64,000 nucleotides of DNA from Sphyrna mokarran. Taxonomy: Eukaryota. The stretch is from positions 85,808,001 to 85,872,000 of the forward strand of contig JAGIQG010000009.1 in the NCBI GenBank assembly GCA_024679065.1. The letters are read 5' to 3'. Below, piece by piece: positions 1 to 64,000 of the stretch. How positions within the stretch are numbered: position 1 is the first letter of the stretch; each line of letters starts with the position of its first letter. The position numbers and the translations under genes are program-made. Under the pieces are notes generated by a model. It was not told the origin of the DNA and made no database searches. It saw only the letters and a program-made list of their open reading frames with translations.

Positions 1-386
1 CACACAGAAGTAAAACTCACTGGCCTATAATTCCCAGGAAGTTCTCTCTTCCCCTTCTTAAACAATGGGACCACATTCGCCATCCTCCAGTCCTCCGGAA
101 CCACACCCGTAACCAACGAGGACCTGAAGATCAGAGCCAGAGGCTCTGCAATCTCCTCTCTTGCCTCCCAGAGAATCCTAGGGTAAATCCCGTCCGGCCC
201 AGGGGACTTATCCAACTTCAAACCCCGAGAATTTCTAACACATCCTCCCTCATCTACTACAATACTCCCCAATTTGCACCCCTGTACCTCAGTGCTCTCC
301 ACAGCTACATTTCCAGCACTCTGCGTGAATACCGAAGAGAAATTTACAAAAATTATTCAGTGCTCACCAATCTCTTCAGGCTCCAC

Positions 387-1535
387 TCACAACTTCCCAC
401 TGCTGTCTATGACTGGCCCTAATCTTGCCCTAACCAATCTTCTATTCTTAACATATCGAAAGAAAGCTTTAGGATTCTCCTTAATCCTATCAGCCAACAT
501 CTTCTCGTGTCCCCTCTTAGCTCTCCTCAATTCACTTTTTACCTCCTTCCTAGCTAATCTATAGCTATCCATTGCACTACCTGAGCCTTCAAGCCTCATC
601 CTGACATAAGCCTCCTTTTTCTTCTTAACCAGCAAATCAACTCTTTTCGTACACCAAGGCTCTCTTACTCGTCCATTTCCTCCCTGCCTGACAGGGACAT
701 ACTTATCAAGGACTCGCAGCAGCTGCTCCTTGAATAAGCACCACATTCCAGATGTTCCCAGTCCCTGTAGTTCCCTAGTCCAATCTATGCACCCTAATTC
801 TCTCCTGATGGCCTCATAATTACCCTTCCCCCAGCTATAACTACTGCCCCCAGCTTCATGCCTATCCCTATCCATCACTAAGGTGAACGTAACCGAATTG
901 TGGTCACTATCACCAAAATGTTCACTAACTTCCAAGCCTAACACCTGGTCTGGCTCATTGCCCAGCACCAAATCCAATGTAGCCTCACCTCTAGTTGGCC
1001 TATCTACATACTGAGTCAAAAAACCTTCCTGCACACTCTGTACGAAAACTGACCCCTCTAACGAGCTAGAGCTATAGCTATTCCAATCAATATTAGCAAA
1101 GTTAAAGTCCCCCATCACAATTACCCTACTACTTTCACTCCTAATCAGAATTGACTTCGCAATCCTTTCCTCAACCTCTCTAGAACTATTAGGAGGTCTG
1201 TAAAAGACTCCCAACAGGGTGACCTCTCCTCTCCTGTTTCTAATATCAGCCCATACTACCTCAACAGACAAGTCCTCATCAAACTTCTTTTCGATCACCG
1301 TGATACAGTCTTTGACCAGTAACGCCACTCCTCCCCCCCTTCTACCCCCTTCTCTACTCCGACTAAAGCATTTGTACCCCGGAACCTGCAACATCCATTC
1401 CTGTCCCTGCTCTACCCAAGTCTCTGAAATGGCCACAACATCGAAGTTCCAGGTACTGGTCCAAGCTGCAAGTTCCTCCCCCTTATTGCGAATACTCCTT
1501 GCATTAAAGTATACGCATCTCAAACCATGCCCCAC
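387..1535 (-). pseudogene. CR1 ORF2 N-terminal APE endonuclease and linker, ended by a nonsense codon
   Basis: Motifs NARS, ISETW, YRPP, MGDFN, LDLV, SDH; TGA at 387-389 where the sister copy (60072-61037 ORF) reads TGC (SSGKLC). Confidence 0.9.
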
Positions 1536-1637
1536 CCCACCCGTACGCCGCTGTGTTTTACAACTCTCCTCTATAACCCCCTTACTCTCATCCCTCTCAG
1601 CACCCCAACTACTTAGGATCCCACCCCCCCCCCCGAA

Positions 1638-2561
1638 TCAGTTTAAAGCCCCCATCATAGCCTTAGCAAATTTTCCCCCCAAGATATTAGTCCCCCTCTG
1701 GTTCAGGTGTAGACCATCTCTCTTGAAGAGGTCCCACCTATCCCAGAATGAGTCCCAATTGTTAAGGAACCTGAACCCTTCCCTCCTGCACCATCCACGC
1801 AGCCATGAGTTCAAACTATCCCTTTCTCTGTTCATCTCTAAACTATCTCTTGGCACAGGCAAGAGTCCAGAGATAACCACTCTGCCTGTTATGGACCTAA
1901 GCTTCCACCCTAACTCCATAAATTTCTGTTTAATATCCCCTTCCCTTGTCCTACCTACATCATGTGTCCCCACATGAACAATGACTTGGGGCTGACTCCC
2001 CTCACCCTTAAGAATCCTAAAAACCCGATCTGCAACATCCTGGACCCCAGCCCCTGGGAGGCAACACACCAGCCCTGAGTCCTGTTTATTACTATTTACC
2101 CTCCTATCTGTCCCACTAACTATGGAGTCTCCTATAACTAGGCCTAATCTCTTATTCCCCCCACCCACCTGAGCATTCTCAGCAGGCTCACCCCCAGAGA
2201 CCTGCTCCCTTTGGTCAGCTCCAGTTGATTCTTCCTCAACTGTAGCCTCCAAGACAGAAAATTTATTTTGGAGGGGAACAGCCCCAGGGGATTGTCTCCC
2301 CGATTGCTTCTTACCCCTCCTCCTAATAGTTACCCAATTATCACTTATAGGAGTTACAATCTCTTTGTTACTCCTGCCTATATCCTCCTCAACCTCTCGA
2401 ATTACCCTGAGCTCCTCTAATTCCAGCTCCAGCTCCTTAACACGATCCTCAAGGAGCTGCAAATGTGCACACTTCCTGCAGGTATAATCAGCAGGAACAC
2501 TACTGGTGTCCCTCACCTCATACATACCGCAGGAGGTGCAATGTACTACCTGCACTGCCAT
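1638..2561 (-). CDS. CR1 ORF1p: CxxC...CxxC zinc finger, coiled coil and SGNH/GDSL esterase domain
   Basis: MAVQVVHCTSC...CRKC, heptad stretch LEDRVKELELELEELR, SGNH blocks GDSIV / PGAG / VHVGTHD / DGLHLN; uninterrupted ORF, ATG at 2561. Confidence 0.88.
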   Translation of the reverse strand: MAVQVVHCTSCGMYEVRDTSSVPADYTCRKCAHLQLLEDRVKELELELEELRVIREVEEDIGRSNKEIVTPISDNWVTIRRRGKKQSGRQSPGAVPLQNKFSVLEATVEEESTGADQREQVSGGEPAENAQVGGGNKRLGLVIGDSIVSGTDRRVNSNKQDSGLVCCLPGAGVQDVADRVFRILKGEGSQPQVIVHVGTHDVGRTREGDIKQKFMELGWKLRSITGRVVISGLLPVPRDSLEMNRERDSLNSWLRGWCRREGFRFLNNWDSFWDRWDLFKRDGLHLNQRGTNILGGKFAKAMMGALN

Positions 2562-2739
2562 CACTGTTACTTTAATTTGCAGGAGAGAAAAAAAAACTAC
2601 ACACACACTATTATTATTAGGTCAGAGGAGGGGGGAGGGTGGGATACTCTACCTGTGTAGAGTATCGGGTTTCCTCTCTGGACCAATTTATAGAGTTCCT
2701 CACTCTGTGTCCTCTCTCTCCCCCAGTCCCTCACTCTGT

Positions 2740-2840
2740 GTCCTCTCTCTCCCCCCCCCTTTCCCCCCACCCCACCCCCCCCCCCCCTCCCCCTCCCCCC
2801 CCCTCCCTTCACCCCCCCCCCCCCCCCCCCAACCCCTCCT
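2740..2840. repeat. Poly-C / C-rich low-complexity tract (G-rich on the minus strand)
   Basis: Long C runs visible directly. Confidence 0.85.
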
Positions 2841-2849
2841 CTTTCTTTT

Positions 2850-3232
2850 ATTCTGGATGACTATTGGAAACGAAATAGGATAGGGGGTTATAGATGGTCT
2901 GTGGATTGGTAGATGTGATCACCCAACTCGTGGGCCCGAAGGGCCTGTTCTGTGCTGTATTGGTGCTAGTTTTCTATGTTCAATTCCTTGTTTGGGTCAC
3001 GGTTCTGTGTGGAGTTATGCCATTCCTCCCCGTGTCTGCATGGGTTTCCTCTGGTGCTTCAGTTTCCCCCTACACTCCAAAGCTGTGTGGATTAGGGGGA
3101 CTGGCCGTGTTAAACTACCCCTTAGTATCAGGGGGACTAGCTAGGATAAATGCATGGGGTTATGGGGATAGGGCCTGGGTGGTATTGTGCTTAGTGCAGA
3201 CTCGATGGGCCGAATTGTAGGGATTCTATGAT
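2850..3232 (+). mobile_element. CR1 3' tail fragment followed by an HE1/V-type SINE body
   Basis: gggcccgaagggcctgttctgtgctgta tail, then SINE core ccccgtgtctgcatgggtttcctctggtgct. Confidence 0.7.
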
Positions 3233-4061
3233 TCTGACCAAAGATCATCAAGCTGAAACATTCTCTGTTTCTCACTCTATAAAAAAACTGAGTGGAGCAT
3301 TTCCAGCATTTTTTTTTGTTTTAAATTCAAATTTCCAACTTATTCAGTATTTTGTTTTATAAAAGTCTTTCTCAATTTGAAAGCTTTAATTAACCTCAAA
3401 AATCCATAGTTTTACAAAGAGAATATTCTGGATTTACACCACCTTTTATGTGAAAAACTGTTTTCTGATTTCCCTCCTGAATGGCCAAGGTTTATGTTTG
3501 AGATGATGTCTCTTGTTCATGTTCCTCCCACCAGAGGGAGCCCTTTCTCTGTCTCTAAGCCCTTTCTGTCCATTGTAAATTAATTGAGTGTTTAATTGTG
3601 CTCAGGCACTGAGATTAATCAGGAATTCATTATAATCCTATTAATCAGGGTAAATTCACACTCTGTTTGTTGGGTTACAAGGTTTGTGTTTGTCTCTGTC
3701 AATAAAAAAAATTGTAAACAGGTAAAGATTAAAACAACAACTTGTATTTATGTAGCCCCTTTAACATAATAAAACGTCCTGTGGGGATTCACAGGAACTT
3801 TCTAATACAAGCTGTGACAGTGAGTTGTATCAGGAGATATTAGGCCAGAATAACAAGTATTTGGTCAGAGGTAGCAGTTAAGGATTGTCTGAGGCAGAGA
3901 GGGGGAGAGATTTAAGGAGGGAATTCCAGACGGTTTGGGCTCAAGCAGCTGAAGAACTGGTGAACAATGGCAGAGCGATTAAAATTGGAGTTGCTGAGAC
4001 CAACATTTAACATTTTAAACATTTCTATTAGATCATCACTTAATCTTCTGAGTCAACAAAA

Positions 4062-5710
4062 TGCAAGCTCAGTCTGTGTAACGTGTCCTTTTAATTTAAC
4101 TCCTTTAACCCCAGGAATATTCTGCTGAAACTTCACTGCACTCCCTCCAAGACTAATATATCCTGACAGATATACAGTGCCGAAAACTGAACACATTTCT
4201 CCAGATGGGAATAAAACAGATTCTGTACAGCTGGAACATAACTTCTGACCCTCAATATTCCAGCCCTTGAGATCAAGAACAGCATTCTTTAATGTTTCTA
4301 TCTGTCAATATATTTTTGGTTTTGAATCCCTAAATCTTTTGACTCATCCACAATTCCCAATTTCTGACTGGGGCAGCACAGTGGCACTGTGGTTAGCATT
4401 GCTGCCTCATAGTGTGAGGGACCCTGGTTCAATTCTGGTTTTAGGTGACTATGTTGGAATTTACACGTATTCCCGGGTCCTCTGGTTTCCTCCCACAATC
4501 CAAAGATGTGCAGGTCAGGTGAATTAGCTATGGTAAAAATGCAGGGTTACAGAGATAGGGCAAGGAGGAAAGCCAGGGTACATTGCTGCTTTTTTGGGTC
4601 TGCGCTGATTCTCCAAAGGACCAAATGCCCTCTTTTCTGGGATTCTTTTCCATAGATTTTATAGACCATGCCAGAAATTTGTTTGTTTTAGTTCCACAGT
4701 GGATGATCTGGCTATCCCACATTAAACTCAATCTGTTGTAGTTTCACCCACTCACAGTATCTGTTAATATCCCTTTAGAACTTTCTGTTCCCTTCGATGC
4801 AACTTATTGACCATCTGAACATTTATAACTTTGATACACAACTTTCCTTCACTGATACATTTATAAATGTGATGAACAGTTATGGCCCCAGTACAGATCC
4901 CACTAATCAGATTACTTACCCATTAACCCCAATCCCTGCCTCCGACCTCCCAAAACTATTCCCAGCCCAAGTCAAAAGACCCCATCCATATCCATTCCTA
5001 TTCACTCTCATTTTTAGCAACAGTCTTTTGTGTGGAACCTTATGGAAAACCTCCTGGAAATCTATGGAATAAACCCATAGACAATCCTTAATATTCTGTG
5101 TTAGTGACCTGCTCAAAATGCTCAGGAGGAGAAAGTGAGATAGAGAGGGGGAAGATTGTAGAAGGGGGGAAGTGAGATGTGGGGGGGAGGAGGTTGATGG
5201 AAGTTATTTGAGATCTTGAGGTTATACCAGTTGAAGACGCAGACAGCAATAGTGAAGAAATCAAATCAGGATGTTCAAGAGGCCAGAATTAAAGGAGTTC
5301 AGAGATCTCAGAGGGTTGTGTGGGTGGAGGAAGTTATAGGAAGGGGCAAGGCCATGGAGGGATTTGAAAACAAGATGAGAATTTTAACATGGGGCTGTCG
5401 CATGATTGGGAGCCAGTCAGTAAGCACAGGAAGTGATAGGGGAAAGGAGATTTGCCATGAGTTAAAATGTTGGTGGCAGAGTTTTGGATTGTCTCAAGTT
5501 TCCAGAAGTAGAGTGTGGGAGATCAGCGAGGAGAGTGTTGAACTGTCAAGTCTAATGGTGGGGAAGGTATGAGCGAGGATTTCAGCAGAAGAACAGCTGA
5601 GATCAGCTGACATTAGAGGGGAGCTCAGCAGTTTTAGTGTCCGAATCTCATCTCTGGGGCAACTATGACACTAAGGATCCAATTCTCAGAAATACAGAGA
5701 GGATCCCGGC
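4062..5710 (+). repeat. Segmental duplication copy 1 (mosaic of old CR1, SINE and L2 fragments); inverted copy at 42081-43996
   Basis: tgcaagctcagtctgtgtaacgtgtc (4062) is the reverse complement of 43971-43996; the end at 5643-5710 matches the reverse complement of 42081-42148; ORFs 5216-5572(+) and 42328-42711(-) are homologous. Confidence 0.9.
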
Positions 5711-6252
5711 TTAGGAAACCCAATTTCAGAATCCAGCCCCTGAAACCGGCACCCACCATTTTTGGCGCAGGAATGGAGTTGTGTTGTCTTTGCACACCTG
5801 TGCTTCAAAGAGACAGTGCACCTGTAAAAGTACAACAACTTTCAAACAAATCCAATTGTCAGTGGAATGTCTAAAACATGACATGTGGACTATAGGGCTC
5901 TCAGGGTAAAGTCTTAAATAGACAGAATTCTTGGGATGGATGCCAAGGGGCATCCTTTTGGTGAGGTAAGGTGTCCTTTTGGAGAAAAGCAGGGAAAGCT
6001 TCAGGAGAATGACATTTTGGAGAAGTAATTTGGAATTGTTGGAAACATGAATATGCATAAAAAGTGAAAAACTCATTGGAACTCTGTAGATATTAGAACT
6101 ATTAGGATCTGGCCAATGAGATGCAACAGAAGCTGAAAGAGAGAATGGGAGAAAGGAGTTTCCATTGACAACAGGGGGTTAAATATAAACGGTATACTGT
6201 TACAAAAAATAACAGCCTGATGGTGCTCAGTGTGATTGAACATTATCTACAT

Positions 6253-7339
6253 GGGCCCTGTGTGTTGTGCCAGTGGGGTTTATTTGCAGGCGGCCCTGTG
6301 TGTTGTGTCGGTGGGGTTTATTTGCAGGGGGCTCTGTGTGTTGTGTCGGTGGGGTTTGTTTGTCGGGGGCCCTGTGTGTTGTGTCGGTGGGGTTTATCTA
6401 TAAGGGGCCCTGTGTGTTGTGTCGGTGGGGTTTATTTGCAGGGGGCCCTGTGTGTTGTGTCGGTGGGGTTTATTTGTAGGGGCCCTGTGTGTTGTGTCGG
6501 TGGGGTTTATTTGTAGGGGGCCCTGTGTGTTGTGTCGGTGGGGTTTATTTGCAGGGGACCCTGTGTGTTGTGTCGGTGGGGTTTATTTGCAGGGGGCCCT
6601 GTGTGTTGTGTCGGTGGGGTTTATTTGCAGGGGGCCCTGTGTGTTGTGTCGGTGGGGTTTATTTGCAGGGGGCCCTGTGTGTTGTGTCGGTGGGGTTTAT
6701 TTGCAGGGGGCCCTGTGTGTTGTGTCGGTGGGGTTTATTTGCAGGGGGCCCTGTGTGTTGTGTCGGTGGGGTTTATTTGCAGGGGGCCCTGTGTGTTGTG
6801 TCGGTGGGGTTTATTTGCAGGGGGCCCTGTGTGTTGTGTCGGTGGGGTTTATTTGTAGGGGGCCCTGTGTGTTGTGTCGGTGGGGTTTATTTGTAGGGGC
6901 CCTGTGTGTTGTGTCGGTGGGGTTTATTTGCAGGGGCCCTGTGTGTTGTGTCGGTGGGGTTTATTTGCAGGGCCCTGTGTGTTGTGTCGGTGGGGTTTAT
7001 TTGTAGGGGGCCCTGTGTGTTGTGTCGGTGGGGTTTATTTGTAGGGGGCCCTGTGTGTTGTGTCGGTGGGGTTTATTTGCAGGGGGCCCTGTGTGTTGTG
7101 TCGGTGGGGTTTATTTGCAGGGGGCCCTGTGTGTTGTGTCGGTGGGGTTTATTTGCAGAGGGCCCTGTGTGTTGTGTCGGTGGGGTTTATTTGCAGGGGG
7201 CCCTGTGTGTTGTGTCGGTGGGGTTTATTTGCAGGGGGCCCTGTGTGTTGTGTCGGTGGGGTTTATTTGCAGGGGGCCCTGTGTGTTGTGTCGGTGGGGT
7301 TTATTTGTAGGGGGCCCTGTGTGTTGTGTCGGTGGGGTT
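6253..7339 (+). repeat. 38-bp minisatellite, ~28-29 copies, unit GGGGGCCCTGTGTGTTGTGTCGGTGGGGTTTATTTGCA
   Basis: Directly visible, highly homogeneous tandem array. Confidence 0.97.
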
Positions 7340-7615
7340 CAGTGTGTGGACAGTGATGTTGCGAAGCTGTTCTCCGGGTTGTGTTGGGTTGAGGGAGCCG
7401 CTCACTGGGAGAGACAGACTGATCCTGCCCCGGCGCTGGTGGTGATGAAGCGGAGTGAGCAGAGACCGGGAGATCTGGCTGTGTCTCTGCCCCTTTCTGT
7501 GTGTTTGGGAGTGGGGATGGGTTTGGGGTTCATGTCCTGATCTCTCTCTCTCTGTGTTGGGGGGGGGGGATTATTGTGTGTGTTTGAGGTTAATGTCCTG
7601 ATCTGTGTTTTTCAG

Positions 7616-7875
7616 ACTCTCACTTTCTCCGGTATTTCCACACATCAATGACCCCGGTTCCCAGTCTGCCGGAGTTTGTGGTAGTCGGTTATGTGGATGA
7701 GCTGGAGTTTGTTCATTATGGCAGTATCTGAAGAAGATGGTTCCCCGGCAGCGCTGGATGGCGGACAGTGTGGGACCCGATTACTGGGATGAGGAGACAC
7801 AGAAGCAGCAGGGCTGGGAGCAGGGGGGAAAAGTCGCTATTCAGATCCTCTCGGAGCGGACCAATCAGAGCGGCG
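7616..7875 (+). CDS. MHC class I exon 2 (alpha1 domain), 1-nt deletion near 7726
   Basis: ttttcag|AC TCT CAC = DSHFLRYFHTSMTPVPSLPEFVVVGYVDELEFVHYGS, then after the shift LKKMVPRQRWMADSVGPDYWDEETQKQQGWEQGGKVAIQILSERTNQSG|gtaag; NQS glycosylation site. Confidence 0.93.
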
Positions 7876-7915
7876 GTAAGTGACCATCTCCCCCCCCCCC
7901 CCCGCACTGAGCCGG

Positions 7916-8059
7916 GGGGCGGGGCATCCGGGTTCCTGTTAAACCTGATTGGCTGGCGGGAGTGGGGGCGCGCGTGCGCGCTTCATCCCGCTGTTTCCTA
8001 TTGGCTGCCCGAGCCCGCTGGGCGGGTGGGGGTCTCCTGTTCCTCTCTGTGATTGGCTG
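7916..8059. promoter_or_regulatory. Promoter-like motif cluster in intron 2: three CCAAT/Y boxes, GC boxes and an NRF1-like site in CpG-rich DNA
   Basis: ATTGGCTG at 7948, 8000 and 8052; GGGGCGGGGC 7916-7925; GCGCGTGCGC 7970-7979; GGGCGGG at 8020. Confidence 0.5.
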
Positions 8060-8077
8060 TTTCTGTGTGATTGACAG

Positions 8078-8350
8078 GGATCCACACCTATCAGGTGATG
8101 TATGGCTGTGAGCTGCGGAAGGACGGCAGCACCGCGGGATTTTACCAGTTCGGCTGGGACGGGAAAGACTTCGTGAGCTTCGATAAGGAGCGGAGCGTGT
8201 GGGTGACCCCGGTACAATGGGGGGAGATCACCAAGGCCAAGTGGGATAAGAACCAAGCAGAGAATCAGCAGCGGAAGGGTTACCTGGAGGGAATCTGCAT
8301 CGAGTGGCTGAATAAATACCTGCGGTATGGAGAGAGAGAGCTGAGAGCCG
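8078..8350 (+). CDS. MHC class I exon 3 (alpha2 domain)
   Basis: gacag|GG ATC...GCC G|gtgag, 273 nt; HTYQVMYGCE...GWDGKDF...ITKAKWD...YLEGICIEWLNKYL. Confidence 0.96.
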
Positions 8351-8467
8351 GTGAGTGAGTGAGGGGGAGATCTGGGGGTCGGTCCCCCGGGAATGGGGTC
8401 GGTTTAATTCAGTCTGTGTGGAGTTTCTCTGCTCCTGTGTTAATCTCTCTCTCTCTCTGTCTCTCAG

Positions 8468-8731
8468 TTGCTCCCACCGTCTCCTTTACCCGGCGGGGTG
8501 ACAGTAAGAAACTCTCCTGTGTGGCCACTGGCTTCTACCCTCAGTCTATCGAGATGAAACTGCACCGAGATCAGGCGGCTGCCGATGAGCCTTATTCCAG
8601 TGGGATCCGCCCCAACCACGATGGCACTTACCAGATGGAGAAACAGACCGACTTTGAACCGGGCGACTCGGCCAAGTTCTCCTGTGTGGTGGATCATGCC
8701 GGGCTGAACCAGAAATTGGTGGTGTTTTATG
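8468..8731 (+). CDS. MHC class I exon 4 (alpha3, Ig C1 domain)
   Basis: ctctcag|TT GCT...TAT G|gtaag, 264 nt; LSCVATGFYP...PNHDGTYQ...FSCVVDHAGL. Confidence 0.96.
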
Positions 8732-8957
8732 GTAAGACCATCTCCCCATGTGTGAGGATCCAGTCTGTCTCCCTCGCTATGGGAGAGGGTCAGTGCTGAG
8801 CTGTGTGAAGGAGTTCATTGTATCCCAGTGGGACTCATATCCAACACCATAGACTTCCCAGTATTTTCAGATATTATAATTTAATTGGTCTTTGTGCTGT
8901 ATGATGTTCCTGATGCCTGTTATGTAACTCTTTTTATCTGTTTTTTTTTCTCCTCAG

Positions 8958-9062
8958 AGCCAAAAGCTGACTCCAGGTTCCCAGTTATTATTGTCATTAT
9001 TATTGCTGTCCTGGTGCTTGTTGCTCTCACTGTTGTGGGTGTCATCCTGTACAAGAAGAAAG
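8958..9062 (+). CDS. MHC class I exon 5 (connecting peptide and transmembrane)
   Basis: ctcctcag|AG CCA...AAA G|gtagg, 105 nt; EPKADSRFPVIIVIIIAVLVLVALTVVGVILYKKK. Confidence 0.93.
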
Positions 9063-11849
9063 GTAGGAAATGGGCACCTAGTGGGTGGGGGAGGTACGTG
9101 AGATTATAACTTTTGAACTCCATGGAATGGCAAAACTTCACAAAGTCAAACAGTTGCATTTGGAGAGAGATGGTGAAATTGAATCATTGGAATGGATTTG
9201 CCCAGATGAGCATCTTTCTACAAAGCATCTGTTGTATGAATTGGAAGTTTAAGTTCATCTTGGAGGGTATGACCTGGTGGGCATTGCAACTCAATAATCA
9301 GGAATTAAAGATACTCAGAAATAAGATCAGGAAAATGATAGGATGGTGTAACCTTAATGATTATGGATAAATTCAGAACTCATATAATGAGAGGTATGAA
9401 GTGGAGTCATTCTGAATAGAATGAAAAGAGGAAAAGGATTGAAGGCTGGACTAGGAGTTGTGCATTGACACTAGTACAGCTGTTGTAATAGGTAGCAAAG
9501 ACTGGGTGTGAGGTTTATTCTTTCATAGAAATTAGGAAAAACAGATATGCAACTATCAGACAGACTGTGAAATTTCCAAATGTTTGTGGCATAGTTTTCT
9601 AATACAAATTCTAGAATCCCAGAATTAGCCTGGTAAATTTCACTGCACTGTCAAGAACAAGACCATCCTTCCTTAGAAAAAAAGACCAAAACTGCACACG
9701 GTATTCTAGGTGTGGCCTCATCAATGCCCTGTATAATTGCAACAACACATCCCTGCTCCTGTACTCAACCTTTTAAAGCTAACATGCCATTTGCTGTCTT
9801 TACCACCTGCTGTACCTGCATGCTTATCTTCAATGATTGGTGCAGAAGGACACCCAGGTCCCACTGCACACTCCCCTCTCCCAATTTACAACCATTCAGG
9901 TGGTAATCTGCCTTGATTTTGTTTCCAAAGTGAATACCCAATTTAGACTCCTAAAATCCAAAAGCTCCACTTGCCACAAATGGTAGTCGTGAACAATTCA
10001 ACAGACAACATAAAAGAAAAAGATACAAAAAAATTGCACAGACCCCGGTAAATGGGAAACAGACCAAAAAAAGCAAATTTTGTTCCTTTATGGAATGTGG
10101 TAAGGCCAGCATTTATTGCCCATCCCTAATTACTTACCAGGCCATTTCAAGGGCAGTTGCTAAAAGTCACCTAGGCTCAACCAGGTAAGGATGACAGATT
10201 TCCTTCCTTAAAGGACATTATGAACCAGATGGATTTTTACAATAACTGACAGTGGTATTTGAACCATTGTCTCCACAGCATTCACCTGGACTCTGGATTA
10301 TTACTTCAGTGGTGTTAGCACTGTGCTGGCCTTCCCAGAAAGTTACAAAAATAGATATGAAAAGAAATTTGTGTGGGGTAGCAAAATTAACGCATGAAGT
10401 AGATGAGGTGAAAAGTTTGAAACATTGGGCCCTTTGAAAACTGATGTATATTGTCAGTGGGAATACAAAATGGGGAACACGTCAGTATCTTCTGTAGAGG
10501 AAGAAAGCAGTGTGTCAGTAAATTTAATGTTCTCTGTGTGCCAGGGACTCAACACAATTCTCATTAATATTAAATGACATTGGATGGCGACTAAACCCCA
10601 AGGCCAGATAAGAGTAATGTTTGAATAGCAATCTCCAAAGCTTTTTCAATTGTATAACCATTCCTTTTAGATTGGAAAATTTATACTCCTCTCCCTTCAC
10701 TATTGAGAAAAGTGAAAGGGGGAGAGCAGGGAATTATAGATCCATTATCCTATTGTGAGTATCAGGAAATGATGAGAATCTAGCATTAAAGATGGGGTGA
10801 TTGAACACTAGTCTTTTCGGCTGCTCAGAGACAGCATGGATTTGCAAAGAGAACTTGCGTCAAATGACCGAATGAAGTGTTTGAAGAGGTGATTAATGTA
10901 AGTGAACACGTGAATTTTATCCGTACGAAAAAACATTTGATCAAATCTCTTGAGAGGATATTAAATAAAGCTTAAACTCATGAAATTTGAGGTCAATTAC
11001 TGACCTTGTTATCTTAGAACCTGTAAAAGACACTCGAACTCTTAAATTTATTGCACAAAATGTTTCCTTTACTGTGCTGACCCAATTTACCACAAAATTA
11101 CACGTGGCATTAAACTTCATTACACACAAAATAACTAAACTCTGTCCTTCTTCATTACAAGTATTCAAAAGTTATCAAAACTTCACAAAATTCAAACCCA
11201 TAGCTTGGACTTGAGAGATACAACTCAGTTTTGAGAGGGAGATTTTATCCAAGTGTGTATCTGAACATGTTTGTGCTTCACCAGCTATTTTTTTTCATGG
11301 CTTCAATTTCCTTCTGATTGTCCTTGCCTGTTGCATAATATTAATATATATTTGAGTTTTAGCTAGCTTTTTTTATTCCCCTTTGTAGGAGAAATCTAAT
11401 ACTGATTCTGTATTTTAAGAAGATTTCTCTTGGATTTATTTGGGTTTTTTTTTTGGTAATGCTAAGAGAGGTTTCTACCAGCTCAATCTTGTCTATTCTA
11501 TTGAGATTTGGGATTTTAAGCAGAGGATGGACATTTGAATAGGGCTTCCTATTCTTATCTGGTCTTTTGCCTCACATGTTTCCAGACCTTAATCCAAATA
11601 CTATTGCAGCACTATTTATTTTCTTTCAGAATATGATCCTAGTTTTAACACGTTTAGCTGGTGTTATAGTTATCATAAATGTAAATCTTCAATAGTCACA
11701 GCTCAAATTTTGTCCCCTATTAGCATACACTTGCTAACTTTCTTTTAAAAGCTCAATTAACCCAATATAGATAAATAATAGCTCCAATGTTTTTTTTAAT
11801 GTCTGTTGTACATTAATGTCCTCTAATTGTAGAGGAAATGTCTCCGTTA

Positions 11850-13601
11850 TGGAAATTATAGGCTGGTGAGTTTGACATCAGTGGTAGGGAAGCTGTTGGA
11901 GGGAATTCTTAGGATGTATAGGCACTTAGAGCGTTGCAATCTGATTAGGGATACACAGCATGGATTTGTTAAGGGGAGGTCGTGCGTTGCAAATTTGGTA
12001 GCATTTTTTGAGGAGGTGACAAATGGTTGACATCAACGGCTCGCCCTTCGTCTATATGGATTTCAGTAAGGCGTTTGATAAAGTCCCTCGTGGGAGGTTA
12101 GTTGAGAAGGTCAAGGCTCATGGGATACAAGGACAGGTAGCTAGATGGATAAGTAACTGGCTTGGTAATAGGAGACAGTAATAGTGGAAGGGTTTTTTTA
12201 ACTGGAGGTCGGTCACTAGTGGTGTGCCGCAGGGCTTGGTATTAGGACCTCTTTGTAATATACATAAATGACTTGGAAGAGGGAGTAAGTGGAGTGATCA
12301 GTAAGTTTGCAGATGGTACAAAGATGGCTGGACTTGCAGATAGTGAGGAGCATTGTCAGGCAATGCAGCAGGACATGGGTGAGTAGCTTGGGCAGACAGA
12401 TGGCAGATGGAATTCAATCCTGATAAATGTGAGGTGATGCATTTTGGGAGAAATATGATAAAGGGTAGACCTATTAAGAGTATAGAAACGCAGAGGGACC
12501 TGGTGGTGTAAGTCTCTGAAGGTGGCAGAGCAAGTGGAGAAGGTTGTGAAGAAAGCATATAGTATGCTAGCCTTTATAGGAAGGAGTATAGAGTACAAGA
12601 GCTGGCCTTTAATGTTGCAGTTGTATAAAACGTTGGTTAGACCTCATTTGGAATACTGCGTCCAGTTCTGGTCGCCTTACTACCGGAAGGACGTGGAGAT
12701 TCTGGAGAGAGTGCAGAGGAGGTTTACCAGGATGCTGCCTGGTATGGAAGGTCTGAGTTACGAGGAGAGGTTAGGCAAATTGGGACTGTTTTCCTTAGAA
12801 AGACATAGACTTGGAGATCTATAGAGGTATACAAGATTGAGGGATATAGACAGAGTAAACAGGGCTAAGCTTTTTCCTAGGATGGTCTCAGCACGAGGGG
12901 TCACGGGCTTAGGGTGAGGGGGGTAAGGTATAATTTGGATGCTAGAGGGAGTTTTTTCAGAGGGTGGGGAATGTGCTGCCAAGTAAAGTGGTGGAGGTAG
13001 GCACTCTGGAGTTATTTAAGAAATACCCAGATGGGCACATGAACAGAATGGGAACGGAGGAGTATAGAAAACTGATTTAAAATAGGGATCATGAGCCTTG
13101 GGAGTTCCTGGGAAGTGTGTAAATAGACAATGATATTGATGTGCTTGTTTTTATCCTACAGGTGCTTTGGTCCACCTTGTTGTCTAACAAGGGGCGTACA
13201 AGCGATGGGTCGTGAGGGGGCTGCTCTTGGAGTTTTTTTTTTGAGTCTCCTAGTGATTTACGTAGTTGGTGTATATTTGACCTGGACCATTTGATGGGCA
13301 ACATGACAGCTCAGTGACTATTGCTGTACTGTGCAGATACATGGATTTGGGCCTGTGTCTGTGGGAGTTTGCGTATTCTCCCTGTGCTTGCGTGGGTTTT
13401 CTCCGGTTTCCTCCCACATCCCAAAGATGTGCTCTTAGGCTAATTGGCAAAACAAATTCTCCCTAAATTGTCTCAAATTTGGTTTTTAATCCATAGATCT
13501 ATAAACAGACAGGGATCACGGATAGAGGTGGGAACATCGGGGTGGCGGTGTGGTCTCGTTGGGCCGAAGGGCCTGTTTCCCAAGCTGTTTGGTTCTTTGT
13601 C
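11850..13601 (+). mobile_element. CR1 LINE family B (SINE-containing 3'UTR), 5'-truncated, inside MHC intron 5
   Basis: RT C-terminus ([19 protein letters not shown]) and a long 3'UTR shared with five other copies. Confidence 0.9.
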
Positions 13602-14634
13602 TCCAATGACACTCATCTTTGTTGCAGCGACAATTATCAAGGTTACTGTGAACACTTGAGACCCAGATTCCTGTGGGCAGCACTGTGGCAAGCACTGCTG
13701 CTTCATAGTGCCAGGGAGCTGTGTTCAATTCTAGCCTTGGGTGATCATTTGTAAATTTCTTATTTTGTTATCGCAACTTACCATCCCACCTATTTTGGTA
13801 TCTATCATCTACCAATTTGGCTATGGTACCTTCTATCCCTGTATTCAAGTCATTATTAATGTAGATTGTAAGTAGTTGACCCCTGAGCACCGAACCCTAT
13901 GCACCCCAGTATAAACATCATGCCAACCACATGACTAATTTACCCTCTCTGCTTTCCTTTTGTTAGCCAATCTTCTATCCAAGATAACAAATTACTCCTA
14001 ATCCCATGTGACCAAACCTTGTGTATTAACCTTTCGTGTGTTATCTTATCAAATGCCTCCTGGAAGTCCAGATCTACAAAACCTACTAGATTCCTGTTAT
14101 TCATCTCGCTGGTTACAGGTTCAGAAAAAAATTATTAGTCAAAAATATTACTGCTTTTCTATTTGGAGGGAAGAATCAGGGTGGGGGAGAAGAGGTAATT
14201 TTGGTAGTGGGGAAGACACTTCTTCGAGAAGTTCTGGTTTGACCACACCTGAAATACTGGGAGCAGCTTTGGGCTTAACACTATAGGAAGAAGATATTTG
14301 CCTTCAGAGGAGTGTAGCTTGGCTGAAAAGGTGAGAGATTTTTTAAAAAGTTAGGAATGTATTCTCTTCAATCTTGGAAGCTGAGAAATGATCTAATGAA
14401 ATTTAAGGTAATGAGAATATATGGGAAGACACTGCTTTCACTGGCTGGGAGTCAGATTGTAGATTAGCTATGATCTCATTGAATGTCAAAACCACTTCTA
14501 TGACCCTGAATAGTCTCCTCCCATTATAATGTATTTATCTTCCTTTGTGTGTGATCCTGGCTGGGAGAGAGAAAATGATTGTGTCTCCTCTCTGAATGTT
14601 GTTCTCTGCTCACTGAGAATTCCTTGTTTTACAG

Positions 14635-14667
14635 CAGGGCAGAAGACTGGCTACAATCCAGCAAAGA
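14635..14667 (+). CDS. MHC class I exon 6 (cytoplasmic, Tyr-containing)
   Basis: ttttacag|CAGGGCAG...AAGA|gtaagt, 33 nt, phase 1; AGQKTGYNPAK. Confidence 0.85.
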
Positions 14668-14918
14668 GTAAGTGTGCCTCAAATCACTGCATCTTTATCT
14701 AAGAGCAGGAAACATTACTTGCACTCTGTGTACAGTCATTGGTTTATTGTTATCTTCATTGGTATGTGATGTCTCCCTTTTGTGTGTGTGTGTGTGAGAC
14801 GTCCATTCTCTTGTGTTTCTACGTGTCAGCCTCTGGCCCCCTCTGTACTTGTGACCCTCTTTGTGTCTGTGGCTCACTGTTGGTGAAGTTTTGTAATGCT
14901 TGTTTTTTTTGTTAACAG

Positions 14919-14965
14919 CTTCTGACAAAGCAGAATCTTCATCAAATTCTTCTGCTACTGCCTAA
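14919..14965 (+). CDS. MHC class I exon 7 (cytoplasmic, stop codon)
   Basis: ttttgttaacag|CT TCT GAC...GCC TAA; TSDKAESSSNSSATA*; possible donor AG|GT at 14967/14968. Confidence 0.85.
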
Positions 14966-16140
14966 AGGTGCGAACATTCCTGATCAATTGTGAGCAGATT
15001 GTGCACTGGCTTTGAAGTTGTTGTTTCCTGCACACTCAGCGTGGGAACTGGCTCTGCATATGTGCATTAAGGACGGGGAGGATTTTCCAGCCCTTCAGAG
15101 CATGTTCTTCAGCAATGGAGGCAGCTAACGGTTGGCTACCAATTGGGATTTTCTAGTCCCTGTGTCTGCACCATTGGCTACCTCTGGAGAATCTCGTCAT
15201 GGGTTGTGCAATTTGACACAGCTTAGGAATGGACCTCCTGGAGTAACGGACGTGAGGCATGGATATCTTGGGTAGTTGTGAGGGAGGAGTTGGGAACTGC
15301 TCTCATCACTGACCCGGGATGTGTCTGCTGTCAGCTGCTCCATGGGGACTTGTTTTGCCCCTCCTCCATAGTCATACATTACAGAAAAAGCCCTTTGGCC
15401 CATCGAATCTGCACCAATAATAGCCATTGGTAAATTCACATCAATCCTATTTTCATGCACTTATTTCAAATCCTTCAATATTATATTTCAAGTGCTCTTT
15501 ATATGTTTTTTAAAGGTTGTTTATCTTCCCAGACAGTGCATTCCAGATTCCCACAACTGAGTGAAAAAGCTTTTTTCAAATCCCCCCCACCCCCCCCCCC
15601 CAATCCTTGAATCTCCTGATATCCAAGATTTCCTGAACCTATTGCTCTTGCACTTAGCCCTAAACATGTTAATACTCTTCCCAGCTCCTTACTGAATGTC
15701 GCCCCACTCTGCTCTGCATGCCCCCCCCCCCTGCCACACTGCTCTGCCAGAAACTTATCCATTGTCAACTTTGGTCAAATCCTTCTTTATTTTACTAAAA
15801 TCTGCTTTTTCCCCAATTCAAAGTTGACTTTTGCAAGCCAATTTTCTCCTTCTCATAACAAACTTGAACTGTAACATGTTGTGCTCACTACTGCTGAGAT
15901 GCTGCCACGTTGAATACTTTCAGCTTCGTTTCCCCAGAACCAGATCCTACACTACAACTATCCTTTGGGCCTTCTGCTTACTGATGCAAGAAACTCTCTA
16001 GCTTAAACCCTTTACACAATGACAATCCCAATTTATTTTGGGGAAGTTGAAATTTTTCAGGATAGTTCACTGATGTGTGTAAGAAAGTAAATTATCTTTT
16101 ATATCTACTATCTCTTTCCTCCTGACTCTTTTGGGGACCT

Positions 16141-17200
16141 CAAAGAACAAAGAAAATTACATCTCAGGACCAGGCCCTTTGGCCCTCCAAGCCTGCACTG
16201 ACCATGCTGCACAACTTAACCAAAACCCCCTACCCTTCTAAAGACATATCCCTCTATTCCAATCTAGTCATGTATTTGTCAAGACGATGCCCCTTAAGTC
16301 ACCACCGTATTCGCTTGCACTACCTCCTGCAGCAATGAGTTCCAGGCACCCACTACCCTGAGGGGGGGCGTGGGGTGGAGAAAACCTGCCTCATACATTT
16401 CCTTTTAAACCTTGTCCCTCGCACCTTAAACCTGTGCCCCCTAGTAATTGATTCTGAAACCCTGGGGGAAAACCTTCTGATTATCCACTCTGTCCATGCT
16501 CCTCTCAATTTTGTAGATTTCTATCAGGTCACCCCTCAACTTCTGTCATTTTAGTAAGAACAAACCAAATTTCTCCAACTTCTTCTCATAGCTAATGATT
16601 TCCAATTCAGTCAACATCCTGGTAAATCTTTTCTGTACCCTATCTGAAGCCTCCACACCCTGTGTGGCGACCAGAATTGAACACTATATTGCAAGTGCGG
16701 CCTAACTAAGGTTTTGTAAAGCTGCAACATGAGTTGACAATTTTTAACTTAATGCTCCGACTGCTGAAGGCAAATACGCTGTATACCTTCGTGACTACCT
16801 GTCCACCTACATTGCCACTTTCAGTGACCTGTGTACCTGTACATCCAGATCCCTTTATCTGTCAAGACACTTAAAGGCTCTGCCATTTACTGTATATTTC
16901 CTACATGTATTTGACAGTCCAAAATGCATTACCTCACATTTGTCTGGATTAAACTCCATCTGCCATCTTTCTGTACAAGTCTCCAGCTAATCTATATCTG
17001 CTGTATCCTCTGATCCTCATTGCTATCTGCAAATTAATAACCTTTGTGTTGTCAGCAAACTTGCTGATCAATCCAGTTACTTTTTCCTCCAAATCGTTGT
17101 ATACTTGTACAAACAGCAAAGGTCCCAGCACTGATCCCTGAGGAGTGTTTCTTGTCACAGCCCTCCATTCAGAAACACCTTTCCACTGCCTGTGTCTTTT
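16141..17200 (-). mobile_element. Degraded CR1 3' part
   Basis: [11 protein letters not shown]...ISKFAD motifs; (CAAAGAA)n-type tail at 16141. Confidence 0.85.
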
Positions 17201-17689
17201 TTTGACCAATGGAAGTTATGATGTGGAGATGCCGGTGTTGAACTGGTGTTAAAATAAGCATTAAAGTAAACACCATCCAACCTTGTCTTACTCTCTTGAT
17301 GCTCAACATGGTTAAATTCTCTCTGCTATAGTAAAGGAAGCAAGTCAGTGTGTCTCTATTAATGTCCTGTGTCCTCTCCTACCAGACTCCTCCCAACAGC
17401 AATAGCAAAGCTATCCACAAAAATATTGGCCTAATGTGGATCCCGGGGCAAAATGTCCCATTTGTACATGTCCCACCGCCCCCAGAAAAAGTCCCAGTCA
17501 TCCAGCAAACTTAAATCCTCCTTCCTGCACCACCTCTTGAGCCATGTATTCATCTGTCCTATTTTCATTTCTCACTGGAACTGTTATTGGTTTTTGGAGA
17601 GCGATAGATCGGGTGGGAGGGGGTTGAGCCTGATGGGTTTGTTGTGTGGATTTGCCTCACTCTAACCATCTTTTATTTCTCTTCCTCAG

Positions 17690-19150
17690 TGACATTTTAT
17701 GGAGTTCAATCAACTAATGAATGGAGCTGATGAGAAAAATGGAGAGAATGGGTTTTCATCACTGACTCTTTCTGAAACTGATTGTAACTGCGATTGGGAG
17801 GGGGGGTGGGATCTGTACATACACAAATTTTGTGCTTTGAATAGGGAATACCTGATGAATTAAGCTTTAACTTGCACTGTTTGCGCAAACACTGGGAAAA
17901 TGGGTGGAATTTTCCATTCTGGAGATACGGTCTTATGGTAGGACTAAACAGGAATGACTTTGCTGAAGAGTTGAACACACACAGGATGTTGCGCTGTTCA
18001 ATTTGCTGATTTTTGCATCGGTGAGGAGGATGACATGGTGATACAGGCAGCAAGTGGTCTGACTCTGTTACTGCATAGGCTCTAACAAGTCCTTCAGTCC
18101 TTCACTCTGCTCCTTGACTGCTGTTCCCCTCACCCCTGTGCTACCACATGCTCAGATACGGACATGTTATCTCCAATACATTACTCCTCTTTACCCAGCC
18201 TTGACACTGTATGTAACTGATAACAGTGCGAAAGCAACACTTAGCCTCAAAGTCCAGGAGGAAGTCAAACTCATCAAGTGTGTTCTGCTTGTATACAGTC
18301 TTCCTGGTGGGATACTTAATTGCAGAGGGAATAAAACTCCAGAGTGTTGGCCCTTTAATCATTCATGAGATGCAAATAGCATTCTTGACATAGCTGTATG
18401 GTCTTTAACCCATCATGAAAATAGGGTACAAAGATTCCAAACTGACTTCTTGCCACTAGGAGTCTGATTTCTGATTTTCCATCAAATCTTTGCTATTCTA
18501 CCTGCTACAATTTCTGCTGCTGCTGAGAATGGAAAGTTCTGTCCACTGATTCATACATTGATTTCATTCTGGGGCTTGTTTGCAATACTGCATTTTAACA
18601 GTTAAATCTCATTCATTATTTGTGAGGGGAAGGGGAAAGATTCAATAGAGCAATGATTCAGATCTCCATCTCTCAGCTGCTGGCTCTCAAATGCACAATT
18701 GGGGTCTGGGAGTCCAACTGCACCAAGTCCAGCTGGTTTTTGCTGATTAAGTCCATGGGGCCTCGGTTCTGTACCATGTGGACAGCCTTGATTCTGCAGT
18801 AGGTGGGGGTGGGGAGCCTATTGAAGGGATCTGCTTCATAAGATTGTCCTGGGAAAAGCAAAGTGATTGGGAGGTACAACACAGCACAGGATACAGGCCC
18901 TTTGGCCTAACAAGCCCGTGCTGCCACCTCAATGTTTCCACTTCCACCCATGAGCCTTGTCTGTGTTGATAGAAATCTGCATTGGAACCAAATTGATTTA
19001 TGTTCCGTGACTTTACATAACACAGTTTTTGCTTGAGTAATTGGAGATTGGAAAGGAGTACTTGGTTATGCTTTGCAAAAGGTGATTTAATTTGTATTTG
19101 CTATTTTATATTAAATTCTAATAAATTAGATTTGGACTCCAAATCTGTCT
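17690..19150 (+). other. Probable non-coding terminal (3'UTR) exon of the MHC class I gene
   Basis: Branch-like TCTAAC (17661), pyrimidine tract and CAG acceptor ending at 17689; largely repeat-free sequence; AATAAA at 18330 and 19120. Confidence 0.5.
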
Positions 19151-19414
19151 TTGTCAAATGTATCTAACAAATAATAAGGAACATTCAAATCTTGTAACAA
19201 TCAAATTCCCCAAGTATCTCAGTGTTTAATATTAAAAGTGTGATTTATTTCAAACTTGTCAGAATGGATGGAAATCAAGAAATGGGAGGGAGGAAGTTGA
19301 GAAAATTACAGTCAGCAGGAAGTGCTTTTGAGAAAATTGGAATTGTGGACTGAGAACCCCAGGCCATTACGGATTTCATTCTATAATCTTGAAAGAAATG
19401 CTTCACAAGATAGT

Positions 19415-19765
19415 TAGAACATAGAACATTACAGCACAGAACAGGCCCTTCGGCCTTCGATGTTGCGCCGACCAATATAAAAAGCAATGCCCCTCCAAAC
19501 TAAACCATTCCCTTCTCTTCCATATACTTATCAACTAACCTCTTAAACGCCACCAAACTTGGCGCATCTACAACCGCTGCAGGCAGGGCATTCCACTCCC
19601 GAACCACCCTTTGGGTAAAGAACCTACCTCTGATATCCATCCATAACTATCACCCCTTAATTTAAAGCTGTGTCCCCTCGTGCTAGCTTTTTCCATCTGA
19701 GGAAAAAGGCTATCACTATCCACCCTATCTATACCTCTAATCATCTTATATGTTTCGATTAGGTA
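19415..19765 (-). mobile_element. CR1 family A 3' fragment
   Basis: (TAGAACA)n tail; similar to 22635-22980. Confidence 0.88.
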
Positions 19766-19769
19766 ATAG

Positions 19770-21990
19770 TTGATGCATGAGTTTAAATCTTCCAAAATTT
19801 CCCAGATTTGGAGGTTTCTGTTAAATTAGAAAATAACAAATATAATTCCCTTTGTTCAAAAGGGGAGACAGAAAGCAGGAAACTACAGGCTAGTTAGTCT
19901 AACATCTGCCATGGAGGAAACGTTAGTCATTATAGAAAAAGTTGTAACCAGATGCTTAAATTCAAACAATCAAGCAGAGCCAACATGGTTTTGTGAAAAA
20001 GGAAATTCTGTTTAAACACTTGTATTGAAGTTCCATGTAATATGGGTAAAGAGAAATTGGTAGATATACTATTTGGATTTCTAGAGACATTTGATAAGGT
20101 GCCATATCAAAGGTTATTGTAAATCAAAGCTCATGGTGTGTGGGTAATATATGCATGAATTGCAGATTGTTTCCTGTTAGTTTAACCAGTTGGTATAAAT
20201 GGGTCTTTTTCTATTTGGCAGGAATGAATTGTGTACCATGGATCAGTGCTGGGCCTCAACTTTTTACAGTGTATATATAAATGGATAAATCTTGATAAAT
20301 TTGCTCATTGCTTATGTGTCAAAGCAGACATTGAGGATGTTACAAAGGGATATGTCAAATGGAGTATAATGTGGACAAATGGAAAGTTTCCATTTTTGGC
20401 AGGAATTAAATAAAAGTAACTGAAATTGTGAGAAATTGCAGAGCTGATATGCACATAGGAACACTAACAATGTTATTTATTTTGAGGGGAAACTAATTAC
20501 AAAGATAGGAAGGTTATGCTTATGTTGTACAAGGCATTGGTGAGACCACATCTGGAATATTGTATATAGTATTGGTTTCCTTATTTAAGAACAAAACAGC
20601 ACGGAAAACAGGCCCAACGAGTCCACGCTACCACCCCAATGTTCCCACCTCTACCCGCGATCCCTGTCCATGTTTATAGATCTATGGATTAAAAATCAAA
20701 TTTGAGACAATTTAGGGAGAATTTGTTTTGCCAATTAGCCTAAGAGCACATCTTTGGGATGTGGGAGGAAACCGGAGCACCCGGAGAAAACTCACGCAAG
20801 CACGGGGAGAATGCACAAACTCCCACAGACACAGGCCCAAATCCATGTATCTGCACAGCACAGCGATAGTCACTGAGCTGTTGTGTTGCCCATCAAATGG
20901 TCCAGGTCAAGCGTACACCAACAACGTGAAGCACTAGGATACTCTCAAAAGATCCAAGAGCAGCCCTCTCATGACCCATCGTGTGTATGCCCCTCGTTAG
21001 ACAACAAGGTGGACCAAAGCACCTGTAGGATAAAAACAAATACATCAATATCATCCATCATCTATTTACTCACTTCCCAGGGACTCCCAAGGCTCATGAT
21101 CCCTATTTTAAATCAGTTTTCTATACCCCTCCATTCCCATTCTGTTCATGTGTCCATCTAAGTATTTCGTAAATAACTCGAGTGCCAGCCTCCACCACTT
21201 TACTTGGCAGCGCATTCCATACCCCCACCACCCTCTGTGTGAAAAAACTCCCTCTAGCATCCAAATTATACCTTACCCCCCTCACCTAAGCCTGTGACCC
21301 TGCGTTCTATTTGAGTCCATCCTAGGAAAAAGCTTAACCTTGTTTACTCTATCTATCCCCTTCATAATCTTGTACACCTCTATTAGATCTCCTCTAAGTC
21401 TACGTCTTTCTAAGGAAGACGGTCCCAATTTGCCTAATCTCTCCTCATAACTCAGACCTTCCATACCAGGCAGTATCCTGGTAAACCTCCTCTGCACTCT
21501 CTCCAGAGTCTCCACGTCCTTCTGGTAGTAAGGCGACCAGAACTGGACGAAAAGATGTAAAAGGCTTAACAGGCAGTTCAGAAAAAGGTTTACTGGATTA
21601 ATACTAGGAATGGGTGAGTTGTCTTATGATAAAAGGCTGGAGAGGTTTTGTGTATCCAGGAAAGTTTCGAAGAGTAAATGACAAATTGAGCCATACACGG
21701 AGAAAATGTTTCCTCTTACGGGAAAATCTAGAACAAGGTCACTGATTTACAAATAAGAATATTTAAGATTGAGATGAGGCAAATGTATTTCTCTCACACT
21801 GAATTCAGTCTCTGGAACTCCCTTTTCAAAAGGCAGTGGAAACAGAACCTTTAAATCTTTTTATTAACAAGGGGGTGAAAGGGATTGGGGATGGACAGGA
21901 ATGTGGAGTTGAGGTTGCAATCAGAAGCCACAATTTTAGTGACTGAGCGGGCTTAAGAGGCCAAATATCCTATTCCTGTTCTTAATTCAT
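19770..21990 (+). mobile_element. Old CR1 relic interrupted by a CR1 family B copy (20587-21549, minus strand)
   Basis: RT remnants ([13 protein letters not shown]) resume after 21549; the insert matches the family B 3'UTR. Confidence 0.8.
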
Positions 21991-22397
21991 ATGATCGTAG
22001 CAGCAAGTGTCAGAGTAAAACACAAGCATTATCAACAAAGGTAAATGCTGAATTTAGAGTGATGAAAAACTGACCTTAATTAATGCCAAAGAAACAATAA
22101 ATGGTGCAAAAATAAAATGTTCAACCGCAGGACACAAAATGGGAGGTTGATGTCGAGACACTTGAAGTCCAGACAAAAATGCTGATTGAATTTTAGAGAC
22201 TTTTGAAAAGGGATTAACAAAGAGGAAAAGATCAGCAACATTATAGGATAGAAAAGTGCAGAAGCAAAGCTAGGGGTTCACGTATACATTAAATAAAACC
22301 TGATCTGCTTGCATTGTCACATTCAAATTAATGAGAAAATCCCCAATGTTGCTTCAATATTTAAGAATTGGAAGAATAAATGAGGCAGGTATAGATC

Positions 22398-24576
22398 ATA
22401 GAACATTACAGCACAGAACAGGCCCTTCGGCCTTTGATGTTGCGCCAACCAATTAGGAAAAAGCAATGACCCTCTAACCTAAACCATTCCCTTTTCATTC
22501 ATAAACTTATCTACTAACCTCTTAAACGCCACCAAACTTGGCGCATCTACAACTGCAGCAGGCAGGGCATTCCATACCCTTACCACCCTCTGGGTAAAGA
22601 ACCTACCTCTGACATCCGTCCTATAACTACCATAGACATAGAACATTACAGCACAGAACAGGCCCTTCGGCCTTCGATGTTGTGCCGACCAAAATAAAAA
22701 GCAATGCCCCTCCAAACTAAACCATTCCCTTCTCTTCCATATACTTATCAATTAACCTCTTAAACGCCACCAAACTTGGCGCATCTACAACAGCTGCAGG
22801 CAGGGCATTCCACTCCCTAATCACTCTTTGAGAAAGAACCTACCTCTGATATCCGTCCTATAACTCATACCCCTTAATTTAAAGCTGTGTCCCCTCGTGC
22901 TAGCTTCTCCATCCTAGGAAAAAGGCTATCACTGTCCACCCTATCTAAACCTCTAATCATCTTATATGCTTCAATAAGATCCCCTCTTAGCCGCCTCCTT
23001 TCTAACGAAAACAACCTCAAATCCTTCACCTCTCTTCATAGGACCTGCCCTCCATACCAGGCAACATCCTGTAAACCTCCTCTGTACCCTCTCCAATGCC
23101 TCCACATCTTTCTTATAATGTGGGGACCAGAACTGCACACAATACTCCAAGTGCGGCCGCACTAGAGTTTTGTACAGTTGCAACATGATGCTGCGGCTCC
23201 TAAATTCAATCCCCCTACCAATAAAAGCTAAGACTCCATATGCCTTCTTAACAACTTTATCCACTTGACTGCCTACTTTCAGGGATCTATTGACACATAC
23301 ACCAAGATCCTTCTGTTCCTCAACACTATTAAGAGCCCTACCATTAGCCCTATACTCTACACATTTATTGTTCCTGCCAAAGTGCATTACCTCACACTTT
23401 TCCACATTAAACTCCATTTGCCACCTCTCGGCCCAGCTCTGCAACTTGTCCAAGTCACTCTGCAAACTATAACACCCCTCTTCACTATCTACCACTCCAC
23501 CAACTTTAGTGTCATCTGCAAATTTACTGATCCATCCCTCAATACCCTCATCCAGATCATTTATAAAAATTACAAACAGCAGGGGCCCCAAAACAGACCC
23601 CTGAGGCACACCACTCGTCACCGAACTCCACGATGAATATCTCCATCAACCACCACCCTCTGTCTTCTATCTGCCAGCCAATTCCTAATCCAATTAGCTA
23701 AATCACCCTCTATTCCACACATCTGCATTTTCTGTAGAAGTCTTCCATGGGCCACCTTATCAAACGCCTTCCTAAAGTCCATATATACTACATCAACCGC
23801 CTTACCCCAATCCACCTCTCTGGTCACTTTCTCAAAAAACTCAATGAGGTTAGTAAGGAGGTTACCACTCCTTAATTTAAAGCTATGTCCCCTCGTCCTA
23901 GCTTTCTCCATCCTAGGAAAAAGGCTATCACTGTCCACCCTATCTAAATCTCTAATCATCTTATATGTTTCAATAAGGTCTCCTCTACCGCCTCCTTTCT
24001 AACGAAAACAACCTCAAATCCCTCAGCCTCTCTTCATAAGACCTGCCCTCTATACCAGGCAACATCCTGGTAAACCTCCTCTGTACCCTCTCCAATGCCT
24101 CCACATCTTTCTTATAATGCGGGGACCAGAACTGCACACAATACTCCAAGTGCGGCCGCACTAGAGTTTTGTACAGTTGCAACATGACGTTGCGGCTCCG
24201 AAATTCAATCCCCTACCAATAAAAGCTAAGACTCCGTATGCCTTCTTAACAACCTTATCGACTTGATTGCCAACTTTCAGGGATCTATGCACATATACAC
24301 CAAGATCCCTCTGTTCTTCAACACTATTAAGAGTCCTACCATTAGCCCTATACTCTACACATTTGTTATTCCTGCCAAAGTGAATTACCTCACACTTTTC
24401 CACATTAAACTCCATTTGCCACCTCTCGGCCCAGCTCTGCAACTTGTCCAAGTCTCTCTGCAAACTACAACACCCCTCTTCACTATCTACCACTCCTCCG
24501 ACTTTGATGTCATCCGCAAATTTACTAATCCATCCTTCAATACCCTCATCCAGATCATTTATAAAATGATCTGGAT
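22398..24576 (-). mobile_element. Head-to-tail array of three CR1 family A fragments
   Basis: Tails at 22398 and 22635, third segment from ~23862; RT ORFs 22971-23621 and 24161-24493. Confidence 0.9.
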
Positions 24577-25680
24577 TATGGACCTATTGGTCTCACATTT
24601 AGAGTAAATGAGCATTCGGACAAGCATGATTATCAGAGATCCCAAAGTGAACAAAGTACAGCAATAGGAACAGGCCCTTTGGCCCTGCAAGATTTAGTTA
24701 GATCGTGCTGCCCTAACTAAAAAAATCCAGCCTTTACTCGATCTGTATCCCTCTATTTCCTCCCTATTCACGTATCCATCCAGATGTCTTGTAAATATTG
24801 GTAATGTGCCTGCTACCACTTTATTGTCTGGCAGCATGTTCAAGGCACCCACCACTCTGTGTGGAAAAACTTCCTCACACAAATCTCTCAAACTTTCTCC
24901 CCTCACCTTGAACCTGTGCCCTCTTGTAATTGACCCTACCAACCTTGAAATAAGCTTCTAACTATCCTGTTTATACCTCATAATTTTGGAGATTTTATCA
25001 GGTCATTATCAGCCTCCGTCTTTCCAGTGAAAACAATCTTAGTTTATTCAACATCTACTCATACCCAACATCCTCAAGGCCAGGCAACATCTTGATGAAT
25101 TTTCTTTGCACTCTCTCCAAAGCTTCCACGTCTTTCTGATAGTGTACCAAACAGAACTGCATCCAATAACTCTAAATGCAGCCTAACCAAGGCTTTATAT
25201 AGCTGCATCATGATTTCCCAACTCCTGTACTCAATGCCCAGGCCGATGGGGGCAAGTACACCATATGCCTTCTAAATTACCTGGGCCACCTGTATTCTTC
25301 GAGTGATCTATGGACCTGCATGCCCAGATCCTCTGTAAATGTTCTATCATTTACAGTATAATTCACAATTAAATTTGATCCTCCAAAATGTATCACCTGA
25401 TATTTGTCTGGGTTAAATTCCATCTGCCATTTCTGTGCCCAAATCTCCAATTTATCTACAATTCTCTTCTATCCTCTGACAATCCTCGGCACTATCAGCA
25501 ACTTTGCCAATCTTTGTGTCATTTGCAAACTTACTAATCAAACAAACACATTTTCCTCCAGATCATTTATATACACTACAAACAATAGAGATCCCAGCAC
25601 TAAAACCGTGCAGAATACCACTAGCTACAGATTTTCCATTCTGAAAAATACCCACCGCTATTCTCTGTCTTGTAGAGCCA

Positions 25681-25877
25681 AGATGTGGAAATGCCTATGT
25701 TGGACTGGGGTAAACACCTTAAGAAGTCCCACAACACCTGGTTAAAGTCCAACAGATTTATTTGGTAGCACAGACCACCAGCTTTCAGAGCGCTGCTCCC
25801 CACTCTCATCTGATGAAGGAACAGCGCTCCGAAAGCTAGTGGCTTATGCTACCAAATAGACCTGTTGGACTTTAACC
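25681..25877 (+). mobile_element. Short hairpin Penelope-like-derived element with a hammerhead-like core
   Basis: Inverted arms 25740-25770 / 25847-25877; CTGATGA...GAAA at 25810-25834. Confidence 0.65.
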
Positions 25878-26987
25878 TTATATAACCAAGCCAGCTCGGT
25901 GTCCATCTAGCCAGCCCACACCGAGTCCCATGTGATTTTAGTTTTTCTATCAGTCTGCCATGTAGGACTTTGTCAAACACTTTAATAAAGTCCATATAAA
26001 TATCCACAACCCTTCTCTCATCAATTATCTTTGTCACCTCTTCAAAAAACTCAATCAAGTTGGTGAGACATGACCTTGCCTGTACAAAACCATGCTGCCT
26101 GTCACTAACTGGTCCATTTTCCTCCAAATGAGCATGTATCCTGTCAGTGTTTTCTCCAAAAGCTTCCCCAGCACTGAAGTCAGGTTCACCAGCCTATAAT
26201 TTCCAAGATTATCTCTGCCTCCCTTCCTAAACAAGGGAACAATATTGGCCGTTCTCCAGTCCTATGGAACCTCACTTGTGGTCAAAGAGGACATGAAGAT
26301 ATCTGTTAGGGCCCAAGCTGTTTCTCTGCTTGCCTCCTGCAGTAACCTCGGATAGATCCCATCCAGCTCTGGGGACTTGTCTACCTCAGTGCAATTTAGG
26401 ATGTCCATCATTTTCTCCTTTGATATACCGACATTCTCTCGAGTGTTGACACACCTATTCCTGTCCTCAGCATCTGTCATGTCCTCTTTGGTGAAAACCG
26501 ATACAAAATACTTATTAAGAATTTCATCCACTTTCTGTGGTTCCATGCAAAACTTCCCTCCATTGTCCTCGAGTGGGCCTACTTTTTCTCTTGGAACATA
26601 AGAAATAGGAGCAGAAATAGGCCATTCAGCCCCTCGAGCCTGCCCCGCCATTCAATAAGATCATGGCTGATCTGTAGTGGTTCAGTGCCACTTTCCTGCT
26701 TTCTCCCCGTAACCCTTAATTCCCTTGTCAATCAAAAAACTATCCACTCTTGAACATATTCAGCGAGGAAGCCTCCACCACTTCATCAGGCAGAGAATTC
26801 CAAAGATTCACCACACTTTGCGAGAAGAAATTCCTCCTCAACTCTGATCTGAACCACACATCCAGCCCCTCCCACTAATCTTGAGGCTGTGCCCTCTAGT
26901 CCTGCTATCTTTGCTAAGCAGGAAGAGTCTCTCAACCTCTACCCTATCCATCCCCTTCATTATCTTATACGTCTCTCAGTCTTCTAA

Positions 26988-28265
26988 AGTAGATAGGCTG
27001 GTAGCTTGGGCATATGGAATTCAATCCTGATAAATGTGAGGTGATGCATTTCAGGAGAAAGAATGTAGTGGGGAGGTATATGATAAAGAGTAGACCTAAT
27101 AAGAGCATAGAAATTTAGAGGGACCTGGGGGTGCAGATGCACAAGTCTCTGAAGGTGGCAGAGCAGGTGGAGAAGGTTGTGAAGAAAGCATATAGTATGC
27201 TAGCCTTTATAGGAAGGGGTATAGAGGACAAGAGCTGGCCTTTAATGTTGCAGTTGTATAAAACGTTGGTTAGACCTCATTTGGAATACTGCGTCCAGTT
27301 CTGGTCGCCTTACTACCGGAAGGATGTGGAGACTCTGGAGAGAGTGCAGAGGAGGTTTACAGGATGCTGCCTGGTATGGAAGGTCTGAGTTACGAGGAGA
27401 GGTTAGGCAAATTGGGACTGTTTTCCTTAGAAAGACGTAGACTTAGAGGAGATCTAATAGAGGTGTACAAGATTATGAGTATAGAGTAAACAGGGTTAAG
27501 CTTTTTCCTAGGATGGACTCGAATAGCACGAGGAATAACGGGCTTAGGGTGAAGGGGGTAAGGTATAATTTGGATGCTAGAGGGAGTTTTTTCACACAGA
27601 GGGTGGTGGGGATATGGAACGCGCTGCCAAGTAAAGTGATGGAGGCAGGTACTCTGGAATTATTTAAGAGATACTTAGATGGGCACATGAACAGAATGGG
27701 AACAGAAGGATATGGAAAACTGATTTAAAATAGGGATCATGAGCCTTGGGAGTTCCCTGGGAAGTGTGTAAATTGTCAATGATATTGATGTATTTGTTTT
27801 ATACTACAGGTACTTCGGTCTGCCTTGTCCTAACAAGGGGCATACATGCAATGGATACACGGGCTGCTCTTGGATTTTTTTTCGAGGGTACCTAGTGTTT
27901 CACGTTGTTAATGTACACTTGACCTGGACCATTTGATGGGCAACATGACAGCTCAGTGACTATCGCTGTGCTGTGCAGATACATGGATTTGGGCCTGTGT
28001 CTGTGGGAATTCGCGCATTCAGCCCATGCTTGTGTAGGTTTTGTCTGGGTGCTCCGATTTCCTCCCACATCCCAAAGATGTGCTCTTAGGCTGATTGGCA
28101 GAACAAATTCTCCCTAAATTGTCTCAAATTTGGTTCTAATGCATAGATCTATAAACATAGACAGGGATGACAGGGATCACGAGTAGAGGTGGGAACAATC
28201 GGGGAGGCGGCGCGGGCTCGTTGGGCCGAAGGGCCTGTTTCCCGTGCTGTTTTGTTCTTTGTTCT
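26988..28265 (+). mobile_element. CR1 family B copy
   Basis: RT end, SINE-containing 3'UTR and (GTTCTTT)n tail. Confidence 0.9.
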
Positions 28266-28879
28266 TAGTACAAACCTAGCCTATTCAGTCTCTCCTCATT
28301 ATCCAACACCCCGTTTCTGGTATCAGCCGAGTGAATCTTCTCTGCACCCCCTCCAAGGCCAATATATCCTTCCTCGAATACAGCGGCAAAACTCCAGCTG
28401 CGGCCTCACCAGTACCCACATAGCTGCAAAAGCATCTCCCTACTTTTATATTCTATCCCCGTCGCTATAAAGGCCAACATCCCATTCGCCTTCTTAATCA
28501 CCTTCTGCACCTGCATACTGTGTTTTTGCAACTCGTGCACAACAACCCCCAGGTCCCTCTGCACTGTCACATGCTGCAGCTTTTCACCATTTAAATAGTA
28601 ATCCTTCCTACCATTATTCCTACTAAAGTGGATAATCTCACACTTGCTACCCTCTTGCTCCCAATAAATGCATAAAAAGCCTTGGGATTCTCCTTGACCC
28701 TGTTTGTTAACAACAGGTCATGGCCCCTGTTAGCCCTCCAAATTCCATGTTCAAGTTCCTTTCCATTTTTACTGTACTCAACAGCTTCTTCAGTTTTTAG
28801 ATGCCTTGACCTATTGTACGCTTCCTTTTCCCTTTTGGCTAAGTTTACAATTTCCCTTGTCCTCAATGGTTTCCGAATT

Positions 28880-31599
28880 CTGCCATTTCATCAACTTCAG
28901 GAAGCGTAAAGAAGGAACTTTACATCAATGGGGACAAAGTAGAAAACATCTAGAGCTTCAAGTGTTCAGATATCTAGATCACCAATAACCTGTCCTGCTC
29001 CTCGTATGTCAACACTATAGTTAAGGATGCGCACCAACACATCTACTTTCTCAGAAGACAAAGGAAATTTGGCATGTCAGCTATGACCCTCACCAACTTT
29101 TACAGATGGACCATAGAAAGCATTCTTTTTGATTGTATTACAGTTTGATATGTCTCCTGCTTTGCCCAAGATTGCAAGAAACTACAAAAGGTCATGAATG
29201 TAGCCTAATCTATCACGCAAACCAGCCTCCCATCCACTGACTCTGTCTACAGTTCCCATTGCCTCAGCAAACTGGCCAGCATATTTAAGGACCCCACCCA
29301 CCCTAGATATTCTCTCTTCCACCTACTTCCTTTGGGAAAAAGATATAAAAGTCTGAGGTCACGTACCAACTGAATCAAGAACATATTTCCTTCTGCTGTC
29401 AGACTTTTGAATGGACTTACTTTGCATTAAGTTGATCTTCCTTACACCCTAGCCAGGACTGTAACACTAATTCTGCACTCTCTCCGATGTGTCCACCCTC
29501 AATACAGTTGTGATCTCCTCCTTAATCACCAATGCAATTCCGCTACGCCTTTTGTTTCCCCTTCTGTCCCTTCTAAAACAATGATATCCCACAATAAAGA
29601 ACAAAGAACAAAACAGCACGGAAACAGGCCCTTCGGCCCAACGAGCCCGCACTGCCACCCCGATGTTCCCACCTCTACCCATGATCCCTGTCTATGTTTA
29701 TAGATCTATGGATTAAAAACCAAATTTGAGACAATTTAGGGAGAATTTGTTTTGCCAATTAGCCTAAGAGCACATCTTGGGGATGTGGGAGGAAACCGGA
29801 GCACCCGGAGAAAACCCACGCAAGCACGGGGAGAATGCGCAAACTCCCACAGACACAGGCCCAAATCCATGTATCTGCACAGCACAGCGATAGTCAGAGC
29901 TGTCGTGTTGCCCATCAAATGGTCCAAGTCAAGCGTACACTAACGACGTGAAGCACTAGGATACTCTCGAAAAAAAATCCAAGAGCAGCCCTCTCACGAC
30001 CCATCGCGTGTATGTCCCTTGTTAGACAACAAGGTGGACCAAAGCACCTGTAGGATAAAAACAAGTACATCAATATCATCATCTATTTACACACTTCCCA
30101 GGGACTCCAAAGGCTCATGATCCCTATTTTAAATCAGTTTTCTATACCCCACCATTCCCATTCTGTTCATGTGCCCATCTAAGTATTTCTTAAATAACTC
30201 CAGAGTGCCTGCCTCCACCACTTTACTTGGCAGCGCATTCCATACTCCCACCACCCTCTGTGTGAAAAAACTCCCTCTAGCATCCAAATTATACCTTACC
30301 CACCTCACCCTAAGCCCGTGACCCCTCGTGCTATTCGAGTCCATCCTAGGAAAAAGCTTAACCCTGTTTACTCTATCTATACCCCTCATAATCTTGTACA
30401 CCTCTATTAGATCTCCTCTAAGTCTACGTCTTCTAAGGAAAACAGCCCCAATTTGCCTAACCTCTCCTCGTAACTCAGACCTTCCATACCAGGCAGCATC
30501 CTGGTAAACCTTCTCTGCACTCTCTCCAGAGTCTTCACGTCCTTCCGGTAGTAAGGCAACCAGAACTGGACGCAGTATTCCAAATGAGGTCTAACCAGTG
30601 TTTTATACAACTGCAACATTAAAGGCCAGCTCTTGTACTCTATACCCCTTCCTATAAAGGCTAACATACTATATGCTTTATTCACAACCTTCTCCACTTG
30701 CTCTGCCACCTTCAGAGACTTGTTCACCTGCACCCCCAGGTCCCTCTGCGTTTCTATATTCTTAATAGGTCTACCCTTTATCATATACCTCCCCCCTACA
30801 TTCTTTCTCTCGAAATGCATCACCTCACATTTATCAGGATTGAATTCCATCTGCCATCTATCTGCCCAAGCTACCAGCCTATCTATGTCCTGCTGCATCG
30901 CCTGACAATGCTCCTCACCATCCGTAAGTCCAGCCATCTTTGTATCGTCTGCAAACTTGCTGATCACTCCACTTACTCCCTCTTCCAAGTCATTTATATA
31001 TATTACAAATAGAAGAGGTCCCAGTATCGAGCCCTGCGGCACACCACTAGTGACCGACCTCCAGCTAGAGAAACACCCTTCCACTATTACTCTCTGTCTC
31101 CTATTCCAAGCCAGTTACTTATCCATCTAGCTACCTGTCCTTGTATCCCATTAGCCTTGACCTTCTCAACTAACCTCCCATGAGGGACTTTGTCAAACGC
31201 CTTACTGAAATCCATATAGACAACATCAACGGCTCGCCCTTCGTCCACCGTTTTCATCATCTCCTCAAAAAATTCTACCAGATTCGTAAGGCACGACTTC
31301 CCCTTAACAAATCCATGCTGCGTATCCCTAATCAGATCGCAACGCTCTAGGTGCCTATACATCCTATCTCTAAGATTCCCCTCCAACAGCTTCCCTAGCT
31401 GAGGGAACAGAGGGATATAGAAAACTGATTTAAACTAGGGATCATAATCTCACAATATTAAGCTACTAATTTTGTCCCTCCTTTAATCATGTGTCCTTCT
31501 CTATGAATGGTACCTTTTGTCTGTATGGCGCGCAAGAAACGATACTTTTCATTCTATATTAATACATGTGACAATAATAAACCAAATCAAAAATCAAAA
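28880..31599 (+). mobile_element. Rex1/Babar-type LINE fragment (28880-29480 and 31496-31599), interrupted by CR1 pieces
   Basis: YFLRR.RKFGMS...LTNFYR.TIESIL-type RT C-terminus; (AAATC)n tail at ~31585-31599. Confidence 0.7.
29596..31396 (-). mobile_element. CR1 family B copy (longest)
   Basis: RT ORFs 30407-31084 and 31087-31386; TSD-like ATCCCACAAT (29586) / ATCTCACAAT (31447). Confidence 0.92.
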
Positions 31600-32629
31600 C
31601 CTATCCTTCATTTTTGCGGAGATATGCCTGTCTTGAACTTCAATCAACTGGCCTTTAAAAGACTACCTCTTGCCAGACGTGGATTTGCCCTCAAATAGCC
31701 GCTCCCAATCCACATTCTCCAGCTCCTATCTAATTTGGATGTAATTGGCTCTCGCCCAATTAAGCACCCTCACTCAAGGACCACTTTGTCTTTATCCATG
31801 ACTACCCAAAATCTTATGGAATTATGGTTGCTAAGCCCAAAATGCTCCCCCACTGTAATATCAATCATCTGACCTGGCACATTCCTCGATACCAAGTCTA
31901 GTATGGCCCCTGTCTTATTGGATTATCACATACTGTATCAAAAAGTCTTCCTTGACAGATCTAACAAACTGCTCTCAACCCGAGCCGCTGGCTGTAAGGG
32001 GTTTCCAGTCAATATGGTGAAAGTTAAAGTCACCCACCTCAACTACCCTGCTTTTTTCACACCTTTCCAGTATCTAACAATACAACTGCTCCTCTGTCTC
32101 CTGTGGACTGTTGGGAGATATAAAGTACACTCTCAACATTGTGATTTCACCTTTCCTATTCCTGAGCTTCACCCATAATGGTCACTGCAAAATCTCTCCG
32201 ATGCGTCCACTGTTAATACGATCCTACATCAGCAATGCAATTCTCTCATCCCTTTTGTTCCCCTTTCTGTCCCATCTAAAATAATAATATCCCACAATGT
32301 TAAGCTACTAGTTTTGTCCCTCCTTTAACCATGTGTCTGTAAATTGCAATAACATTGTAACTCAACACAGTAATCCAGCTCTCAGTTCATCTGTCTTACC
32401 TGTTATACTTCTTGCTTTGAAGCAAATATATTCCAGACCTACAGTCCTGCTGAGTCCTGTGGCTTCATTCTGCCCAGTCTTACTTTGTGCTATGTTTATC
32501 CCAGTCTCTACACTTACTGGCTTGTGTTCCGGTTCTCACCCAATGAAGACATTGAGAACACTCACAAACAACCATGTGACACTTCCCTCTGGTTTGATGT
32601 TGATTCTAAAGTAAAGAGTGGTCAGGATA

Positions 32630-33601
32630 GTTCTGGTCGCCTTACTACCGGAAGGACGTGGAGACTCTGGAGAGAGTGCAGAGGAGGTTTACCAGGATGC
32701 TGCTGGGTATGGAAGGTCTGAGTTATCAGGAGAGGTTAGGCAAATTGGGGCTGTTTTCCTTAGAAAGATGTAGACTGAGAGGAGATATAATAGAGGTGCA
32801 CAAGATTATGAGGGGTATAATAAAGAGTAAACAGGGTTAAGCTTTTTTCTAGGATGGACTCAAATAGCACGAGGGATCACAGGTTTAGGGTGAGGGGGAT
32901 AAGGTATAATTTGGATGCTACAGGGGGTTTTTTCACACAGAGGATGGTGGGAGTATGGAATGCACTGCCAATTAAAGTGGTGGAGGCAGGTACTCTGGAG
33001 TTATTTAAGAGATACTTAGATGGGCACATGAACAAAATGGGAACAGAGGGATATAGAAAACTGAATTAAACTAGGGATCATGAGCCTCAGGAGACCCTAG
33101 GAAGTGTGTAAATAGTCGATGATATTGATGTTTTTTTTTATCCTACAGGTGCTTTGGTCCACCTTGTTGTCTAACAAGGGGCATACACGCAATGGGTCGT
33201 GAGAGGACTGTTCTTGGATCTTTTTCGAGAGTATCCTAGTGCTTCATGTCGTTAGTGTAAGCTTGACCTGGACCATTTGATGGGCAACACGACAGCTCAG
33301 TGACTATCGCTGTGCTGTGCAGATACATGGATCTGGGCCTGTGTCTGTGGGAGTTTGCGCATTCTCCCCGTGCTTGCGTGGGTTTTCTCTGGGAGCTCTG
33401 GTTTCCTCCCACATCCCAAAGATGTGCTCTTAGGCTAATTGGCAAAACAAATTCTCCCTAAATTGTCTCAAATTTGGTATCAGTGCATAGATCTATAAAC
33501 ACAGACAGGGATCACGGGTAGAGATGGGAATATCGGGATGGCGGCGTGGGCTCGTTGGGCTGAAGGGCCTGTTTCCCGTGCTGTTTTGTTCTTTGTTCTT
33601 T
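32630..33601 (+). mobile_element. CR1 family B copy
   Basis: RT end and 3'UTR with SINE core at 33282-33468. Confidence 0.9.
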
Positions 33602-34114
33602 AGAACTCTCCTGGTTCTGAAAATTGTGCATAGAAAACATCATTCTGTGTGCAAGAGGGCCTCAGTTTAACAATTCATCTGAAAGGGAGCACTTCCAACA
33701 GTGCAGCACTCCCCTATCCACTGACAATCTAGATTCTATATTCAACATCCTGATTTAGAACTTGAGTTCACAGCTTTCAGTCCTTGTGACTGTCCTCCAC
33801 AGCTTCCAATCTCATAGTCAATCAATCCCATGCAGTCCGCTTCTACCTCCTCCCAAAAATTCATGAACAGGATTGTCCCAGGAGGCCCATCAGACCCATC
33901 AGGAGCCTGTTCCTGCCCCACTGAACTCAACTCTTCTTATCTTAATTCCAGCCTCTCTCCTCTTGATCAGTCCCTTCCCACCTACATCCGCAATTCCTCT
34001 GATGCCCTAATCACATCAACTGCTTCCTGTTCCCTGGTCCAAACAGCCTCCTGTTTACTACAGCGGCACAGTGGTTAGCACAGCTGCCTCACAGCACAAG
34101 GGACCTGGGTTTGA

Positions 34115-36241
34115 ACATAGAACATAGAACACTACAGCACAAACAGGCCCTTCGGCCCACAAGTTGTGCCGATCATACCCATACCTACCAGGCCATAGAA
34201 CTATCTATAACTCCCAATCCCATTTAATCCCATGTACTCATTCAGAAGTCTCTTAAAAGACCCCAGTGAGTTTGCCACTACCACCACTGACGGCAACTGA
34301 CTCCATTCACTCACCACCCTCTGAGTGAAAAACTTACCTCTAACATCTCCTCTGTACTTGCCCCCCAGCACCTTAAACTTGTGTCCTCTCGTAGCGACCA
34401 TTTCAGCCCTGTGAAATAGCCTCCGAGAATTCATTCTGTCTATTCCTCTCAATATCTTATAAACCTCTATCAGGTCACCTCTCAACCTTCGTCTCTCCAG
34501 GGAGAAGAGACCTAGCTCTCTCAACCTATCTTCATAAGGCATGCCCCCCCAATCCAGGCAACATCCTTGTAAATCTCCTCTGCACCCTCTCAGTAGCTTC
34601 CACATCCTTCCTATAGTGAAGTGACCAGAACTGAACACAATACTCCAAGTGGGGTCCGACTAGGGTCTTATAAAGTTGCAGTATTACCTCCCGACTCCTA
34701 AACTCAATTCCTCTATTAATGAAGGCCAGTACATCATATGCCTTCTTGATCACTTCCTCCACTTGCAGGGCAGATTTAAGAGTCCTATGGACCGGACCCC
34801 AAGATCCTTCTGCTCCTCAACACTGCCAAGATTCCTACCCTTGATATAATACTGCTTCATCCCATTGGTCCTGCCAAAATGGACCACCACACATTTATCC
34901 GCGTTGAAGTCCATCTGCCACTTCTCCGCCCAGTCTTGCATCCTATCTATGTCTCGCTTCAGACATTACTCCAGACTATCAACAACACCACCAACCTTCG
35001 TATTGTTGGCGAACTTACTAACCCATCCCTCCACTTCCTCATCCAGGCCATTTATGAAAGTGACGAACAGCAAGGATCCAAGAACAGATCCCTGGGGGAC
35101 TCCACTGGTGACTGACCTCCATGCAGAAGAAGACCCATCCACAAGACCCCTGAGGCACACCACAGGGGCCCCTGCTGTTTGTAATTTTTATAAATGATCT
35201 GGATGAGGGTACTGAGGGATGGATCAGTAAATTTGCAGATGACACTAAAGTCGGTGGAGTGGTAGATAGTGAAGAGGGGTGTTATAGTTTGCAGAGGGAC
35301 TGGGACAAGTTGCAGAGCTGGGCCGAGAGGTGGCAAATGGAGTTTAATGTGGAAAAGTGTGAGGTAAGGCACTTTGGCAGGAACAATAAATGTGTAGAGT
35401 ATAGGGCTAATGGTAGGGCTCTTAATAGTGTTGAGGAACAGAAGGATCTTGGTGTATGTGTCAATAGATCCCTGAAAGTAGGCAGTCAAGTGGATAAAGT
35501 TGTTAAGAAGGCATATGGAGTCTTAGCTTTTATTGGTAGGGGGATTGAATTTAGAGGCCGCAGCATCATGTTGCAACTGTACAAAACTCTAGTGTGGCCG
35601 CACTTGGAATATTGTGTGCAGTTCTGGTCGCCACATTATAAGAAAGATGTGGAGGCATTGGAGAGGGTACAGAGGAGGTTTACCAGGATGTTGCATGGTA
35701 TGGAGGGCAGGTCCTATGAAGAGAGGTTGAAGGATTTGAGGTTGTTTTCGTTAGAAAGGAGGCGGCTAAGAGGGGATCTTATTGAAGCATATAAGATGAT
35801 TAGAGGTTTAGATAGGGTGGACAGTGATAGCCTTTTTCCTAGGATGGAGAAAGCTAGCACGAGGGGACACAGCTTTAAATTAAGGGGTATGAGTTATAGG
35901 ACGGATATCAGAGGTAGGTTCTTTACTCAAAGAGTGATTAGGGAGTGGAATGCCCTGCCTGCAGCTGTTGTAGATGCGCCAAGTTTGGTGGCGTTTAAGA
36001 GGTTAATTGATAAGTATATGGAAGAGCAGGGAATGGTTTAGTTTGGAGGGGCATTGCTTTTTATTTTGGTCGGCACAACATCGAAGGCCGAAGGGCCTGT
36101 TCTGTGCTGTAGTGTTCTATGTTCTAACTACTCTCAGCCTTCTGCAGGCAAGCCAGTTCTGGATCCACAAGGCCAAAGCCCCTTGGATCCCATGCCCCCT
36201 CGCTTTCTGATGAAGTCTTGCATGGGAGACCTTATCAAACA
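34115..36241 (-). mobile_element. CR1 inserted in an HE1-type SINE (TSD GTTTGA)
   Basis: GTTTGA at 34109-34114 and 36242-36247; SINE head before the insert and SINE body after it. Confidence 0.85.
35145..36126 (+). mobile_element. Young CR1 family A insertion with a short 5' inversion
   Basis: Intact RT C-terminal ORF 35259-36041; 35145-35163 is an inverted piece of the upstream consensus. Confidence 0.9.
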
Positions 36242-36642
36242 GTTTGATTCCAGGTTTCTGAGTAGAGTTTATGTATTCTCCCCATGTCTGCATGGGTTCC
36301 TTCCGGTTTCCTTCCACAATCCAAAGATGTGGTGGTTAGGTGGATTATCAATGCTAAATTGCCCCTTGGTGTCAGGAAGATTAGCTAAAGTTTGGGGTTT
36401 TGGGGATAGGGTCAGTGTGCAATTGTTATCAGTGTAGACTCGATAGCTGAATGGCCCCCTTCTGCATTATAGGTTTCCATGATAATCTATGAAAAAAACC
36501 ATAAATCTCTAATCCCTCTACATTTCCATCCCTCAGCAAGGGGCGGTTTCAGTGGTCTCCACTTCTTCTTTGAACAGAGACCTAAATAATTCCCACCCAT
36601 CACCACTCTCCTCTGTCTGGCTGAACTTGTTCTGTCACTTAA

Positions 36643-36990
36643 TCCAGGTCTTACATCCCAAATATCAATTTCCCAATTTTATCAAATGGATAGAATGTCA
36701 GATTACAATGCTCTGTTAGCTTCCATTTTTTTGATGTACTGAAGCTGCCTGTACTCTGACCTTCAACCTCAGCAATCCAACTCTGAAATCTGTTTTTTGG
36801 ACTTTGAAACTTGATCTCAGTAAAATGCTGGTGTTTCTATTGGACAGAAAGTGTTTGAATCTAAAGTAGAAGGTAGCCTGCATAGAGGGAGTTTACCCAG
36901 ATACTGATAATCTGGAAAACACTGAGTTTTCATAAGTGTTAGTAATTATATGTTCATCAGAAAGAGATTACAGGATGGTAAATGTTTCAA
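36643..36990 (-). mobile_element. Partial copy of the MITE-like element at 47537-48111
   Basis: 36651-36790 matches the reverse complement of 47755-47890; 36880-36960 matches the TIR arm. Confidence 0.7.
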
Positions 36991-37759
36991 TCAAACTGAT
37001 AATTTGTATTCAATGTATCTTTTAAGTGTTTTGTTTGAATCTTTTAATTTTTGAACACTGGAATATGATATTCATTAGGTTCAATCTTGGGCTGAACCTT
37101 CTGGTGAGGATGTTTATGACTTAAGCAGTCCCTTGGGATGGACAATGACTTGCATTCACTCTTGTTTTGAGAGATTCTGAGAAGGCTATTCAGTGCATAA
37201 AGCCTGGCTATGGTAAGATTGTTGCCAATTCATGCCAATCCAGCGAACCTACACATCTTTGGAGTTTGGGAGGAAACCGGAACACCTGCAGGAAACCCAC
37301 ACAGACACAGGGAGAATATGGAAATTCCACATAGGTGGTGACCCAAGGCTGGAAATGAATCCGGATCTCTGGCATTCTGTGGCAGTAATGCTGACCACTG
37401 TGTCACCAACCTTGGAAGATGATCACCAATGCATCCATTATTTCTAGGATCACTTCCTTAAGTATTCTGGGAACCATCAATCTCACCAGGTACTCCAACA
37501 TCATTTCACTACTAATACTGATAGAACATAGAACACTACAGCACAAACAGGCCCTTCGGCCCACAAGCTGTGCCAATCATATCAGTACCTACCAGGCCAT
37601 AGAACTATCTGTAACTCCCAATCCCATTAAATCCCAAAAAACCCCAGTGAGTTCGCTTCCACCGCCACTGACAGCAGCCGATTCCATTCACTCGCCACCC
37701 TCTGAGTGAAAAACTTACCCCAACATCTCTGAGTGAAAAACTTACCCCTAACATATTCT

Positions 37760-39880
37760 TCTGTTCCTCCCTCTCACTAAATCCTGGGTTCCCCAATATT
37801 TTCCCCAATATGTTATTTATTTCCACCTTTGTGAAGACAGAACCGAAGTATGTATTAAGTTAGTCAGCCATTTCTTCGTTCCCCCATAATAAATTCTCTT
37901 ATAATGGACCTACATTTGTCTTCACCAATCTTTTTGTCCTCACATACTTGTAGAAACTTTTAGTCATTTTGCACAAGATTACTCCCATATTCTATTTTCT
38001 CTTTTTAATCAATCCCTTTATCTTTCTTTGCTGAATTTTAAACTTCTCCCAATCCTCAGGTCTGCTGTTTTTCTTCTGACCAATTTGAATGTCTCTTCCC
38101 TGGATCTAATATTATCTCTGATTTCCCTTGTAAGCCATGATTTGACTAACATTCCTATTTCACTTTTTTACCAATAGGAATGAACAATTGATGCAGTTCC
38201 CCCATGCACTCTTTGAACGTTTGCCATTGCCTACCCACTGTCATCCCTTTAAGAAAAGTTCCCCAGTCTACCATACTCATTTTGAGCCTCATATCACTGC
38301 ATTCATTTAGATTTAGGACCTTCGACCCACAATCAATTTCTTCACTCTCCATCTTGATTAAGAATTTAATTGTGTGATGGTTGCTCAGCCCCAAGTATTC
38401 TTGCACAACTAGATTGCCAATTATTCCTTTCTCATTACACAATACCCATTCTACAATTGCTTGCTCTCTAGTTGGTTCCCCAGTATATTAGCCTTGTATA
38501 CACTCCAGAAATTCCTCCTCTATGATATTGTGAAGAATTTGATTAGCCCAATCTACATGCAGGTTAAAATCATCCATAATGACAGATATTCCTTTTTCAC
38601 ATACATCTCTAATACCTGTTTAATGCCATTACCAAAATTACCACTAGAGTTTGATGGTCTATATACAACCCCCACCCTGATATTTTTTGCCCTGATGTTT
38701 CATAGCTCTACCCGTATAAAATCCATATTGTCAGAGCTAATATCAGAATAGTGTTAATTTTCTTTTTCACTTCAAATGCCATTCCATTGTCTTTCCCTTT
38801 TTGTCCAACCTTCCTAAATACTGAATACCCTTGGGAATCCTGGGCACTCTGCAGCCATGCCTCCATAATCTTTACTATATCAGACACATTTATATCTGTT
38901 TGCATGATTAATTCATCCAATTTATTGTGAACACTCCATGTGTTCAGTCACAAAGCCTTCAGGCTCATATTTTTAACATTTCTTATCCTGTTCCCATTAT
39001 TTTTCACAGTGGCCCTTGTTTATTCCTGGCTCTTGATTTCTCTGCCCATCACTTTTCTTTCCATCTTTTGTTTTTGTCCTTGATTTTTCCCTCCTCTGAA
39101 TCTTTGCATCGGTTCCCAACCCTGCTGCCAGTTTAGTTTAAACCCTCACCAAACACTCCAGCAAATACTTCCTTCAGACTACAGTCCTGCCCAGGTGTAA
39201 CCCATCCAGTTCTACAGGTCTCACCTCTGCCAAAACTTGTTCCAATGCCCCAGGAATCTGAAACCCTCCCTCTCACACCATCTTTTCAGCAATGTATTCA
39301 CCCTATATATCCAAATATTTCTACTCTGATTAGCACATGGCACAAGTAGTAATCCTCAGATTGCTATCTTTGTGATCCTACTTTTCAGCTTGCTTTCTAC
39401 CTCCCTATCTACTGCTTTTAGGACCTTATCCCCTATTGTAGCCAGTGATGTTTGTACCAATGTCCACATGACCACTGACTACTCCTCAGAATGTCCTGTA
39501 ACTGCTCTGAGATGTCTTTGACCCTTCGCACCAGGTAGGTAACATACCATCCTAGAGCCCTGCTTGTGGCCACAGAAACACTACCTATCCCCCTTACTGA
39601 ATTCCCTATAACTATTGCATGTTTACCCATTTTGCCCCTTCCCTGTGCAGTACAGCCAATCATGGTGCAATGAATTTGGCTGTTGCTGCATTTCCCTAAA
39701 AACCCATCCCACCCAAAGCGGTATATTTGCTTTGGAAGGGAATGATCACGGGAGATTCCTGCACTGTCTGCCTAGTCATTTTCCTCTCCATGATGGTCAC
39801 CCATTCCTTCCTGCTTTGTGAAGTGTGGCCTGTGATATGACCATCTCTCTATATGTGTTACTGGTGATAGTCTTCACCTT
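37760..39880 (-). mobile_element. Old CR1 with APE and ORF1 (esterase) remnants
   Basis: LGLSNH/APE remnants and AIVIGNSVRG (degenerate GDS block). Confidence 0.7.
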
Positions 39881-39890
39881 CCAGATAGTT

Positions 39891-41155
39891 TCATTTGATT
39901 TGATTTATTATGTCACATGTATTAGTATACATGTTTTTTGCACATTATAATGACAAAGCGTACTGTACTTAGAGCTAGGGTGTAGAGAAAGATTAATTTA
40001 ATCCGAGGTAGGTCCATTCAAAAGTCTGACAGCAGCAGGGAGGAAGCTACTTTTGAGTTGGTTGGTATGTGATCTCAGACTTTTGTATCTTTTTCCCAAT
40101 GGAAGAAGGTGGAAGAGAGAATGTCCAGGGTGCGTGGCATCCTTAATTATGCTGGCTGCTTTTCCGAGGCAATGGGAAGTATAGACAGTGTCCATGGACA
40201 GGAGGCTGGTTTAAGTGATGGACTGGGCTTCATTCACAACACTTTGTAGTTTCTTGCGTTCTTGGACAGAGCAGGAACCATACCAAGTTGTGATACAACA
40301 AGAAAGAATGCTTTCTATGGTGCATCTGTAAAAGTTGCTGAGAATTGTAGTGGACATGACAAATTCCCTTTGTCTCTTGAGGAAGCAGAGGCATTGGTGG
40401 GCTTTCTTAACTGTAGTGTCCACATGGAAAGACCAGGACAGCTTGCTGGTGATCTGGACAAATAAAAACTTGAAACTCTCAAGCATTTCTCCTTTATCCC
40501 CATTGATGTAGACAGGGGCACATTCCCCACTATGCTCCCTGAAGTTGATGACTTTGTCCTTTGTTTTATTGCCATTGAGGGAGAGATTATTGTTGTTGTA
40601 CCAGGTCACCAGATTCTCTATCTCATTCCTGTATTCTGTCTCATCATTTTTGAGTTCCTACCCATGATAGTGGTGCCATCAGCAAACTTGAAAATTGAGT
40701 GGAGGGGGAATATGGTCATAGTCATATATGTAAAGGGCTGAAGACACAGCCTTGCGGGCACTGGTGTTGAGGATGATCGAGGAGGAGATATTGTTGCCTA
40801 TGCTTACTGATTGTGGTTGTGGGTTAGGAAGTCTAGGATCAGTCACAGAGGGAGGAGCTGAGTCCCAGACCATGAAGTTTGGAGTTGAGTCTCATAGGGA
40901 TAATGGTGTTAAATGCTGAGCTGTAGTCTATGAAAAGGAGTTTGACACATAGGTGTCTTTGTTATCTGGGTGTTCCAGGGTTGAGTGTAGGGTCAGGGAG
41001 ATAGTGTTCGCTGTGGGCCTGTTATATAGACAAATTGTAGTCGATCCAGGCAGCCAGGAAGCTGGAATTATTTGTTATATGACTAACCTTTCGAAGCACT
41101 TCATAATGATGGATGTCAGAGCCATTGGACAATACTCATTGAGGCACACTGCCTA
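39891..41155 (-). mobile_element. Rex1/Babar-type LINE fragment
   Basis: NNLSLNGNKTK...ESFKFL...FYRCTIESILS...HPGHSLFHLLP; (TTTGA)n tail at 39891. Confidence 0.82.
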
Positions 41156-41264
41156 GCTTTTATGGATACTGTCCTGTAGAATAGCCAATGGGCTCGAAAT
41201 GTTAACTGCATTTCTCTCCCCGCAGATGCTGACAGACCTCCTGAGTTTACCCAGCACGGAAACA

Positions 41265-41945
41265 GAGTGCAGAGGAGGTTTACCAGAATGTTGCCTGGTA
41301 TGGAAGGTCTGAGTTACGAGGAGAGGTTAGGCAAATTGGGGCTGTTTTCCTTAGAAAGACTTAGAAAGAATGGGAACAGAGGGATATAGAAAACTGATTT
41401 AAAATAGGGATCATGAGCTTTGGGAATTCCCTGGGAAGTGTGTAAATTGTCGATGATATTTATGTATTTGTTTTATCCTACAGGTATTTTGGTCCACCTT
41501 GTTGTCTAACAAGCGGCATACATGCGATGGGTCATGAGAAGACTGCTTTTGGATTTTTTTTGAGAGTATCCTAGTGCTTCATGACGTTGGTGTACGCTTG
41601 ACCTGGACCATTTGATGGGCAACACGACAGCTCAGTGACTATTGCTGTGCTGTGCAGATACATGGATTTAGGTCTGTGTCTGTGGGAGTTTGTGCATTCT
41701 CCCCGTGCTTGGGTGGGTTTTCTCCGGATGCTCCGGTTTCCTCCCACTTCCCAAAGATGTACTCTTAGGCTGACTGGCAGAACAAATTCTCCCTAAATTG
41801 TCTCAAATTTGGTTCTAATGCATAGATCTATAAACATGGACAGGTACGACAGGGATCATAGGTAGAAGTGGGAACATTGAGTGGCGGCGCGGGCTCATCG
41901 GGCCAAAGGGTCTGTTTCCCATGCTGTATTGTTCTTTGTTCTTTG
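41265..41945 (+). mobile_element. CR1 family B copy with an internal deletion
   Basis: ttagaaagac|ttagaaagaatgggaac junction skips roughly 250-300 nt present in sister copies. Confidence 0.88.
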
Positions 41946-42080
41946 TAGCTCTACAAAGTCTTCCGTCTTGTCTTTTTAACATTACCTGTCCTGTTCCCAT
42001 TATTCAACACTTTTAGATTCTAGTCCTTCTATCAGTATTACCAACTTAACAGCGACAATATTTCACCATATGCTCCTCTC

Positions 42081-43996
42081 GCCAGGATCCTCTCTATATT
42101 TTCGAGAATTGGATCCTTGGTGTCATATTTGCCCCGGAGATGAGATTCTGATCATATTCTGCCATCACTAAGACTACTGAGCTCCACCTCTGTAATGTCA
42201 GCTGATCTCACTCCTGTCTCAGCTTTTCTTCTGCCAAAACCCTTGTTCATACCTTCCCGTTGGACTTGACAACTCAACACTCTCCTTGCTGATCTCCCAC
42301 ACTCTACCTCTGGAAACTTGAGATGATCTAAAATTCCACCAGTGACATTTTTAACTTATGGCAAATCTCCTTTCCCCTATCACTTCCTGTGCTCACTGAC
42401 TGGCTCCTGGTCATGCTACAGCTCCATTTTAAAATTATCATCTTGTTTTCAAATCCCTCCATGACCTTGTCCCTTCCTATCCCTGTAAGTTCCTCCAGCC
42501 ACACAACCCTCTGAGATCTCTGAACTCCTTTAATTCTGGCCTCTTGGACATCTTGATTTAATTTCTCCACTATTGCTGTCTGCGTCTTCAACTGGTTTAC
42601 CTTAAAATCTCGAATAACTTCCATCAACCTCACTTCCTCTCTACCTAACTTTCCTCTTTTCCCCCTCACCTCACTTTCTCCCTCCCGCAACCTCCTCCCT
42701 CTCTGCCACATTTTCCCCTCCTGAGCATTTTGAGCAGGTCACTAACGTGGAATATTAAGGATTGCCTATGGGAATTATTCTACAGATTTTCGGCAAGTTT
42801 CCATAAGATTATTACTGAAAATGAGAGTGAATGGAAATGGGTATGGATAGGGTCTTTTGACTTTGGCTGGGAATAGTTTTGGGAGGTCGGAGGCAGGGAT
42901 TGGGGTTAATCGGTAAGTAATCTGATTAGTGGGATGTACAGGGTGCTTGCGCAGGGACCTGTACTGGGACCATAACTGTTCATCACATTTATAAATGTAT
43001 CAGTGAAGGAAAGTTGTGTATCAAAGTTATAAATGTTACTAAGTTCAGATGGTCAGTAAGTTGCATTGATGGGAACAGAAAGTTCCAAAGGGATATTAAC
43101 AGATAAAGTGAGTGGGTAAAACTATAACAGATTGAGTTTAATGTGGGGAAGACAGGTCACCCACTGTGGAATTTAAAAAAAATCAAACTGAATATTTCTG
43201 GCATGGTCTATAAATTCTATGGAAAAGAATCCCATAGAGCAGAAAGAGGCCATTTGGTTCTTTGGATCTGTGCTGACTCTCCAAAAAAGCAACGTACCCA
43301 GGCCCTCCTCCCTGCAACCCGCACATTTACCAGGGCTAATTCACCTGACCTGCACATCTTAGGACTCTGGGAGGAAACTAGAGAACCCAGAGGATTGGGG
43401 AATACATGCAAATTCCACACAGACAGTTACCCAAGACTGGAATTGAACGCCAGTCCCTCACACTGTGAGGGAGCAATGCTAACCACTGTGCCACTGATGA
43501 TGTGGAGATGCCAGCACTGAATTGCGGTAAACACAGTAGGAAGTCTGACAACATCAGATTTAAGTCCAACCAATTTATTTGATAGTAAACTCACAAGCTT
43601 TCAGGGTTTATCCCTTCATCTCTCCATTCACCTGACAAAGGGGCAAACCCCGAAAGCTTGGCAGTTTACTATCAAATAAATCGGTTAGAATTAAACCTGG
43701 TGTTGTCAGATTTACACTGTGCTGCCCTAGTGAGAAATTGGGAACTGCGGACAAGTCAAAAGATTTAGGTATTCAAAATATATTGGACAGTTAGAAACAA
43801 TAATTAAAGAACCAAGGGCTGGAATACGGAGGGTCGGAAGTTATGTTCCAGCTTACAGAGATCTATTTTTTCTCTATCTGGAAAACTGTGTTCAGTTTTG
43901 GGCCCTGCATATCCTATTGCCTTAAAGGTAGTGCAGCAAAGTTTCAGCAGAATGTTCCTGGGGTTAAGAGGACACGTTACACAGACTGAGCTTGCA
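42081..43996 (-). repeat. Segmental duplication copy 2 (inverted relative to 4062-5710)
   Basis: Collinear reverse-complement match, plus one extra insertion at 43497-43714. Confidence 0.9.
43497..43714 (+). mobile_element. Hairpin Penelope-like-derived element with a 5-bp TSD (CACTG)
   Basis: Absent from the paralogous site at ~4380; inverted arms; degenerate core CTGACAA-A-GGGG-CAAA-CCCC-GAAA. Confidence 0.7.
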
Positions 43997-44230
43997 GTGA
44001 AGAATAGAACTGTATCATCTAATTCCACCTTTGTAATATCACCCGACATCATCCTGTCTCAGCTCATTGACTGATGAAACCCTCACTCCATTATCCCTGG
44101 AGCTGACTATTCCAACACACTCTCATCTTCAAACCTCCATACACTTGAGGTCATTCAAAACTCAGCAGTCTGAATCTGAACCCGGGCCTGTCACTCGAGA
44201 GTTGCTGACAGGTTGACAGGTGCTGACAGG

Positions 44231-44520
44231 GGCAGTACGATGGCACAGTGGTCAGCATTGCTGCCTCACAGCACCAGGGATGCAGGTACGATTCCGGCTT
44301 GGGTGACAGTGCAGAGTTTGCATATTCTCCCTGTGTCTGCATGGGTTTCCTCTGGATGCTCCAGTTTCCTCACACAGTCCAAAAGATGTGCTGGTTAAGT
44401 GCATTGGCCATACTAAATTCTCCCTCAGTGTACCCTAACAGGTGCCAGAGCTTGGTGATTAGGGGACTTTCACAGTAACTTCGATGCAGTGTTAATGTAA
44501 GCCTAAATAAACTTTAAACT
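44231..44520 (+). mobile_element. tRNA-derived HE1/V-type SINE
   Basis: A-box tggcacagtgg, B-box-like ggtacgattcc, V-domain core. Confidence 0.8.
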
Positions 44521-44847
44521 TTACTGTAAAGATTGGGTCCCGGCTGAACAACATAGAATGCCCACAGTGCAGAAGGAAGAGTGTTTGGCCCATTAAGTCT
44601 GCACCGACCACAATCCCACTCAGGTCCCATCCATTTACCCTGCTAATCCCCCTAACAGTAAGGGACAATTTAGCATGGCCAATCAACCTAACCTGCAACA
44701 TCTTCACGTGAAAATTCTCTAGTTTTCAAATCCCTCCATGGCCTCACTGCTCCCTCTCCTCCATCCCCACAACCCTCAATCTAACTCCACTCCTGAGTGT
44801 TGGTCTCCTCAGCAATTCTGATTTTAATCGCTCCGGCATTGTTCACC

Positions 44848-45545
44848 ATAGAACCATAGAAAATTACAGCTCAGAAATAGGCCTTTTGGCTCTTCTTGCA
44901 TGTGCCGAACTATTTTTTGCCTCGTCCCACCGACCTGCATTTGGACCATATCCATGAACCCGTTCAAGTTTTTCTTAAAAAATTGGGATAGATAGAGTGG
45001 ATTCTCAGAGGCTATTTCCCAGAGCTGAAATGGTCACTATGAGAGGACACAGATTTAAGGTGCAGGGAAGCAAATACAGAGGAGATGTTAGGGGTAAGTT
45101 TTTCACTCAGAGGGTGGTGAGTGAATGGAATCAGCTGCCGTCGTTGGTGGTCGAGGCGAACTCGCTGGGGTCTTTTAAAAGACTTCTGGATGAGTATATG
45201 GGAACGAATGGGATTTGGGGTTATAGATAGGTCTATGGCTTAGTAGGTATAGATGTGATCGGTGCAACTCGTGGGCCGAAGGGCCTGTTTGTGTTGTAGT
45301 GTTCTATGTTCTACGTTAAATGTTAAAAGTGACCCCACATTTACCACTTTATCTGGCAGCTCATTCTACACTCTCTGCGTGAAGAAGCCCCTCCCTCCCC
45401 CACTAATATTCCCTTTAAACTTTTCTCCTTTCATTCTGAACCATGCCCTCCAGTTCTTTTCTCCCCTAGCTTCAGTGGAAAAAGCCTGCTTGCAATCACT
45501 CTATAAATCAATCAATCTTTTGCCCATCAAAATCTTATACACCCC
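44848..45545 (-). mobile_element. CR1 3' fragment interrupted by an opposite-strand CR1 tail (44985-45313)
   Basis: Host continues as aatgttaaaagtgacccc after the insert; same subfamily as 48190-48485(+). Confidence 0.75.
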
Positions 45546-45889
45546 TTATGAAAGGGGTTATTCCCAACGATAGTTATTTACAAACAAAAATCTGACAGAA
45601 ACAATATGCAACTATTTATTACTCCTCCCTGACTTCAACCGATGACTGTCCCCAATTTAGGACATAAACCCTTGCATGTGATTGGCTTGACTTCCTGCCT
45701 TGACACTCGATAGCGTCCAACATGATCATGTGGCCCTTACGGAACACAATCTTAAAGAGGCCACACTGAGTTCACATCTTCCGATAATAGTTTGTTATTG
45801 GACAACAAATTTTCTGAAATTGGATACACAATATGGAAGCAAGCTAAAGTTGCACTCAGCACCTCCCCACTAAAGATCACAAGGGAGTA

Positions 45890-47125
45890 GGGTGAGAAAA
45901 TAAACTCTCAAAAAATTTGTAATTATGTACACTCTTACAAGAACTTGTATTCAAGGTCTGTATGATAAAATGTGACGAGATCAGCATGTTAATCGATTAT
46001 AGCGAATGCGATCAAAGTATGTTGACCAATGTAATAGAATCAGTATGGTAATCACTTATAATCAATGGATGTAAGCAGTAACAGCCTCGGGAAGCAATGG
46101 TTATTGTTCAGTTATTCAACTTAATGTGATTATGACTAAAAATGAAAGAATGAAGTAAATATGTTCTCTTTATCATTCGGCTTAGGCTAGCTAAGCCACA
46201 ATTGTTATATAAGCAGAATTAATTGGGCAAGGACAGATTGTAACTATCATGGTTTCATGAAGCGAGTACTGCATCAATTAGTGACCAATCTGAAACGAAG
46301 CAGATAACCAGTAGGGTCAGCAACAATAGTGGTTAAAGAAATCCAACCTTGAGAATGAGATAAGGGGTCTCGGGGTGTGTAACTACAGCAAATATAAAAA
46401 GACTGTAAGCGAGTGGTTCATTGGATTGTTCCGGACATCCCGGCTCTATTCTCTTGCACTGGAGAATAAAGTCTTTTTACCTGGAAGATCAAGGCTCAGA
46501 CTCTCATTTGACCAGCTACAAGTTCGTTATCGTCCTGGGGAACCACGACAGTAGACACAGACAAGTAGGCAAAGACATGTTTTTAGAATGCAAACGAGGG
46601 CTAGCACACAGAGGGAAGAGGACAGGATGGCACCTACACAAACTAAATTAAAGTACATTCCCATCCAATCAGCACCACAAACCTAATCAAGTAAACCTCT
46701 ATGGAGACACCCTAAGGATTAACATAACTAAGGAAACCTTCCTGCCTCACAGACTTCCCAAAGTCAGTCAAATACCCATTGTTCAAACCCCAGAGATTCT
46801 AGACCATTGATAAACCCATCAGACAGGAAACGATTAACACACACTTAAAATCATCGATACAATACTTGAAAACATCGAAACAGAATGGTCAGGGTCAAAT
46901 ACTGTAAACAAAACATTAGCATTTGAATTGTACAATGTATTGAAGTTTAGGTATAACTGTAACCCACTGTGGCGGGCCTTTAGAGTATTTTTGGGACAGT
47001 TCTGTTTGTGTATCCTGACTGCACCTTCATCGACATAAAAAATAAAGCTATCCCGCTGTTGAACCTAACCCTGAGTCCGCAGTAGTCGCGTCCATCCACT
47101 CGGACCAACAAGTTCATCCACAACA
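45890..47125 (+). mobile_element. Putative LTR-like sequences (possibly two, one nested or in tandem)
   Basis: TATAAAA 46393, AATAAA 46465 and ...GACA end 46550; second AATAAA 47041 and ...CAACA end 47125; no clear TSD. Confidence 0.45.
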
Positions 47126-47536
47126 GTGGAGAATTCTTCTGCACAGAGGGACAGTGGTTAATACAGGTGCCTCACAGCACCAGGAATTTGAGTCCAATTG
47201 CAAGCTTGGGTAACTGTGTGAGGTTTGCATATTACCTGCAGCTTCCAGATACTCTGATCTCCTCCCATGTTCCAAAAATTATGCAAGTTGGGTAGATTGA
47301 CCATAGTGAATGCATGGCGTTGCAGGGATGGGGTGGACTGCTCTTATGAGGGATCAGAGTGAAATCGATGGGCTGGGTGGCCCTCCTTCTGCCCTGAATC
47401 TATAATTAGCTGGAAATCTATTCCAGCTATGGTTATTCTATTGTCCTATCTGGAATGTGCAGGTCTCTGAACCCAATGGATTACATATCCCAGCTTTTTA
47501 ATAGAAAAACGACTGGAAATACACATCAGTTAAAAA

Positions 47537-48111
47537 CTGCTATAGTGATTAATGTAAACATCTAACGTCCAGCAATGACTTCTAATGGACTTAAAAGTAC
47601 TAATACCCAATGAGAACTCAGTGTTTATTACATCATCAGTATCCGGGTAAATTCTTTCTGTGCAGGTTACCTTCTGCTTTTAATTGAAACACTGACTGTC
47701 CAATAGGAAATGTCCAGGCAATATGGAGATCTCATTTCAGAGTCTCCATCAGGTTTCAGGGTTGGATTGCTGAGATTGAAGGGCAGAGTAGAGGCAGCTT
47801 CATTGCATCAAATCAAATGGAAACTAACGGAGTATTGTAATCCGAAATTCTATCCATTTGATAAAATCGTGTAATTGTTTATTGGCATGTATTAGTAAAA
47901 TACCTGGATTGAAATTAGAACTTTTAAAATGCTGGAATCTCCTACTGGACATACCATGGACATAAAGCTAAAGGGAGCCTGCAGGGAGTTTACCCCGATG
48001 ATGTTTTAAGCACCGAGTTCTCATTGGGTATTGGTCATTGGGTATTAGTAAATATACTGTGCATTAGACGTATTACTGGATATTAAATGTTCCAATTAAA
48101 CACTAGGGCAA
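47537..48111. mobile_element. MITE-like non-autonomous DNA element with ~140-bp imperfect terminal inverted repeats
   Basis: tactaatacccaatgagaactc (47598) versus gagttctcattgggtatt...gggtattagta (48016-48050); second copy at 36643-36990. Confidence 0.7.
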
Positions 48112-48537
48112 ACTATTTAGTATTTAAATCAAAGTGATGTCTGATAATTCCCCCTACCCTCCAAATCTTTTAAGTCCTGGGGTGATGAGCTTTTGTAGTG
48201 CGGCGGGTGAAAGGAGAAAAGTTGATAGGGAGTATTGGGGGTGGGGGATGTGGGGAGCTTCTTCACGCAGAGAGTGGTGGAAGTGTGGAATGAGCTGCCG
48301 GATAAAGTGGTAAATGTGGGGTCACTTCTAACATTTAAGAAAAACTTGGATGGGCTCATGGATGAGAGGGGCATGGAGGGATATAGTCCAAGTGCAGGTT
48401 AGTGGGACTAGGCAAAAAAATGGTTCAGCGCAGACAAGAAGGACTAAAAGGCCTATTTCTGAACTGTAATTTTCTATGGTTTCTGTGGGCGGTGTCCCTG
48501 TCTCTGAGTTCTGGTTCAAGTTCTACTTCAACATTTA

Positions 48538-49385
48538 GTCATAGAGGTTTACAGCAATAGGAACAGGCCCTTCGGCCCAGCTTGTCCATGCTGCCCTATT
48601 TCTTAAAACCCCTCAGCTAATCCCAATTCCCCACATTTGGCCGACATCTCTCTATACCCATCATATCCATGTAACTATCTAAATAATTTTTACTTTTCAA
48701 AATTGTATCCGCCTGTACTACTACCTTTTGTTCCAAACACTCACTGCTCTGTGAGAAAACTGCCTCTTTGGACACTTTTGTATCTCTCCCCTCTCACCTT
48801 AAACTATGCTGTCTAGTTTTAGATTCCCCTACCTTTGGGAAAAGGATGTTGACTATCTACCTTCTCTATGCCCCTCATTATTTTATAGACCTCTACAGGT
48901 CACCCCTAACCCTCCTACACTCCAGAGGAAAAAAGTCTGAGTCTATTCAGCCTCTCCTTATAACTCAATCCATCAAGTCACAGTAGCATCCTAGTAAATC
49001 ATTCTGCACTCTTTCCAATTTAATACTATCCTTTCTATAATAGGTTGACTAGAATTCACACAGTATTCCAAGTGTGGCCTTACCAATGTCTTGTACAACT
49101 TCAACAAGGTGTCGCAATTCCTGTATTCAACGTTCTGACCGATGAAACCAAGCATGCCTTCTTCACCATTCTGTCCACCTATGACTCCACTTTCAGGGAG
49201 CTATAAATGTGTACCCCTAGATCTCTTTGTTCTGTAACTCTCCCCAGTGCCATACCATTAATTGAGTAAGTCCTGGTCTGGTTCAATAAATCAAAATGCA
49301 TCACTTTGCATTTGTCTAAATTAAACTCCATCTGCCAATAGTCAACCCACTGGCCCAATTGATCAAGATCCTGTTGCAATTGGAA
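48538..49385 (-). mobile_element. CR1 3' fragment
   Basis: QDLDQLGQW...WQMEFNLDKC motif and tail. Confidence 0.82.
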
Positions 49386-49740
49386 ATAACTTCATGGCCA
49401 AGGAAGGTGTATTCACAGCATGGCCCCGGGATTTAATCCCCATTCTGACTAAGTTCGATTTGGGAACAGCCTCTTTATATTAACTATAATGGAGGACTGT
49501 GGACCGGACCTGCCCCTTTGGGCAGAGAATTCAGTTCAAAAGAAACACTGGAACATGGTCACCACTGAGCTTAGTTGTACTGGTAATAAGATCAGAACAA
49601 GGAGGAGCATTGGGTACTCTTTAAAAGCTCACAAGTGAAGGGGAATTTGTGTGACAAGACAAGGGCAACAGAGTTTTAGATGGCCTCAATAGTAGAATAT
49701 GAGACAACAGCCAGGGGAGACAGTCCTGTCGAAAAGTAGA

Positions 49741-52700
49741 CTCCCCTCATTCCCCCAGTCCCAGTGTGAAGCCCCCTCATTCCCCCAGTCCCAGTGTGAA
49801 GCCCCCTCATTCCCCAGTCCCAGTGTGAAACCCCCTCATTCCACCCAGTCCCAGTGTGAAGCCCCCTCATTCCCCCCAGCCAGTGTGAAGCCCCTCTTTC
49901 CCCCAGTCCCAGTGTGAAACCCCCTCTTTTCCCCAGTCCCAGTTGAAACCCCTCATTCCCCAGCCAGTGTGAACCCCTCATTCCCCCAGTCCCAGTGTGA
50001 ACCCCCTCTTCCCCCAGTCCAGGTGAAACCCCTCATTCCCCAGTCCCAGTGTGAGCCCTCATTCCCCCAGATCCAGTGTGAAGCCCCCTCATTCCCCCAG
50101 TCCAGAGTGTGAAACCCCCTCTTTCCCCAAGTCCCAGTGTGAAAGCCCCTCATTTCCCCAGTCCCCAGTGTGAAACCCCTTATTTCCCCCAGTCCCAGTG
50201 TGAAACCCCCTCATTCCCCCAGTCCCAGTGTGAAGCACCCTCATTCCCCCAGTCCCAGTGTGAAGACCCCTCATTCCCCCAGTCCCAGTGTGAAACCCCC
50301 TCTTTCCCCCAGTCCCAGTGTGAAACCCCCTCATTCCCCCCAGTCCCAGTGTGAAACCCCCTCTTTCCCCCAGTCCCAGTGTGAAACCCCCTCATTCCCC
50401 AGTCCCAGTGTGAAACCCCCTCTTTCCCCAGTCCAGTGTGAAACCCCCTCATTTCCCCAGTCCCCAGTGTGAAACCCCCTCTTTCCCCCAGTCCCAGTGT
50501 GAAACCCCCTCTTTCCCCCAGTCCCAGTGTGAAGCCCCTCATTCCCCCAGTCCCAGTGTGAAGCCCCCTCATTCCCCCAGTCCAGTGTGAAACCCCCTCA
50601 TTCCCCCAGTCCCATGTGAAACCCCCTCATTTCCCCAGTCCCAGTGTGAAACCCCCTCTTTCCCCCAGTCCCAGTGTGAAACCCCTCATTCCCCACCCAG
50701 TGTGAACCCCCTCATTCCCAGTCCAGTGTGAAGCCCCTTTTCCCCCAGTCCAGTGTGAAACCCCCTCATTCCCCAAGTCCAGGTGAAGCCCCCTCATTCC
50801 CCCAGTCCCAGGTGAAACCCCCTCTTTCCCCCAGTCCCAGTGTGAAAACCCCCTCATTCCCCCAGTCCCAGTGTGAAACCCCCTCATTCCCCCAGTCCCA
50901 GTGTGAAACCCCCTCCTTCCCCCAGTCCCAGGTGAAGCCCCTCATTCCCCCAGTCCCAGTGTGAAACCCCTCATTCCCCAGTCCCAGTGTGAAACCCCCT
51001 CTTCCCCAGTCCCAGTGTGAACCCCCTCATTCCCCCAGTCCCAGTGTGAAACCCCCTCATTTCCCCAGTCCCCAGTGTGAAACCCCCTCTTTCCCCCAGT
51101 CCCAGTGTGAAACCCCCTCATTCCCCCAGTCCCAGTGTGAAGCCCCCTCATTCCCCCAGTCCCAGTGTGAAGCCCCCTCTTTCCCCAGTCCCAGTGTGAA
51201 ACCCCCTCATTCCCCAGTCCCAGTGTGAAACCCCCTCTTTCCCCAGTCCCAGTGTGAAACCCCCTCATTCCCCCCAGTCCAGTGTGAAGCCCCCTCTTTC
51301 CCCCAGTCCCAGTGTGAAACCCCCTGTTTCCCCAGTCCAAGTGTGAAACCCCCTCATTCCCCCAGTCCCAGTGTGAAACCCCCTGTTTCCCCCAGTCCCA
51401 GTGTGAAACCCCCTCATTCCCCCCAGTCCCAGTGTGAAGCCCCATCATTCCCCCAGTTCCAGTGTGAAGCTCCCTCATTCCCCCAGTCCTCTTTTCCCCA
51501 GTCCCAGTGTGAAACCCCCTCATTCCCCAAGTCCCAGTGTGAAGCCCCCTCTTTCCTCCAGTCCCAGTGTGAAACCCCCTCTTTCCCCCAGCCCAGTGTG
51601 AAACCCCCTCATTCCCCCAGTCCAGTGTGAACCCCTCATTCCCCCAGTCCCAGTGTGAAGCCCCCTCATTTCCCCATCCCCATTGAAACCCCCTTCTTTC
51701 CCCCAGTCCCAGTGTGAAACCCCCTCATTCCCAGCCCAGTGTGAAACCCCCTCTTTCCCCCAGCCCAGTGTGAAACCCCTCATTCCCCAGTTCCAGTTGA
51801 AGCCCCCTCTTTCCCCCAGTCCCAGTGTGAAACCCCCTACCCCCCAGTCCCAGTGTGAAGCCCCCTCATTCCCCCAGTCCCAGTGTGAAGCCCCCTCATT
51901 CCCCCAGTCCCAGTGTGAAACCCCCTCTTTCCCCAGTCCCAGTGTGAAACCCCCTCATTCCCCCAGTCCCAGTGTGAAACCCCCTCATTCCCCAGTCCCA
52001 GTGTGAAACCCCCTCTTTCCCCCAGTCCCAGTGTGAAGCCCCCTCATTCCCCCAGTCCCAGTGTGAAACCCCCTCATTCCCCCCAGTCCCAGTGTGAAAC
52101 CCCCTCATTCCCCCAGTCCCAGTGTGAAGCACCCTCATTTCCCCATCCCCCAGTCCCATGTGAAACCCTCATTCCCCCAGTCCCAGTGTGAAACCCCCTC
52201 ATTCCCCAAGTCCAGTGTGAAACCCCCTCTTTCCCTCCAGTTCCCAGTGTGAAACCCCTCATTCCCCCAGTCCCAGTGTGAAGCCCCCTCTTCCCCCAGT
52301 CCCAGTGTGAACCCCCTCATTCCCCCCAGTCCAGTGTGAAACCCCCTCTTTCCCCCAGTCCCAGTGTGAACCCCCTCATTCCCCAGCCCAGTGGAAACCC
52401 CCTCATTTCCCAGCCCCAGTGTGAAGCCCCTCATTCCCCAGTCCCGTGTGAAGCCCCTCATTCCCCAGTAGTGTGAACCCCCTCATTCCCCCAGTCCCAG
52501 TGTGAAACCCCCTCATTCCCTCAGTTCCAGTGTGAAAGCCCCGTCATTTCCCTCGTCCCCAGTGTGAAACCCCCTCTTTCCCCCAGTACCAGTGTGAAAA
52601 ATTCTCATTCCCCACAGTCCCAGTGTGAAGCCCCCTCATTCCCCAGTCCCAGTGTGAAGCCCCCTCATTCCCTCAGTTCCAGTGTGAAGGCACCGTCATT

Positions 52701-52825
52701 TCCCCAGTCCCCATTGTGAAACCCCCACTTTCCTGCAGTCCCAGTGTGAAACACCCTCATTCCACAGTCTCAGTGTGAAACCACCTCATTCCCCCCAGTC
52801 CCAGTGTGAAGCCCCCTCATTCCCC
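49741..52825 (+). repeat. ~30-bp satellite, ~100 copies, unit CCCCCAGTCCCAGTGTGAAACCCCCTCATT
   Basis: Directly visible tandem array with A/G and CAT/CTT variants. Confidence 0.97.
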
Positions 52826-52925
52826 NNNNNNNNNNNNNNNNNNNNNNNNNNNNNNNNNNNNNNNNNNNNNNNNNNNNNNNNNNNNNNNNNNNNNNNNNNN
52901 NNNNNNNNNNNNNNNNNNNNNNNNN
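52826..52925. other. Assembly gap (100 N)
   Basis: Run of N. Confidence 1.
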
Positions 52926-53025
52926 TCTATGTTGTATTTAAAAAAATATTTCTCATATTCTATTCTTTCCACTGGTGAATAAACCTCATATCCTTCACAT
53001 TACTTCATCTGCCACCTTACTTAAG

Positions 53026-53450
53026 TCAGGTATGGCTCAGTGTTATAAATCTCACCTCTGAATCAGAGAATTCTATGCTCAATTCTCGCTTGATCAAGAC
53101 TGAGCCTCCAGGTGGTACTGAGGGAGTGCTGCGGTGCTGGGCTGTTGTCATCTTTGTGAAAAATTAAACCAAGCCTCAGTTTACTCTCTCAGAGGAATGT
53201 TAAAGATTCCATGGCACCAATCAAAGAAGAGCAGGGAAGGTATTCCTTGTGGCCTGGCCAATATTCATCCCACAATCAATACCATTAAAAAAATTTTGTC
53301 ATTATCAGATTGCTGTTTGTCGTCTCTTGCTGTGTGTATATCGGTTGCTACATCTTACAAACAATTACTAGACCTTAAAATGAGATAATTGGATGTAAAA
53401 TGTTTTGGGATGTCTCAGACATGAAGAGTGCTATTAGAAAACATGTCTGT
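53026..53450 (+). mobile_element. Ancient Deu-domain-type SINE (SacSINE/AmnSINE-like)
   Basis: ctcacctctgaatcag...tactgagggagtgctgc...aagaagagcaggg...tggcctggccaatatt pattern. Confidence 0.55.
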
Positions 53451-53804
53451 TTTTCTTATTGCACACTCACTTAACCTGTCTGTGTCTCTTGGTCACTATT
53501 AGTGTCCTCCTCACAGATTACATTCCACATTTTCCATGATAACACTTCTGTGAAACTATGTGAAAAGTCACATATAAATATATGTATTATAATCTGCCTG
53601 TCTCTCTACCATTTCTCATCCTTTTTATGTCATTCTTTCTCAGCCTCTCTTCCCTTTCCCTCGCGGGGTTGATGAGATTTGGATAAATACCATTGTACAT
53701 TGTGGCTCATGTGACTTCTGATGTCATTTTTGTGTAAATAAATAATTCAGGCAGTAGTTATTTTACACGCCACATAGTGTCAGATTTGTGGAACTGGAAC
53801 AGAA

Positions 53805-54150
53805 TCAGAGAATCCCTGCAGTGCAGAAAGAGGCCATTCAGCCCATTAAAATACACTGACTCTCTGACAGTGTCTTACTCAGCCCTTCCTCCCACACTTT
53901 TCCCTTAACCCCACTCATTTACCACGACCAATCCAGCTAACCACACATCTTTGGTCACTAAGGACAATTTAGCATGGCAAATCCACATAACCTGCACATC
54001 TTTGAACTGAGAGAAAACCAGAGCACATGGAGGAAATACATACAGTCACAGAGAAAGTGCAAACTCCACACAGATAGTGACTCAAGGCTGGAATTGAACT
54101 TTGGCACTGTGAGGCAGCAGTGCTAATCACTGTGACATGGTGCCATCATT
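53805..54150 (-). mobile_element. HE1/V-type SINE
   Basis: Reverse complement of the head (gtgaggcagcagtgctaa) and V core. Confidence 0.75.
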
Positions 54151-55099
54151 TTGGTGGGTGTAAGGAATAGCAGTGAATCATTAAAATTTCAATTTGCAGC
54201 ATTGTACAGGGCATTGACTGCTTGGTGAGTCAATGTGAATTTGAATATTCCAGTGTCTGCTCCTATGGAGATGAAGGGAGATTTGAGGGTGAATTGGAAA
54301 ACTCTTCCTCTCTCAATGACAGAGCTTGCCCCAGAATTGAACAATAATCTGAACAAATAAGATAGAAACTCAGTTAGCAATACTGTAAAGAGTGCCCAAA
54401 ACTTCGACAACCCGGAGGAGCAGAAAAAACAGAATGCACAAATTTAGGTGATCTGGAAGATAATTGTGAATTCTCTTTACTCATGTATTTATGAATGGTT
54501 TTCTCTTTATAACACTGGAGTTCAGAAGAGAGGAAACATATTGAGTCATAGAGGTTTACAACATTGAAACAGGCCCTTTGGCCCAAACTTGCCCATGCCG
54601 CTAAGCTAGTCCCAATTGCCCACATTTGGCACATATCCTTCCATACTTACGTTATCCATGTAACTATCTAAATGCTTTTTAAAAGGAAAAATTGTACCCG
54701 TCTCTACTAACCACTTCTGACAGCTTGTTCCAGACTTTCACCCTCTTATGAAAAATTTGTCCCTCTGGAACCTTTTGATCTCTCCCTCTCACCTTAAACT
54801 CTCTACCTTTAGACTTAGTTTCGGACTCTCCTATGGGAAAAGATGTTGATTATCTAATCTACCTATGTCATCATATTTTTTAGAATTTCTATAAGATCAT
54901 CCCTAAGCCTCCTACACTCCAGGGAAAACAGTCCCAGTCTATTCAGCCTGTCCTTATAACTTGAACTATCCAGTTCACGGGAAGCAGCATAGTAAATCTC
55001 TTCTGCACCTTTTGGTTTAAAATATCCCTTCTGTAGTCGGGTGACTAGATCTGTACACAGTTACATATGATCAGATGTGACTGTACTGAGATATTTTGC

Positions 55100-55860
55100 T
55101 GAGTGTTCAGAGTTTGAAGACTGAAGGATGATCTCATCAGAGTTCATGTTGTCTTTGGAACACGAGACTCGCTGTAAGTAGAAACTGCTGAGAAAGAGAG
55201 AAACTTACTTTCAAGGAAAACTATGATGTGCAGAAGCCGTAAGTAGCTAATCATCAGTTGAATAATATTGAGAAATGGAGGAATGACAGATTTTGCAATT
55301 CGCTGAGAGGCGCTTTAGGCTTTCCAAATAGGGAACAAACAAAGAGATAAAGATGACAAATTAAAGGGGCTAGCAGAAAAGATCAAGGGCCAGGCTATAG
55401 AACATAAATATTGTGGGGAAACACCACACAAAAACAAGGAAATATGTGCAGTGTGGGGGAAAGCAGTGCTGTATCTGCGAGAAGCTGGAATCACTTTGCA
55501 CACAAGTGTTTTGCTGGAAAGAAGATAAGAAACCTGGAAAGATCGTGTTAGGGTGGACATAAAATGGTGATCCGACTGTAGACTCAAGATCAAGTTGGCA
55601 TTGCGCAGTCTCAGGGTAAAAAAATAGATTTGTGTAAATTTGTAATGATGATTGCAAAAGGGTGTGAAGTTTCGCTAGACACTGAGATATTACAACATCA
55701 TGAGCTTCACAGAGGTCATGTGACGTTGCTCAAGATTGGGACCTGAAAAATGAAGCTATTGGAAAGTAAAGTTGAGGCGTATGTGATGGAAAGAGGACAA
55801 TCTGTACTGACAGCCCAATGCATAGGAAGAAAGAAGATCTACCAGTTTCAGACCATAGAC
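55100..55860 (+). mobile_element. Degraded Gypsy-type LTR retrotransposon gag(-protease) relic
   Basis: DDLIRVHVVFG (LIRDRIVxG-like) and double zinc knuckle KYCG...H...CAVWGK/QCCICEKL/NHFAHKC at 55406-55510, with frameshifts. Confidence 0.6.
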
Positions 55861-56639
55861 ACTCAGGAAAATACCCTAATCCCAGTAGAAATAAGTCAGA
55901 ACTTGGATTGGTAACCTTCCTCATATCAGAAAGAGATTTACATACTTTGATATTGGCACCAAATCCCTTAGACTGCTGAACACATGCTGATAAATTACAA
56001 AAATACACAGGTCAGAGGTCTCTAACTGCTGAACATTCATCCAAAAATCAATGAAAAATGTGAGGCCAACTCAGCATCTGCTGAGGAGAGAGTTCCAACT
56101 GTTCTATTGTCCAGTCTGAAAGACAAGGTAAAGGAGGTCAGAATGAAGTTGGAGACTCTCAAGCAAGATGGGCAAGAGAGAAAGATGCTGGAGGGCACAG
56201 TCAGCAAGTACAGCTCACTGAGGTTTAGATAAGTCAGCAAGAAAACACAAGGAATGTTATAGAACTTGATAATGTCAGCGAGGAGCCCGGCTCACATACA
56301 CAGAGAATGACAGTGGAACGGGACATGATTCTCAATAATGTCCACCAATCTTTAGGCCAGAATAACTTCCACAGAGGCTGATCCGAAGAGAAAGAGGACT
56401 AGAGAGGGAAACTAGGCACTGCACTGATGGTGGCCAGGCTCAGAGATGGAGTAGTGAAGGCTCTGAATGAGATCATTTCAGAATAGCTCTGAACCTGGAA
56501 TAAAGAGAATACGAGGTGTGAATAACAAGGATAAGTTGGGAAATCTTACTAAAGGGATTGACTGTGGATTGACAAAGGTTTACATTGAAAGGAAAATGTG
56601 CATGAATTGTAATAATTATTCATTCTGTCTGTACCGAAA

Positions 56640-58150
56640 CAAAAAGGTGGCGAAAGAAATTAGAGATAATATTAAAACAGAGAGATGTATAAATTATCAG
56701 GAAAAAAGCAATAAGGACTGAAGACTGGAGTATTTAGAATTCAGCAAAAGAGGAATCATATTTGATCAAGAGAGTGAAATGAAGTATGAGAGTAAAATTG
56801 CGGGAACTGAAGAATAAAGTCTACTGCTTGGAGGAGAACACAGAAACTGGCTCTAAATATGTGGAAAAGAAAAAGATTAGTAAACACAAAATATGGGTCC
56901 CTAGAGCCAGTAGCTGAGGAAAATTAATGGAAAACAAAGAAATGGCAAAGAAGTGGACACACTTTGGTTCTGTCTTCACAAAAGAGATCACAAATGTCTT
57001 CAAAAATGTTTGGGACCAAGAGTCTAGTGAGAAGGTAGAACGAAGGAAATCTGTATTATTAAGAAAACGGTGCTGGGAAATTAATGTGGTTAAAGGCTAA
57101 ACAAATCATAGGGCTGATAATCTGCATCCCAAGAAGATCCTGGAATTATTTGAAGCATTAACAGGTTATTCTAAAATTCTATAGACTCTGGAGCTGTTCC
57201 TAGAGACTGGAGGGTGGCAAAGTAACCCACTTTTAAAAAAGAGAGTGAGAGACAATAGGGAGAATTACTGACATCAGAAGTGGGAAGATGCTAGAGTCTA
57301 TTATGAAAAAACTTGATAACAGAAGAGTCAGAAAGCATTAATGGGATTGGGCAAAGCCATTCGTAAGGAAAACTCATGCTTAACAAATTGCTAGCGTTTT
57401 TGAGGATGTGACTAGTAGATTAGATAAAGAATATGATGTCTTTGGACTATCAAAGCTTTGATAAAGTCCTCATAAAAGGTTAGTGGGGAAAATTAAAGGT
57501 CGTGGGATATGGGTAATGTATTGGCATGGGTCAAGAATTGCTCGACAGACAGGAGACAGGAAGTGGGAATAAATGTATCTTCTCTGAGTGGCAGGCATCA
57601 ACTAGTAAGACGCCGCAGCAATCAGATCTTAATCCCAGCTGTTAACAATGTATATAAATCACCTGAATGAGGAGACAAATGGTAACAAGTTTGCTAAGAT
57701 ACAAAAACTGGATGGAATTTTGAAATGTGAGGGAGGATGCAAGGAGGCTTCAACGTAATTTAGACAAGTTGAGTGACAGGGGCAAACACATGGCTGATGC
57801 AGAATAATGTGGATAAATATGAAGTAATACACCTTGGTATGTGAAACAGAAAGAGTACAATTTACAAAGTGATATATTGAAAATGTGTGTGTACAAAATG
57901 GATTTGGGTGTCCTTGTACATTAGTCAATGAGAGTGGAGAGGCAAGTGCAGGAAGATATTCAGAAGGCAGTAGTATGTGACCTCATTGCAAAAGGGTTGT
58001 GAGTTCAGAAGTAGGGATGTCTAATGAAGTTATCCCAGGTCTTGATGAGACCACTTCTGTGATTGTGAGCAGTTTGGTCACCCTACCTAAGAAAGGATTA
58101 CTTGCCAAAGAGGGAGTGCAGCAGAAAGTTTTTAGGCTGATATGGGGGTT
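56640..58150 (+). mobile_element. Highly degraded CR1 ORF2 relic
   Basis: VPRDWRVA, KAFDKV and RPLL/FGHP-like remnants in collinear order. Confidence 0.7.
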
Positions 58151-58155
58151 GGTGG

Positions 58156-58880
58156 TGTTGTAATTTAAAATCTCTGATTCTTTGATCAGTTTGCTTACTC
58201 AATGGTTTTACCCTGGTGCCCTTATTTGCAAGGTGGACAAACGACAAACACAAGTAAAAGGTTCAACACAGTTTATTAACAATAACCAACTAACCCTTAA
58301 ATACCCACATAAAAACCAATGAGGATACCCCAAAATCAGATATACTACCGCAAAGTGTTTTGGTTAAAACTGCAGGCTCGATTCTCTGAGTCCCTCTGGT
58401 CAGTCGTCACGAAAGGTGAGTCTCGATGGCAGCTTCTTCCTTCTCTGGTCAGTCTCTGGGTGGTTAAGGGCCGCCTCCTCACAGAGACTTCCCCGCTGGA
58501 CTCTGAAAGTATGTTCCTTTATATCCTGCCTGCTTGCCTTTCCCCAGAAACTTCTTCGCTTTTGGCCCAATGAGGTCCCAGGAAGGGATTTTCAATACCC
58601 AGTGGGTTTCTTGATGTCTGCCATGACAGGACACCAGGGTCCGCCCCCCAGGTGACCATCTCCGTGCGCTGGCTTACATGTGACCTGTTATCAGATTAAA
58701 CCAACTTCAGAAACTCTCGCTGACAGAAAGTCTGGCTCAATCTGGGCTTCTAACAATAGGCGGTACATTCCATGGGGTACAATGATCTCTGCTAAGTACC
58801 AGTACAATGCAACACTTTGAGAGGAGTTTGATGAGTCAACACAGACAGGTTGTGAATTGTACAACTGGCCCACCTGAGGT
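58156..58880 (-). mobile_element. Putative LTR (minus strand), truncated by a CR1 insertion
   Basis: Starts TGTTG on the plus strand (=CAACA end); minus-strand AATAAA at 58272-58277 and TATAAA at ~58518-58523. Confidence 0.45.
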
Positions 58881-58881
58881 T

Positions 58882-61645
58882 TAGAACATAGAACATTACA
58901 TTACAGCGCAGAACAGGCCCTTCGACCTTCGATGTTGCGCCGACCAATTATGAAAAAAAAAAGCAATGACCCTCCAAACTAAACCATTCCTCTTTTCCAT
59001 AAACTTATCAACTAACCTCTTAAACGCCACCAAAAACTTGGCGCATCTACAACTGCCGCAGGCAGGGCATTCCACTCCTTAACCACCCTCTGGGTGTCCT
59101 ATCTGTCCTATAACTATCACCCCTTAATTTAAAGCTGTGTCCCTCGTGCTAGCTTCTCCATCCTAGGAAAAAGGTATCACTGTCCACCCTATCTAAACCT
59201 CTAATCATCTTATATGTTTCGATAGGTCCCCTCTTAGCGCCTCCTTTCTAACGAAAACAACCTCAAATCCCTCAGCCTCTCTTCATAAGACCTGCCCTCC
59301 ATACAGGCAACATCCTGTAAAACCTCTTCTGTACCCTCTCCAATGCCTCCACATCTTTCTTATAATGTGGGGACCAGAATTGAACACAATACTCAAGTGC
59401 GGCCGCACTAGAGTTTTGTACAGTTGCAACATGACGTTTGTGGCTCCGAAATTCAATCCCCCTACCAATAAAAAGCTAAGACTCCGTATGCCTTCTTAAC
59501 AACATTATCGACTTGACTGCCCACTTTCAGGGATCTATGACATATACACCAAGATCCCTCTGTTCATCAACACTATTAAGATCCTACCATTAGCCCTATA
59601 ACTCTACACATTTGTTATTCCTGCCAAAGTGAATTACCTCACACTTTTCCACATTAAACTCCATTTGCCACCTCTCGGCCCAGCTCTGCAACTTGTCCAA
59701 GTCTCTCTGCAAACTATAACACCCCTCTTCACTATCTACCACTCCTCCGACTTTGGTGTTATCCGCAAATTTACTAATCCATCCTTCATTACCCTCATCC
59801 AAATCATTTATAAAAATTACAAACAGCGGGGGCCCCAAAACAGACCCCTGAGGTACTCCACTTGTCACCGAACTCCACGATGAATATCTTCCATCAACCA
59901 CTACCCTCTGTCTTCTATCTGCTAGCCAATTCCTAATCCAATTAGCTAAATCACCCTCTAACCCATACATCTGCATTTTCTGCAGAAGCCTTCCATGGGC
60001 CACCTTATCGAACGCCTTACTAAAGTCCATATATACCACATCAACCGCCTTACCCCCATCCACCTCTTTGGTCACTTTTTCAAAAAACTCAATAGGTTAG
60101 TAAGGCACGACCTACCCTTCACAAAACCATGCTGACTATCCCCAATCAATTCATTTCTCTCTAAATAACTATAAATCCTATCCCTAATAATTCTCTCCAA
60201 TACTTTGCCCACAACAGAAGTAAGACTCACCGGCCTATAATTCCCCGGAAAGTCTCTCTTCCCCTTCTTGAACAATGGGACCACATTCGCTATCCTCCAG
60301 TCTTCTGGCACTATACCCGTAACCAACGACGACCTGAAGATCAGAGCCAGAGGCTCTGCAATCGCCTCTCTCGCCTCCCAGAGAATTCTAGGGTAAATCC
60401 CGTCCGGCCCAGGGGACTTATCTAACTTCAAACCCTCAAGAATATCTAGCACATCCTCCTTATCTACTTCAATACTTTCCAGTTTGCAACCCTGTATCCC
60501 AGTGTTCTCCACAACTACATTTACATCTCCCTGCGTGAATACCGAAGAGAAATATTTGTTCAGTGCCTCTCCAATCTCTTCAGGCTCCACGCACAACTTC
60601 CCACTGCTGTCTATGACTGGCCCTAATCTTGCCCTAACCAATCTTCTATTCTTAACATATCTAAAGAAAGCTTTAGGATTCTCCTTGATTCTATCAGCCA
60701 AAGTCTTCTCGTGTCCCCTTTTAGCTCTCCTCAACTCACTCTTTAGCTCCCTCCTGGCTAATCTATAGCTATCCATTGCACTAACTGAGCCTTCAAGCCC
60801 CATCCTGACATAAGCCTCCTTTTTCTTTTTAACCAGCGAATTAACTTTTTTAGTACACCATGGTTCCCTTACTTGACCATTTCCTCCTTGCCTGACAGGG
60901 ACATACTTATCAAGGACTCGCAGTAGCTGCTCCTTGAATAAGCTGCACATTTCAGATGTTCCCAGTCCCTGTAGTTTCCTTGTCCAACCTATGCACCCTA
61001 ATTCCCTCCTTATGGCCTCATAATTACCATTCCCCAAGCTTTAACTACTGCCCCCATCTTCATGCCTATCCCTATCCATCACTAAGGTGAACGTAACAGA
61101 ATTGTGGTCACTATCACCAAAATGTTCACCAACTTCCAAGCCTAACACCTGGTCTGGCTCCATTGCCCAGCACCAATTCCAATGTAGACTCACCTCTAGT
61201 TGGCCTATCTACATACTGAGTCAAAAAACCTTCCTGCACACCTTATACAAAAACTGACCCCTCTAACATGCTAGAGCTATAGCTATTCCAATCAATATTA
61301 GTAAAGTTAAAGTCCTCCATAACAATTACTCTATTACTTTCACTCCTGTCCAGGATCGACTTTGCAATCCTTTCCTCTATCTCTCTAGAACTTTTAGGAG
61401 GTCTATAAAAGACTCCCAACAGGGTGACCTCTCCTCTCCTGTTTCTAATCTCAGCCCATACTACCTCAACAGACAAATCCTCATCAAACTTTCTTTCTGT
61501 CACTGTGATACAGTCTTTGACTAATAATGCCACTCCTCCCCTCCTTCTGCCTCCTTCTCTACTCCGACTGAAGCATTTGAACCCCGGAACCTGCAACATC
61601 CATTCCTGTCCCTGCTCTATCCATGTCTCTGAAATGGCCACAACA
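58882..61645 (-). mobile_element. CR1 family A, 5'-truncated within the APE domain
   Basis: ORFs 61243-61645, 60072-61037 and 59596-60075 plus (TAGAACA)n tail; several 1-nt indels. Confidence 0.93.
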
Positions 61646-62064
61646 TTAGGGGTAAGTTTTTCACTTAAAGGGTGGTGGGTGAGTGGAATCGACTGCCATC
61701 GGTGGTGGTGGAGACAAATTTGTTCAGGTCTTTTAAGAGATGTCTGCATGAGTACATGGGACTTAATAGGATTGAGCATTATAGGTAAGCCTCGTAGGCA
61801 GAAATATGATCAGCTCAATATGTGAGCCAAAGGGCCTATCGGTGCTGTAGTTTTTCTATGATTCTATGAAGATGCTCTCAAATGGTCACCGACACCCAGG
61901 TCAGTGTCCAGCATGCAAGTGAGCAGAAGCAAAACCCTCAGCCTAAGTCCTTCTCGGAGTAAGTGTGAAGCTGCATAGTTTGCACATTCTCCTTCTGTCT
62001 GTGTGGGTTTCCTCAGGTGCTCCAGTTTCCTTCCACAGTCCAAAGTTGTGCGGGTTAGGTTCGA

Positions 62065-64000
62065 ATATAGAACATAGAACAGTACAGCACAATACAGGCC
62101 CTTCGGCCCTCGATGTTGTGCCGAGCTATGTCCGAACCCAACATCAAGCTATCCCACTCCCTATCTGATGTACTCCATGTGCCTATCCAATAACCACTTG
62201 AAAGTTCCTGCAGTATCTGACTCCACTATCACAGCAAGCAGTGCATTCCACATCCCAACCACTCTCTGAGTAAAAAGGACATCCCTCCTATATCTCCAAC
62301 CCATGAAACATATTGTTATGCCTCCTAGTAACAGCTACATCCAACCGAGGAAATAGTCTTTGCATGTCCACTCTTTCAATCCGTCTCATCTTATAAACCT
62401 CTATTAAGTCATCTCTCATCCTCCTTTGCTCTGAAGAGAAAAGCCCCAATTCCCCCAAACTTTTCCTCATAAGACCTTTGCTCCAAACCAGGCAGCATCC
62501 TGGTATATCTCCTCTGCACTCTCTCCAATACTTCCACATCCTTCTTACAGTGAGGTGACCGGAACTGAACACAATATTCCAAATGTGGTCTCACCAATGT
62601 CCAGTATAGTTGCAGCATAACCCCACGGCACTTAAACTCAATACCTCCCCCCCACCCACCGTTAACACACTATAAGCCTTCTTTACGGCTCTATCCACTT
62701 GAGTAGCAACCTTCAGAGATCTATGAATATGAACCCCAAGATCTCTCTGTTCCTCCACATTCCTCAGAACCCTGCCATTAACCTGTAACCTGACTCAAGT
62801 TTGTCCTACCAAAGTGAATCACCTCACACTTATCAGGGTTAAACTCCATCTGCCACTTTTTGGCCCAGCTCTGCATCCTATAATGTCTCTTTGCAGCCTG
62901 CAAGAGCCTTCCACCTCATCCACTACTCCACCAATCTTGATGTCATCAGCAAGTTTACTAACCCACCCTTCAGCCCCCTCTTCCAAGTCATTAATAAAAA
63001 TCACAAATAGCAGAGGATCGAGCACTGATCCCCATAACTGGCTGGTAACTGGTCTCCAGTCTAAAAATTTTCCCTCCACCACCATCCTCTGACTTTTATG
63101 AAATTTATCCAATCGACCAAATTTCCTTCTCAGCCATACCTCCTTACTCTCTTCATGAGCCTACCGCAGGGAATCTTTTCAAATGCCTTATTAAAATCCA
63201 TGTATATGATTTCAACTGCCCTACCTTTATTAACACACTTAGTTACCTCCTCAAAGAATTCAATCAAATTTGTGAGGCAAAACTTACCCCTCACAAATCT
63301 GTGTTGACTATCCCAGATTAAGTTGCATCTTTCCAAATAGTCATAAATCCTATCCCTCAGGACCTTTTCCAGTAATTTACCGACCACCGAAGTAAGACTA
63401 ACTGGCCTATAATTACCAGAGTCATTCCTACTTCTCTTCTTGCAGAGAGGAACAACATTCATCACTCTCCAGTCCTCTGGCACAATTCCCAGTGTGGACC
63501 CAAAGATCAAAGCCAAAAGCTCTGCAATCTTATTCCTTGCCTCCCAAAGTATCCTAGGATTTATCTCATCTGGCCCAGGGGACTTATTGACCCTCAGGTT
63601 TTTCAAAATTGCTAATACGTCTTCCCTCAGAACATCTATCTCCTCCATCCTATCAGCCCATATCACACTCTCATCCTCAAAAACATGGCCCCTCTCCTTA
63701 ATGAACTGAAGACAAGTATTCATTCAATGCCTCACCTATCTCTTCTGACTCCATGCACAAGTTCCCACTATTATTCTTGACCGGCCTTAACCTCACTCTG
63801 GTCATTCTTTTATTTCTCACATAAAAGAGAAGAGAAGGGAATGGTTTAGTTTGGAGGGGCATTGCTTTTTATTTTGGTCGGCACAACATCGAAGGCCGAA
63901 GGGCCTGTTCTGTGCTGTAATGTTCTATGTTCTATGTTCTATAAAAGTAAAAAGCCTTGATCTGATCCACTAAGGACTTCTCATGTCCTCCCCTTGCTCT
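62065..64000 (-). mobile_element. CR1 fragment containing a short family A tail insertion (63828-63940, TSD ATAAAAG)
   Basis: RT ORFs 62409-62618, 62819-63112 and 63130-63723; ATAAAAG at 63821 and 63941. Confidence 0.88.

Follow-up and report, generated by a model that had tools for sequence, protein, structure and literature searches.

An MHC class I gene in the genome assembly of the shark Sphyrna mokarran (GCA_024679065.1) lacks a single base in the exon encoding its alpha1 domain, which raises the question of whether this shark carries a disabled classical class I gene or whether the lesion arose during assembly. The gene lies in the 64,000-nucleotide stretch of contig JAGIQG010000009.1 that we analyzed (positions 85,808,001 to 85,872,000, forward strand; hereafter the window), and the original prediction had regarded it as a duplicate or null allele, inactivated not long ago, of the classical, UAA-like lineage. 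Its assignment to that lineage is supported by phylogeny, anchor residues and linkage to TAP2-like and PSMB8 genes. Inactivation, on the other hand, is no longer the best reading in view of an intact twin of the gene and of RNA, under the same species label, that contains the missing base. Instead, the window copy is probably the second allele of a single classical class I gene, retained as an uncollapsed haplotype and bearing a one-base consensus error, and the disabled gene is probably not a real feature. The prediction had itself allowed for an assembly error on account of one-base indels elsewhere in the window, and this is now the favored explanation. The weights given below to this reading and its rivals are judgments and were not computed.

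The window copy and its inverted twin

As predicted, exon 2 is 260 nt long with AG and GT at its borders, and its frame, read from position 7618, runs for 37 residues through CAT TAT GGC AGT ATC to the stop codon TGA, with the remainder of alpha1 in a different frame (Table 1). The letters assembled at 7723-7731 are AGTATCTGA, while the intact form would be AGTGATCTG. The prediction that all other exons and splice sites are intact holds for exons 3-7, which are open and are each preceded by AG, exons 3-6 also being followed by GT, but not for exon 1, which the window copy lacks. Among all ATG...GT exon candidates on both strands of 184 kb, the sole leader exon recovered was that of the twin (score 76 versus 25 for the runner-up), and a search of the genome with this exon and its promoter returned one full match and otherwise short distant matches only; another genome search for exon 1, in which 40 of 3506 candidates were scored, was swamped by a SINE. 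The window copy begins at 2851, 1.7 kb into intron 1, and has no promoter. Thus, as assembled, with no exon 1 and with a stop in exon 2, it does not constitute a complete open gene from leader to cytoplasmic tail.

The twin does constitute such a gene. It lies inverted at a distance of 24 kb from the window copy, to which it is 98.5% identical; its exons 1-6 translate without a stop, its exon 7 is the same as that of the window copy, and the only exon 1 and promoter of the pair belong to it. An inverted match of 11.9 kb at 98.5% identity terminates at a 100-N gap. At its inner end the arm of the window copy starts within a LINE tail, following a C-rich tract of low complexity (~2750-2850), and the junction here has no N gap, both arms and the spacer lying within one contig. 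The ratio of indels to substitutions at this end is 12:12 (the substitutions being from the same two 250-bp bins), versus 31:246 (gap openings to substitutions) in six diverged flank segments (Fisher p 1e-5), which gives it the appearance of a noisy read end. The 38-bp repeat of intron 1 (6253-7339) is a possible PCR marker for separating the window and twin types.

Table 1. Features of the class I region of Sphyrna mokarran. Plain numbers are window positions; numbers prefixed G000:C1548 are scaffold positions.
Feature	Position	Strand	Remarks
Inverted near-copy arm of twin region G000:C1548:85781666-85797709	2851..18123	+	98.5-98.8% identity; starts inside intron 1
Arm inner end	2851..3025	+	12 single-base indels vs twin in 175 bp, behind C-rich tract
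38-bp tandem repeat, class I intron 1	6253..7339	+	28.7 copies; ~780 bp longer in twin
Exon 2 (alpha1)	7616..7875	+	260 nt, AG...GT; one base short after 7725; stop 7729-7731
Exon 3 (alpha2)	8078..8350	+	273 nt, open; 3 non-synonymous differences vs twin
Exon 4 (alpha3)	8468..8731	+	open; twin identical
Exon 5 (connecting peptide and transmembrane)	8958..9062	+	open; twin identical
Exon 6 (cytoplasmic)	14635..14667	+	open; twin identical; RNA contig continues from exon 5 into exon 6
Exon 7, coding part up to stop	14919..14965	+	open; twin identical
3' flank	18124..49765	+	second version from G000:C1548:85966771, directly after 31-N gap, where twin contig stops
30-bp tandem repeat where window contig ends	49743..52825	+	104 copies
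30-bp repeat, other version	G000:C1548:86013055-86013576	.	18 copies, ~100 bp before PSMB8 exon 1
100-N scaffold gap	52826..52925	.	
Noisy contig start, duplicated 36.5 kb downstream	52926..60422	+	96.6%; 170 single-base indels, 72 substitutions
Twin exon 1 (leader)	G000:C1548:85799394-85799442	-	
Twin exon 2	G000:C1548:85791910-85792170	-	261 nt, open; 97% identical to window exon 2
TAP2-like gene, 11 exons	G000:C1548:85702552-85761160	-	
TAP2-like gene, 11 exons	G000:C1548:86055244-86117334	+	

Placement in the classical lineage

Class I molecules anchor the termini of their peptides by means of Y7, Y59, R84, F/Y123, T143, K146, W147, Y159 and Y171. With HLA numbering set by anchor offsets, all of these are present in the window copy (F at 123), along with the C101-C164 pair and the glycan site at N86, just as had been claimed. 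Four of them, Y7, Y59, Y159 and Y171, are also named in PMC8236899, which gives PDB 6LUP as Gici-UAA*01 of the nurse shark. The YGS reported in place of YDS, the form found in most relatives, was likewise recovered: Asp or Asn occupies HLA position 37 in all 18 of the Triakis sequences listed, versus Gly in the window copy and the twin. As a sign of decay this Gly was considered and rejected, since the same residue is found in the intact twin and in an expressed RNA contig.

The phylogeny of alpha1-alpha3 that had been proposed as a check puts both copies in the classical clade. It comprised 42 rows, with the window copy entered with X at the break, 33 reference proteins hand-picked from 125 listed rows (none of them named UBA, UCA, UDA or UEA), and 7 of the 14 other class I loci of this genome, namely those with both alpha1 and alpha2. 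The window copy and its twin are sisters (100/99), are joined with Triakis and Mustelus (100/99), and belong to a clade of 20 rows that includes 6LUP (95/91); the other class I genes of this genome (at 95.6-95.8 Mb, at 91.4 Mb and in clusters at 91.0-92.2 Mb) fall in separate clades. Since a nurse shark protein labeled as non-classical also falls inside the classical clade, the assignment depends in part on linkage and expression. A non-classical lineage for the window gene was rejected on the basis of both tree and linkage.

Among the nearest counterparts, the polymorphic class I proteins of the banded houndshark Triakis scyllium (O46821, O46836, O46840 and O46847) show 75-79% identity over alpha1-alpha3, and class I models of Mustelus asterias share the clade of window copy and twin, one Mustelus leader being identical to that of the twin. 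The two Sphyrna copies differ from each other in only 8 residues besides the break and, unlike the Triakis and Mustelus sequences, the window copy as assembled is frameshifted and without exon 1. Among known structures, the one that alpha1 matches best in sequence is Gici-UAA*01 (6LUP; E 4e-30), which is 63% identical over alpha1-alpha3; however, the nurse shark belongs to a different order from Sphyrna, and the tree sister of Gici-UAA*01 is Q8WLW4, the protein labeled as non-classical.

With respect to linkage, PSMB8 is located ~200 kb away and TAP2-like genes lie on both sides of class I. In the elasmobranch assemblies surveyed in PMC10751288, MHC-Ia is a single gene next to psmb8/9 and tap1/2, and additional MHC-Ia-like genes near the Ia gene are also reported. 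In comparison with the region described there, the class I gene of Sphyrna likewise lies within 0.5 Mb of PSMB8 and of TAP2-, PSMB9- and TAP1-like genes, but class I body and TAP2 appear twice here, as opposed to the single Ia gene with tap1, tap2, psmb8 and psmb9 of that account.

Further class I sequences were encountered in this genome. A relic alpha2 exon (L058:1490-1770; G000:C1548:85952464-85952712, + strand) with a frameshift and a stop is 62% like that of the window and is wedged between LINEs, with no class I exon seen alongside. Two more class I genes, at G000:C1548:89629563-89629829 and 93317296-93318912, are 64-65% like the window alpha2; the one at 93.3 Mb groups with proteins of Squalus, Pristiophorus and Heterodontus, outside the classical clade.

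Differences between the copies, transcripts and reads

Leaving the break aside and counting substitutions, the two copies differ at 10 of the 533 nt of exons 2 and 3 and at 15 of the remaining 7127 nt of positions 7340-14999 (p 3e-6); exons 4-7 show no difference. All 8 changed codons are non-synonymous (the chance of this for 10 out of 10 substitutions is 0.10, which is not significant alone). They map to about HLA positions 50, 55, 67, 73, 77, 114, 152 and 156, as placed by anchor offsets, and we take 67, 73, 77, 114, 152 and 156 to be groove-lining positions. Being confined almost entirely to groove residues of exons 2-3, the differences are likely to be allele-like. A comparable pattern is seen among 17 class I sequences of Triakis, with a median of 26 differences in alpha1-alpha2 versus 1 after it.

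The first 108 coding nucleotides of exon 2 are identical in the two copies. The break falls in codon 39, for which the twin has GTT (Val), the window AT, and all 18 of the Triakis sequences listed have Asp. That the gap should coincide with a codon at which the copies differ points to a single real change accompanied by an error; otherwise the same codon would have to have changed twice. Continued neutral decay is not apparent, in that there is no synonymous difference and exons 4-7 are the same as those of the twin, although a very young lesion would look alike. A patch at 15500-16000, beside a poly-C tract, shows 22 substitutions and 14 indels with respect to the twin in surroundings that are 99% alike, and represents either noisy consensus or a diverged tract.

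It might be argued that the second haplotype was falsely duplicated but that the deletion is real, in which case the animal would be heterozygous for a null allele of classical class I whose transcript would likely be lost to nonsense-mediated decay. The surroundings of the deletion lend this some credence: it is not part of a homopolymer, and the stretch is clean in other respects, with every other single-base indel relative to the twin in 7340-14999 occurring at a homopolymer. The prediction was correct in placing the deletion outside a homopolymer, but this is a weak argument for a real lesion because 33 of the 97 single-base deletions in a noisy stretch of the same window (52926-60422) also have no like base alongside, and the assembly contains many such deletions. 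Moreover, null alleles of a sole classical class I gene are expected to be rare, to judge from HLA.

From 18 listed runs the reads of four were placed on window positions 7350-9100. One of these, X2, carries the same species label and, presumably an RNA run, behaves as spliced RNA: depth is in the thousands over exons and at most 12 over introns, introns 2 and 4 are bridged by GT..AG joints, and a loose end extends into exon 6. Spliced reads, which had been called for as a check, are thus present, with exon-restricted depth and intron-skipping joints. An X2 contig covering 7652-7775 (depth 2111) has a G inserted behind 7725, yielding AGT GAT CTG, and a single synonymous change at 7745. The contigs covering 7746-7876 (depth 2601) and 8232-8302 (depth 2788) have zero differences from the window and therefore carry its own residues; a second contig over 8232-8302 (depth 2063) has two differences, at positions not listed, and the depth over exon 4 is 4293. 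Among the rows listed, none has the letters of the twin at 7753-7837, 8261 or 8273, and a letter of the twin is listed only at 8144. Window-type sequence with the G is, then, a live, highly expressed allele in the X2 sample. The intact letters that were to identify the gene as intact if found in reads do occur in X2 RNA, from a sample that is not tied to the assembled animal.

A promoterless copy could not supply about half of the RNA of the locus, and the expression seen in X2 thus counts against the window copy being one. As for a null allele, the X2 allele is nearly identical, intact and expressed; it differs from the window at 7745 and is to that extent not strictly the same allele. The X1 contigs leave exon 2 uncovered, and one X16 read over 7725 lacks the G, which may favor a real deletion; this read could be of the deletion type, of the twin type or from another allele. 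If there is a second haplotype, a consensus error is much more probable than a null allele: the gap falls on a differing codon, the assembly contains errors of this kind, and a near-identical allele is intact. Accordingly, we consider a heterozygous null very improbable. Window-type, twin-type and further variants differing at groove positions were seen in X1 and X2 and may be alleles. At 7434 and 7475, both assembled copies have C where X1, X2 or X16 have G, which could mean that both derive from one haplotype.

Of the 36 raw reads placed from X15 and X16, 15 match at >=95% and 21 at >=90%, the rest being mostly poly-C loose ends, and the mean depth is 1.27x over 29 of 30 bins (the poly-C bin was left out). 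For a genome of 2.77 Gb the expectation is ~17 reads (1.39x) from one locus and ~34 (2.8x) from two, and the probability of 21 or fewer reads from two loci is 0.009 at 2.77 Gb, 0.08 at 3.3 Gb and 0.32 at 4.0 Gb. These counts, drawn from ~3% of two runs of one sample and pushed low by GC bias and read filtering, would fit one locus, with a contrast that weakens if the genome is larger.

Two versions of the PSMB8-TAP2 block

The doubling is not limited to class I but takes in ~45 kb of flank as well as a second TAP2, its pieces alternating along the scaffold and being cut at scaffold gaps. Identity between the two versions of the flank falls with distance from 98% to ~85%, and numerous repeats are inserted in just one of the two. 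The twin contig is cut at the equivalent of window 18123|18124 by a 100-N gap, and its remainder is found 185 kb away behind a 31-N gap, i.e. it is one contig cut and scattered. Gaps are present at borders of the duplicate (the outer end of the twin, the start of the second flank and position 52826), though none is present at the inner junction. The second flank leads to PSMB8, which is 88-90% identical to shark PSMB8 proteins, to a TAP2-like gene, and to exons that, as recognized from their translations, are presumably PSMB9-like (one) and TAP1-like (several). The contig to the left of the twin, when reversed, is collinear with this PSMB8-TAP2 stretch and carries the second TAP2-like gene. 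The interleaving of contig pieces indicates that two versions of a class I-TAP2 block alternate along the scaffold. No other gene was detected between 18000 and 50000 of the window, with none of 34 ORFs matching Pfam (the test covered ORFs of >=60 aa beyond 18000; 168 low-repeat ORFs of >=45 aa were listed).

Noisy patches that went uncorrected are present in this assembly. Window positions 52926-60422, whose duplicate lies at the equivalent of 89471-96987, are likely an unpolished read overhang with uncorrected error of the long-read type. Among 51 LINE copies of the region, four have 11-26 gap openings versus a background of 2-6; the two copies that the window arm contains, with 5 and 2 gap openings, do not exceed this background.

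As a single cause, a second haplotype would account for the allele-like differences and the expression of window-type sequence, for there being only one exon 1, for the noise at the inner end, and for the interleaving and the doubling of flank and TAP2. We envisage that the class Ia haplotypes were too different around PSMB8-TAP2 (by roughly 2-20%) to be merged, giving rise to a second contig, whose overhang of ~16 kb, roughly one long read, would have extended into the class I gene, where the haplotypes are almost alike, and broken off within intron 1 as a noisy read end. Such an end would explain the lack of exon 1. Mixing of reads from the two alleles, GAT and GTT at codon 39, might then have led to one base being dropped at exactly that codon. 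A class Ia heavy chain pairs with beta2-microglobulin and presents TAP-delivered peptides to CD8 T cells, and the putative product of the window allele in the animal, a normal chain, would do the same. The gap-free inner junction has to be assumed to stem from a chimeric read or from gap-filling.

Ko et al. (2022; PMC9516828) describe heterotype false duplications as frequent, in many cases located on one scaffold next to gaps, with half depth and errors. The present case resembles those in its two versions on one scaffold, its gap borders, its location in a highly heterozygous kind of region and its errors. It differs from them in the gap-free inner junction; the main tests in that account are half depth and one-copy k-mers in the assembled animal.

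The chief rival is a real inverted segmental duplication of class I-PSMB8-TAP2, in which the window copy would be a promoterless pseudogene with a true neutral deletion, PSMB8 would have decayed, TAP2 survived, and gene conversion kept the class I bodies alike. In its favor are the location of both arms and the spacer in one contig with a gap-free inner junction, flanks that are diverged by 2-15% and carry numerous repeats inserted on just one side, two TAP2 genes that both look complete with their 11 exons, and the extra MHC-Ia-like genes reported near the Ia gene of elasmobranchs in PMC10751288. So is the state of PSMB8. The second version of the block, at G000:C1548:~85772000-85778100 (L016-L017), keeps a homologue of PSMB8 intron 4 (78-92%) and the sequence that follows the gene, but has a LINE in place of exons 5-6; no second PSMB8 was found, the gene being single in the genome. 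The absence of these exons, due either to a real deletion or to the assembly having jumped from one repeat to another, together with the single genomic PSMB8, fits a decayed paralog block and speaks against a haplotype pair, and the fact that no convergence of the two versions was found beyond TAP2 also counts against a simple haplotype pair. Nevertheless, a real duplication accommodates the RNA and read counts less well, and we hold it to be unlikely. The same poorer fit applies to a more specific form of it, in which the class Ia region is a real palindrome whose promoterless arm, as a silent store of alleles, swaps groove sequence with the functional gene by conversion, while the old duplication keeps a diverged TAP2 and has lost PSMB8; this we regard as improbable.

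The two versions of TAP2 are 81-91% alike over exons 2-8 and 98-99% alike over exons 9-11 (exons with up to 60 nt of flank); their first exons differ by one 21-bp repeat unit, and their introns align in patches only. In counts at the codon level, two of seven exon pairs were out of register and were left out. These versions are either deep allelic lineages or old paralogs. Haplotype lineages of the nurse shark were reportedly described by Ohta et al. in 2002. PMC5824609 and PMC6523485 document that processing genes linked to class I vary between haplotypes in sharks, frogs and teleosts, and that PSMB8A/F are duplicate genes in sharks.

If the window copy is indeed a second allele with a consensus error, then this animal has a single classical class I gene, both alleles of which work, and gene counts and pseudogene calls in the class Ia region of this assembly are unreliable. 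The assembly would also contain the class I-PSMB8-TAP2 block of a shark in both of its haplotypes, a by-product more useful than the finding itself, and the pattern of TAP2 divergence would allow a direct test for old haplotype lineages of co-evolving class I and TAP in sharks. Should the duplication instead be real, a promoterless, near-identical class I arm and a second TAP2 would alter the single-Ia picture for Sphyrna mokarran. The 30-bp repeat that ends the window contig with at least 104 copies, versus 18 in the other version, could affect the PSMB8 promoter.
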